Part shown: piece after piece, positions 1 through 50,890 of the stretch | Position numbering within the stretch: position 1 is the stretch's first letter | How the letters are laid out: each line of letters opens with the position of its first letter | Origin: a virus | Lineage: Duplodnaviria > Caudoviricetes | Length of the DNA stretch: 50,890 bases | IMG/VR virus record: IMGVR_UViG_3300032260_000007 | Location: 1-50,890 of that record | Strand: one strand, 5' to 3' | Made by a program: the position numbers and the translations under genes | The notes under the pieces: model-generated | The model's input: the letters and a program-made list of their open reading frames with translations, nothing else | Database searches by the model: none | Told to the model about the DNA's origin: nothing

Positions 1-148
1 TTTCGTTCGGCATTGTTTATATCTCTTTCTTGTTAGTAGGCAGTTCTGATATCGTCGGCCATCGTGGACCTTCTAGTTTCGATCCACAAGCATCACAACT
101 TGCCCAACTGAATTTAATTTCAGTAGCAGCATACTCACTCAATACATC
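1..148. repeat. Terminal direct repeat, copy 1 (circular overlap)
   Basis: Bases 1-148 match 50743-50890 except C127 vs G50869. Confidence 0.95.
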
Positions 149-448
149 GTTCAATGTTTCTTGTTGGTCGGCAGTTATGTTAGATTCATCTATCAGGTTA
201 CCGATAGTGCCTATGTGGTCTAGGTTGTCATAGTCCATATCTGGATCTAGATCTAGAAGCTCACTAGCCTCACGCCAAGTGTAATTGCTGATTATGTAGC
301 AGTCATAACATATCCAGCTATCAGCGTCGCTTTCTAGATACACGCCATTAGCGATTAGATTCCATGCTTTGGCTAGCCCGATCGTTCCATTAGAGGCTAG
401 TTCCCAATCGGTAGCCTTAGATAGGAATTGTTCTATAGGCATTCTCAT
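17..448 (-). CDS. Hypothetical early protein with two CxxC pairs (putative Zn-binding)
   Basis: 143 aa ORF with CYDC and CDACG motifs; overlaps neighbours (ATGA at 445-448). Confidence 0.75.
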   Translation of the reverse strand: MRMPIEQFLSKATDWELASNGTIGLAKAWNLIANGVYLESDADSWICYDCYIISNYTWREASELLDLDPDMDYDNLDHIGTIGNLIDESNITADQQETLNDVLSEYAATEIKFSWASCDACGSKLEGPRWPTISELPTNKKEI

Positions 449-939
449 TTGTTTGATCCTTTGGCTAGTGATATGGCCGGATGAGGAATACTACGCATAA
501 AGTCGGGTAGTAGTCGATGGTTCATGTGTTTGTTGTAGCGCTCTAGTGCCTCTAGTGCTCTTACTCGTGCTGGTGAGGTTGCCGAGTCATCTAGGTAGAT
601 AGAGAAGTTGTTAACGATTGTGGCATAGGTTGCGCTGCTACACAGATACCCATTTAAATCAATGTCGATATCATCGGGAACTAAGTCTAGTTCGATGATG
701 CTAGATATCAGGTTTGCGGATGAGCGATGACCACGTACGAATAGATCCACTATTTGGTGTGGCTCAACGTTATATTCTTTACTGGTAGCGATGATTCCAT
801 CGACAATTGTATTAACTATTGTTTCGTGATTGGTGGTATTGCTATGTCCGTTCCTTTCGATGTACCGGATTAGATAGTTAGCAGCGTTGTTGAGCATATT
901 CGCATACGTGTTGTTTGCTAGTAGGTTAATCATTGACAT
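445..939 (-). CDS. Hypothetical protein
   Basis: 164 aa ORF; AAAGGA SD upstream; in operon. Confidence 0.7.
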   Translation of the reverse strand: MSMINLLANNTYANMLNNAANYLIRYIERNGHSNTTNHETIVNTIVDGIIATSKEYNVEPHQIVDLFVRGHRSSANLISSIIELDLVPDDIDIDLNGYLCSSATYATIVNNFSIYLDDSATSPARVRALEALERYNKHMNHRLLPDFMRSIPHPAISLAKGSNK

Positions 940-973
940 TGTTAGATCCTTTGTGGTTGGTTGGTTAATCGGC

Positions 974-1354
974 TTAGGTGTGGGTGGTATAGATTGTGTA
1001 TTTGTGTTCTTCGTGCGTCAGGTTAAGACCTAGAGCCACACTTACAGTTATTACCGATGTATCTAGACGGAAGTTAAATGATGGTGGATCGATAGCCCAA
1101 GTCATTAGGCGACTAGCTAGTGACAAGTTTGCTAGTAGATATTCGTGTGTGGAATCTATTGTCTTGTTGGCGCTAACTAGTTTGGCCGTCTCAATCTCTA
1201 TTTGTAGATCGGTTAGAGATGACTTATCGGCGTTTAGCGATTCTGTATTCCGTGTGTTTGCATATCGTGCACTATCTAGCTGAATTAAATCGCTACTGGT
1301 AGATCTAATTATCTCTCGTGCTAGACGTATTATGTTTGCTTGTTCTTCCAACAT
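974..1354 (-). CDS. Hypothetical protein
   Basis: 126 aa ORF; GGGAG SD upstream. Confidence 0.7.
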   Translation of the reverse strand: MLEEQANIIRLAREIIRSTSSDLIQLDSARYANTRNTESLNADKSSLTDLQIEIETAKLVSANKTIDSTHEYLLANLSLASRLMTWAIDPPSFNFRLDTSVITVSVALGLNLTHEEHKYTIYTTHT

Positions 1355-1363
1355 GTATGCTCC

Positions 1364-1564
1364 CTAGTTTCCGAATATTATTGTTACGTAGTTATCTTCA
1401 TTACCTACTGAGATAAAGCGACTATTTGAGTTAGTCGAATTAAATACACAATTGTAGTCGTCCTCTTGCATGCATTGTGGCAGTTCATCTAAGTAGCTTG
1501 GATTAATAAACGCTGCTAGTGCGACTATTAGGTTGATTATGGTTTCGACTATTTGTTGCTCCAT
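1364..1564 (-). CDS. Small membrane or secreted hypothetical protein (leaderless; start moved to ATG 1564)
   Basis: MEQQIVETIINLIVALAAFI hydrophobic N-terminus; ATG lies just downstream of a -10 box. Confidence 0.6.
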   Translation of the reverse strand: MEQQIVETIINLIVALAAFINPSYLDELPQCMQEDDYNCVFNSTNSNSRFISVGNEDNYVTIIFGN

Positions 1565-1571
1565 GCGTCCA

Positions 1572-1600
1572 AGTGTATCAAAGTACAAATAAATTTGCAA
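1572..1600 (-). promoter_or_regulatory. Sigma70-type promoter of the leftward early block
   Basis: TTGCAA-N17-TACACT with extended TGn on the minus strand. Confidence 0.75.
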
Positions 1601-2743
1601 CATTGAGAATCTATTTAAATTAAATAGAGCGGTAAATCCTGGTCTATAGACCTTCCACACCATCAACTAGCTGGACTTATGGCCGATTTGTGTGTGCGTA
1701 ATGCGATATATGCTAAATAGTATTTGTTTGTTATTGTGATGTATTTGATGGTTAAGTAAATACTCGTGTTAATTGTGACAGATATGTGTCTGAAACGAGT
1801 GTAGATTAGCCTGGATTGAAACTAGTACATATAACTATGTGATAATCATATATGTCTCTTTTATTGTAAATACTATAATATATATGTATAAATCTAAGGT
1901 ACACAAGAACACGTATAGTTGGCGTATATAAGTGAATGTTTCGATACATGTGTTAAGCAAATATGCTTCGTTTATAACGTACCTGTTTAGTATACATAGC
2001 AATTAATTCTTATATCTCCCAGTAGACAGAAAGAAGTTGTTTTTAGGGTGCGTTGACTATGTTATAGATACTGGCATAGATAAGTGAAAATCTGCCTGTT
2101 AATACATTGGAAATTCACTGTTTAGGTAATAGTTTACGCTTATTTACAAGACAGTTAAGCACTACCTATGTAGTTATTGTGGGTGGAACGTATAGCGGCA
2201 TGATAATAACATTACCGACTAAGACCTAAGTAGTTACCTAGTGATACTTTCTTCGGCTATCACTAGTATCAGAACCGTAACATTGTGTAAATTTCTAATG
2301 TATTAACACTGATTTAGTTTACTAAACGTATAAATCAGACCTATTGGAATAACACTAAATCGTCCTCAAATCTGGCAGTATTGGCCTAATAAAGTGCCAC
2401 GTATTGACATACGTACGCCTACCTTTGTTTACGTATAAGCGCACACACGAGGCATTCTTTGAGTAAACGAGCGTATGTATATGTATAGAGTAAGACACTA
2501 ACGTATGTGCTAAATCGTTGTTTACAAATAAGCATATACAATGAGCACGAAAGTGGCCTAATTACTTGTATCAATATTGGCCCTTTGGTAATATGACGTC
2601 CGATTATTTGGTTATATGCCGACCATCTAAAAAGGTGGACCTTTACACTGTAAGTATCCAATCCAAAATCACTTTTATGTTGGAAATTGAAGGGTGTGTT
2701 CTGGAATTTCAGCAGAATAAATTGACGTCAAATCTTTGTTGCA

Positions 2744-2772
2744 TTGTCTAATCTAAAAATCCATGATACACT
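2744..2772 (+). promoter_or_regulatory. Sigma70-type promoter for the packaging operon (leaderless)
   Basis: TTGTCT-N17-TACACT with extended TGn; ATG 2779 is 7 nt past the -10 box. Confidence 0.65.
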
Positions 2773-2778
2773 GACAAC

Positions 2779-3045
2779 ATGTTTACTCAAGGAGACGCAT
2801 CGCAACTTGCCATTGAAGCTATGGACGCTTACAGTAACCGTGGTAAAGGCAACACATTTATACGTGAAGAAGTCAATTCAAAGGCTATAGCAGCAATACA
2901 AGTAATTAGCAGCCTTATGTATTCCGAGCAAGACAACATCGCTCTGCAAGCATCTAAGTTTATGGTTAACACTGCAATAAGACTAAATATGGAGTATGAA
3001 GTGTCGGACCCTGTTGATGACCTTCTACAAGGTTTGCTGCAATAA
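2779..3045 (+). CDS. Probable terminase small subunit
   Basis: 88 aa helical ORF abutting terL; assignment is positional. Confidence 0.55.
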   Translation: MFTQGDASQLAIEAMDAYSNRGKGNTFIREEVNSKAIAAIQVISSLMYSEQDNIALQASKFMVNTAIRLNMEYEVSDPVDDLLQGLLQ

Positions 3046-4608
3046 ATGGTAGCCACTATACACAACCAAAGTAAAGTTAATGTTAAAAAGCTTTACGAGA
3101 AGCTAAACTATAAACCGCATCCCGTTCAATCCAAATTCCACGCATCAACAGCTAGATTTAAAACTCCTGTGTGTGGACGGAGAATGGGTAAATCCGTCAT
3201 GGCCGGGAGGGACTTAGAACCTAATCTACTAAGACCTAACCCACGTTTTTCGCCTACACGGATCTACTGGATTGTGGGACCGGTTTATAGTTTGGCTGAA
3301 AAAGAGTTCAGGGTTGTGTGGCAAGATCTAATCATAACCTTAGGTTTAGGTCGAACTAAAGGCATCAAAAAGTCTTTCAACCTAAAACAAGGAAACATGT
3401 TTATTGAGTTTCCATGGGGAGTCAGACTAGAAACCAAATCCGCTGATAGACAAGATTCTCTTGTGGGGGATTCCTTGTGGTCAGTGATTATGAGCGAAGC
3501 CGCTAAACACGATGTCGAAACTTGGGACAAATACATTAGACCAGCGCTAGCAGACTTTAAAGGCACTGCTACTTTCCCGACCACACCAGAAGGCAAGAAC
3601 TGGATCTATGACCTTTATCTGAGGGGCCAAGATCCAAACCAACCTGACTATGACTCCTGGCAGTTCCCTAGCTGGACTAATCCACACGTATACCCAGAAG
3701 GAATAACAGATCCAGAGATAATCCAATTACGTGAAACTTTGCCAACAGCAGTCTTTGAACAAGAAATAGCGGCGGATTTTACAAAAGTTGCAGGATCAAT
3801 CTTTCCCGACTTCGCTGAACATACCCACGTAACAGACGTTAAATTCGACCCCTCTCTACCGAACTACATAGCCTTTGACTTCGGCTACGTAAACCCATTC
3901 GCCGCACTAGAATTTCAATTAGGGCCACAAGACCAAGTAAGAGTCTGGCGGGAACACTATAAAACCCACGCCACAACCTACGAAAACCTGCAAATAATGG
4001 CAGAACGGGAACAGCCAGACGGCTACCGAATAGACATGTGCGTAGGCGATCCAGCAGACCCAGAATCAATAGCAACCATAAACAAAGTAATAGGTAACTG
4101 TTACGGAGATCCAGCAGTCAAAGATTGGAAAACCGGAATAGACCTAATGACAGACGCTATAAAATTACGCATTGACGATTCAACCGACTCAATAGACGAA
4201 CACGGAACACCACCAGAAATGTTCCCGGGGTTTGTGGTCGACAGAGAATGCAGACAATTTATAGACGAAATGCTAGCCTACAAATCGCCAAAGGGCACAC
4301 TAACCACAAGCCCTAAAGAAATAGGCGTAAAGAAACACGATCACGGAATAGATGCAATACGATACGCACTATTCCAAATATTCGTATTAGGTCGATATGA
4401 AGATCTAGACACAACAATGCCTGAGCTTCTGAAACCAAGACCAGAAGACAGACAACTACTAGACATAACAGCAAGAAACGATCTAGATCAAATGTTCGGG
4501 TCAGACCCAATAGGACCACAAACCTACAACATAGAAGAACTAGACTCCGGCCTGTACACAGCAAGAGGAATGTCTGACTACCACGGAATCTATGGGAAGG
4601 AGTTTTAA
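3046..4608 (+). CDS. terL: Terminase large subunit
   Basis: CGRRMGKS Walker A, VIMSEAA Walker B, TTPEG motif, AFDFG and HDHGIDAIRY nuclease motifs. Confidence 0.95.
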   Translation: MVATIHNQSKVNVKKLYEKLNYKPHPVQSKFHASTARFKTPVCGRRMGKSVMAGRDLEPNLLRPNPRFSPTRIYWIVGPVYSLAEKEFRVVWQDLIITLGLGRTKGIKKSFNLKQGNMFIEFPWGVRLETKSADRQDSLVGDSLWSVIMSEAAKHDVETWDKYIRPALADFKGTATFPTTPEGKNWIYDLYLRGQDPNQPDYDSWQFPSWTNPHVYPEGITDPEIIQLRETLPTAVFEQEIAADFTKVAGSIFPDFAEHTHVTDVKFDPSLPNYIAFDFGYVNPFAALEFQLGPQDQVRVWREHYKTHATTYENLQIMAEREQPDGYRIDMCVGDPADPESIATINKVIGNCYGDPAVKDWKTGIDLMTDAIKLRIDDSTDSIDEHGTPPEMFPGFVVDRECRQFIDEMLAYKSPKGTLTTSPKEIGVKKHDHGIDAIRYALFQIFVLGRYEDLDTTMPELLKPRPEDRQLLDITARNDLDQMFGSDPIGPQTYNIEELDSGLYTARGMSDYHGIYGKEF

Positions 4609-4613
4609 ACTGC

Positions 4614-6140
4614 ATGTTAGAACCAGATGTAGTTGAACAAATAGAAAAATTGCTAGGCACTACAGCAGACATTGTGACGCTAAGTGACGATGGAGGCATA
4701 CCAAGCTACCTAGTTGTGGAGCAAGAAGACCCGTCACAACGACTAATAACAGATGACGACTCAATACAACTAAGCGAAAAAGTCCCGGCCAACGCCTTTA
4801 GAGAAATAGGCGGACGAGCCAGCGACGAATGGGGATTCATAGATGACGAATACAATGCAGACCTAAAAGGAATATCAGGTCTAAGAATCTATGATCGAAT
4901 GCGGCGGTCAGATCCAGCAATAAGATCTGCAATGCGAATCCTGAAAACACCAGTAAAAGGTGGCACCTTCTTTGTTGTGGAAGGTGAAGACACTAAAGAA
5001 GGCAAAGAAATAGCAGCATTTGTAGAAAAAGCACTTTTCAACATGGAGAAAGGTTTCTCACAATTCCTTCATGAAGCACTACTAATGCTGGAATTTGGAT
5101 ACTACTTCTTTGAAAAAGTATGGGAACGTAGAGAAGTTAACGGAGAGCAAAGAATAACTTTAAAGAAACTGGCTCCAAGACACCCGCTACGAGTCCACGA
5201 ATGGCTATTCGATAAAAACTCAAATCCAAAAAGAGTCCGCATGAGTGTGGATGCTGGTCACGGTGGAATAGTAGAAATACCAGCAAACAAACTAGTAATC
5301 GTAACATACGATGAAGAAGACTCTAACATATTCGGAATATCAGTTTTGCGTTCAGCCTACAAACCATGGTACTTGAAAGAGAACGCATACAGAATAGACG
5401 CCATACAGAAAGAACGGCACGCTACAGGAATACCAATCGTAAAACTCCCAATGGGCGTCAGCGCAGCACAAAAAGAAATAGCTAAAGAACTAGCAAGGAA
5501 CCTTAGAACTAACCATTCGGCTTTCGCTGCTCTACCCAATGGTTGGGAAGTAGAATTTCTTAAACTAGACGGACGACCAGTTAGCGCCTTGGAAACAGCC
5601 GATCACCATAGCGCAATGATATTTCTAAATATTCTAGCTCAGTCTGTGTGGATGGGGACCACGAGTAGTAGTGGCAATGACGCTACAGAACTTATGGATC
5701 TATTTTATAGGTCCGCACAAGAAGTAGCTAACATAATTGTGGAGGCAATAAATAAACAAATTATACCAGAATTAGTTAGGTATAATTGGGATACAATGAA
5801 ATTCCCACAACTTAAGGTGCGGCAATTAGGCAATACTAAAGAAATGCGTGAGCTAAGCTTTGTATTGCGTAACCTTATAGGTGCTCAACTGGTCAGACTA
5901 GATGACAAGACTGAGGCATGGATAAGAGATGTCATCGGTGCACCACCGTTCGACAGTGCCACGGAGAGACCGTTTGACGCTCCTACAAGCGACGATGAGC
6001 CGGACGACAGTGATAGTGAGCCACCAGCGACAGGAGGCACTCCTAGGCCGCCTAGAATGGGCTCAAAGCAATCGAAAGCGTCTAACATGCGGACCAAACC
6101 TTCAAGCAAGGAAGGTAAAGACGGAAGCGGTACTTCATAA
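4614..6140 (+). CDS. Portal protein (Mu gp29/DUF935-like)
   Basis: Follows terL; YDRMRRSD, FGYYFFEKVW, GISVLRSAYKPW, ERHATGIP motifs. Confidence 0.9.
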   Translation: MLEPDVVEQIEKLLGTTADIVTLSDDGGIPSYLVVEQEDPSQRLITDDDSIQLSEKVPANAFREIGGRASDEWGFIDDEYNADLKGISGLRIYDRMRRSDPAIRSAMRILKTPVKGGTFFVVEGEDTKEGKEIAAFVEKALFNMEKGFSQFLHEALLMLEFGYYFFEKVWERREVNGEQRITLKKLAPRHPLRVHEWLFDKNSNPKRVRMSVDAGHGGIVEIPANKLVIVTYDEEDSNIFGISVLRSAYKPWYLKENAYRIDAIQKERHATGIPIVKLPMGVSAAQKEIAKELARNLRTNHSAFAALPNGWEVEFLKLDGRPVSALETADHHSAMIFLNILAQSVWMGTTSSSGNDATELMDLFYRSAQEVANIIVEAINKQIIPELVRYNWDTMKFPQLKVRQLGNTKEMRELSFVLRNLIGAQLVRLDDKTEAWIRDVIGAPPFDSATERPFDAPTSDDEPDDSDSEPPATGGTPRPPRMGSKQSKASNMRTKPSSKEGKDGSGTS

Positions 6141-6499
6141 TGCCATCTTATTCAAACCAAATAGATGCAGTAGGTGTGGATCTAGGCCATCGGTATAAAT
6201 CAGGTGCCTCAATAGACATTACATTAAAGTTTCTTGATACAAATAGACGTGTAATTGATGTTAGTGGCCGCACGTACACAGGCGGAATTTACAACGTTAC
6301 TGCAAGCACAACACAAGACATGTTTGTAGTTGATAGTTCAGACGCAGTTAACGGCATAATCAATTTACTTGTAGAAGACACAAGTAGTTATACCGATGAA
6401 AATGACTATAAAGTCGAAGTATGGGAAACCATAGGCACTAAAAAGAACTATATTTATGGCGGCTCGCTAGTTGTGGAGGACTCACTATTAGCACCATAG
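6140..6499 (+). CDS. Ig-like/BppU-N-like beta-sandwich virion protein
   Basis: 119 aa beta-rich sequence (IDVSGRTY...NGIINL...YIYGGSLVV). Confidence 0.55.
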   Translation: MPSYSNQIDAVGVDLGHRYKSGASIDITLKFLDTNRRVIDVSGRTYTGGIYNVTASTTQDMFVVDSSDAVNGIINLLVEDTSSYTDENDYKVEVWETIGTKKNYIYGGSLVVEDSLLAP

Positions 6500-6690
6500 T
6501 AGAAATTGAGAGTACTCAAATTATCGGTGTTGTGGCTGATGAAGCAGATTTAGAATACAGAGTAGTAAACGGATACGAATACCAAATAACACTTGTTCAG
6601 GTTGCCGGTACAACTGATGTTTTAGGAATTAGGCCACAAGAAACATCAAATATAACAAATAAATACGAACATTATGGGCCGAAGTTTTGA
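6487..6690 (+). CDS. Unannotated small ORF, probable non-canonical (ATT/ATA) start
   Basis: Open frame IVEIESTQIIGVVADEADLEY...GPKF* fills the gap; GGAGGA lies 6 nt before ATT 6487. Confidence 0.45.
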   Translation: MSTIVEIESTQIIGVVADEADLEYRVVNGYEYQITLVQVAGTTDVLGIRPQETSNITNKYEHYGPKF

Positions 6691-6708
6691 TTAGGAAAGG
6701 TAAACCAC

Positions 6709-7842
6709 ATGAATGTGTTTGGTAAATTTATTGATATCCAAGCCGCATTACTAAATGATACTACTACTAATAGTAGCTGGATTCAAGCAATACCAGTCGG
6801 TAAGTGGAAACTAGGTAATACAGTCCTAGATTTTACAAAGGAAAGACTACAAGGCTTTGCCGATAAAATTAATAAAAATGTACGTGGCATTGATCTAGCT
6901 GTAGATTATGACCATCAGATAGGAATCGCCGCTGGCTGGTTTAATGAAGCAAAAGTTGAAGATGACGGCCTGTACATTAAGGTTGATTGGACAGACGGCG
7001 CAGCAGCTAAAATAAGAGCAGGTGAATATAGATACTTCTCACCTGAAATTCTCTTTAAATGGCAACATCCAGTAACCAAGATTGACTATACAGATGTTAT
7101 TAGCGGTGGCGCTGTAACGAACAAACCATTTCTAAAAGGTATTAAACCCCTAGAGTTGCACGATGAAAGGAAAATTATGAACAGAGCACAACTTGAGGCA
7201 CTAGCTGTAAAGCTTGGAATTAAGTTTGACAAGGAAATTACTGATGATGATTTGGCTGACGCACTAGCTAAATTTGAGCCAGAAGACGCATCTAATTCGG
7301 ACGACGATGATGTCGATGAAGATGAAGATGAAGATGATGCGGATGTAGATGAAGATGATACAGACAGTGATGATCCAGATGGCATCGCACAACTAAGCGA
7401 ATCGAATCCAGCAGTTAAAGCACTAGTACAACGGCTTAACGAGCAGGATTCTATGCTTAAGGCTATTCAAGCCACCGCACGTAGGGCTGACGTAAAACTC
7501 GCTCTTGCTGAATTTAATACTGACCAAGTGCTACTTTCTGAAAGTGCTACGACAAGGCTCGGTAAGTTTATGGTTAAGCTTTCAGAGTCTTTGGGTAAAG
7601 AGTTTAAGGCCATCATTCAGAGCTTTATGGATGGTAGCGCTGTAGTTCAGCTTGGAGAAAGTTCAGCAGCGAACAATTCAATTAATCTTGGTGGTAAGTC
7701 CGCCTTTGAAGTGATGGAGGCTGAAGTTACTAAGCTCCAAGAAGCTAATAAGGATATGGACTATACTACAGCTATGGTTCAGGTAACCAGAGAGAACCCA
7801 TCATTGTTTGCCGAATACCAAAAAGAAATGAACGGAGTTTAA
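6709..7842 (+). CDS. Prohead protease/scaffold (Mu gpI-like)
   Basis: VDYDH, AAGW, VDWT, EYRYFSPE, AVTNKPFL motifs; acidic linker; helical scaffold C-terminus. Confidence 0.88.
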   Translation: MNVFGKFIDIQAALLNDTTTNSSWIQAIPVGKWKLGNTVLDFTKERLQGFADKINKNVRGIDLAVDYDHQIGIAAGWFNEAKVEDDGLYIKVDWTDGAAAKIRAGEYRYFSPEILFKWQHPVTKIDYTDVISGGAVTNKPFLKGIKPLELHDERKIMNRAQLEALAVKLGIKFDKEITDDDLADALAKFEPEDASNSDDDDVDEDEDEDDADVDEDDTDSDDPDGIAQLSESNPAVKALVQRLNEQDSMLKAIQATARRADVKLALAEFNTDQVLLSESATTRLGKFMVKLSESLGKEFKAIIQSFMDGSAVVQLGESSAANNSINLGGKSAFEVMEAEVTKLQEANKDMDYTTAMVQVTRENPSLFAEYQKEMNGV

Positions 7843-7843
7843 T

Positions 7844-8218
7844 ATGCATGAAATTCTAAGTATGTCACTTATATCTGAAACAGCTATTACGAAAGGTAGA
7901 CTTGTAGCACTTGGAACAGCGGATAATACCTGTACTGCTGTTACGGCGCAAGGCCAAGCTGTTTTTGGTATAGTAAATGAAGAAGTCACTGCTAGTAACG
8001 TTACTAATGGTAGGCACGTAAAAGTAACTATTGCAGGTGTGGTCAAAGCTAAAGCCGGTGCTGCTATTGCAATTGGTGACTTTTTGACTACAACCGCCAC
8101 TGGTACTGTAGAACCTGCGACTACGGGTGACTACATTTGTGGTCAAGCTATTATGGGTGCGGCTAACGGTGATATTTTTAGTATGAACTTTATTCCAGCA
8201 CCAGTTATTTCGGCCTAG
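7844..8218 (+). CDS. Capsid decoration/cement protein (DUF2190-like)
   Basis: AGAAIAIGDFLTTTATG motif; lies between protease and major capsid genes. Confidence 0.8.
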   Translation: MHEILSMSLISETAITKGRLVALGTADNTCTAVTAQGQAVFGIVNEEVTASNVTNGRHVKVTIAGVVKAKAGAAIAIGDFLTTTATGTVEPATTGDYICGQAIMGAANGDIFSMNFIPAPVISA

Positions 8219-8232
8219 AAAGGAAATTTTAA

Positions 8233-9213
8233 ATGGCAGTTTATGATCCAGCAGGTGGCGGAAACGCACACATTGATCAGGTACTTACGCAAGTAAGTCT
8301 TAAATATACAAATGAACCACACATTGGTGAGGAACTAGTACCTAGCGTAGCAGTTTCACAGCAAAGTGATAAGTATTATGAGTTTGGCCGTGAGAATTGG
8401 CAGTTGGACCCAGTTAGCTCAATTAGAGCACCTGGTACACCAGCCGCTGAAATTGGCGGACGTACTCTATCTTTGCATACATACTTCTGTGTGGAACATG
8501 CATATAAGACTGCTGTAACTGAGGAAGAAGTCCAAAACTCAGATACACCACTCCAACCAAAAGCCGATGCCACTGAAGATTTGACTGACAAGCATATGCT
8601 TAGTCAGGAAATTGAAGTTTATACAGATCTTACTACAGCAGCTAACTTTAATGCTAATAATACTGTAACTTTGGCTGGTACGGATCAGTGGTCAGATTCA
8701 GTCAACTCAAATCCAATTGCGGATATGAAGACTGGTCGGGATGCTATCCACGCTAGTATCTTTAGGCGTCCAAATAAAACTGTAATTCCTTATCAAGTAA
8801 TGTCACAGATTGAAGATCATCCAGATCTGATTGAACGCATTAAATACTCGGAACGAGGAATCCTTAACTCTACTATTATGGAGGCACTTTTCCAAACTGG
8901 TAAGGTGCTAATTCCTGGTGCTGGTTTCAATTCAGCCAACCCCGGCCAAGCAGATACGTTTGGTTATATTTGGGGTAAGGATGTTGTAATGGCATTTGTA
9001 AATTCCAAGGCCAAGATCAAGCAACTTTCAACCGCTTATAAGTTTAAGTGGCGTTACCCTAGTGGCCAAACTCGTATTGTGGATGGTTGGTACGATAAGG
9101 ACCGCAAGTCAGATATTGTACGTATCCAAGAGCGTTGGGATATGAAGCGAGTTGCAGTAGATGATGCAGGCTTGCATATTGCAGGTTACCTAATTAAGGA
9201 TGCGATAGCCTAA
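8233..9213 (+). CDS. Major capsid protein
   Basis: 326 aa; HIDQVLTQVS, QWSD..SNPI.D, RPN, AGYLIKDA motifs; position. Confidence 0.88.
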   Translation: MAVYDPAGGGNAHIDQVLTQVSLKYTNEPHIGEELVPSVAVSQQSDKYYEFGRENWQLDPVSSIRAPGTPAAEIGGRTLSLHTYFCVEHAYKTAVTEEEVQNSDTPLQPKADATEDLTDKHMLSQEIEVYTDLTTAANFNANNTVTLAGTDQWSDSVNSNPIADMKTGRDAIHASIFRRPNKTVIPYQVMSQIEDHPDLIERIKYSERGILNSTIMEALFQTGKVLIPGAGFNSANPGQADTFGYIWGKDVVMAFVNSKAKIKQLSTAYKFKWRYPSGQTRIVDGWYDKDRKSDIVRIQERWDMKRVAVDDAGLHIAGYLIKDAIA

Positions 9214-9518
9214 TGACTAAGCGTCTAGTCGCTCAAAGTACAATTAAATTTGGTATGGGTGAAAGAGATAAGTCAGAAATTACTGACAGGGGTGACATCT
9301 TTGACCCAGCAGGTAAACCACGAGATCAGGTAAGGCGACTGATTAAAATTGGTGCGCTTAAGGTTGTGGACTTCCCAGATGAGAAATCACCACAACCAGA
9401 AAAGAAAAAGAAAGGGAAAAGCAGCCAGAAGGTAAAAGAAGAAGAAGAAGAAGAAGAAGTAGAGCAAGAAGAAGCAGAGGTAGAAGAAGTAGAGTTACAA
9501 GATAAGGATGACGATTAA
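9213..9518 (+). CDS. Small head-associated protein with Lys/Glu-rich tail
   Basis: 101 aa; TAATG overlap with the capsid gene stop. Confidence 0.65.
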   Translation: MTKRLVAQSTIKFGMGERDKSEITDRGDIFDPAGKPRDQVRRLIKIGALKVVDFPDEKSPQPEKKKKGKSSQKVKEEEEEEEVEQEEAEVEEVELQDKDDD

Positions 9519-9520
9519 AG

Positions 9521-10003
9521 ATGGCTATTGAGTTAGTTCAGGCAGACGTACAGGCATATTTGCATAATACTAAATATAGACTAGGTAAGCTTGAAGATGA
9601 ATTGACAAGCTTTTCTGTTAACTATATAACTGGTAAAGTGCGTTCAAAATATGATATTTCTGGTTGGACTGACGCCACAAATACACCCCCTTTAATCCTT
9701 AACTTGATGAATATCTGGTATGCAAATCTGTACCTACGGCTGAAATCCTCAGAGGAAGACGGCTTTACTAAATATGCAGATTTTTTAGTTGGGTTGGTTA
9801 ATGACCAATGCCAAGCAATCGTTGATGGTGATGTAAGTTTGGAAGGCCAACTTACCGATCCAAATTCAGCTGTAGGTGCAGAACCAGAGTTTTTTCCAAC
9901 AAATGCAGCAACTACCATATGGCAAGAAGATCACAATGCCGATGGAAGTTCAGGCGCAGTTGGAGCGGCTACACAAGCATTTACAATGCAAATGGAGTTT
10001 TAA
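9521..10003 (+). CDS. Head-tail adaptor (Mu gp36-like)
   Basis: Position; TPPLI and AIVDGDVSL motifs. Confidence 0.65.
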   Translation: MAIELVQADVQAYLHNTKYRLGKLEDELTSFSVNYITGKVRSKYDISGWTDATNTPPLILNLMNIWYANLYLRLKSSEEDGFTKYADFLVGLVNDQCQAIVDGDVSLEGQLTDPNSAVGAEPEFFPTNAATTIWQEDHNADGSSGAVGAATQAFTMQMEF

Positions 10004-10479
10004 TGGCTCAAGCTAGATTGATTTATTTTGAGTGGCATCCAGAGCCACTTGATAGGGGCCAAGCTTTAAAACGAGTAGCTAATGAATTACGTAGAACGAA
10101 AGTTCCAATTGCTAATTCAATAGTTAACGTAATGGTCCCATCAATAACAGAGAACTTTAAGAGTCGTGGGCGGCCAGGATGGAAACCACTAGCAGCTAGG
10201 ACAGTTGCGCTTAAAGGTAATGATAGACCACTTGTAGATACCGGTAAACTAATGAAATCTGTTACCGGTATAGATGCTTGGAATATAGATGATGGTGAGG
10301 CATCTTTAACAGGTAAACCACATTACGGTCCACTACACAATACCGGATTCTTTAATGTTAGGTATAAAGTTAACGTGCCTGCTAGGGTTTGGGCTATGTA
10401 TCACGATCAGGATATAGATAATGTGGTAGAGGAATTTGTCGATTGGATGGAGGGAGTGTTTAACCGTGAGTACAACTAA
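10003..10479 (+). CDS. Virion morphogenesis/tail completion protein (Mu gpG-like)
   Basis: ENFKSRGRPGWKPLA, PLVDTGKLMKS, VPAR motifs; start at TAATG 10003. Confidence 0.8.
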   Translation: MAQARLIYFEWHPEPLDRGQALKRVANELRRTKVPIANSIVNVMVPSITENFKSRGRPGWKPLAARTVALKGNDRPLVDTGKLMKSVTGIDAWNIDDGEASLTGKPHYGPLHNTGFFNVRYKVNVPARVWAMYHDQDIDNVVEEFVDWMEGVFNREYN

Positions 10480-10933
10480 AAAGGCATCAGAAGTAGCCAT
10501 CCACATACAGGATCTGATAGATGGTGTTAGAACTGACTACGGTATCGAAGGTGTGTATTACGGAGATATTGCACAGATAGTAGATTCCGTATGTGTTTGT
10601 GTGGAACCAGCAAATAAAATAATCGAAAGAATCAATACCGGTTTACAGTCTAATGTGGAAATGCGGATTGCAATTATTGTTTATGTTTCTAGTGATGATG
10701 GAGCGGAAAATGTCCAATCAAGGGCTGATTCACTTTGTGAAGACCTAGAATCATATATCAATATGAAAGCAGCACCACAGACAAACTTTAACCTAGAGGG
10801 TAACAAACTAGGCGGTCTAATTATAGACGGAATGATAACAGAAGTTAATTATGATTACAGGCTACCAGGGGGACAAATAACTAGGGCGAATCGAATGATA
10901 TTTACTTGCTTATCCAGGGTAGGAGTAGTATAA
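10466..10933 (+). CDS. Probable tail terminator
   Basis: Position; VYYGD and CVEP motifs; GTG start with GGAGG SD. Confidence 0.6.
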   Translation: MSTTKKASEVAIHIQDLIDGVRTDYGIEGVYYGDIAQIVDSVCVCVEPANKIIERINTGLQSNVEMRIAIIVYVSSDDGAENVQSRADSLCEDLESYINMKAAPQTNFNLEGNKLGGLIIDGMITEVNYDYRLPGGQITRANRMIFTCLSRVGVV

Positions 10934-11139
10934 TGGGACAACTAACAGTTAATTTAACTAATGTGGCAAAAGGCAAAAAAGTAGATTTACCAACTCTACG
11001 TAAATACGGTCCATTTAAAGATCCTTTTTTAAATGGTCAAGTATATGAAATTCCTAATATGGACATGGACTTAGTTATTGGTAGTGAACTTGAAGGTCAA
11101 ACAATTGAAAGTACATTCACAGATATAAAGGATGATTAG
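10933..11139 (+). CDS. Small hypothetical protein before the tail tube gene
   Basis: AGGAG SD; TAATG coupling. Confidence 0.6.
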   Translation: MGQLTVNLTNVAKGKKVDLPTLRKYGPFKDPFLNGQVYEIPNMDMDLVIGSELEGQTIESTFTDIKDD

Positions 11140-11141
11140 AT

Positions 11142-12083
11142 ATGCCATTAGGTATCGGTGCTGCTGGTGTCGTTGGTATTGGTTTTGAGGCTTTAGCCAC
11201 ACCAAATACTTATGTAACACCAATCAAATTTATTCCTATTGAGAACGAAAGCCTTAAATACAATCCGACGGATGTAGAACGTAGGCCGCTGCAAGCTAGT
11301 GCAGATATTATTAATATAAAACTTGGTCATGGTTCTGTTGAAGGCGATATCAAGTTTGCTGTATACCATGATGTACTAGCTTACTTTTTGTATGCATCCA
11401 GAGCCAGTATTACTAAGGCTGGTGCTGGTCCTTATACTTATACTGCTGTTGGTTCTCACGGAGCTACTGCTTCATATACATTGTCTATTACTGTTGAGCG
11501 TAATGGTGTTGTATATGCTTACACTGGCTGTGTTGTGGGTAAGACATCGTATGCTCTTGAAAATGGTATTCTTATGTGTACCGCTTCAATTGTTGGGCAA
11601 GGTCAGTCTACACAAGCTTCACCAGTAGAAGCTTATACATCAACTGATAATGAATTTTCTGCTGGCCAATACGCAATTGAATATGATGATGTTGTTGTAA
11701 CAGATGTTGACGAGTTCACAATTACTATCGATGATGCGGCTCAACCATTGCATCGTGTTACGAACACTAGAGATGCCAGTGCTATCGCTTTTGGAGCTAG
11801 GACTGTTGAGATTAGTTTGTCAAGAGATTTTGAAAATAAAGCAGAGTACAATCTTTTCCTGGCAGGCACAGCCCAAAAACTAGAATTTATTGCTACTAAC
11901 GGCACAAACGTACTTACGTTCTTGTCACCAGTTACAAAGATTAGCACTCATGAAGTCCCATTGTCCGGGGCTACTGATCTAGTAAGGGCGTCTATTAATT
12001 ATAAGAGTGTGCATGATGCAGTATTAAGTTCAGCTTATAGTCTTGAAATTACTACAGATGAAGATATAACTGTACCAGTCTAA
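11142..12083 (+). CDS. Major tail (tube) protein
   Basis: 313 aa; GIGAAGVVGIGFE..PNTY.TP.KFIPI..ESL; directly upstream of the tail chaperone. Confidence 0.85.
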   Translation: MPLGIGAAGVVGIGFEALATPNTYVTPIKFIPIENESLKYNPTDVERRPLQASADIINIKLGHGSVEGDIKFAVYHDVLAYFLYASRASITKAGAGPYTYTAVGSHGATASYTLSITVERNGVVYAYTGCVVGKTSYALENGILMCTASIVGQGQSTQASPVEAYTSTDNEFSAGQYAIEYDDVVVTDVDEFTITIDDAAQPLHRVTNTRDASAIAFGARTVEISLSRDFENKAEYNLFLAGTAQKLEFIATNGTNVLTFLSPVTKISTHEVPLSGATDLVRASINYKSVHDAVLSSAYSLEITTDEDITVPV

Positions 12084-12119
12084 AAAGTTTATATATTTTA
12101 AATAAGAAACGGAACTATA

Positions 12120-12518
12120 ATGGTAATTGCTAGCGTAAATACGGACACTCAACGCTTTGAGTTGGAGTCAGTAGAAGGTGGTTGGGTTGAACTTAAGGAA
12201 TTTGGTTATGGTCAATCCCAACGCCGATTCTCTGAACTAACTAATATGAAGGGTAGTTTCGGTGATAATGCTAAGTCTGAAGATAGGTCACTTGAAATTG
12301 GTATGCTTCAGGATAAAGCGGCTGAATTTGATTTTCGGCATTGTATTGTCGACCATAATTTGGAGTATTTAGATTCACAAGGTCAAGTCAGGAAGTTTAA
12401 TTTTAAAGGGAAACACTCACTTGAGAATCTAAAGGCATCCATTGGGGAAGAAATCAGCGGACTTATTGAAAATATAAATATTATTGACACTGAAGGAGCA
12501 GATGGCAAGGGAAACTAG
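12120..12518 (+). CDS. Tail assembly chaperone (gpG-like)
   Basis: IVDHNL motif; ends in GKGN* at a slippery site. Confidence 0.8.
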   Translation: MVIASVNTDTQRFELESVEGGWVELKEFGYGQSQRRFSELTNMKGSFGDNAKSEDRSLEIGMLQDKAAEFDFRHCIVDHNLEYLDSQGQVRKFNFKGKHSLENLKASIGEEISGLIENINIIDTEGADGKGN

Positions 12519-12742
12519 CAGACCGCATACAAAAGGCGGTCCTTTACCAGAATAATAAAACGGATTATGAAGTAACTTTTTTTATAGAGTTATATTACTT
12601 ATGCAAAGAATTCAATTCCTTACCAACATCAGGTGGAGTATTAGATCAGCCAACATCTATTATAAATGGTTTATTACATGTAATGTCTGCCTTAAAAATT
12701 AAGTATGACAGAGATAATCCACCCGAAGGGAATAAAAGGTAA
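12509..12742 (+). CDS. -1 frameshift extension of the tail assembly chaperone (gpGT-like)
   Basis: G GGA AAC heptamer at 12509-12515; -1 frame is open to TAA 12740-12742 and contains CKEFNSLPTSGGVLDQP. Confidence 0.85.
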   Translation, partial: GKLADRIQKAVLYQNNKTDYEVTFFIELYYLCKEFNSLPTSGGVLDQPTSIINGLLHVMSALKIKYDRDNPPEGNKR

Positions 12743-12745
12743 GTA

Positions 12746-15532
12746 ATGGCACTATCAACTAGAGAGTTATTATTAGTTCTAAAAGCTAGAGATGAAATGT
12801 CTGCTATAATAGATAAAAATTCAGCAGCATTACAACGTATGGGAGCCATAGGGGAAACTACATCTAGGGCTATGGCAATAGGTACTGGTTTGGTTGCTAC
12901 TGGTACGGCTCTAAAAAACCTTGGGCGTGTGGCATTAGACTTTGGCCAGGATTCATTAGATGCAGCTAAAATGGCACAATCGGCCCATTCTCTAATTGCC
13001 ACACAAGCACAGAACTTAAATCTAGTTGGTAAAGATATTGCCGCCATGATAGAGCAAGTTGGTCGTGCTAGAGCCGTACCATTAGATGATCTTAGAAGCT
13101 CCCTATTTGAGATCCTTTCTACAGTAGAAACAGATGTACCGGGCGCAATTGAAATCCTTGATGCTTTGGGTATTGCTGGTGTGGCCGCTCAAACAGGATC
13201 GACGGCATTTGCCGGTGCTGGTACTGCATCTCTAAATGCTTTCGGCTTAGAAGCTGGTGATACACTTAGGGTTCTTGATGCAATGTTTAGAGCGGTTGAA
13301 CAAGGCCAAGGTAGTTATGATAACTTCGCCGCTGGTTTCGCTTCAGCTATTCCGTCTGCACAAGCATTTAATCAGACTATGGAAGACACATTTGCGGCTG
13401 TAGCACTTGTTACTAAAGCAACTGGTCTAACTGAAGCCGAAGCTGGTACAGCAGTAGCACGTGCATTTGACCTATTTAAGAAAACAGACATACGTAAAAA
13501 CTTGGCCGAGCTTGGTGTTCAGGTAGTTGATAGCCAAGGCGACTTTAGAAGTATTGTAAGCGTATTGGGAGAGCTACAAGGCGCACTAGGTGGTTTAAGT
13601 CCCGCTGCTAGAGAAGCCGCACTAGAAGATATTTTTGGTGCTAATATTCGAGCCTTTAGGTTCTTGAATCCTACAATTGAAAACTTAGAGCTATTTAACT
13701 CTGTAGTTAAAGAAGTCAATGCTGGCCTTGATGAAGGTAGCGGTATTTTAGGTGCTTATGCAATAGTAAGTAGAGATGCAGCAGCAGCCGAACAACAGTT
13801 CCAAAATAACTTACAACTAGTTAAAGAGCAAGTGGGCGCTGTATTATTGCCGGCTTATGTACAGTTACTAGAGATTGGTAATAGACTTATAGGAATGTGG
13901 GAGGGACTGTCAGAGTCCACACAAGAAACCATTATTAAGTTTGTTATGATTGTATCTACAGTAGCTGTTGTGGTCGGTACCATAATGACATTTGTTGGCG
14001 GCTTGTTACTAGCTAAAGCTATGTTAGCTTTCTTTGGCGTAACTTTAGGTGCTGTTATTGCTACTGCTGGTGTGGCCTTATTAGTGTTTGCCGCAATAGC
14101 AGCAGCAGCATATTTAATATATGCCAATTGGGATACAGTAGGTCCAATATTTCATAGTGTAAAAGATGCAGTTATAGCTTTCGGTCAAGCAGCTTGGTTG
14201 TGGATACGTGAAACAGCCATTCCCGCTCTACAAGAATTTGCCGCCAAGGTTGCTGAAATAGCCGAAATTGTATGGGCATTTGTTACTGGTACTATTGTTC
14301 CATTTGTGGCTGAAGTCATAGCTAAGATCATGGAACTTAAAGACGGAATTTTATCTGCCGTTGATTTTATTCTAGCCAAGTGGGACGAGTTTGTAGCTTG
14401 GTTAAATGAAAATATATTGCCTGGTTTATTGACAGTAATAGAAACAATAAAGATTGAATTTAACTCACTCAAAGAAGCATTCAACCAATCTTCTACAGAA
14501 ATATCTGCTATTTTAACTTGGCTGAAGGATGTCTTTGTATTAGCTTTTGATTTTATACTTATTTACATGCAGTTTGCATGGGAAGGTATTAAATTAATAT
14601 TTAGTATAGGTATGCTAGTTATTACTGATGTATGGGTTATTGCTTGGAATTTTATTAGTGATTATGTTGTTATTATATGGAATCTAATAACCGGTTTGTT
14701 AGATGGTGCCATTAAGATAATTTCAAATATAATTAAATTAGGCTTAGCTCTTATTCGTGGTGATTGGGGTGCGGCTTGGGATGCTATTAAAGGTATAGCC
14801 GCTGGTGCTTGGACAACAATAACAGCCATAATTAGAGCTGGCTGGGAACTGGTAAAACTTACATTCCGTACAGCAATAGCAATAGTTAAAGTTGTATTTA
14901 CTCTCCTATGGGAATCTCTTAAACTTACATTAAGTACAGCCTGGTCAGCAATGAAAGAAAGCACTGCCTCTGGATGGGAGTCTGTTAAAGAGTTCTTCAG
15001 ACTTGGTAAAACATTTATTGAAAACCTATTCAGTAATGCTAGTACACTTCTAAAAAATGCTGGTAGAGATATTATTAGCGGGCTTTGGAATGGAGCTAAA
15101 GAGGTTTGGGAAAGGATGAAGGGTTGGTTAACAGGTATAGGTAATATCATTACCAGTATTAAAGGCCCACCAGAAAAAGATAAAGTGCTACTAGTTAATA
15201 ACGGTAGGCTTATTATGAAGGGATTTCATAAAGGTCTATCTGATGGTTGGAGTGATGTTGAGCGCTACCTTTCAAACTTACCAATAGAACAACAAATGCA
15301 TTTTGGTGTTGCTGCTAGATCCAACGTTAGTATTGACCATATGCTTAGATCAGATGACGATGCCAAGACTGATGGTCTAATAGATGCTATACGTGAACTA
15401 AGCGCTAAGGTATCAGAGATGGAATCTGGCGTTAATGTTGATGGCGATCTATTGCTTACTAAGGTCGGTGGTAAAGGCACTGAAGATGACGATGACGATC
15501 TATGGGATAAAATAGAAAGATCTGGTATGTAA
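12746..15532 (+). CDS. Tape measure protein
   Basis: 928 aa, Ala-rich helical, periodic W/F, hydrophobic mid-segment. Confidence 0.93.
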   Translation: MALSTRELLLVLKARDEMSAIIDKNSAALQRMGAIGETTSRAMAIGTGLVATGTALKNLGRVALDFGQDSLDAAKMAQSAHSLIATQAQNLNLVGKDIAAMIEQVGRARAVPLDDLRSSLFEILSTVETDVPGAIEILDALGIAGVAAQTGSTAFAGAGTASLNAFGLEAGDTLRVLDAMFRAVEQGQGSYDNFAAGFASAIPSAQAFNQTMEDTFAAVALVTKATGLTEAEAGTAVARAFDLFKKTDIRKNLAELGVQVVDSQGDFRSIVSVLGELQGALGGLSPAAREAALEDIFGANIRAFRFLNPTIENLELFNSVVKEVNAGLDEGSGILGAYAIVSRDAAAAEQQFQNNLQLVKEQVGAVLLPAYVQLLEIGNRLIGMWEGLSESTQETIIKFVMIVSTVAVVVGTIMTFVGGLLLAKAMLAFFGVTLGAVIATAGVALLVFAAIAAAAYLIYANWDTVGPIFHSVKDAVIAFGQAAWLWIRETAIPALQEFAAKVAEIAEIVWAFVTGTIVPFVAEVIAKIMELKDGILSAVDFILAKWDEFVAWLNENILPGLLTVIETIKIEFNSLKEAFNQSSTEISAILTWLKDVFVLAFDFILIYMQFAWEGIKLIFSIGMLVITDVWVIAWNFISDYVVIIWNLITGLLDGAIKIISNIIKLGLALIRGDWGAAWDAIKGIAAGAWTTITAIIRAGWELVKLTFRTAIAIVKVVFTLLWESLKLTLSTAWSAMKESTASGWESVKEFFRLGKTFIENLFSNASTLLKNAGRDIISGLWNGAKEVWERMKGWLTGIGNIITSIKGPPEKDKVLLVNNGRLIMKGFHKGLSDGWSDVERYLSNLPIEQQMHFGVAARSNVSIDHMLRSDDDAKTDGLIDAIRELSAKVSEMESGVNVDGDLLLTKVGGKGTEDDDDDLWDKIERSGM

Positions 15533-16347
15533 TGGCTTTAGGAGACCTAGTTGTCGGTCCTTTTGTTTTTGAATTTAATGGCCTAGCTATAGGTGCGGAT
15601 ACAGATTATCTTGTTACAAAAATCAAAAATTTGATAGGCTACACATCAAATTCTTCATCAAGTCCGACCTTTGGTAGGCATGGTTCATCTAGCGAAAGAA
15701 TCTATGCAGAACAAAAAGATGTTATTATAGATGGGGATTTTCTAACATCTGACGATACTGATTATCAAATTAAACGTAGGCAATTAGCGTCGGCTTTTGC
15801 TCCTACTGTAGCACCTATTGATAGGCAATATTTAGTTTATCAATTACCGGATACAGGGTCGACTAAAATTGCTATGTCTTGTGCTGCTGTAGGGTTAATA
15901 CTACCAATAGACCCTATGCACGCTATAGGCCATGCTACATTTAAGATTAAATTAGAGGTTACTGATCCAGTATTATATACACTCACTGAAACATCCACTA
16001 TGTTTACTATGCCGTCAAGTTCTGAAATTATTACTAATAACGGCAATGCAAAAAGTAAATGGTCTGCAACTTTAGTTGGTCCTTGTAGTTCCCCAATTAT
16101 TACAAATGACGATACTGGTCAAAGCATATCATTTTCTAAATTGGATCTAGGTGGTAGTGACACTTTAGTTTATGATTCTGATACAAGTACAGTTAAAGTA
16201 AATGGCTCATCAGTTAGCGGTTTGCTTGACATAGGTTTTGAATGGTTTGATCTTGCTGTTGGGGATAATAATATTAGTTTCTTAGGCCAAGACGCAGGCT
16301 CAGCTTCATTTACAATTACCCACCGAGACGCATTTTGGATACAATAA
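15532..16347 (+). CDS. Distal tail protein (Dit-like)
   Basis: Follows tape measure; FEFNGL, DPVLY, NNGN, WFDLAVGDNNI motifs. Confidence 0.8.
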   Translation: MALGDLVVGPFVFEFNGLAIGADTDYLVTKIKNLIGYTSNSSSSPTFGRHGSSSERIYAEQKDVIIDGDFLTSDDTDYQIKRRQLASAFAPTVAPIDRQYLVYQLPDTGSTKIAMSCAAVGLILPIDPMHAIGHATFKIKLEVTDPVLYTLTETSTMFTMPSSSEIITNNGNAKSKWSATLVGPCSSPIITNDDTGQSISFSKLDLGGSDTLVYDSDTSTVKVNGSSVSGLLDIGFEWFDLAVGDNNISFLGQDAGSASFTITHRDAFWIQ

Positions 16348-16348
16348 T

Positions 16349-17188
16349 ATGGCTACAGCTTACTTAACAACTCGCCCACCTAAAAGCACTCAGTTTCTAA
16401 CAACTAGAAGGGACGAACCCTCTGGTGCAATTGTAATACATACAGCAGAAAATCACACAGACTTAGTTTTACCTGATTCAGGCGCTGAAGGTGTAGCTAG
16501 ATTTATATCTAATAGGTTGAATCCTGGCTGCTACCATTCATGTGCCGATTCTGATTCTTGGATTAAAATTGCCGATTATAACTGGCAGGTATTTGGTGAG
16601 GCTACTGGCGGCAATAAATTTGCCTTACATGCTTCTGTTGCCTGTACATCATCTCAGTGGGGCCAACTTCTAAAATATGATTGGGGCTGGCGTGCAATTG
16701 GAAACCTAGCCCTTGCTATAGAAGATAAAATTGAATTTTTAAAAAATGAACATGGAATTATTGTTCCTATACGTAGAATTAATAGGCAACAATACTATAA
16801 TAGGGAACCTGGATTTATTAGTCATAAAGAAATAGATCCAGCAAGACGGTCTGATCCAGGAAAAGATTTTCCATGGAGCGCACTTTTCAATAGATTAAAT
16901 ACGGGGACAATTAAAAGGATAAAAATAGTGTCTGGTATCAATTACAACGAATATACAAAGCAAATTCAAGACGAGCTTATTAAATTAGGTTTTGATGTCG
17001 GCCCATCTTTGGCTGATGGTAAGCTTGGTAGAGACACACATAACGGTTTTAATGCGTTAGTAGATGCATATAAAAAGTTACGTTATACACCACCGCAACC
17101 ACCACAACCAGTACCAACAATAGTAGATGCAGCCGCTAGAAACTTTATAGATAGTCTTAATAAACTATCCGAATCATTAAATAAATGA
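16349..17188 (+). CDS. Endolysin: N-acetylmuramoyl-L-alanine amidase plus peptidoglycan-binding domain
   Basis: IVIHTAE, CYH, SHKEID..RRSDPG Zn-amidase motifs; IQDELIKLGF...ADGKLGRDT binding motif. Confidence 0.85.
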   Translation: MATAYLTTRPPKSTQFLTTRRDEPSGAIVIHTAENHTDLVLPDSGAEGVARFISNRLNPGCYHSCADSDSWIKIADYNWQVFGEATGGNKFALHASVACTSSQWGQLLKYDWGWRAIGNLALAIEDKIEFLKNEHGIIVPIRRINRQQYYNREPGFISHKEIDPARRSDPGKDFPWSALFNRLNTGTIKRIKIVSGINYNEYTKQIQDELIKLGFDVGPSLADGKLGRDTHNGFNALVDAYKKLRYTPPQPPQPVPTIVDAAARNFIDSLNKLSESLNK

Positions 17189-17754
17189 GCACACAGTTTA
17201 CTCCATCTGATAGTGCATCTCAATTTAAAACTTGGATGCGTAATGTAGAGTCAAGGCTTGAGAATTTAGAAAGTAGAACCTATACTCAACCTGGTGGCTC
17301 TCTTACATTAAAAACTTCCAAGAACGAAACGGTGGTAGAAGTATCGCCTACAGAGGGTTGGATATATCCAAAGCCACAAGTCACTTTTACTTCTGCTAAA
17401 CCACTTACAACAACGTCAGCTACATTTGAAGACTTGTGGAAGGTATGTGCAATAGCCACGGCTAAAATTCTAGTTGTAAAATGTTCTATAACTGCTGGCG
17501 CAACCACAAAGGGTAGAGTCCGACTTAAATTTGGTAATTTTGTTACTGGTGAAATTGGTGCTGATTCTGAAACGAAGTCGGCTTTGTTTGTGTGGGACTT
17601 ACGAGAATTAATCGAATTGAATTTAATAAGCCCATTAGTTGTGCAAGGAATACGTGAAGAAGGTGTAGGAGATATTGAAATTACTGCACCTGACTTCGCA
17701 TATTTTATACATGAAGCCAATGACGCATCTCCCACTGGTATACCATTAGGTTAG
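17185..17754 (+). CDS. Minor tail protein
   Basis: N-terminal coiled coil (VESRLENLESR) followed by a beta-rich domain. Confidence 0.6.
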   Translation: MSTQFTPSDSASQFKTWMRNVESRLENLESRTYTQPGGSLTLKTSKNETVVEVSPTEGWIYPKPQVTFTSAKPLTTTSATFEDLWKVCAIATAKILVVKCSITAGATTKGRVRLKFGNFVTGEIGADSETKSALFVWDLRELIELNLISPLVVQGIREEGVGDIEITAPDFAYFIHEANDASPTGIPLG

Positions 17755-17762
17755 GAAATTAA

Positions 17763-18887
17763 TTGACTGAACTTAGCTCATACACATTTCTTACTACTAA
17801 CCTTTTGACTGGTGAAATTATTTCGGAAGTTGAACTATCATCTTGGCGTTTCAAAGACATATATAATGCTGTCGGTGGAGGTAACGCAACAGCTAGAATA
17901 GATGCGCCCACAACTACAGAGAAAAACTTTCTGGATTGGGGGTCTGCATTGTGGGCAGTTAAAGATGGTGTAATTGTTAACGGAGCTTTAATTGGTAAAA
18001 TACAAAGGCGTGCCAATTCAAGAGTCTTAACAATACCTCTATTAGGATTTATGGAGTATTTCCAACATAGATTCTTACGTAGTAATCAGGGTATGAGTTA
18101 TGCTACACATGTGGATAGACTGATTAAATGGGATAAAGTAGAGCAGTTCTGCGTATTTAGTGATTTAATAAACCATGCTCAATCTTATACAGATGGTAAT
18201 ATTGGTGTAAATGTTACTTGGGATACTGTATCAGATGTTCTTGTAACGTCCAGTAGGTACGATTATACATATAAAAGAGTGGCTGTAGCCATACAAGAAC
18301 TAGTTGAGCGGGAACCTGGTTTCCAGTATAGGTATGTTTATGGTGAATCTGATAACAAGCCAACAGTAAATTTCCATCTGACTTACCCGTCACATCAGCA
18401 ATCTCAAGAAGCATTAATATTTGTACCAGAGGAAACTAGGGTAGAAACTATAAATGTTATTAATGCTTTAGAGGTCGACGGTGTATCTGGTAACTATAGT
18501 GATACAGATAATGCTACATCGATAGTCGGGGATTTTGAAATTATAGCTAAGATTGAGGCTGATGATTATACGCCAGCTTCTATACAAACTATAACCTCTA
18601 AATGGCTTGAAACTGGCGACCAACGCTCATGGAGATTGCAGTTATTAACAGATGGAAAATTGCGGTTTGAGTGGTCGGAAGATGGGATTGCAGTTTTACA
18701 AGAAGATTCTGATTCTGCCATAACAGCTACAGATGGTGAAGAAATAACTGTCAGGGTTACACTAGATGTTTTCGATCCTGGTACATTTTCATATAAAGTT
18801 TCTTTTTTTGAATCTGTAGACCACGGTGTTACATGGACTGCTATAAGTTCAGATCCATTTGAAGAAACATTCTCGGTTCTATTTTAA
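17763..18887 (+). CDS. Tail hub (ReqiPepy6 Gp37-like) N-terminal half plus first part of a LamG-like domain
   Basis: NLLTGEIISE start; HAQSYTDGNIG; then TITSKW...QRSWRLQL..DGKLRFEWS.DG, ending just after DHGVTWT. Confidence 0.7.
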   Translation: MTELSSYTFLTTNLLTGEIISEVELSSWRFKDIYNAVGGGNATARIDAPTTTEKNFLDWGSALWAVKDGVIVNGALIGKIQRRANSRVLTIPLLGFMEYFQHRFLRSNQGMSYATHVDRLIKWDKVEQFCVFSDLINHAQSYTDGNIGVNVTWDTVSDVLVTSSRYDYTYKRVAVAIQELVEREPGFQYRYVYGESDNKPTVNFHLTYPSHQQSQEALIFVPEETRVETINVINALEVDGVSGNYSDTDNATSIVGDFEIIAKIEADDYTPASIQTITSKWLETGDQRSWRLQLLTDGKLRFEWSEDGIAVLQEDSDSAITATDGEEITVRVTLDVFDPGTFSYKVSFFESVDHGVTWTAISSDPFEETFSVLF

Positions 18888-19029
18888 GTTGGGCTGAACT
18901 GCTCCGGTACAAATACCTTACCTAAACTATTGTAGGTATTCATAGGTTGTGCTCTCATTGGTGACGTAAACCCAGTGTTTGTGGATGTAGGTAAATTAGC
19001 CTGCATCATTATACCTATGTAAAGGAGCA
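18846..19029 (+). promoter_or_regulatory. Structured RNA element covering the stop of the hub N-half and the SD of the next gene
   Basis: Six short stems; TGCTCC 18900-18905 pairs with GGAGCA 19024-19029. Confidence 0.45.
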
Positions 19030-19032
19030 ACT

Positions 19033-19920
19033 GTGTCTAGTCATGTATCTGATAAACTTAATTTAAAAGCTCTTAGATGCTTATTTCAATATGACGATGT
19101 ATATTCAGTATACACATGTGGCCGTACTTTTGATTATAATGATGACGATGTTGATGTTTGTACTGGACATGCAAGCCGTTATACAGGTAATCCGCCAGTT
19201 GTAGATGCTGATGGCAATATAATAGGCGATAATATTAAAGTACCATTGCTAACTAGCACTTCGGACGATGATACTGTAGATGGTGACGGTGCAAGAAAAG
19301 TAAAAATAACTGGTCTAGATGGTTTTGGAAACTATAAAGAAGACATTTTTGATCTGATAGGTACTAAGCACGAGCTTGTAAATAGAAGTTTTTTTAGGCG
19401 TGTATTTACTGCTGAAGTTGTAGAGGCTGGTAATGCTGGCGCTAATATTGGTACTATTACAATTGACGCTTGGCGCAATCCTGCTATACTTTACGGTGTA
19501 ATTGAACCTCGTCTAAATGCAATGTTTAATAGTACCTGGACTTGTCCAGAAGGTTATGTTGCGCTTTTGGTTAAGCGTGAGTTGGCCACAATGAATGTAA
19601 TCGGCACACCTAAATACTGGAAAGAATTAGCAACTGTAGTTCGTAGGCGGGCCAAGACTGTATGGGAAGTACACGAACCGACTCTTATTTATGCTAATCA
19701 AGGAATTGTGACGCAAGAGTTTGAATGTTCGCCAGTAGTTTTATATCCAGGTGATGACATAGCTGTTAGGGTACTAAGTAAAAAGGGTGGTGCCATCCAA
19801 TGGAATACAACTGCGAACCAGCAATTAGTTGCTGTTAGAATAGAAAATTTGCCATCACCTGCTGGCATCATCCCACGATTTAAGCCTCCTAAAGAACTTG
19901 AGGCATTATCATCTACTTAG
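19033..19920 (+). CDS. Putative virion structural protein
   Basis: DDT..GDGARKVKITGLD motif seen in phage beta-rich proteins; AAGGAG SD. Confidence 0.6.
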   Translation: MSSHVSDKLNLKALRCLFQYDDVYSVYTCGRTFDYNDDDVDVCTGHASRYTGNPPVVDADGNIIGDNIKVPLLTSTSDDDTVDGDGARKVKITGLDGFGNYKEDIFDLIGTKHELVNRSFFRRVFTAEVVEAGNAGANIGTITIDAWRNPAILYGVIEPRLNAMFNSTWTCPEGYVALLVKRELATMNVIGTPKYWKELATVVRRRAKTVWEVHEPTLIYANQGIVTQEFECSPVVLYPGDDIAVRVLSKKGGAIQWNTTANQQLVAVRIENLPSPAGIIPRFKPPKELEALSST

Positions 19921-19933
19921 AATAGGAAATTTT

Positions 19934-21010
19934 ATGTCAGATCTACGTACTGATTTTGTTGATCTAGAAAACTTTCATACACTTAATCATAATGAAACTA
20001 ATGAGCAAGTTAATATTAATTCTAGACCAGCTACAAATTACACAGTCACACATTCAGCATCTGGTATATTAACTCTAGATGCTCTAAATGGGCATAGCCA
20101 AACTGTAACTGTAGAGGCTGATATAACGGATTTTTCTGTTACTAATTTACCGGATGGATTACCATTCTTACTTATACTAGTTGGCGATGGTGTATCCGAA
20201 CATGAAGGAGATTTTAGTTCAATTGAGTTAGATGATGCTAATACATTGTCTGATACTATGTCAATTAAACCTACTGCTAGGTTACATATATGTTTTGTGC
20301 AGCATACTATAGCTGCTGTTAAACATTGGTGGGCGGCTGGTGGAGTAATTAACTACTCTGGTACCGAGTCGGTGGTACCATCTGGTCTTAGTTTGGTCGG
20401 TGTAGCTGAACTAAATTATACTGGTAGCTGGTCGTCCACCCATAGTATACCTTTACCAACGGGTATCGTAGAAGGAGATCTAATTGAGATTTTGGTTTCT
20501 ACACAAATGGACCCTGTTAGACCTAATCCAAGTACACCGTCTGGTTTTACTCAACGTTGGGACGCTGGCGGCGACGTAGGTTATAGACCTAGGGTCGCTA
20601 AATTCTATAAGATTGCTACTGGTGGGGAATCTGGTTCGGTAGCGGTTAGTTGGAGTGAATCTTTAAGGGCGCATGGATGCTCAATGGTATTCCGTGGGGT
20701 AGACAATGCCATACCTTATGATGTAGCCGCTCCTACTGAGTTTGTCGGATCAGGTAACCCAAATCCACCGGGCGGTACAACTGTTACCGACAATTGTTGG
20801 GCTATTGCTTATTGTGTTGGTAATTTATCTGGCGGCACTCCTTCAACAATCTCATCAGGTTACACATTGCTAGTCGACCAAGATGCTGATGATAGATCAT
20901 TTGTGAACTGTTACTTCGCTATGGGTGTGGCTGGTGCTGAAGATCCGGGCGCTTATACTTGGAATACAGATAACTCTACTGCTATGACAGATTTTCTGAG
21001 GCCGGCATAA
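19934..21010 (+). CDS. Minor tail/fibre-associated protein
   Basis: LPTGIVEGDLI...TPSGFT...FYKIATGGE...VFRGVD beta-domain. Confidence 0.65.
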   Translation: MSDLRTDFVDLENFHTLNHNETNEQVNINSRPATNYTVTHSASGILTLDALNGHSQTVTVEADITDFSVTNLPDGLPFLLILVGDGVSEHEGDFSSIELDDANTLSDTMSIKPTARLHICFVQHTIAAVKHWWAAGGVINYSGTESVVPSGLSLVGVAELNYTGSWSSTHSIPLPTGIVEGDLIEILVSTQMDPVRPNPSTPSGFTQRWDAGGDVGYRPRVAKFYKIATGGESGSVAVSWSESLRAHGCSMVFRGVDNAIPYDVAAPTEFVGSGNPNPPGGTTVTDNCWAIAYCVGNLSGGTPSTISSGYTLLVDQDADDRSFVNCYFAMGVAGAEDPGAYTWNTDNSTAMTDFLRPA

Positions 21011-22551
21011 TGGGATTAAACGGATACTTAAATTCATTATGTACAATATCGCATCCATATGCTGGACCTATCTATATAGGCGCACCTACACCTAAATACG
21101 TTGGTTATAGGAATGATATATTACCACGTAACCAAGTACCAGAATGCACACCATTACCAGAGAATATAACGCCGACTGGCTCTGGTAGATTTAGAGATGC
21201 TTTAAATTTATCAACGTGGAATACATGTGTTAATAATGCTCAACCTGGTGATGTTATTAGAATCATAAATAGCATACCAAGAAACTTGACTGCAAGAGGG
21301 ACTAAGTATAATTTACCCGGTGGCACTGCTGTAGATGGGACTGAAGAAGACCCTATAACTGTTATTTCTGTCGATGATTCATGGATCGACCCTGGTGATG
21401 TATCCAATGGTTATAATGGCCTAGAGATAGCCGGTCTGGATCATTGGAATGTTGTAGGTGTAAATGTTAAGAATAGCCAGAATGGTATAGCTCTAATAAA
21501 CGTAGAAGGTACTGAATCGTACCCAGTGCGTGTTGCTAGGTGTAAAGTTCAGAATATAGGCCGTGCAGGTATTATATTTAAAGGCTGGTGGCAACCTGTA
21601 GTAGCCTCTAATGGTGTGGCTCCAATAGGAGATGGTAACTCATACGGTTATAGTAAGTATATTCTTTGTGAAAAAAATGATATTACTCTTGTGGGACGTT
21701 CTAGTTCTGCCGATGGAATAGGGATTGAATTAGGTTTAAAGGGTACGCCAGGTTGGATATCTTATGCCAATGAATTTATTATAAGATATAACGAGATCTC
21801 GCACTTTACATCTAGTGGTATTTCACCTTGGCCAGGCTGTAGGAATTTTGCAATACATGATAATATTATTAGATCTGGTGCTGCTCATGATGGCGCCCCA
21901 TTAAATCTATGTTACATGGTCTCTGATATAGACTCTAAACCGGGGTGGATGCCTGGTGACATTTTAGGTTATGTGGAAGGCAATAGAGTATTTGATTTAA
22001 ATATATCTGAAACTACAGACATAAGTAACGACTATATGTGTATGATGGGTATGAGTGGTTTGCGTATAGCCAATAATTTATTCTGGGCTTATCCAGATGG
22101 AGTTTCTCCATACAATCCAGCCATAGTAAAACAGGCACCTAAAGTTGGTACTCCGGCTCTTGCTGATTATGGTACTGCCACAACTTGGTTACGTAACAAT
22201 CTTTATTGGGGTAAAGGTTATGAGGATCTAGGTTATGGTACTTTTGGGACACCGTGGGTATGGGGTAGCTTTAGTCGCATAAATGATATCTATGCTTCAG
22301 GTTACTCAGGTGGTCAACATGCGGCTACTTCAGGTGATTTTGATGGCGCTTTAGAAGCTGTAGGCTATATAGACGGGGCCGATAATAATGGTTGGGGTTA
22401 CGGCAGTAGCTTTGATTTAGCAGATCTGTCTCCTTTAGTAGGTGCCGGTACCGCCTTTACTGTTGCGGACTTGTTTATCGAAAGAGATATTTCACAAAGA
22501 ATTATTCCTGCGTCCACACCTAATCCCGGACCATTCCAAAGTTATTTATAA
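21010..22551 (+). CDS. Right-handed beta-helix protein (tailspike/depolymerase-like)
   Basis: NAQPGDVI, GTEEDPITV and repeated IRYNEI/IHDNII/VEGNRV/IANNLF turns. Confidence 0.75.
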   Translation: MGLNGYLNSLCTISHPYAGPIYIGAPTPKYVGYRNDILPRNQVPECTPLPENITPTGSGRFRDALNLSTWNTCVNNAQPGDVIRIINSIPRNLTARGTKYNLPGGTAVDGTEEDPITVISVDDSWIDPGDVSNGYNGLEIAGLDHWNVVGVNVKNSQNGIALINVEGTESYPVRVARCKVQNIGRAGIIFKGWWQPVVASNGVAPIGDGNSYGYSKYILCEKNDITLVGRSSSADGIGIELGLKGTPGWISYANEFIIRYNEISHFTSSGISPWPGCRNFAIHDNIIRSGAAHDGAPLNLCYMVSDIDSKPGWMPGDILGYVEGNRVFDLNISETTDISNDYMCMMGMSGLRIANNLFWAYPDGVSPYNPAIVKQAPKVGTPALADYGTATTWLRNNLYWGKGYEDLGYGTFGTPWVWGSFSRINDIYASGYSGGQHAATSGDFDGALEAVGYIDGADNNGWGYGSSFDLADLSPLVGAGTAFTVADLFIERDISQRIIPASTPNPGPFQSYL

Positions 22552-22561
22552 GGAGTTAATT

Positions 22562-23056
22562 ATGGTAGCAACTGTATGTAACATTGCAAAAGGCAGAATA
22601 ACAGAGTTCCATAAAAGAGTAAATGATAACGATCCGGCTAACTCTGCTCTTGTGGTCGTACTACTTAAAGTTACAGAGTCTCATGCGTTACTGGAAGATT
22701 ATGATACTTTATCTGCTTTACTAGCAGGTAGTAATACTGAATGTGATTTTACCAACTATACACGTAAAATTTTAACTGACACCGATATTGGTGCGCCAGT
22801 TATAAATGATACGAGTGATAGAGTCGAACTAGATATGGACAATGTAGTGTGGACTGCTGGTGGAGGGGCAGTAAATAATACCGTATACACTATAGTTGTT
22901 TGTTATGATGACAATACAAGTAGCGGCACTGATGCAAATATAATACCAATGGCTGTTTATGACGCAAACATACTTGTTCCAGGTACCGGCGTGACTACTA
23001 ATGGATCTGATCTAACTTGGGTAATTGATGCACCAGGATATGCTAGGGCCGAATAA
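22562..23056 (+). CDS. Minor virion protein
   Basis: NIAKGR...PANSALVVVLL...DYDTLSALLAG..E..FTNYTRK; AAGGAG SD. Confidence 0.7.
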   Translation: MVATVCNIAKGRITEFHKRVNDNDPANSALVVVLLKVTESHALLEDYDTLSALLAGSNTECDFTNYTRKILTDTDIGAPVINDTSDRVELDMDNVVWTAGGGAVNNTVYTIVVCYDDNTSSGTDANIIPMAVYDANILVPGTGVTTNGSDLTWVIDAPGYARAE

Positions 23057-25170
23057 TGGCCTATCCAACTCATGAAGATGTAACAGAATCAACTACAAGA
23101 GTAGCTAACACAAGCCATACTGTCTCATGGCCCACAACCACAAACAATAATGATCTATTATTACTAATAGGTACATTTGAAGTTGGTATGACTGTACCGA
23201 CTGCTGCTGGTGGATTTACCGAATTAGATTCTGATGGCAGTAGTGGTACTGCTTTTGTATGGGCAATGATAGCTGACGGTACCGAATCTGGTACTTTTAC
23301 TGTTACTTCTGCCTCATCAACTGAAGCTGCATTTCAAATATGGAGATTCAGTGGTACAAAAGGTGGTATAGTTTTAGGTACTGATCTAGAAATCTCTACC
23401 CATAACTTTTGGGGAACTTTCCCATGGTCAAACTCAGTTACTCCTACTTGGGGAACTGAAGATAATAAGATTCTAACAACTCTACATTCTAAACCGGATG
23501 GAGAAACACCAGCTAGTATACCTACTGGGTTTGCTAATGATACTACTACTGTATCCGGTTCCCCTGACCCACCATATCTAGTAGGGTCTAGTACTGCTAC
23601 GGAATCGACTGTAACTGAGAATCACAGCATTAATTATCCAACCGTATCAGGTGGGATAAAAGATGGCGATTTTATTATTATCACGGCAGGTGCTGACCAA
23701 GCAGCAAATCCAGGAAATGTCTACCCTCCTAGTGGTTTCTCAACTCTGATCGGGGCCGCCCATGGCGCTACCCAACAAAAACTTTATTCTTGGTTTAAAC
23801 GTGCCGACGGAACCGAAACATCGGCTGATACGGAAACATGGACTACTAGCGCTAGTGATCCAGCACTATCTCAAACCCACATGCGTATCTATCGTGGAGT
23901 CAATACTGGCGCAGATATTGATTCATGGAAAGTTAGCTCTAACGCCGGTGGTACTAGTGCCGCACCAGATCCAAATCAAGTACCTAATGTTCCATGGTAT
24001 CCACCAGAAGGATCACGTTGGATAGCAGTAGGTGTTGCCTATTATAATGGTGTTACAGTAAGTTCAGCTCCGTCAGGTTATGCTAATCTCGTTGGCGCTC
24101 CGTCTGGCGGCAACATTACCTTAATGACTTCGGACTTCACAAGTACTGCTGCATCAGAAAATCCTGGTGCGTACGGTATCAATACTAGTGATGACTGGCG
24201 TACCCATGCAATTGCATTAGCACCAGCGGACCCTACACATGCTGGCGTAACTGGTGCATTAGATGATGATAATTCCGCTACCGTATCTCCTAGTGCATGG
24301 TCATGGACAGATGGTGAAACATCTACTGAATGGACAGTAGCTATACGTCCCGGCAGTAGTATAAACATGACTGGTGAGGTAGCTAGCGAACTAGACACCG
24401 CTTCAGCTAATGATTTAACACCTACTGGATCGGCCCCAATTGGTGGTGATATAGCTGTTGAAGTTGACACTGCTTTCGATAGTCAGCTTTACAAGGGCAC
24501 TGCTATATTTGCCGGAACAGCCAACGAAGAAGTAGCCTCGCATAACGATGGTGTGGATGGTAACTTCACCGGTCGTGTTTTATTTGTAAGAGTTAATGAA
24601 GGTATTAATGGGACTAATAGATTATACTTTGATCCTAGGCTAGTGCCGGTAGGTGCATTAGACTTTACTAGTATCAATGGTAATGTGTGGACTGTTAACA
24701 ATACCGCTGAAATTGTTGTACATAAAACAGAGACCATCACTAGAAAAGTACCTTCAGCCAGGAAATCGAATGTTATTAACTTTGATGAGGATGGTTTCAA
24801 TCGCCCCGTAACCGGTTGCGCTATTATTGGGTCAGGTGAAGGATTAGAACAAGTTACAGCTTATGTAAATGCTTCACAAGGTGTGGTGCCTTTATGGGAA
24901 AATAAAATACAACGCACTGAACAAGATGATGTTGATGAACTTATTAGAGCAGGTAAACAGAATCTAGCTTCTAATCCAGATCGTGCCGGTCAAATAACAA
25001 TAGATATAGATCCTAATATAGTACCAGATGTTAATGTAGGAGATTTAGTAAGATTAATAATACGTGATGGCTTTACAAACATAGATACTATTGATTTTTG
25101 GGTAGGTTCTATTTCAGTTACTTTAACTAAAGAACAAGATACTATTGTAAGAATGGAGCTTGCACAGTAA
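23056..25170 (+). CDS. Tail protein: two repeated beta-domains fused to a LamG-like remainder and the hub C-terminal half
   Basis: Two ADGTE-containing repeats, ExDTA repeats, then GTAIFAGTA...; C-terminus has IIGSGEG, PLWE and VGDLVRLII hub-type motifs. Confidence 0.7.
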   Translation: MAYPTHEDVTESTTRVANTSHTVSWPTTTNNNDLLLLIGTFEVGMTVPTAAGGFTELDSDGSSGTAFVWAMIADGTESGTFTVTSASSTEAAFQIWRFSGTKGGIVLGTDLEISTHNFWGTFPWSNSVTPTWGTEDNKILTTLHSKPDGETPASIPTGFANDTTTVSGSPDPPYLVGSSTATESTVTENHSINYPTVSGGIKDGDFIIITAGADQAANPGNVYPPSGFSTLIGAAHGATQQKLYSWFKRADGTETSADTETWTTSASDPALSQTHMRIYRGVNTGADIDSWKVSSNAGGTSAAPDPNQVPNVPWYPPEGSRWIAVGVAYYNGVTVSSAPSGYANLVGAPSGGNITLMTSDFTSTAASENPGAYGINTSDDWRTHAIALAPADPTHAGVTGALDDDNSATVSPSAWSWTDGETSTEWTVAIRPGSSINMTGEVASELDTASANDLTPTGSAPIGGDIAVEVDTAFDSQLYKGTAIFAGTANEEVASHNDGVDGNFTGRVLFVRVNEGINGTNRLYFDPRLVPVGALDFTSINGNVWTVNNTAEIVVHKTETITRKVPSARKSNVINFDEDGFNRPVTGCAIIGSGEGLEQVTAYVNASQGVVPLWENKIQRTEQDDVDELIRAGKQNLASNPDRAGQITIDIDPNIVPDVNVGDLVRLIIRDGFTNIDTIDFWVGSISVTLTKEQDTIVRMELAQ

Positions 25171-25171
25171 A

Positions 25172-25492
25172 ATGGATGCCGCACTTAGTTCTGATATGGT
25201 GTTACCTTTATTGGTCGGTGGAGCTAAGTTTGGTGCCCCTATTGCATTTGCCACTTACCTATTTAGAATTGTTAGTAGCGCATATAAAGATTCTATAACC
25301 CAATACCAAAACTTAGTTGTCACTACAGAGCAAAATAATGATCTGCTAAGAAAAAGAATTACTGAACTTGAAAAGCAGGTAAAACAACTCTTGGATCAAA
25401 TAACTGAATCTAGATTTAAAGAATTAGCATTGTATACTAAAGTTCAACTTCTTAGTGTATTACAAGATGAGACTGACAGGAGAAATACATAA
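25172..25492 (+). CDS. Membrane protein with coiled coil (lysis cassette, holin-like)
   Basis: N-terminal hydrophobic segment followed by a heptad coil. Confidence 0.55.
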   Translation: MDAALSSDMVLPLLVGGAKFGAPIAFATYLFRIVSSAYKDSITQYQNLVVTTEQNNDLLRKRITELEKQVKQLLDQITESRFKELALYTKVQLLSVLQDETDRRNT

Positions 25493-25755
25493 TGACACCT
25501 TCAAGTTTAGCCGCTAAGGTTAAGAAAGCAAAAGATAGGCTAGCTGTTCTATTAAGCAACATGCTAACCTATCTTATATTAGCTCAAACTGGGCTTACGT
25601 GGGTCATAGCAAATGATGTACTTGATTTTGCTCCACAATATACTGAGTGGGCAGTTGTAAGTTTATCTGGCGTAAGTGCTGTAATTATATTTATACGTCG
25701 TGTTGCTCCTGTTGAAAAGGGTGAGAGGGGTTTACTTAGTACTGACTCCAAATAA
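25492..25755 (+). CDS. Probable holin
   Basis: 87 aa with two predicted TM segments and RRVAPV; AGGAG SD. Confidence 0.6.
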   Translation: MTPSSLAAKVKKAKDRLAVLLSNMLTYLILAQTGLTWVIANDVLDFAPQYTEWAVVSLSGVSAVIIFIRRVAPVEKGERGLLSTDSK

Positions 25756-26307
25756 TGCAGGATATATAGCATTCATCCTTTTATAGTTATCTTGGATGTT
25801 ACTACTGGATCTCAACACTGAGTTTCTAAGATTTCTACTAACTTGTTTATTAGTAGTTACATAGGTTAACAAATGGCGCATCGCTGAGTTTATATCAGGT
25901 GCGCCATTTGTGCTTTTCGAGCCCTTTGTGTGGAATCCATAGGCTTTAAGTTTCGCTTCTGTCCACAAAACTTTATCTCCCATAGCTAGTGCTGGTGATT
26001 GTGTAACGAATGGAATATCATAGTGTGCACAGAATAATTTAATTACTCCTATATATTCACAGGATATGAGACTTAGACCTTGATAAGCATGGCCTTGATC
26101 GTTAGTTATAACTCTATAATCAAATGTTTCAAATACTATAATTAAGTCTCCATGAAGTTGATAATGTAAATCTAAAAACTCCCATAGGAATTTGTGATGA
26201 TTTTTACGTAAAATAGCTCCTGTGTAGAATGTGAAATTTTTCTCATCTGGTGACGACAAGTGAGCTAAACCAGTAACTCCACCTGGATCTATTGCTAATA
26301 CTTCCAT
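25732..26307 (-). CDS. RuvC-like Holliday junction resolvase
   Basis: VLAIDPGGVTGLA, IIVFE, DINSAMRH RNase H-fold motifs. Confidence 0.75.
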   Translation of the reverse strand: MEVLAIDPGGVTGLAHLSSPDEKNFTFYTGAILRKNHHKFLWEFLDLHYQLHGDLIIVFETFDYRVITNDQGHAYQGLSLISCEYIGVIKLFCAHYDIPFVTQSPALAMGDKVLWTEAKLKAYGFHTKGSKSTNGAPDINSAMRHLLTYVTTNKQVSRNLRNSVLRSSSNIQDNYKRMNAIYPALFGVSTK

Positions 26308-26408
26308 TGTAAGCTACCTAAATCTGGCATCGATTGTTGCTCGCCTATTAAAGAAATTAAAATTATATAAAACACTAAGAATGCTACTGATATTACCCAT
26401 CTAGTCAT
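26295..26408 (-). CDS. 37-aa membrane peptide (not in the ORF track)
   Basis: MTRWVISVAFLVFYIILISLIGEQQ...; fills the gap between genes. Confidence 0.5.
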   Translation of the reverse strand: MTRWVISVAFLVFYIILISLIGEQQSMPDLGSLQWKY

Positions 26409-26412
26409 TTAG

Positions 26413-26577
26413 TTACCTTAATAATATCCAACCTAATAAAAATAATGAAATTATTATAAATACCAACGCCACAATTATCAAAAATAAAACACCAATTAAT
26501 AATGCATTGTTTGAATTGTCTAATGTGTCATGTACTTTATTGGCTACTATATCCTGTAATGTGAAATTTTTATGCAT
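26413..26577 (-). CDS. Small membrane protein
   Basis: Long C-terminal hydrophobic helix. Confidence 0.55.
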   Translation of the reverse strand: MHKNFTLQDIVANKVHDTLDNSNNALLIGVLFLIIVALVFIIISLFLLGWILLR

Positions 26578-26914
26578 GGGTCCGCCACAAGTCATGAGTA
26601 TTAATTAATTTAATATCTCTTTCACGTGCCTCACGTACAATATGTGCCCTTGTGTTTGGTTCTATTAAATGAAAATTGTTTACTAATATTGTTACATTCC
26701 GTATACCAATAAAAGGAAATTGTTGTGCTAAGTCTATAAAATAGATTTGAATATTTAGTCTAGCTAGTTTAAACTCTTGTATCCATAACTTCATTTCATC
26801 ACTGTGAACGTCATATACATATACATAACTGTCATTTATTGACGCCCAATAAATAGCAAATTCAAAAAGCCTTGCTACATGCTCATCACTATCAACTGAA
26901 AGTGTTTGTGTCAT
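26570..26914 (-). CDS. Degenerate mini P-loop protein (paralog of 29910-30254)
   Basis: Aligns by eye over its length; Walker A and B are lost. Confidence 0.6.
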   Translation of the reverse strand: MTQTLSVDSDEHVARLFEFAIYWASINDSYVYVYDVHSDEMKLWIQEFKLARLNIQIYFIDLAQQFPFIGIRNVTILVNNFHLIEPNTRAHIVREARERDIKLINTHDLWRTHA

Positions 26915-26945
26915 TTATAGTCTACCCTTCGCTTATAGCCCATTA

Positions 26946-26991
26946 CAAAAGGCCACATGATTATAAATATCGATTACAACCATGTGACCTT
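26946..26991 (-). terminator. Intrinsic terminator
   Basis: 18-bp stem with G-U pairs on the minus strand, followed by a U-run. Confidence 0.7.
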
Positions 26992-27002
26992 AAGCTCACT
27001 TC

Positions 27003-27656
27003 TTATTCAATTAGTTCAATCTGTCCTTGAAATGTAAATGCGTAGTCAGTCTCTTTTATAGTAAGTATCACGGAGTTTTCTTGGAATGCATTGTCAATGA
27101 TAGTTAATGTGTCATCTAGTCTAGCTGCATAGGCCATATCATTAGTAATACGATACGTACCTGGACTAATATCTACACCTACCAAATACACACCCCCAAC
27201 AAAATTATTGAATACTGGGTCTACTACAGGCATATCTTCCACACGTATAGCAGATCCGCCTAACTCAACAAAAGCCACATCATCAGTCACAATCAAAAGT
27301 GACAAACCATTTAGAGTAAAGTCATTATTTAGGATTCCTTGGTCTTCATCAAGGATTGCCCAATAATCTTCCACCCTATAAATCCCAACTTCAAAGTCCG
27401 TACCAACAATGTAAGTACCAGCTTCATAGATAGGAGCAACTTCTGTTTCGGCTGAATCCACATGCTCTATCTCGCTCAGAACCGATGCATCTGGCATTGA
27501 GCTTTCATCGTCCGCCAGAGCATCAGAATCGCTCTCTGACGAGCTTGTGGTGCTCGTTGGGGCTACCTTCACGTCATCTAGTTGTGTGGCCGTACAGCCC
27601 GTTGTGGCTACTATAGTGCCCAAACAACACACAATAAAAATTACGAGTTTCTTCAT
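27003..27656 (-). CDS. Lipoprotein with a tandem repeated domain
   Basis: MKK, hydrophobic stretch, TTGC lipobox; GTYIVGTD..GIYR and GVYLVGVD..GTYR repeats. Confidence 0.8.
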   Translation of the reverse strand: MKKLVIFIVCCLGTIVATTGCTATQLDDVKVAPTSTTSSSESDSDALADDESSMPDASVLSEIEHVDSAETEVAPIYEAGTYIVGTDFEVGIYRVEDYWAILDEDQGILNNDFTLNGLSLLIVTDDVAFVELGGSAIRVEDMPVVDPVFNNFVGGVYLVGVDISPGTYRITNDMAYAARLDDTLTIIDNAFQENSVILTIKETDYAFTFQGQIELIE

Positions 27657-27713
27657 TATCTATTCCCTTTTCCATTACACTTTATGAATTTAAATTATAG
27701 ACTAAATCTTTAC

Positions 27714-27935
27714 TTAGTCATCTTCCATTACCCATATATGCCAATTTTGTTTTAGCAACTCACGGTCACTTACTGCCTGTACACGAGCATCAAAAAATAA
27801 ACTAAGATCCTCTGTAGGCAGATCGGTAACCGAGATTTCCTTAAAAACATAAACTGGTGGGGGATGTTGTATACCTGGCTCTTTAAGTGTTATTTCATAG
27901 ACATTACCATTTATACATATTCTGTGAGATTCCAC
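27714..27935 (-). CDS. Hypothetical protein
   Basis: 73 aa ORF in operon. Confidence 0.55.
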   Translation of the reverse strand: MESHRICINGNVYEITLKEPGIQHPPPVYVFKEISVTDLPTEDLSLFFDARVQAVSDRELLKQNWHIWVMEDD

Positions 27936-27940
27936 TATCC

Positions 27941-28219
27941 CTACTCCGTGGTTTTTGATTTGGTGAAATAGCTTTCATAGGCATCAGGATAATATTTCTT
28001 TATGTACTTTAATAGTTCTGTGTATTCTGGTATAGATATTACCCAAGTGGCCAATAGAGATACCGACAAGTGTGCAAGTCCGCTATGAGCATCAATACTA
28101 ATTCTAGGTTTATTATCTTCACTCTTTTCATAGTAAGTTATATATTTAGGTGAAGTTAGTAAGTTACCCATAGATGTAATTTTTTGCATAGCTTTTGTAT
28201 TTAGTCTTTGTCTAGCCAT
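27941..28219 (-). CDS. Hypothetical protein
   Basis: 92 aa ORF in operon. Confidence 0.6.
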   Translation of the reverse strand: MARQRLNTKAMQKITSMGNLLTSPKYITYYEKSEDNKPRISIDAHSGLAHLSVSLLATWVISIPEYTELLKYIKKYYPDAYESYFTKSKTTE

Positions 28220-28256
28220 TTTAACTGGGAACCTTCCCTAATGATGTAGTGTATGT

Positions 28257-28517
28257 TTATAGTTGGGTACTGGAATTGTCGATTGCATAAACTCTACCGT
28301 CCATAACAGGTGTTGGTCCGTCATTAGTTAATACCACTGCATTACAATCAGTTTGTTTTCTAGCATTAGCGAGCAGGTTTTTATAATTGTTAAACGCCAT
28401 TGCTTCTAATTCTGCCGACGACTTCATACAGGTAAAACATAAATATTGACCATTTTCACCATAAGGTCGAATATCATGCCTCTCTTTATCTTTTTTACAG
28501 ATATAACATTTATTCAT
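28257..28517 (-). CDS. Small Zn-finger-like protein
   Basis: CYIC...RPYG..G..LCFTC. Confidence 0.65.
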   Translation of the reverse strand: MNKCYICKKDKERHDIRPYGENGQYLCFTCMKSSAELEAMAFNNYKNLLANARKQTDCNAVVLTNDGPTPVMDGRVYAIDNSSTQL

Positions 28518-28519
28518 AG

Positions 28520-28996
28520 TTATGCCTTACTATCAAATACTGCTTGACGTACTGCACAATCTTTACCTTCGGCCAGTTTACGCAGAGCAACGGTTAGTTC
28601 GGGACCATCGCTCAATCGAGTAAGCAGATAAATAACCATTTCTGTAAACGCACTAGATATTTTTTGCAAATCCCCGTTCAGATGTTCGTACTCAAAAAGT
28701 AGGGCCATGTGCTGAATAGATGGATGACGGTCTTTTACAATTTCCTCTAGTTGCTTTTGTGGAGTTGTCTGTTCTTCTGCAAGTTCATAAGAAATGCTTT
28801 GTACTTTAGAGTCTATTGGATATGGATTACCCTGACTATCTAATGCCAACCAACCATCATCACAACTCATTTCTCCTTCGGATGTATCTACAGAGAATGG
28901 TTCATTAATTTTAAGCATGTATGTAGTGGCAACTTTCCTCCAAGCCCGCCATCCCGAACCAGGCATATCATCTTTAGTGAATGTTTTACGTGTCAT
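28520..28996 (-). CDS. Two-domain protein (PGDYG-like plus helical hairpin resembling Acb2/Tad1-type proteins)
   Basis: TSEGEM...GNPYPID...SYE; FEYEHL..LQ...GPELTVALRKLAEGKDCAVR. Confidence 0.6.
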   Translation of the reverse strand: MTRKTFTKDDMPGSGWRAWRKVATTYMLKINEPFSVDTSEGEMSCDDGWLALDSQGNPYPIDSKVQSISYELAEEQTTPQKQLEEIVKDRHPSIQHMALLFEYEHLNGDLQKISSAFTEMVIYLLTRLSDGPELTVALRKLAEGKDCAVRQAVFDSKA

Positions 28997-29011
28997 TATT
29001 TATCCTTTGTT

Positions 29012-29494
29012 TTAAAATGGATCTTCATTAGTTCTTTGCCTATTAATAAACAGACTATCTAATTCGTTCATCAAGTCTATTATTTTATCACGAAGTTTTT
29101 TACGTCTATCAAATCTATCAACAACTGATACACCATGAATATATGCATCATAAATTTTAGCCATTGCGTCTTCATCCAACTCAGTGATGAATGTATCAAG
29201 AGTATTTATTGGTACTCTGTAATCCATGTAATGTAGAGCTATCCAAGTTTTGTTTATTGGTGGTCCAAGGTCAAACAAAACTGCGTCACTGGTAACCAAA
29301 TCTAAATCTGAAATTACAGGTATTACGTCTATATGTTCTTTACCAACATCCATAATTAAAACTATTAAAAGATGTTTGTCACGTCGTACAACCCATATTT
29401 GACCACTAGCAATCGCATTCGGTTTCTTATAAAATATTTCTGATAATTGGGCAGAACTAAATAGTCTTAATTGTTCCTCGTAATTATAATGCAT
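29012..29494 (-). CDS. Hypothetical protein, possible PemK/MazF-like fold
   Basis: GQIWVV...IVLI...VIPV...LDTFITELDE..M.KI; start moved to ATG 29494. Confidence 0.5.
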   Translation of the reverse strand: MHYNYEEQLRLFSSAQLSEIFYKKPNAIASGQIWVVRRDKHLLIVLIMDVGKEHIDVIPVISDLDLVTSDAVLFDLGPPINKTWIALHYMDYRVPINTLDTFITELDEDAMAKIYDAYIHGVSVVDRFDRRKKLRDKIIDLMNELDSLFINRQRTNEDPF

Positions 29495-29834
29495 TGCCGG
29501 ATCTACGCCATACACATAGTGGGGATTTGTAGTTAGGATTGTGTGCAAAAATTTTAATTTCATAGTTAGAAGGTAGAGCATTTAAGATCTCAGTGAAGTC
29601 AGTTGTTTTTAATAGCTCATACATTTTTTCTTGACTTCTTATTCTACGTCTTTTATGCTCACAAAATTTGCATAGGGTCTTACCCATAGCTAAAACTTCT
29701 GATTGATCCATAAATACTTTATGTGATCTAGAATTAGATTTAGTATGAGTACAACCAACATCTGGTAGGTGATAAACTTTGCTTATAAATTCCTTTAGAA
29801 ATCTATCTTTTGTTACTATTACTTGCATACCCAT
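29484..29834 (-). CDS. Protein with an Ada-like Zn-binding motif
   Basis: KVYH...GC...LCKFC; AAGGAG SD. Confidence 0.6.
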   Translation of the reverse strand: MGMQVIVTKDRFLKEFISKVYHLPDVGCTHTKSNSRSHKVFMDQSEVLAMGKTLCKFCEHKRRRIRSQEKMYELLKTTDFTEILNALPSNYEIKIFAHNPNYKSPLCVWRRSGNAL

Positions 29835-29909
29835 TGCTCCTTTAATACATTTAAAATTATGAAATTTTTATGGGCATCTACGCCACAATATTAAACTTAC
29901 CTGCTAACA

Positions 29910-30254
29910 TCAATGGTCTAAATCAAGACCTTCTACTTTTATTGCGTCACATCCTGACTGTATAATATATGCATTTACGTACAATTGTGCACTTGGCCCC
30001 ATATCATGGAAATCATCTATAGCTAACAGATGGTCGCCACGTCCATATAAAGCTGAATTATCTAAATGATGAATAAACGTAAGATCTATTTCTAGTCCTT
30101 CCCGCCGTAGGTTCCCAATTAGTTTCTTTGCCCAACTTGAGTGTGCACCATAGTAAAGTACTGGGCCATCATTCTCAGATGCCCACTCAATACATTTTTC
30201 TATAAGTCTAGTAGTCTTGCCTGAACCCCTTGACCCATATATGTATTGAATCAT
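29910..30254 (-). CDS. Mini P-loop NTPase
   Basis: GSRGSGKT Walker A and LAIDD Walker B in 114 aa. Confidence 0.7.
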   Translation of the reverse strand: MIQYIYGSRGSGKTTRLIEKCIEWASENDGPVLYYGAHSSWAKKLIGNLRREGLEIDLTFIHHLDNSALYGRGDHLLAIDDFHDMGPSAQLYVNAYIIQSGCDAIKVEGLDLDH

Positions 30255-30487
30255 TAGCCGGTACCTGCCACATCAAAATGACCTACATTAAAACAGTTGA
30301 GGTTGCCACAAGCTCTGTACACTTTCATACCTGGCTTTAATGGTCCATGCTTTTGTTCATAAAGGTACCTATGAATGCTCATAGTCTTACCTCTTTTTGA
30401 TGTGGATTTCATAGGTGACCCATCCTGTTTAAGTAAAGGATTGGTGTGGTCACAAGGTGTATAAAATGTCTTCTGCCTAATATACAT
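30254..30487 (-). CDS. HNH-like small protein (possibly inactive)
   Basis: HRYLYE..HGP....VYRACGN..CFNVGH; the expected catalytic His appears replaced. Confidence 0.6.
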   Translation of the reverse strand: MYIRQKTFYTPCDHTNPLLKQDGSPMKSTSKRGKTMSIHRYLYEQKHGPLKPGMKVYRACGNLNCFNVGHFDVAGTG

Positions 30488-30921
30488 TACTTTTTGCTAC
30501 TTGTCTGTATCTTATCTATCTTGTCTTTCCATTCCTGAGATTTATTAACATGATCTTGTATGTCTTCAATCACAATGCCATACTCATCTAGCAGCATACC
30601 TAATTTATATATTGGTATTTTAAAATATATTGTGGCATATGTATTATCAAAAGTGTCGTCTGCATCCCTCAACCACCATGGATGGGTTCTTACTTCCTCA
30701 AATACATGTTGATACCTAGCCCTATTGTAGCCTCCAATCCTGCCGTATACTGCTATCAATGCTTCTTTAGGATTATCAACGTTACGTTCCAACCAACAAT
30801 CACGGTACCTACCAAATGTACCAAAGCTGTATGCTTTGTCTGATGATTGCCCCTCATTTAATAGATTTAACACAATGTCAGAATTTGGGTTAGTTCCAAA
30901 CATCGATTGATAAAAGTTCAC
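30487..30921 (-). CDS. Hypothetical phage protein
   Basis: RYRD, RIGGYNR, HP..LRD.DD.FD.TYA..YF motifs. Confidence 0.7.
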   Translation of the reverse strand: MNFYQSMFGTNPNSDIVLNLLNEGQSSDKAYSFGTFGRYRDCWLERNVDNPKEALIAVYGRIGGYNRARYQHVFEEVRTHPWWLRDADDTFDNTYATIYFKIPIYKLGMLLDEYGIVIEDIQDHVNKSQEWKDKIDKIQTSSKK

Positions 30922-30923
30922 AA

Positions 30924-31163
30924 CTAATTATCCATTTTCTCTAAGATAGATTTGTGGCCATTATCGGCTAAACTATCTAACCAATTCTCTATGACTGTTA
31001 GTTGTGATTTAGCATCACGAACAACTTCACTAATTGCTTTTTTAATTTCTTTGTCGCTCTTATCGCTGATTATCACATTCCCGTACTCTGTAGTCTGTTT
31101 TGTGGTAGGTATGTTTAGTTCGATATACAACGTAACTGTATCAGAATCAAATCTTAATTTCAT
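30924..31163 (-). CDS. Hypothetical protein
   Basis: 79 aa ORF with AGGA SD. Confidence 0.55.
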   Translation of the reverse strand: MKLRFDSDTVTLYIELNIPTTKQTTEYGNVIISDKSDKEIKKAISEVVRDAKSQLTVIENWLDSLADNGHKSILEKMDN

Positions 31164-31178
31164 TATTTTGTCCTAGCT

Positions 31179-31502
31179 TTACCTGGTTAATTGATGTGGA
31201 TTGCCCATTCTTATATCACTCATATTTGTTTTTATAAGATCACAAAGATTTGAATCTAACACTCCGGCTAAGAATGTTATGTACCATAGAGCATCTCCAA
31301 GTTCAGAAACTATTGAGTCTCTTACGGTCTTTGGTAATTCTCCTTGCTCGTCCCACTCTGGATCTTTTATTACATCTGAAACTCTCTTAGCTATGTCGCC
31401 AGTTTGACTAGCGAGCTTTAATGCGCCATATACTAATGGTGTTTCTCTTATACTATCTAAAGCTACTTCGTCTACGAATCGATCGTATTTGCCATCACTC
31501 AT
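31179..31502 (-). CDS. MazG-like nucleotide pyrophosphohydrolase (possibly degenerate)
   Basis: LKLASQTGDIA (canonical form ExGE) and SELGDALWY. Confidence 0.75.
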   Translation of the reverse strand: MSDGKYDRFVDEVALDSIRETPLVYGALKLASQTGDIAKRVSDVIKDPEWDEQGELPKTVRDSIVSELGDALWYITFLAGVLDSNLCDLIKTNMSDIRMGNPHQLTR

Positions 31503-31522
31503 ACAGTAAATCCAATCTTATA

Positions 31523-31885
31523 TTATTTGTTGTTTTGCCCCATAAGATTATTCATAAGATATTCAATTGTATTTGAAGATCCTACTTTATCTACCTTCCA
31601 ATCAAGACCCATATCAGTAATAAGATCTATAAATTCTTCCACTGTAAGACCTTCAACAATATCTGTCGTTGCGTCTTTTATTTCTTGATAGAAAGTTGCT
31701 GCTGCTTGAAAAGAACGAATAATGTACTTTTGTGCTTGAGCATCTTTTGGGTCTTGTTCTTTAGACTCGTTGTGCAATATTAGTAAATTTTTAGCTTGCT
31801 CCCAATCACAAGTAACGCCAGCTTCTACTACTTTTTCTAGTAAAGCAGCATGATATAGTATTATGCTATTACAATTTTCACACAT
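31523..31885 (-). CDS. Hypothetical protein
   Basis: 120 aa ORF starting MCENC. Confidence 0.6.
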   Translation of the reverse strand: MCENCNSIILYHAALLEKVVEAGVTCDWEQAKNLLILHNESKEQDPKDAQAQKYIIRSFQAAATFYQEIKDATTDIVEGLTVEEFIDLITDMGLDWKVDKVGSSNTIEYLMNNLMGQNNK

Positions 31886-31930
31886 TTCTAGCTTACCACT
31901 TTCATAGTTTGTGTTTATATTACTCTAATG

Positions 31931-34189
31931 TTAGACAGCAGCTTTAGCTTCTAAATTCTTTTTAGCTTCTTTGTTAGACTTAATTCTAACCCTAACAGAA
32001 ACAATTCTATGGTCATCATATATAACAAGATTACGGCCAACTAGCGTACTCATTACCCTATCCATGTCTCTAGCGTCCAACTTAAATGCACGCATAACAG
32101 CAGCTTTATGTACACCTTTTTCATTGGCACGTATAATGAACTGTTCTATGCTCATTAGCTTACGCTCAAAGTCAGTTAGACCAATATTAGATGCTACTTC
32201 CAGAGCGTAGTTCTTCCATATATCTACAAAATAGAAAGCTTTCTTTAACACTTTATCATCTATTATAATTTTAGAAGTTTGCCCATTTGCTAAAGTAGCA
32301 GCGATTAGCATTGCTGCTTTTAATCCTGATATACCTAACCTATTCATCATTGGCATCATGTATGCAGGTTGCTGTGTGGACTCACCAAACTTAAGCAACT
32401 TTTTTAGATACCTGTTAAAAAGTAACCAGGCAGAGTCGGTAAGCTCAACCTCATTATTTATTGGTATATTTTTAAATTTAAATTCTTCAAGATCAGTTGT
32501 TGGATATTGGTTTTTAATTTCAAATAATTCCTCTATAAGCTTGGTTCTTGCAGCCTGATTCTTCTTAGTTCTTGGCCCCATATCTGTCAAATCTTGGATG
32601 TTACGCTTAGCAGAAATAAAACAGAATCTTGGAAGAAAGCCAGATCTAACATGTATGTCAGTTAGAGCCGAATAGATACCCTCTTGAGTACCTCCACACA
32701 ACATAACAAAGTAAGGATTACGTATATCTATTTCTTCTTTAGATAGAGATCTCTTAGACCGTTTACCATCGTAAAGCTTGGTAAGCATTTCCATCATCCC
32801 TGCCTGATAATCTTTTCTCGACATTGAAGATAACATGCCTGAAAATTCATCACGGTGGAAAAGAGAAGCTCTGTCTTCACGCAGAGACATACGCCGACCT
32901 ATACCCTCAACGGTCCCATCTGATCCTAGCAAAGCTTGCTCATCAATTTCATTCAGGAAGTCCAGCGCCATCTCCATAGCCGTTGATTTACGGCTTGTAG
33001 TTGTTTCCCCTAAGATCATAAACCACAAGTTAGCTTTGATTTCTGAGTGACTTGTATAAAGCCTTAGCATTGGCATTAGGCAAGACAAGACCGTGAATAT
33101 ACCTGCTACATGATATTGTGGAGCGGCGTCAGTAGATTTAATAGCCCAATTTATATACTTGTCTACTATGGTTATAAATCCTTCAGCTTCTTGTCTATCT
33201 TTTTCTGATAGAAGATTATTGTAATCTTCTTCACCATCGCTATCACCAAAAAATTTCTTAGCATCTTTTTGCTTGCTAAGAGTAAAGCCGCCATCCCCCT
33301 CTTGTTTGCAAATTCTATATACACGTACAACGTCATCCCACAACTTTTGATCTGTAGGGAATTTATTACAAACTGCATCCTTGCAAATAAGTAATGTTTG
33401 CTCTTTACTAAAGCCAGCTTTATATAACTCTTTCATGAGTTGATATAATTGCTTAGAGCGATCTTCTGTTAGCTTGTCTTGGAACAGAGCACGTATTTTA
33501 TTACTTGTAATTTCCCCGTGTTGCTTAAGTATAGAGGCACCAGATACCTTTTTAAGCTTCTTTGGAAAAGGCTCTTTTGTGGTATTGACTATACTGTCAT
33601 GAGACTTTTTTGAATACTCATCCTCGACATTATCTAACGTGTATAACCTACTAACATTACTTTGTTCGGTGTCTATAGAGACTATATTTACCGGGTCATA
33701 CTTAAAGTTAAATGTGTTTGGTATTCTCAGTAATTGCGTTAAGTCCCATCCAGAGACATCGCAACCTTCATCCCTATGTTCGTACGCTATTACCCTATTG
33801 TAAAGCTCTATATCCTCTGGGTTTTGTTTATCTTCTAGTTTCCAGAAAGCTTGATACTTATTGCTAGAAGTTTCTAATACAACCGTAGGAGCCAATCTTA
33901 AAGCGGACGGCGGACACTCATCAAGATCGGCCCATAGAGTATTAGTTTCCCCAACAAAATCCTTTTTACGTTTACGTTCGATCAATGGTGTAGGACAGAA
34001 ATACATGTTATTGTATTCCATGTTTTCGTCTATGAAATCTAAAGCTTGTGGCAATTCAGTTTGACTAAAAAACCTTTGTTTAAATTCTCCATCGGCATTG
34101 ATTGAAGCTAAAGATATATACTCATATTTGCTAGGGTCCGTTATCCATAGTATAAATTTTAATCTTAAGTCCGTAACTTCAAATGACAA
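31931..34189 (-). CDS. RepB-type primase fused to a DUF3987-like P-loop helicase domain
   Basis: LWADLD, ETSSNKYQAFW, LLRIPNTFNFKY; GETTTSRKST, RDEF, SGFLPRF. Confidence 0.85.
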   Translation of the reverse strand: MSFEVTDLRLKFILWITDPSKYEYISLASINADGEFKQRFFSQTELPQALDFIDENMEYNNMYFCPTPLIERKRKKDFVGETNTLWADLDECPPSALRLAPTVVLETSSNKYQAFWKLEDKQNPEDIELYNRVIAYEHRDEGCDVSGWDLTQLLRIPNTFNFKYDPVNIVSIDTEQSNVSRLYTLDNVEDEYSKKSHDSIVNTTKEPFPKKLKKVSGASILKQHGEITSNKIRALFQDKLTEDRSKQLYQLMKELYKAGFSKEQTLLICKDAVCNKFPTDQKLWDDVVRVYRICKQEGDGGFTLSKQKDAKKFFGDSDGEEDYNNLLSEKDRQEAEGFITIVDKYINWAIKSTDAAPQYHVAGIFTVLSCLMPMLRLYTSHSEIKANLWFMILGETTTSRKSTAMEMALDFLNEIDEQALLGSDGTVEGIGRRMSLREDRASLFHRDEFSGMLSSMSRKDYQAGMMEMLTKLYDGKRSKRSLSKEEIDIRNPYFVMLCGGTQEGIYSALTDIHVRSGFLPRFCFISAKRNIQDLTDMGPRTKKNQAARTKLIEELFEIKNQYPTTDLEEFKFKNIPINNEVELTDSAWLLFNRYLKKLLKFGESTQQPAYMMPMMNRLGISGLKAAMLIAATLANGQTSKIIIDDKVLKKAFYFVDIWKNYALEVASNIGLTDFERKLMSIEQFIIRANEKGVHKAAVMRAFKLDARDMDRVMSTLVGRNLVIYDDHRIVSVRVRIKSNKEAKKNLEAKAAV

Positions 34190-34210
34190 TGCAAAATCTT
34201 TCTAGATTAA

Positions 34211-34247
34211 TTAAGAGTCCCAGACTGTAATAGCCTAGGACTCTCAA
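34211..34247 (-). terminator. Terminator-like hairpin after the SSB gene
   Basis: 13-bp stem AGAGUCCUAGGCU/AGUCUGGGACUCU. Confidence 0.55.
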
Positions 34248-34281
34248 TTTTATATAATTATATAGACAGTTGCAATATCAA

Positions 34282-34881
34282 TTAGATATCGTCATCTGAT
34301 TCATACTCGTCCAAATGCTTAAATCCTCTTACAACATTACTAGGTCCGTATTCTTCATTACCCTTTCTAACGCCTAACCTAACTGCCATCTCTACGCCGT
34401 TATCCACAATTTCATCACGCATAGCCAAGATGTTTAGATCCTCATCCAATTCATCTTCAGACCACAAACCAGTAGCCATATACAAAGTCTTCCAATAACC
34501 AACGGATTGCGGATGATGCCACAATGAGTAAGTTATAGACTTACCTTCGTATTGTTCATCATCTACAACTTGGAATTGCCATACGGTACCCCTAGTACCT
34601 TGTGGCATCTTTCCATCTGGCTTAGTGGTAATAACAGGTTTACCGCTGCTAGGCCATGAGGAAGACCAAGCAGTGACCATTACACGATACCAACCAGGTT
34701 TGATCGGCTTGTAGACTGGCGTTTCAGCCTCTTTTAGGTTTACAACAAATGAATCCAAATCATCATCGATTTCTTCATCACCGTATTCTTCATCACCATA
34801 TTCTTCTTCTTCTACTTCTTCTACTTCTTCTACTTCCTCATCTTCATATTCGTATTCTTCATTATCATTTTCATTAGCCAT
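34282..34881 (-). CDS. DUF669-like ssDNA-binding protein with acidic N-terminus
   Basis: PIKPGWYRV, WQFQV...YEGK, EYGPSNVVRGF; follows the AAA ATPase. Confidence 0.7.
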   Translation of the reverse strand: MANENDNEEYEYEDEEVEEVEEVEEEEYGDEEYGDEEIDDDLDSFVVNLKEAETPVYKPIKPGWYRVMVTAWSSSWPSSGKPVITTKPDGKMPQGTRGTVWQFQVVDDEQYEGKSITYSLWHHPQSVGYWKTLYMATGLWSEDELDEDLNILAMRDEIVDNGVEMAVRLGVRKGNEEYGPSNVVRGFKHLDEYESDDDI

Positions 34882-34884
34882 AAT

Positions 34885-36048
34885 TTAGTTATCCTCTATA
34901 AGCTCAAATATTTTTTTCATTGTAGGATCGGTAATTATTTCTGGTAGTTTAGTTGTATGATCCTTAGCGGCTATTCGTTTACCTTGTTGTGTTCTTAGTT
35001 TCCTCACTTTCTTTTCTACTCTAACTTCTTTACCCGCTCGGTTTACTTGTTTAACTCTAACAGTGTCGGTATACAAAAACCACACATTGTTAAACCTACC
35101 GATTAGATCGTTAGACAATTGGCCAGCAAGTGCCGGAGAAATAACATTAATGTTTCTGCCAACTTTTTGTTCTTCATACTTAGCATGACAAACAACAATA
35201 ATGTTAGCTTCAACCTTACGTAACTTATTCGCTATACGTAGCAACCTGGTTCTATTTTTACCATAGTCGGCTTGCTCTGGCTGATCCGGGTCTTTTTCTC
35301 TAGGATTGTCTTTGTTAGCTGCGACGGCGGCGGTTTCAACCAATACAGTATCCATTGACATAAACTCTGCCACCGTAAACGAATCAATCACAATAGTCTT
35401 AAAATCAAGCTCACCATTTAGTGAAAGCTTAAGAAGCTCATCGACAACATTTTCTAGGTCTTGATGGTCCAATGGCTCTACACGTTGAATACGGCCATCA
35501 TTTGATGCTTCAGGGTAAAACGATGCAATTGGGGCTATGCCTGAATCAGTATCCACAAATAGAACTGGACACATATCCGGTACTTCACATATGCCAGCGG
35601 CTAGAATGGTTTTACCAGTACCAGGTTCAGCGTAAAGCAACAAGTCAAAAAATGATGCTTCTGTAGGCTTGCGAATCTTAAGACCACCTAGATAACCAGG
35701 CTTAATAGTTGTTTGTGGCTTATCTTTCCTTACAACGGTCCTAGTTTTTCTTATCTTCTTATCTGGTAGAGCCTTAAAGCTCATTTTCAATTCATCAACT
35801 GAATCTGGCTTAGCCTTAGACTTAGGTTTCGTAGTCGGTTTAGGGGCCGGCCTAGCTGGTGCATCTGGTCGCTTAGGTCTGGCAGTTATTTTCCGCCTAG
35901 GACGCTTAGTTGGTTCTGTAGCTGCTGTTGGACCAGTGTTTGATTTAGCGGTTTTGGTAGTCTTGCGCTTAGTCTGTTTAGGTTTTGGCATTGGCACACT
36001 ACCAGCCAAATCGCTTAGCAGATTGTCTAATTCTATATCAGAACTCAT
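34885..36048 (-). CDS. AAA_24/Sak4-like recombination ATPase with a basic disordered N-terminus
   Basis: YAEPGTGKT, FVDTD, TIVIDS, DYG, VVCH, AKD motifs. Confidence 0.85.
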   Translation of the reverse strand: MSSDIELDNLLSDLAGSVPMPKPKQTKRKTTKTAKSNTGPTAATEPTKRPRRKITARPKRPDAPARPAPKPTTKPKSKAKPDSVDELKMSFKALPDKKIRKTRTVVRKDKPQTTIKPGYLGGLKIRKPTEASFFDLLLYAEPGTGKTILAAGICEVPDMCPVLFVDTDSGIAPIASFYPEASNDGRIQRVEPLDHQDLENVVDELLKLSLNGELDFKTIVIDSFTVAEFMSMDTVLVETAAVAANKDNPREKDPDQPEQADYGKNRTRLLRIANKLRKVEANIIVVCHAKYEEQKVGRNINVISPALAGQLSNDLIGRFNNVWFLYTDTVRVKQVNRAGKEVRVEKKVRKLRTQQGKRIAAKDHTTKLPEIITDPTMKKIFELIEDN

Positions 36049-36338
36049 AATGACTTTCTCTTGTTTATCAATTGTCTAGGTAAGTATGCAGATGTAACTC
36101 TTACTACATTGTAGTCTACACCGTAGTAAATGCCAACGTCATCAATCAAAATATCTTTAATTGATGACCAGGGTTTTAGGCCAGCAATAAATGGTACCAA
36201 TGAATGCTCTCTATGCACAACCCAAAAGTTATTTAGTATTGGTGTGGCACTAGCAGAGCTAAACTTTAAAGACTCTAAACTTATTGTAGGTACTACAATT
36301 TCAATCATAGTTCTGAATGTACATTGTGGTACTTTCAA
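36045..36338 (-). CDS. Hypothetical protein
   Basis: 97 aa ORF with ATGA overlap and GGAG SD. Confidence 0.5.
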   Translation of the reverse strand: MKVPQCTFRTMIEIVVPTISLESLKFSSASATPILNNFWVVHREHSLVPFIAGLKPWSSIKDILIDDVGIYYGVDYNVVRVTSAYLPRQLINKRKSL

Positions 36339-37422
36339 TATAAGCTATATCATCTTCTCCATTTATCTTTTTAGTGCAAGGTACAAAAAATTCACAACTC
36401 TTACATTGGTGGAATGCGTTTATGTTTGGGTAGATAAATGGATCGCCTAACATATCCATAGCTTCTAGAAGAATATACTCACCAATTAGTTTAAGCTGCT
36501 GTGCATCTCTATAACTTTCAATACGCTTAAAATATTGCGGTTCTTCAAAATCTTCTAAGAACCCTATGTAGTCTGCCACATCAAGATCATTGTCTTCGAT
36601 GGCTTGCATGTACAAATTATAAGTTGTTTTTTGGTCTTTGGCCTTAGATAGTTTTCCGCTCTTAAGAACATTTGGCGGTGATGGTGCATCTTTCAGAATG
36701 TAATTAAATTCGGTACCCATCACGTTAATGTCTAGCATACGCAATGCCCAATAATAAGCGCTAGCTTGTGTATCTCGTTCTAGCTTAGCTTCGGATGAGT
36801 AAGCAAAATTGCTAGTTGTTTTATGGTCTATGATGATGTAGGAGTCAAACCGATCATCGTATACCAGTAAGTCGATTATACCTTTGTATAAGACAACTTC
36901 ACCTTTATACATTAGAACGTGGCAATCCATTACATTATTATATTCTGTGCTAAATCCTGGCCTTAGAATTTTGCTTTGCTTTTCTGTTACCGGTATTGGT
37001 ACCTCAAAGTCAATTTCAGTTTTGACCGGCCTAATATGCTCATCAGCTTCAGATGCCCATTCAACATAGTTATCTATGATGCTAGGTCCAATTTTAATAT
37101 AGTCATCTATTTCTCTGAAGATGTCGCCATCAATACCAACACTGATTAGGTTTATCCTAAACGTAGTTAAGTAACTAACGAAAGCAGCTTTAGCTCTATT
37201 GATTTTAGCTATTGTCATACCCTTATCCCATGTTTCAGGATCATAGAGAATTTCCATAGCTTCATGCATGGCCGTGCCAAATTCATAATTCTTAATGGCA
37301 CCGATGTTTGAATAGTTGAGCCTATTCTGACTTGAATAATCCCACAACAGCCTGCACGTTCTAAAAGTGCTTCTATCAGTGGTACCAATGGCCATCAAAC
37401 TTGATTTGGTATCAGATTGCAT
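36301..37422 (-). CDS. PD-(D/E)xK (Cas4/RecB-like) exonuclease
   Basis: FRTC, FGTAMH, E, GIIDLL, IIDHKT, Q...Y, C..CEF...C. Confidence 0.88.
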   Translation of the reverse strand: MQSDTKSSLMAIGTTDRSTFRTCRLLWDYSSQNRLNYSNIGAIKNYEFGTAMHEAMEILYDPETWDKGMTIAKINRAKAAFVSYLTTFRINLISVGIDGDIFREIDDYIKIGPSIIDNYVEWASEADEHIRPVKTEIDFEVPIPVTEKQSKILRPGFSTEYNNVMDCHVLMYKGEVVLYKGIIDLLVYDDRFDSYIIIDHKTTSNFAYSSEAKLERDTQASAYYWALRMLDINVMGTEFNYILKDAPSPPNVLKSGKLSKAKDQKTTYNLYMQAIEDNDLDVADYIGFLEDFEEPQYFKRIESYRDAQQLKLIGEYILLEAMDMLGDPFIYPNINAFHQCKSCEFFVPCTKKINGEDDIAYIESTTMYIQNYD

Positions 37423-37468
37423 TAGGTTTTCTTTCAAGGTCTAAGAATGTTTTAATATCGTTTCCACT

Positions 37469-37497
37469 AGTATATCAAAATGATTCTCACTTTGCAA
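37469..37497 (-). promoter_or_regulatory. Sigma70-type promoter for the recombination/replication genes
   Basis: TTGCAA-N17-TATACT with extended TGn. Confidence 0.75.
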
Positions 37498-37500
37498 CTT

Positions 37501-37779
37501 CTAGATTTTATTTAGTCCAGATGTGCTCTTGCTAGACCAGTAATGCGTATTTGCAAGGTAACTCTTGGCTACTGGTCTTGTGACAATCTCCATTGCTTGC
37601 TTACCCTCAACTTGTGCCGGATGATACCAACGTGATTGTGGGTTAGTTAGACCAGAGCTAAAATCTAGGTCTTCAATAATGGATCGTATTTGGTTATCTT
37701 TTGTAATGACTCTAATAACAGCAATTACTAAAGCTACAATTGAAAACATCAAACTGTAAGCTATTGCTACTTCTGCCAT
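37501..37779 (-). CDS. Membrane-anchored hypothetical protein
   Basis: N-terminal hydrophobic helix. Confidence 0.55.
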   Translation of the reverse strand: MAEVAIAYSLMFSIVALVIAVIRVITKDNQIRSIIEDLDFSSGLTNPQSRWYHPAQVEGKQAMEIVTRPVAKSYLANTHYWSSKSTSGLNKI

Positions 37780-37804
37780 TTGTTGCCCCTATCTATATAT
37801 TATT

Positions 37805-39280
37805 TTATGCTAACTCACCACTAAGCATTTGTGCTACCCACTGCTTAGTGTATTCTATCTTGCCTAACCTAACCTCATCTATTGTATCGACTGTTACTAA
37901 GTCCCATACATTAATGATATTTTTTTGACCATAACGTTTAATTCTACCGATAGCTTGGTCATTCAGCGTTGGAGACCATGCACGATCAAAGAAAATAAGG
38001 TTGTGGCAGACTTCTTGTAGTTCATCTATACCAACTCCCCCGGCACCTAATGTTGATATAAAAACTCTACAAGTTTTATCTGTAAGGAATCGTTCTAAAT
38101 TAGCATCTTTAGTTCTCTGGTTCTCACGTCCGGTATAATACACATGACCAATTTTTGCTTTTTGAAGTGGTCCACTTAGCATATCAATAGTTTTTGAGAA
38201 TTGCGAGAAGACCAAAAACTTTTCGTCGCTATCTCCTATTAGTTGCATAGATGCATCAACTTTTGAAGATGGTGTCTTTAATCCATATGTATCTTGTTCT
38301 TCATCATAATAGACTGTACCCGCTGCAAATTGCTGCAATCGTTGTAACTGAGCAATCACTACAGATGCGGCTAAAGGTTCTGTTTCGGCAGGCTCGGTAT
38401 CAATATATGATCCGGCACCAATTTTTTCTATTACGTCATCTACTGTATCAAATTGAAATGCTTGATGACTTTCAACCCATGCCAGAAAATCGTTGTTCAT
38501 GTCATCGTATTGTTTACGTTGCTTTTTATTTAACTCAACTTCAATCCGTGTGACATTAACAGGAGGAATATCTAAGCCACATTCCTCAAGTAAAACTCGA
38601 TCATAAAAAGGTTCTATTTCCGGGTACCCAACATCAAACCAATCGCTAGATGGTCCATGAGTAATTACGTAATTAGCTTGTCTTACTCTACCATTAACTG
38701 TAATCCATGGTCTCTCACTATCAGTCATTGTATTAATGAACCTAGTGTAAGAACTATATTGGGATGGGTAAAGATAATTTAGCAGCGACCACAAATCTTG
38801 TGGCTTAGTTGTTATTGGTGAGCCGGACATCAAAGTACGATATTTACCTTTGATCTTCTTTATGGCTACTGCTTGCTTGGCTTTTCTATTTTTTATTCTA
38901 TGACATTCATCCACAATTATATGTGTGAAATTCTTAAACAGTCTATCATCCATCATAGCAACTGCTTTGTAATTAATCACATAAACATGATGGCTGTCAT
39001 CGAAAAGATTATCTCTGTCGCTATTGATGATGCGCTTAACTGATAAATCTGTTTCTTCCTCAAACCGCTTAACCCAATTTCTATGTGTTGGTAGTGGCGC
39101 AATAACAAGAGTCAAATGGTTTGGGTTAAAATTATGCCTTAGCCTTAAATCTCTTTCTATTGCAAACAGGGTTTTACCCGTGCCCATATCCCAACAGCAT
39201 AAAATATTACGCTTACTCGAAAATTTGGCTAGCGCATTCCGTTGATGTGTCCATAGATCAGTCTTTACCAGTTGAGGCAT
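37805..39280 (-). CDS. SNF2-family (SF2) helicase
   Basis: DMGTGKT, DECH, SGSP, VFSQF, GGVGID, QAIGRIKRYGQ. Confidence 0.92.
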   Translation of the reverse strand: MPQLVKTDLWTHQRNALAKFSSKRNILCCWDMGTGKTLFAIERDLRLRHNFNPNHLTLVIAPLPTHRNWVKRFEEETDLSVKRIINSDRDNLFDDSHHVYVINYKAVAMMDDRLFKNFTHIIVDECHRIKNRKAKQAVAIKKIKGKYRTLMSGSPITTKPQDLWSLLNYLYPSQYSSYTRFINTMTDSERPWITVNGRVRQANYVITHGPSSDWFDVGYPEIEPFYDRVLLEECGLDIPPVNVTRIEVELNKKQRKQYDDMNNDFLAWVESHQAFQFDTVDDVIEKIGAGSYIDTEPAETEPLAASVVIAQLQRLQQFAAGTVYYDEEQDTYGLKTPSSKVDASMQLIGDSDEKFLVFSQFSKTIDMLSGPLQKAKIGHVYYTGRENQRTKDANLERFLTDKTCRVFISTLGAGGVGIDELQEVCHNLIFFDRAWSPTLNDQAIGRIKRYGQKNIINVWDLVTVDTIDEVRLGKIEYTKQWVAQMLSGELA

Positions 39281-39282
39281 TA

Positions 39283-39495
39283 TTAACCTTTATTGTTCTG
39301 TGCTTCTTTATACCAATTCCTCAATGATTCATGAGATACGCTTATACCAGTAATATCTTTGACTTGAATTACGCAATCCATCCAGGAAATACCTTTGTTT
39401 CTAAGCTCATCAAGAAAAGGTATAAGTCCGAAACCTCTTTCCTCTATTAACTTACCATCAAGCATACTTCTAAGTCGATGTGTGTCTTGTCTCAT
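39283..39495 (-). CDS. Small HTH DNA-binding protein
   Basis: GISW...TGISVSHESLRNW. Confidence 0.7.
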   Translation of the reverse strand: MRQDTHRLRSMLDGKLIEERGFGLIPFLDELRNKGISWMDCVIQVKDITGISVSHESLRNWYKEAQNNKG

Positions 39496-39549
39496 TTAAC
39501 CTTCAAATGTTTGATTTTACTGTGAAATAAAAAAGCCGTCTAATCATAT

Positions 39550-40083
39550 TTAGTTAGAAGTGACTTAGGACTTAGTTAAGACAAGATCAATTGTTTTATC
39601 TCATTAACTATATGGATTCATTATAGTTAATGTTGCAGGTAGTCCTAAATCACTTCTAACTAACTAAGTGGGACACAGATATGGATATTAAACATGATAT
39701 TTATAGCCTTTATATCTGCATCCCACTTAGCGATCAGCAAACCGGTAGCCGTGTGACGGGATTGGTGTTACCGGTTCCTTCACCCTAGCGCCGTCACCAG
39801 AGCATTGCAAATGTTTGTTATTAGCAAGCCACATAGCGTCTCTACCAGCTTCTACACCCGCTCGATGGCCGGACACTACCCAAGGCTGGCGATGGGGCTA
39901 ACAGGTGCCTTAGCGGCTTGCTCTAATGCGTTTCAGGCTTAAGCCCTAATCAACATTGTTAGACAAGAATTGGCTGTTTCTGCTTGCCTCAAGCAACACC
40001 AATAAATAAGCAAAAAGCCCCCTGATAAACTTGACTAAGTGAAGGACGTGTTTACTTCACTAAGTAAGTTTAACCAGGGGGCT
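39550..40083 (-). ncRNA. Candidate large structured ncRNA of unknown class
   Basis: No ORF of 60 aa or more; at least eight stems, crossing pairings, and mismatches that become G-U pairs on the minus strand. Confidence 0.6.
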
Positions 40084-40177
40084 AAGTAGCAAATGGGTAA
40101 AGCTAGACGTTACCTACCTTAGCACCGCTAGCCGTACCACACAACCTACCACACAAGATTTATGTGGTGCCTGTTGG

Positions 40178-40402
40178 TTATTTGATATTGGTTTTCGCTT
40201 GCACAATAACATTACCACCGCAACCACTAAACATTGCATATACAAGTGGCGACTTTTCATCATTTACAACATCTGCATCGTCTTGCTCTAGAATCTCTAG
40301 AACAGTTCCAAAGCTTTCATCATCTACATCAATAATAATTGTTGGTACGGCGCTATCAACATTTTCAATTGCTGAAACTACCTGGTCAAAATTTACACTC
40401 AT
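40178..40402 (-). CDS. Hypothetical protein
   Basis: 74 aa ORF in operon. Confidence 0.6.
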   Translation of the reverse strand: MSVNFDQVVSAIENVDSAVPTIIIDVDDESFGTVLEILEQDDADVVNDEKSPLVYAMFSGCGGNVIVQAKTNIK

Positions 40403-40403
40403 T

Positions 40404-40718
40404 TTATTCTACGTTTCTGTCGTATTCACGACCTAGAGCTTCTTCTAACTTAATTCTACCCTCTGAATATGCACTTTGTGGTTTTTTTGGAAACTCTTTG
40501 TCTCTACCACGTTCACCACTTGCACGTTGAACTACTTCACCGTTTAAATCAGATTGAACAACAAATCTCCAACCTTTATTTAAACATAAAACATTTTGAC
40601 ATTCATAAACTGCTACGTCCATTGGGCCGCCCGTACTAGGTGATACAAGTCTTACAGACGTAATAAGGAATGTTACTTTGTCGCACACTACACATCTAGC
40701 AGCTTCGTCAAGTCTCAT
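40404..40718 (-). CDS. Zn-ribbon-like protein
   Basis: CVVC...YECQNVLC. Confidence 0.65.
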   Translation of the reverse strand: MRLDEAARCVVCDKVTFLITSVRLVSPSTGGPMDVAVYECQNVLCLNKGWRFVVQSDLNGEVVQRASGERGRDKEFPKKPQSAYSEGRIKLEEALGREYDRNVE

Positions 40719-41362
40719 TCTCCACCGGTTTCATCTAGATAGTTGACTAGAGAGAATGATTCAGACTCTACTAATTCATCATCGGACGCTATTTCATCTT
40801 GTGAATTTATAGGTGGACGTTCTTTAGGCCCAACTTTAACAAGTTCATCTATAATATCCTCAAACGGATCAGCCATAGAAACTAAGTCATGATCGACATC
40901 ATCACTAGCATCAATAGGCTTAACTGGTGCTGTAGCTCGCTGGTATTGATTTACCTGAGCACATAGATTTTCAATTTCATTTTCCAGTGCTCTTACACGA
41001 GATGTCAAACCTATTACTGCTTCTTCTAGATGAGCGGCTTTACTTAGAGAAGAACTTGATTGCCCACCTGCCCCACGTCCTCTATTAGCATTGTAGATAG
41101 CAGGTGTAGGTGGTCTTACTAACAAAAGTGTTGCTGGAATCCTACCTATTGCCGGTTCTAAAACTTCCATACAACCCATATTAATTAGTTTATTTCTTAT
41201 GGCTGTATGTAATCCCGGATTAATTCCAAGCTGACTAATTGCTTTACCAAAAGCCTGTTTAAAGATTGGCCTACGCAATTCATCTAGCTCATGCTCTTGT
41301 TCCAATATTGCATAAACTGCTTGGCAGTTCTTGAATATCTTTAAGTTTGCAATGTCTGGCAT
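40715..41362 (-). CDS. Putative winged-helix plus coiled-coil protein
   Basis: IRNKLINMGCMEVL...LVRPPT; coil; acidic tail. Confidence 0.6.
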   Translation of the reverse strand: MPDIANLKIFKNCQAVYAILEQEHELDELRRPIFKQAFGKAISQLGINPGLHTAIRNKLINMGCMEVLEPAIGRIPATLLLVRPPTPAIYNANRGRGAGGQSSSSLSKAAHLEEAVIGLTSRVRALENEIENLCAQVNQYQRATAPVKPIDASDDVDHDLVSMADPFEDIIDELVKVGPKERPPINSQDEIASDDELVESESFSLVNYLDETGGE

Positions 41363-41380
41363 TTACCCAATACCACTTTC

Positions 41381-41932
41381 TTAAGCTGATTTGCGAATTT
41401 CGTTGGCTAGTGCATGAGCGGCCTTAGTAAGAGATCGCAAACGAGATTCGGTTTGCTGAACCTTGCGCTGTACTCGTTCTGCTTTCCTTGATGCTAGCTT
41501 CTCATCTAGACTAAGAATCCACCTAAGACCATCCTTGATAGACACTAGCTTGCGGCCATCAGTGTGAACAATGGATGGGAAGTCTGACTTATCATTTGAA
41601 ATTGCGTTATAAATTGTTTGTGAAGTGATCGTATGATTAAAGGGTTCGTGTGACTCATCATCACTATCAGCATAGTAATTGACCCTAACCACAAAGTCTG
41701 CGATGGTTTCCGCACCTTCTGGGACAGGATGCTTAATTACCGGACCCGGCTTGCGACCACGACGCCGTGGGGCTGGCTCTGACTCATTGCCATCATCATC
41801 ATCAACGTCAATATCTTCGTCATCGGCATCTTCATCATCAAAGTCGGCATCATCGACTTCCTCAAAGTCTTCGACTTCTTCCTCATAATCTTCAGCATCA
41901 TCCTCAAAATCGTATGTTTCTACATCGCTCAT
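41381..41932 (-). CDS. DNA-binding protein: acidic N-terminus, AT-hook-like motif, Xis-like HTH
   Basis: RRRGRKPGP; QTIYNAI..FP...DGRKLV...LRW; GAGGA SD. Confidence 0.65.
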   Translation of the reverse strand: MSDVETYDFEDDAEDYEEEVEDFEEVDDADFDDEDADDEDIDVDDDDGNESEPAPRRRGRKPGPVIKHPVPEGAETIADFVVRVNYYADSDDESHEPFNHTITSQTIYNAISNDKSDFPSIVHTDGRKLVSIKDGLRWILSLDEKLASRKAERVQRKVQQTESRLRSLTKAAHALANEIRKSA

Positions 41933-42022
41933 AGCTTTATCCTCTTGTTGTTACTAGTGCTAGATACTCTACCGTATCAGTTTGTGGATCTGGAACCAAC
42001 CTGGCACCAGAATTTTTAGTTG

Positions 42023-42451
42023 TTAATTTAGAACCGCCTTAGCAATAGGATCACTAAGCTCACCACTGCCAAGGATCGTTGGGTTTATCAACCTTACATG
42101 ATACATTATTACATGGTACTGAGATGAAAAATTTAAATGTATCTCTCTTAGCATACCTAAAGTGGTCAAATACTCATTAACAATCTTAAGTGTTAAGTCT
42201 AGGTCTAAATCACAAATCCCTAACTTAAACTGGCGTATATGCCGCATTAAAGATTCAATATAACTAAAAAACCCATCAAGATGAATAACAACTTCTTCTG
42301 TAAAAGGTTCTAGATTGTAGCCTTCAAATAGTTCAGCTATTGATGGGTGCTCTAACTTTACATCTATTTGTGTAAACATTGCAGCACGTTTTAGAACATT
42401 AAATGTATCTGCTAGATCTTGGCACGAATTCAAGCATAAATTTAACATCAT
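42023..42451 (-). CDS. Hypothetical protein
   Basis: 142 aa ORF; first gene after the leftward promoter. Confidence 0.55.
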   Translation of the reverse strand: MMLNLCLNSCQDLADTFNVLKRAAMFTQIDVKLEHPSIAELFEGYNLEPFTEEVVIHLDGFFSYIESLMRHIRQFKLGICDLDLDLTLKIVNEYLTTLGMLREIHLNFSSQYHVIMYHVRLINPTILGSGELSDPIAKAVLN

Positions 42452-42521
42452 TTTAGCTTGCCATTCTCCAAGATCAGTTGTTGGTAGTTTAATTTTCGCT
42501 CCTTAGTGTCGGTATGATTGT

Positions 42522-42550
42522 AATCTAGCTCAGTACAACTAGAAATGCAA
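42522..42550 (-). promoter_or_regulatory. Leftward promoter of the divergent pair
   Basis: TTGCAT-N17-TAGATT. Confidence 0.6.
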
Positions 42551-42608
42551 CTTACAAAATAGAAAATCCATAATACGTTGGCAAATTAAAGATTCCGTCA
42601 AAAATTTG

Positions 42609-42637
42609 TTGACAGCTAGTCGATCTTGTGATAGTAT
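42609..42637 (+). promoter_or_regulatory. Rightward promoter (DNA polymerase operon)
   Basis: TTGACA-N17-TAGTAT with extended TGn. Confidence 0.8.
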
Positions 42638-42666
42638 GGTTTAAGTTTTAAGGGAAAGGCTTAAAG

Positions 42667-43053
42667 ATGCTAGATAAAATTTCTAGATTCATTATGGCTG
42701 TAGTTAGGGTCCATGTGTTCGTATTGGTTACAATACTTTACATCATTTACCGTTTGCTACATTTAATGTTCGGTCATCGTGTAGAGAAACCTATAGATAG
42801 CACACAAGATAATGTGTATGAATTTAAACCAAAGGCAGTTTCTACGGATAATATCGATAGGCTTGATGACTTAGATAAATATGAGAGAGCAATATTCAGG
42901 TTATTTGACCAAGCTGTTAAACAAGACCACACAATGGCCTACAATATGGTTGGCGATATGCATCAAGCATATATCGATGGTAATGTTGATGAGGCTGTAG
43001 ATATTGGGATGCAACTGAAAGATATTTTGTTTCCTCAAGATGTGACGGCCTAA
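42667..43053 (+). CDS. Membrane-anchored hypothetical protein
   Basis: N-terminal hydrophobic segment. Confidence 0.6.
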   Translation: MLDKISRFIMAVVRVHVFVLVTILYIIYRLLHLMFGHRVEKPIDSTQDNVYEFKPKAVSTDNIDRLDDLDKYERAIFRLFDQAVKQDHTMAYNMVGDMHQAYIDGNVDEAVDIGMQLKDILFPQDVTA

Positions 43054-43295
43054 TGGTCTATCGACAGTCCACACAAACATGGGTCAATTCAGTAACATTA
43101 TACGCTATAAATGCATTGGATCTACAATTGTATGATATAGCTGTAGACTACATCAAACTTTTAAGTTGGTATAAGCGGACGTATAACCTGATGCCACACA
43201 ACCAATTAGTTAAATCTCTATTTGATTGTATGGCCGATCATAAAGACGAACTAACAAAAATCAATAAGCAAAAGGGTAAATTATGGCAGACATGA
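43053..43295 (+). CDS. Hypothetical protein
   Basis: TAATG-coupled 80 aa ORF. Confidence 0.55.
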   Translation: MVYRQSTQTWVNSVTLYAINALDLQLYDIAVDYIKLLSWYKRTYNLMPHNQLVKSLFDCMADHKDELTKINKQKGKLWQT

Positions 43296-43906
43296 CTAAT
43301 ATTTGGATGATGCGGATTCTTACAGATGGCCTTGATGTGAACACAGAGCACATTTTTAGTGTCGGTCTATGTAATATGGCCAACATTAAAATGGGATTGC
43401 TGGCTACTCGTGGCCAAGACTATGCAATTGAACATACTCCATTTGACGATGGTTTTAGTCTAACTAGATGTCACTACAACTTAAACAATGCTCAACTAAA
43501 AGAGGAAGTAGCCAGATACATACATCAAATTATAGTTAGTAAGCCTAACCCTATAATCTTACTAGATGAGACGTTAATATCTGGACTTAGAAGCTTTGCT
43601 ATTAAAGATTATAAATGGTGGGACTATACCAGACCTAGTAAATCTGCTAATCCCGAGTATTGGTGGCGCTTATCACATGAAATAACGGTAATTTCTCCAA
43701 CACTTCTTGCTAAGGCTATCTGCCTAGTTTCAGGAATCGCTAACGCTGATCTAAATAGATTTGTCCCCGCCCATAGACAATTTGTCCCCACCCATGGCTG
43801 TACAACGGCTTTAAGCGCCGTGCAAGAGGATGCTCTTAGTTTTATGGAGCTTCTTAACGTGCATTGTATAAGCCTTAGCACGTTAGCATCACTTACACAT
43901 GACTAA
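43283..43906 (+). CDS. Possible inactive DEDDh exonuclease-like protein
   Basis: RILTDGLD...IFSVG resembles DxETTGLD..IIxIG; C-terminal TALSAV. Confidence 0.45.
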   Translation: MADMTNIWMMRILTDGLDVNTEHIFSVGLCNMANIKMGLLATRGQDYAIEHTPFDDGFSLTRCHYNLNNAQLKEEVARYIHQIIVSKPNPIILLDETLISGLRSFAIKDYKWWDYTRPSKSANPEYWWRLSHEITVISPTLLAKAICLVSGIANADLNRFVPAHRQFVPTHGCTTALSAVQEDALSFMELLNVHCISLSTLASLTHD

Positions 43907-46256
43907 TAGACACCCATTAGCAAACTGTTCTGAATGTCCATGGAACGTACCACAAGCTGGCTATGCACCAGTTGCCGGGCCAGAAGATGCACCTATTCTA
44001 CTCATTGGAGAATCACCTGGTAGGGGTGAAAAAGGAGTACCCTTTAAAGGTCCGGTTGGCTATGTGGTTAACCTTGTTTTAGGCAGAAATAAAATAGCCG
44101 CTAATAAGGTGAGAATGACTAATGTTGTGGCTTGTCATCCGCCGCATGAATTCGGTGAAGAATCAGATGCGCCACCGGCAGAAGTCATTGCATGTTGTAA
44201 GCCTAGATTGGAAGAAGAATTAAAAGGCCGTACTGCTATTGTTGGTATGGGCAATATAGCTAATAAAGCTATCCAAGATAAGACTGAAGGCATTACTAAG
44301 GCTAGGAAACGAGCACCAAGCAAGCTACCACAAGACCATAGGCTCGCCGGTACAATTTATGTGGCGACTGTAAATCCTGGTGCATGTATAAGAACGCCAG
44401 ACTATTTTAAGTCATTCAATGACGACATAATCAAGCTCAAACGTGCTTTAACACCAAATAACATCTATACCAGGTGGGAACCTACAAGATACGCCGTAGC
44501 TGATGATGAGGTAACAGCCAATAAGGTTCTTGAATCTATTTACCGTAATGCAGAGATGCTATCGCTGGATATTGAGTGTGGGGTCGATAAGGACGTCAAC
44601 CTTGCACATCCTGATGAGCTTCTATGTATTGGTATAAGCTATGAAGAAAACAAATCTTTTGTTATTGGTGAGCAAGCACTTAAATTTCAGTCTGTACGTG
44701 ACTGGCTATCAAGGATTCTTAATAAGCTTAAGATCATATGCCACAATGGTAAATATGATCTACAAGTATTGATGCGTTTTGGTGGGTTTAAGTTTAGGCC
44801 AAGACTTTACGCCGATACTATGATTGCCAATTATTGCATGGACGAAAGGCCGGGGCACCATGATCTGGAAAGTGTGGCATCCCAAAATTTAGGTACCCCT
44901 AGCTGGAAAGCAGAATTAGAGAAGTACCTAGATAAAGGTGATTCATATGCTGTTATTCCTAGAGATGTCTTATATCGGTATAACGCCTATGATGCTGCTG
45001 AAACCTTCAAGTTGTGGAGATTCCTAGAGAAAAAGCTTACGCCTAAGTTACGTGCTTTGCATGATAGGTTAATGTTGGTTTCTGATGCTTTAACATATGT
45101 AGAGCTAGATGGTATTCTTGTGGATGATGTCAAATTAGCCGAACTAGCTGAAGAATATGAAGCAATACTAGCTGATTTAGAAGAAGGTTTAAGCCGTTGG
45201 GTTGATAATCCAAATAGCGTTAAGCAAGTTGTAGAAGCGCTAGACGCTCTTGATTTGGATAATGAAACCACCGCTAAAAGGCATCTGAATATGTTACTTA
45301 GAGATGTCGAAGAAGGTACAGAAGCTTGGTATTTTCTGACTCTTATATTGCATCAAAGACTACATCAAAAGGTCTACGGAACCTATATTAAAGGCAATCA
45401 AAAACGATTAATAAACAGACATTTGCATCCTTCATTCTTTATACATGGCACCGTATCAGGCAGGTTAGCTTGCCGTAATCCGAATCTACAGAACCAACCT
45501 AGACAAGGTGTTAAGGATATATTTATTCCCAAGCCTGGCCACATATTTGTTCAATGCGACTACTCACAAGTTGAGCTAAGAGTTATAGCTTGTGAAGCTC
45601 AAGACAAGTATTTACAACTGGTTTTTAGAGACCCTAATAGAGACATACACGGCGAAGTGTCAAACACTCTATTCGGTGAAGGTAAATGGGATAGCGAAGG
45701 TCGAGTTAGGGCTAAGAGCTACGTATTCGGGTCTATATATGGTCTTAGTCCCTACAGTATTAGTCTAGATTTTGGTATACCTGAGCTTAAAGCCAGACGT
45801 GAACAGAACGCATTCTTTAGGATGATTCCAGACACAATGAAATGGCGACGTAAAGTTGTATCTGATTTGATGGCTAATGGCCAGATACCAGAGACGTTTT
45901 TCGGTCGTCAACGTAGATTGCGACTTATTACTAAAGAAACTGAAAAGAAATTAGCTAAAGAAGTGTTAGCATTTTATCCGCAAAGCACAGCTAACGATAT
46001 ATGTATGGATGCAATGAACAATATATCTAAAGCTTTTGAAGATACAAGCGCACGTCTTAGGGTTCCAGTCCATGATTCTATAACTGTTGAATGTCCGATT
46101 GAAGATGCTAAGGAGGTAGGCCAAATAATGAGACGTATAATGGAACAAACTGCAACAAACACATACTCTGATTATGTTCCATTTGAAGCTAAAGCTGAAT
46201 ATGGATTTACACTAGGTCAACTTGGAGAAGTTAAAGAAGACTCATTGCCAAGTTAA
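43899..46256 (+). CDS. polA: Family A DNA polymerase with N-terminal UDG-like domain and 3'-5' exonuclease
   Basis: CSECP/IGESPG/NVVACHPP (UDG); LDIE, HNGKYD, YNAYD (exonuclease); DYSQVELR, KSYVFGSIYG, VHDS (polymerase). Confidence 0.95.
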   Translation: MTNRHPLANCSECPWNVPQAGYAPVAGPEDAPILLIGESPGRGEKGVPFKGPVGYVVNLVLGRNKIAANKVRMTNVVACHPPHEFGEESDAPPAEVIACCKPRLEEELKGRTAIVGMGNIANKAIQDKTEGITKARKRAPSKLPQDHRLAGTIYVATVNPGACIRTPDYFKSFNDDIIKLKRALTPNNIYTRWEPTRYAVADDEVTANKVLESIYRNAEMLSLDIECGVDKDVNLAHPDELLCIGISYEENKSFVIGEQALKFQSVRDWLSRILNKLKIICHNGKYDLQVLMRFGGFKFRPRLYADTMIANYCMDERPGHHDLESVASQNLGTPSWKAELEKYLDKGDSYAVIPRDVLYRYNAYDAAETFKLWRFLEKKLTPKLRALHDRLMLVSDALTYVELDGILVDDVKLAELAEEYEAILADLEEGLSRWVDNPNSVKQVVEALDALDLDNETTAKRHLNMLLRDVEEGTEAWYFLTLILHQRLHQKVYGTYIKGNQKRLINRHLHPSFFIHGTVSGRLACRNPNLQNQPRQGVKDIFIPKPGHIFVQCDYSQVELRVIACEAQDKYLQLVFRDPNRDIHGEVSNTLFGEGKWDSEGRVRAKSYVFGSIYGLSPYSISLDFGIPELKARREQNAFFRMIPDTMKWRRKVVSDLMANGQIPETFFGRQRRLRLITKETEKKLAKEVLAFYPQSTANDICMDAMNNISKAFEDTSARLRVPVHDSITVECPIEDAKEVGQIMRRIMEQTATNTYSDYVPFEAKAEYGFTLGQLGEVKEDSLPS

Positions 46257-46283
46257 ATAAAGCTAAAATAACTGAATAATTTT

Positions 46284-46319
46284 AAAGGCTCTACAAAGAC
46301 ATTTTTGTAGGGTCTTTTT
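46284..46319 (+). terminator. Intrinsic terminator after polA
   Basis: AAAGGCTCTACAAA/TTTGTAGGGTCTTT stem plus T-run. Confidence 0.75.
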
Positions 46320-46326
46320 AATGCGC

Positions 46327-46398
46327 TTTTTTAAAGGCTTTTTTAAAGGGAATTTTAAAGACAATTTCAAAGGGAATTTCAAAGATAATTTAAAAGAG
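46327..46398. repeat. Six tandem 12-bp AT-rich repeats
   Basis: ttttttaaaggc, ttttttaaaggg, aattttaaagac, aatttcaaaggg, aatttcaaagat, aatttaaaagag. Confidence 0.8.
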
Positions 46399-46407
46399 CT
46401 TTAAAAA

Positions 46408-46493
46408 ATGTGAAATTTTTGCAATGAATTACGCCACAATGGACTATATTTACCACCAAAAATGTGAAATTTATGGGGTTTTTTACGCCACAA
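46408..46493. repeat. Two copies of ATGTGAAATTT-N13-CGCCACAA
   Basis: 46408-46439 and 46462-46493; further copies at 26559 and 29857. Confidence 0.8.
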
Positions 46494-46593
46494 TCCCAAC
46501 CATGAGTTAGAATGTTGGTAACTGCTTGCACCTTTATTTGATGTATAGAAGTGAAAAAGTATTGGTTTTATTTGATGAATTGAAAAAATGTTT

Positions 46594-46622
46594 TTGACAT
46601 CAAATCAGATCTGTGCTAAGAT
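46594..46622 (+). promoter_or_regulatory. Sigma70-type promoter, leaderless
   Basis: TTGACA-N17-TAAGAT with extended TGn; ATG 46629 is 7 nt downstream. Confidence 0.8.
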
Positions 46623-46628
46623 GTCAAT

Positions 46629-47564
46629 ATGACTTATGTACTAAGTGAAGTATTTAGTAATAGCGAACAACAAATAGCAGTTATATTTATAGATGATAAT
46701 AATCAGTCACACTTAACACCTATTTGTGAATACATAAAGGGTAATACAGAAATAGTTACCGACTATAAAGATAGAGCCGGTTGGGTATGCAAATGTATTA
46801 AGATAGATTTACCAACTATTTATAGTGCTGGCATAAATACAGATCCACCTAATACAAATAAATCCACACAATCAGCCACAACTAATAAAGATAAACCAGA
46901 ATGGCCTAGCGATTTACCACCTAAATCTCTATTAGAACAAGACATAGATAAATGGCTATTAGCTACCGATAGGAAACTAGAACCTAGTGATATTGTCGCT
47001 ATACCCAAATTGAAAGTAATTGCTCGTAAATGGGCTATGGATAAAGCTAATCAAACTAATAGCTTTATTATTTCAATTGCTAACGCATCGGCACGGTATG
47101 CAATTACCCCTGGTCAAGCCAAAGGTATCTTAAACTATTGGCGCGCATCACTAAACCTAAATAGAGATAGCGATATACCATCACCAGATACAACGCCAAT
47201 AGGTGACGAAGGTTTAGATCTATCTGCCTTGCATGAGGGTAGCTATGGTGTACCAGGCACGGATAGCAGGCTTAAGATTAGAATAAATAAGCCGACTAGG
47301 GGTAAATGGTCTGGATATGTGTTCGTGCAAGATTGTGCTACGTATGGGAGTCAACGTAGGTACGGAATTCAGCGACCTAACGCTCTATATACTGGCGATA
47401 TACAGAATGAACTCCAACTAATCCTAGATAACCCATCACTAGCGCTTAAGAAATATGCACAACTAACAGGTAATTGTGGCATATGTAGGCGACCGTTGGA
47501 AGATGCCGAATCACTAGACCGTGGTATAGGTCCTATTTGTGCAAGTAGATTAGATGGCCTATAG
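46629..47564 (+). CDS. DUF6011-type Zn-finger-containing protein
   Basis: C-terminal CGICRRPLEDAESLDRGIGPICA. Confidence 0.8.
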   Translation: MTYVLSEVFSNSEQQIAVIFIDDNNQSHLTPICEYIKGNTEIVTDYKDRAGWVCKCIKIDLPTIYSAGINTDPPNTNKSTQSATTNKDKPEWPSDLPPKSLLEQDIDKWLLATDRKLEPSDIVAIPKLKVIARKWAMDKANQTNSFIISIANASARYAITPGQAKGILNYWRASLNLNRDSDIPSPDTTPIGDEGLDLSALHEGSYGVPGTDSRLKIRINKPTRGKWSGYVFVQDCATYGSQRRYGIQRPNALYTGDIQNELQLILDNPSLALKKYAQLTGNCGICRRPLEDAESLDRGIGPICASRLDGL

Positions 47565-47582
47565 CTAAATAGATATTACAAG

Positions 47583-47611
47583 TAGCAAATATTATAAATC
47601 TTTGATATACT
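47583..47611 (+). promoter_or_regulatory. Promoter of the rightward early block
   Basis: TAGCAA-N17-TATACT with extended TGn. Confidence 0.6.
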
Positions 47612-47658
47612 CATAGTAAGAATATATAAATATCACCTAGTGAAGGGGTAAGAGATAG

Positions 47659-48285
47659 ATGATATTCAGACGATATAACAATGACTATCGGGCAACTAGA
47701 CTCAAACTAGATAGGAGTGCATTACCTAGCGATGTCTTTCAGTATCCTACGGAACTCACTAAGGGAATAGCCTGGTTAGTATATTTGGAAGATCGCACTA
47801 ATGGTTATTTCATATCTAGGTGTGGCGGAAATGAGGCATTTACGTATGCAATGCTTCATTTATGCGAGCGCAAGACTATAGCCGAGTTAGCCACACCTAG
47901 GGAACTAACAAAGTTGGCGGATATGGACCCTGCCAGTAAGCAATACAATTATTTAATGGAAGATATAGCTAGCAATAAAGGCTATGCACGCTCTATAGGC
48001 GATACATATTTCTTTACTCGGCCATTACATATTATACAATTGTATGGTAACCCTGACTATTACTTAGGGAAACCAACACAAATGGAAATTGGCGACAAGA
48101 TTATAGACCTAGCCCAGTTTGATCACTATAAGGTAACTGGCCTAAACGCTTATAGTACTAAGAGGTTTAAGGCAATTGTTACCGATGACGTTAGGCACGC
48201 TATGGGCATCAACCTTTGGCGTGGAACGGTATGGGGTGTACGTCCTAATGGGACACGAAAGACACTTAGAAAGGTTTGGAACTAA
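47659..48285 (+). CDS. Hypothetical protein
   Basis: 208 aa; C-terminal AMGINLWRGTVWGV..G.RK.L..V.N domain. Confidence 0.7.
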   Translation: MIFRRYNNDYRATRLKLDRSALPSDVFQYPTELTKGIAWLVYLEDRTNGYFISRCGGNEAFTYAMLHLCERKTIAELATPRELTKLADMDPASKQYNYLMEDIASNKGYARSIGDTYFFTRPLHIIQLYGNPDYYLGKPTQMEIGDKIIDLAQFDHYKVTGLNAYSTKRFKAIVTDDVRHAMGINLWRGTVWGVRPNGTRKTLRKVWN

Positions 48286-48596
48286 TGGAACATCTTCCAA
48301 TAGAAATTGGCACGGTTATAGAGGGTACCTATACGTCACCTAGCCTCATTAGAGCGTTTGCCGATGAGTTAGAACGTATAGATACTGCTAAGAAATATTC
48401 GATACTAGTAAATGATGCCACAACGTTCTTAAATCCGCTTAAGGCTAATTCTGTGAGTGACATAGCCCTAGAACAAGCATTACTTGTCTATGAACTTATG
48501 GACGCTCTAAACTGCTACACACCTAAGGGTATTACCTTTGGTGCCAATGGTGGCGAAGGTAACAACTATGGATGGTGGACTACCAACAATGACTAA
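48285..48596 (+). CDS. Hypothetical protein, tandem paralog A1
   Basis: IGTVI.GT...AFADEL...DALN...FGAN.G.G..YGWW. Confidence 0.75.
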   Translation: MEHLPIEIGTVIEGTYTSPSLIRAFADELERIDTAKKYSILVNDATTFLNPLKANSVSDIALEQALLVYELMDALNCYTPKGITFGANGGEGNNYGWWTTNND

Positions 48597-48906
48597 GCAA
48601 CCGGATATAGAAATTGGCACGGTCATAGATCGCACCTATTCACCACTTGCCCTAACTATGGCGTTCGTTGATGAGTTACAACGTATAGATACTGATAATG
48701 AGTATTCAATGTTAAGGATTGATGCTAGAGCCATCATAGGGTCACTCAGGGGTGACAATGTAAGTGATGAGACTATAGAACAAGCATCTTATATTATTAG
48801 TGAACTATTCGATGCCTTAAATGCTTGTGGGCCTCAAGATATGTACTTTGGCGCTAATGATAGTGATGGTTGCGATTATGGATGGTGGGCTACCGACAAT
48901 GACTAA
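48589..48906 (+). CDS. Hypothetical protein, tandem paralog A2
   Basis: Same motifs as A1; start moved to ATG 48589. Confidence 0.75.
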   Translation: MTKQPDIEIGTVIDRTYSPLALTMAFVDELQRIDTDNEYSMLRIDARAIIGSLRGDNVSDETIEQASYIISELFDALNACGPQDMYFGANDSDGCDYGWWATDND

Positions 48907-49123
48907 GCGTAAAGATATTATGACTGCCTATGAGCGTGCCGAACTCGTGGCTATGGCTATAAATGCTTACACAATAGCGCTAGAGCACGATTTGAAAGTT
49001 AGAACCAAAGGATCTTATCGTGCTCTAGGTGTATCGGCTAGGAAACTAGAGCGAACGCTAATTATCGGTACAGGTAGCGCAACTAATGAGCGCATACGTT
49101 ACTATGATATAAAGGGTAGGTGA
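48899..49123 (+). CDS. Hypothetical protein
   Basis: Coupled ORF; start ATG 48899. Confidence 0.55.
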   Translation: MTKRKDIMTAYERAELVAMAINAYTIALEHDLKVRTKGSYRALGVSARKLERTLIIGTGSATNERIRYYDIKGR

Positions 49124-49464
49124 TTGTAATGGGTAAAGAGACAATGATAGATGGAACAAATTATAAAGGGCCGATTATGGGTAGTGGCTCTCTAGAGCTT
49201 AGCGATGAAGATGCTATGAGAATAGCTTATCGTGTTATGACTTCATCTGACTTTATAAGCGTATGTGCCAATATGGCGTTCTCTCGTAAAGTCGGGATGA
49301 TTGTAATTAATACCAATGATGGTGGTGTGTCGGAACTTTACGAACTAAATAAAGATATGCCAGATCCAACCAATCTATGGTCTGTCGTGGTTAATGGTGA
49401 CAGATCGCCAGCATATGAAGATATGCACCCATCGTCACACCTAAACGTTTGGAGCCGAAACTAA
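49120..49464 (+). CDS. Hypothetical protein
   Basis: 114 aa; GTGA overlap. Confidence 0.6.
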   Translation: MIVMGKETMIDGTNYKGPIMGSGSLELSDEDAMRIAYRVMTSSDFISVCANMAFSRKVGMIVINTNDGGVSELYELNKDMPDPTNLWSVVVNGDRSPAYEDMHPSSHLNVWSRN

Positions 49465-49661
49465 TGAGTATGCTAACCGTGCAAATTAATGGTGATAGTG
49501 ATTCCACAACTAATAGTCAGGTTGAACTCGCAAGATTGCTTAAACTGATAGCCGAAAGAATTGAGTTAGGCTACTATCATTATGATGGGTCGGACAATGT
49601 TCTAATGGATATCAACGGAAATCGTGTTGGCAACTTTGTTTGTGGTGCAACAAATGAATAA
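49464..49661 (+). CDS. Small protein, paralog B1
   Basis: ELARLLKLIAERIE.G...LMDINGNRVG. Confidence 0.65.
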   Translation: MSMLTVQINGDSDSTTNSQVELARLLKLIAERIELGYYHYDGSDNVLMDINGNRVGNFVCGATNE

Positions 49662-49833
49662 CGATAAACTAACGCTTTACGTACACACTGACTTAAGCGA
49701 CGATGAATTCGCTGATATGTTAAATCAGGTTGCCTCAACTATTCGCAAATCCGATTATCTACCTGGTAGAACGTCAAGTATCCTAAATTCAGCCAATGAG
49801 CGTATTGGTGGATTCCGAGTAAGTAGGTATTAA
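49654..49833 (+). CDS. Small protein, paralog B2
   Basis: EFADMLNQVASTI...ILNSANERIG. Confidence 0.6.
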   Translation: MNNDKLTLYVHTDLSDDEFADMLNQVASTIRKSDYLPGRTSSILNSANERIGGFRVSRY

Positions 49834-50055
49834 ATGATTAAGAACCGACCACCTAAGCGACGGCCACAATATGAGTTTAAGGTAAGCATCTATCTAGGCT
49901 CTAATGACATAGCCACTAATGCCGATTTGGTAGGTGCTCTAGATGCGATCAAACAGCAATTGGAGTTAGGGCAATATTACAACGATCGACGTAACCCAAT
50001 TATCGGCACCAGATCCGGTAAAGAAATTGGAGCGTGGACTATCCCGGCGCCTTAG
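49834..50055 (+). CDS. Small protein, paralog B3
   Basis: DLVGALDAIKQQLELG...IIGTRSGKEIG. Confidence 0.6.
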   Translation: MIKNRPPKRRPQYEFKVSIYLGSNDIATNADLVGALDAIKQQLELGQYYNDRRNPIIGTRSGKEIGAWTIPAP

Positions 50056-50081
50056 CTTGACCCACAACCAAATAGCAATAC

Positions 50082-50126
50082 CGAACGGCCATCTAACTAA
50101 TTACGTTAGGTGGTCGTTTGCGTTCT
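50082..50126 (+). terminator. Terminator of the rightward early block
   Basis: 16-bp stem ending in TTTGCGTTCT. Confidence 0.7.
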
Positions 50127-50385
50127 AGCCCTAGAGCGATCGTGAGGCTATGCGACCGACTGACCTAGGTGATGGCCATTAGATCGGCTTAGACGGTCCC
50201 AGATTGGCTATATGACCGTCTAGGGCTTAATTTGTGGCAGTGGTGAACGCCTAGGATACTCTGAGCCAGTCATAGCGCCAATCTGAGGCCCGTTGAGCGA
50301 CCTAGCCACACAATCTACCGTCTAAGGTCTTGGAAGTTCTCAGATTGGCAGTATGGCCGAGTACGGTGCGATCGGTTCGGAACCC

Positions 50386-50425
50386 AGAACGCAAAGATGA
50401 CCCTAACCGAACGGTTAAGGCCATC
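50386..50425 (-). terminator. Terminator of the leftward early block
   Basis: 13-bp stem GAUGGCCUUAACC/GGUUAGGGUCAUC followed by UUUGCGUUCU. Confidence 0.7.
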
Positions 50426-50455
50426 TAATCTAATTGGGTTAGGTTGTGGTTTCGG

Positions 50456-50755
50456 CTAGTCGCCTAGTAAAGCGTTGTAAGTTTGTGCAGTTCCAATCTC
50501 ATCGGCTTTACATACCCAACATTCCCAATAACCTACATGCTTTGTAATTGCGATCGGCTCATACGTTTCTAAATATCCGTATCGGCTAAGCCGTTGTACT
50601 AGTTCGTCCTCTTTCTCTTTATCGGTGCAACCTTCCAAATCTATGTTTAGTTGTTGGCGTACCCGATCCGTTACCCCATAATAAGCGGCGTCATGTATTT
50701 GAGCGGCGGCGCAAGTTTCACAAAGGGTAACTTGTGTTCGTGTTTCGTTCGGCAT
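50456..50755 (-). CDS. Hypothetical protein with two CxxC pairs
   Basis: CETC and CWVC; continues the operon from ORF 17-448 across the circular join. Confidence 0.7.
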   Translation of the reverse strand: MPNETRTQVTLCETCAAAQIHDAAYYGVTDRVRQQLNIDLEGCTDKEKEDELVQRLSRYGYLETYEPIAITKHVGYWECWVCKADEIGTAQTYNALLGD

Positions 50756-50890
50756 TGTTTATATCTCTTTCTTGTTAGTAGGCAGTTCTGATATCGTCGG
50801 CCATCGTGGACCTTCTAGTTTCGATCCACAAGCATCACAACTTGCCCAACTGAATTTAATTTCAGTAGGAGCATACTCACTCAATACATC
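50743..50890. repeat. Terminal direct repeat, copy 2
   Basis: Matches bases 1-148 with one mismatch. Confidence 0.95.

Follow-up and report, generated by a model that had tools for sequence, protein, structure and literature searches.

What does a 682-nt interval without a long open reading frame do inside a compact phage replication operon, and is it a structured RNA? The interval lies in a 50,890-nucleotide stretch of DNA (IMG/VR record IMGVR_UViG_3300032260_000007; hereafter, the window). This appears to be a complete, circular tailed-phage genome of 50.7 kb, since 148 nt are repeated at both window ends. It encodes a terminase, a major head protein, an endolysin and a family A DNA polymerase. 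The polymerase gene (43899-46256, plus strand) carries a fused N-terminal domain of the uracil-DNA-glycosylase superfamily, an arrangement also found in the closest relative. The nearest cultured phages share <30% identity with this phage in helicase and capsid, and sediment metagenomes provided one possible source run and one further run.

The operon is encoded on the minus strand. Genes for proteins of 183, 215, 104 and 74 aa precede the gap in this order. The 104-aa protein (40404..40718) is Zn-ribbon-like, with CxxC and C-x4-C motifs, and the acidic 74-aa ORF (40178..40402), which lies directly upstream of the gap, belongs to no Pfam or PHROG family. The gap is followed by a 70-aa ORF (39283..39495), which we take to be HTH-like by resemblance. 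This ORF has no Pfam or PHROG match, and its Atlas neighbors are unnamed phage proteins. Next comes the gene for an SNF2-family helicase (37805..39280), the first of a series that continues with a PD-(D/E)XK nuclease, an AAA_24 protein and a RepB-type primase. ARAGORN finds no tRNA or tmRNA gene in the window. A Pfam scan of 19 proteins, among them every neighbor at 31931-42451 apart from a few short ORFs, shows no reverse transcriptase family.

A sequence-only reading of this DNA had proposed that the interval encodes a large, pseudoknotted non-coding RNA. The gap (39496-40177) indeed contains no ORF of at least 60 aa starting with ATG, GTG or TTG, and the longest stop-to-stop frame wholly within it is 61 aa. 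Four of the proposed stems are present exactly as described: 39550-72/39641-63 (22 of 23 Watson-Crick pairs), 39602-12/39622-32 (11/11), 39664-82/39712-30 (17/19) and 39823-30/39915-22 (8/8). A stem also exists at 40016-44/40055-83, although without gaps only 23 of 29 positions pair, with one mismatch favoring each strand; when bulges are allowed the fold has 27 pairs. Compared with 20 shuffles per strand, the gap folds far better than its shuffled counterparts (z -8.9 for the minus strand, -7.8 for the plus), and windows from it rank 1, 3, 5 and 7 among 507 minus-strand genome windows of 200 nt. This signal comes from the three long stems, termed H3, H2 and H1, which individually yield z-scores of -7.1, -7.2 and -9.0.

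Read in the direction of the operon, the gap begins with two weaker stem-loops (40088..40172, minus strand) that directly follow the upstream stop codon and lie outside the region first described; their z-scores are -2.2 on the minus strand and -1.2 on the plus strand. H3 (40016..40083) is a 27-pair bulged hairpin with a GC-rich base followed by five U residues. We infer that it is terminator-like, and also long enough to be a substrate for RNase III. Beyond the core and its tail lies H2 (39663..39731), a 20-bp stem with an AU-rich head and with G-U wobbles on the minus strand. It abuts H1 (39550..39663), a 23-bp stem that closes two inner hairpins as a three-way junction. At 39514..39542 (minus strand), a U-tract (39533-39528) coincides in part with a weak sigma70-like site that fits at 9 of 12 positions. 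This element is possibly an RNA 3' end or a promoter for the HTH gene; sites of that quality are not commoner than in shuffles. No clear promoter is found upstream of the core. The idea of one large ornate fold, as opposed to independent hairpins in a row, gains no support.

Could these stems have arisen by chance or by neutral inverted duplication, with no selected function? A short unit, ACTTAG, is repeated among them (seven occurrences versus 0.5 expected), as local duplication would give, and other stems of 13-19 bp exist elsewhere in the genome. Nevertheless, three separate stems reach z-scores of -7 to -9, their wobbles are biased by strand, and a structured gap occurs at the same position in the closest relative, which together make a purely neutral origin extremely unlikely.

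The strand bias was part of the original proposal, which held that C-A mismatches in the long stems become G-U pairs on the minus strand and so favor an RNA co-oriented with the flanking genes. All three mismatches are at the places described, and all convert to G-U on the minus strand. In stems detected without regard to strand, wobbles number three G-U and no C-A; those of H3, which this detector missed, are balanced 1:1. When the detected stems of the gap in the closest relative are included (five G-U, no C-A), the totals become eight and none. This excess of G-U on the transcribed strand favors selection on that strand, and the co-orientation of the RNA with the operon is upheld.

The same wobbles bear on the possibility that the gap is a DNA element, whether an origin of replication (possibly RNA-primed) or an array of operators, that is read by the phage primase, HTH protein or helicase. 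The location in a replication operon encoding a RepB-type primase fits this view. So do repeated motifs: at least four copies of TTAGA[AC] fall within 200 nt in 18 of 86 related loci, where the clusters are often inverted repeats before a small gene and resemble operators or iterons. The window has four copies at 39468-39654, tied as its densest cluster, and the palindrome ACTWAGT occurs four times in the gap (16 copies in the genome versus 10.9 expected). However, this motif cluster is weak, as another group of four lies at 31931, and the gap of the closest relative has one TTAGA[AC] and no ACTWAGT. The heads of the stems are branched, and the wobbles favor G-U on the transcribed strand, although single-stranded DNA could produce a similar bias. 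We therefore regard a DNA element as quite improbable for the cassette as a whole; it may fit the H1 end. In the related loci, there is one dense TTAGA[AC] cluster per locus, for example in L009 (3485), L016 (4072), L037 (2826), L038 (713), L055 (1093), L057/L061 (2556), L072 (2629) and L080 (3732), among others and in both orientations. A small gene carrying an ITPV[EN]YG motif often follows closely, and the clusters are candidate operator or origin arrays in their own right.

Between H3 and H2 lies a core of 243 nt (39761..40003, minus strand). As had been noted, it is rich in GC: its 50.6% compares with 39.1% for the genome, and only 1.2% of windows of equal size reach this value. A closing helix of 9-12 bp (40003-39992/39772-39761) is predicted, and it is present in the unconstrained fold of 39728-40008, where it closes the 243-nt domain. 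The interior is predicted to be multi-branched, with a 10-bp helix (39922-13/39832-23), and its fold is poorly defined. A 29-nt 3' tail (39732..39760, 62% GC) may pair back with 39797-91 and 39777-69, or may instead fold locally. The description of the gap as almost fully base-paired is not borne out in this region. The 276-nt segment 39733-40008 folds no better than shuffles (z +0.74), the windows at 39701 and 39801 have z-scores of only -0.8 and -0.7, and the core contains four Watson-Crick helices of at least 7 bp against a shuffle mean of 1.9 (P 0.12).

The crossing helices said to create a double pseudoknot all exist in the sequence, without a single mispair: 39740-47/39769-76 (8/8), 39753-59/39791-97 (7/7) and 39761-69/39995-40003 (9/9). 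Whether they form together is another matter. Base 39769 is used by two of the three, the long-range helix reaches 12 bp only by sacrificing the AACCGGTA helix, whose 5' strand it uses, and the GTGACGG strand alternatively forms a local 9-bp hairpin. Because helix extension and the local hairpin compete for the same strands, and with the core z-score at +0.74, we treat the double pseudoknot as one possible predicted state of the core rather than as its established fold. Of 2000 dinucleotide shuffles, 11 contain three mutually crossing helices with at least 24 pairs, and 3.4% contain a crossing triple of any kind; the former figure must be discounted, since the pattern was picked by eye and post hoc. 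In 2.94 Mb of other loci, a looser descriptor is matched at least 65 times, with redundancy among the matches.

Natural variation is provided by a second strain, X2, which differs from the window at 18 of 2457 nt around the gap. Ten of these differences are in the gap, all at 39793-39990, and none falls in H1, H2 or H3 or in the arms of the closing helix. Within the gap, variability is thus highest in the core, at 10 of 198 nt versus 96 of 13,851 nt over five long pieces; clusters of differences are also seen in coding genes, so a recombination tract can explain the one in the core. Two changes fall in helices of the sequence-only reading, both C to U opposite G, and the change within the 10-bp helix is of this kind. 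The change at 39793 leaves one crossing helix paired as U-G and fits a loop position equally well. Random sets of changes kept the fold as well as the X2 set did in 31 of 120 trials with free folding and in 20 of 120 with the closing helix forced, such that the core changes are not significantly structure-preserving (p 0.17-0.26). The pattern in X2 supports a putative constraint on the long stems.

The window has no match to Rfam at the gathering score, and its candidate structured RNA is absent from that database. A relaxed scan with Rfam 15 returned only nine weak matches of miRNA, sRNA or snoRNA type (E 0.2-6.8). The models RF02032 (GOLLD) and RF03072 (raiA) give no match in the gap. RF03087 (ROOL) also gives none there, but its control was silent too, and this result alone is uninformative. 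In agreement with the sequence-only reading, neither ARAGORN nor model searches reveal hallmarks of tRNA, tmRNA, RNase P or group I/II introns in the gap. At E 10, RF00010 (RNase P) finds no candidate there, with a control that matched 11 of 14 genomes; RF00023 (tmRNA) has no match there; and RF00028 and RF00029 match only elsewhere, below the cut-off. Both ORFs flanking the gap are whole and colinear with their orthologs in the closest relative, as judged in a test for an intron. Resemblances to known RNAs that were noticed by eye did not hold up. RNase P RNA has a P4 pseudoknot with conserved CR-I and CR-V, enclosed by P1; a resemblance to P4 near 39878-69 lacks the conserved adenosines and is altered in strain X2, and resemblances to group II domain V (plus strand, 39748-77), a T-box and a tRNA acceptor stem failed in model searches. 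HDV-like ribozymes have a nested double pseudoknot of P1, P1.1, P2, P3 and P4 within ~60-100 nt; here, three mutually crossing helices extend over 265 nt, and there is no Rfam match to that class.

These comparisons weigh on the suggestion that the core acts as a catalyst and adopts the proposed double pseudoknot, be it as a ribozyme of a new kind or as a highly diverged version of RNase P, group I or HDV-like RNA. Such an RNA would offer perfect crossing helices like the three found here (9, 8 and 7 bp), which are rarely equaled in shuffles (11/2000), the X2 change at 39793 preserves one of them as U-G, and pseudoknotted ribozymes often lack a nested-fold signal. Yet the four models for RNase P, group I/II introns and tmRNA are unmatched in the gap at E 10, nor does the all-family scan report these families there, and the strand order of the helices agrees with neither the P3/P7 arrangement of group I introns nor the HDV-like one. 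One base is common to two of the helices, which also face competition from local hairpins, and the change at 39793 is equally at home in a loop. With no ribozyme signature found, the ribozyme role once suggested gains no support, and we consider catalysis highly improbable.

No description of the element was found in the published literature searched. The four supplement files searched of a catalog of viral structured RNAs (PMC10690425) lack the short core motifs; their tables may not contain sequences, and the element may overlap with an entry in that catalog. We conclude that the gap element is real, uncataloged and probably of the RNA level, as a candidate founded on a two-genome case: the window phage and its closest relative, L164.

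L164 was located by a profile search with the Zn-ribbon protein and has 49% identity to it in this 104-aa marker. It is a 49,490-bp phage contig within a bacterial genome bin and shares 35 ORF matches with the window, representing ~27 real genes with 27-55% identity. The contig (G051:C37; L164, L239-L241) is 49.5 kb, phage-like and placed in a cyanobacterial genome bin, which we do not take as evidence of the host because the contig may be mis-binned. Its orthologs of the 74-aa and 70-aa ORFs are 28% and 33% identical, respectively, and the former likewise stands immediately before a gap, of 565 nt (6572-7136). This gap contains a terminator-like hairpin, a promoter-like site (TTGCCA-17-TATAGT) and long stems. 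Its core, 112 nt in length, forms a three-way junction that a 12-bp helix closes, and its last hairpin has six U residues. The z-scores are -7.8 for the gap and -4.3 for its core, and the gap has no Rfam match. The gaps of the two phages do not align (p 0.15-0.5), and nhmmer finds no match between them. A model of the L164 core, termed R2, ranks H1 best in 8 kb of the window at a score that is not significant (E 0.13), and H1 and the L164 core have the same three-way shape and size. Thus, position and architecture are kept between the two gaps, and sequence is not. L164 also contains a second structured gap (4860-5056), with a rod of ~130 nt, upstream of its ortholog of the 183-aa gene.

Much of this evidence can also be read as operon punctuation only. 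In that case H3 would terminate transcription, the stems H2 and H1 would process or stabilize the HTH-SNF2 message that follows, and the core would have no fold of its own, being a decayed insert or a passive spacer. All of the folding signal resides in the long stems (core z +0.74), H3 has the GC-rich base and U5 run of a terminator, the core drifts while the stems are invariant in strain X2, and no sequence is conserved with the L164 gap. It is harder to reconcile a passive spacer with a core whose GC content is in the top 1.2% although the spacers of this genome are AT-rich, with the 12-bp helix that closes it, or with crossing helices reproduced in just 11 of 2000 shuffles. Moreover, 682 nt is large for a compact operon, and the promoter-like site and final U-tract of the L164 cassette are what an independent RNA gene would carry. 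On balance, punctuation alone appears somewhat unlikely.

No homolog of the core emerged from any search of more distant sequences. A blastn search of 50,697 phage records gave one 28-nt match (E 0.8), a plasmid search gave two 36-nt matches that lie inside coding genes, and an exact 22-mer had no match in IMG/VR. We assembled 80 IMG/VR loci with related SNF2 genes (30-41% identity). The best blastn and nhmmer matches among them, in L004 and L042, are within ORFs and were rejected, and a DNA search of 50 of the 80 whole records yielded 0 of 50. R1, a single-sequence covariance model whose only positive control is its own source, found nothing in 86 loci, in 50 whole records or in 100 of 120 pattern loci, and gave nothing useful with L164; R2 found nothing in 87 sources. 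Two looser patterns, for which 120 of ~9000 and 120 of ~1400 stretches were covered, contributed to a set of 316 pattern-derived and other later loci in which nhmmer with the core had 0 matches. A metagenome scan of 1 of 64 parts returned mostly distant helicases, and alignments of the Zn-ribbon or 74-aa proteins revealed no confirmed close relative in IMG/VR. One motif common to a 5' stem-loop and the L164 core (p 0.015) was attributed to chance as one of more than 30 comparisons; in IMG/VR it occurs at 71 loci, nearly all in long open frames and none similarly placed.

The relatives do provide information on the setting. It had been suggested that the RNA acts with the adjacent HTH, Zn-ribbon or SNF2 proteins, but distant relatives such as L004 keep these genes without such an RNA, small ORFs filling the interval from Zn-ribbon to SNF2, and in L164 three other genes intervene between the gap and the HTH gene. 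Many relatives carry tRNA genes upstream of SNF2, and stems of 14-17 bp come directly after tRNAs in L004, L044 and L064/L067. Long stems follow only 6 of 70 tRNA calls, versus 13 of 600 random positions, where the calls were made at a relaxed ARAGORN threshold and some are false; this association is therefore a lineage trait, and not a family-wide rule.

We favor a model in which the gap encodes several stem-closed RNA modules in a row, from which RNase III likely releases a small, stable RNA comparable to RNAC and RNAD of phage T4, and we give this model an even chance of being correct. The gap would be transcribed from the minus strand together with the operon, partly past H3, and the transcript would fold as a row of modules. 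The host RNase III, presumably present, would then cut the long stems H3, H2 and H1, leaving 2-nt 3' overhangs. These stems are at or near the size that this enzyme cleaves, and the core would be released as a small, stable RNA of ~245-275 bases with base-paired ends. The minimum duplex given for RNase III in PMC5371410 is 22 nt, which H1 (23 bp) and H3 (27 pairs with bulges) exceed; H2, at 20 bp, reaches 22 only with extension or when stacked on H1. The same cuts would separate the upstream message from the HTH-SNF2-nuclease message. The freed core RNA would probably bind or decoy a protein, or serve as a scaffold, and such a job is the most plausible by elimination, since the core has no ORF, no antisense match and no ribozyme signature. 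An antisense target in the phage is not expected, as no exact match of more than 12 nt links the gap to the rest of the genome.

Several observations argue for this modular reading: the z-scores of the stems, the G-U bias, the GC content of the core, the closing helix that appears in unconstrained folding, the L164 cassette at the same place, the tRNAs upstream of SNF2 in relatives and the stems left invariant in X2. Others weaken it. The core z-score is +0.74, searches produce no core homolog, and the L164 gap is unalignable, whereas a conserved RNA usually aligns at 43-49% protein identity. Variation in X2 is highest in the core and is not significantly structure-preserving, the link between tRNAs and stems is not family-wide, and no clear promoter is evident upstream of the core. 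In addition, the U5 run of H3 could stop transcription before the core is reached.

Among known systems, T4 RNAC and RNAD offer the nearest parallel. These are stable small RNAs of unknown role from the T4 tRNA region (PMC3014915). Like them, the present element is non-coding and sits in a phage region with tRNAs, here only in the relatives, upstream of SNF2. Unlike them, it is larger and modular and belongs to a genome without tRNA genes; the sequences were compared by the Rfam scan only. The resemblance to GOLLD (RF02032) and ROOL (RF03087), whose hallmarks include abundant transcripts and homo-multimers, is looser. Those RNAs are phage-borne, large, non-coding and of unknown function, with predicted pseudoknots and with tRNA islands nearby, and are 600-800+ nt long, conserved and rich in covariation (bioRxiv 10.1101/2024.12.08.627333). 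By comparison, the gap spans 682 nt but its core only 243-276 nt, the core is unconserved, and pairing is mostly in simple long stems. The RNase III stems of T7 early RNA and rRNA precursors are, like ours, intercistronic and slightly imperfect duplexes of ~20 bp or more (PMC5371410); unlike them, our candidate processing stems are arranged in tandem around a 243-nt non-coding core. Finally, the 5' UTR motifs bound by Aca proteins are likewise structured RNAs directly upstream of a small HTH-like phage gene (PMC13551039), but our element is far larger, and in L164 the cassette and the HTH gene have three genes in between. The general searches made identified no anti-CRISPR gene in the window.

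A bolder version, which we consider clearly unlikely, holds that this is a fast-evolving array of stem-closed modules that the phage group carries in a fixed operon slot, cut into separate RNAs of which the largest would be a new 275-nt class. Under the same doubtful version, the 275-nt module would contain three crossing helices or act as a two-state switch, and its hypervariable interior might be an interchangeable decoy or guide against host defense. Phages carry large RNAs whose function is an open question, and screens built on covariation miss elements that keep position and architecture while replacing sequence, the pattern shown by these two related phages. If the modules yield stable RNAs, the locus becomes a compact test for interchangeable phage RNA decoys; if they do not, it amounts to a terminator and processing region more elaborate than usual.

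Some structured elements noted in passing in the related loci are distinct from the gap. One recurs near SNF2 genes, in L045 (4265-4548), L055 (4200-4460), L063 (100-365), L047 (4320-4610), L077 (3320-3555), L082 (4330-4620), L062 (4350-4420) and L037 (8660-8720). It has a long stem between CCTGAACG and CCTTGAG, a GGAGG sequence, a tiny ATG-started frame that itself folds, as DNA, into two hairpins, and a long hairpin that ends at the next ribosome site. It has no Rfam match at gathering in the scanned loci, and looks alignable and covarying. In L084 (3330-3720), a non-coding stretch of ~400 nt, GC-rich and highly structured, lies upstream of a gene resembling that of the 215-aa protein. It has GNRA-type loops, a terminator and a long stem that closes it, and again no Rfam match. 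Odd tRNA-like genes occur in L018 (1150-1291), L004 (1217-1276 and 1348-1437), L039 (1689-1801) and L087 (695-784); one has a structured insert of ~70 nt in the anticodon arm, one lacks the anticodon arm, and others have enlarged arms.

Elsewhere in the window, the bipartite motif TGAAAT-N(15-16)-GCCAC is present in five intergenic copies (26439, 26558, 29853, 46404 and 46458, plus strand). All have one orientation, beside genes of either strand, and the motif was not found in the closest relative. Near-perfect inverted repeats of 13-19 bp spanning 150-210 nt are located at 2097-2308, 3101-3297, 9727-9882 and 12901-13081. Three of these sit inside the terminase, head-tail and tape-measure genes, and the 200-nt segment at 3101 is among the best-folding of the genome.
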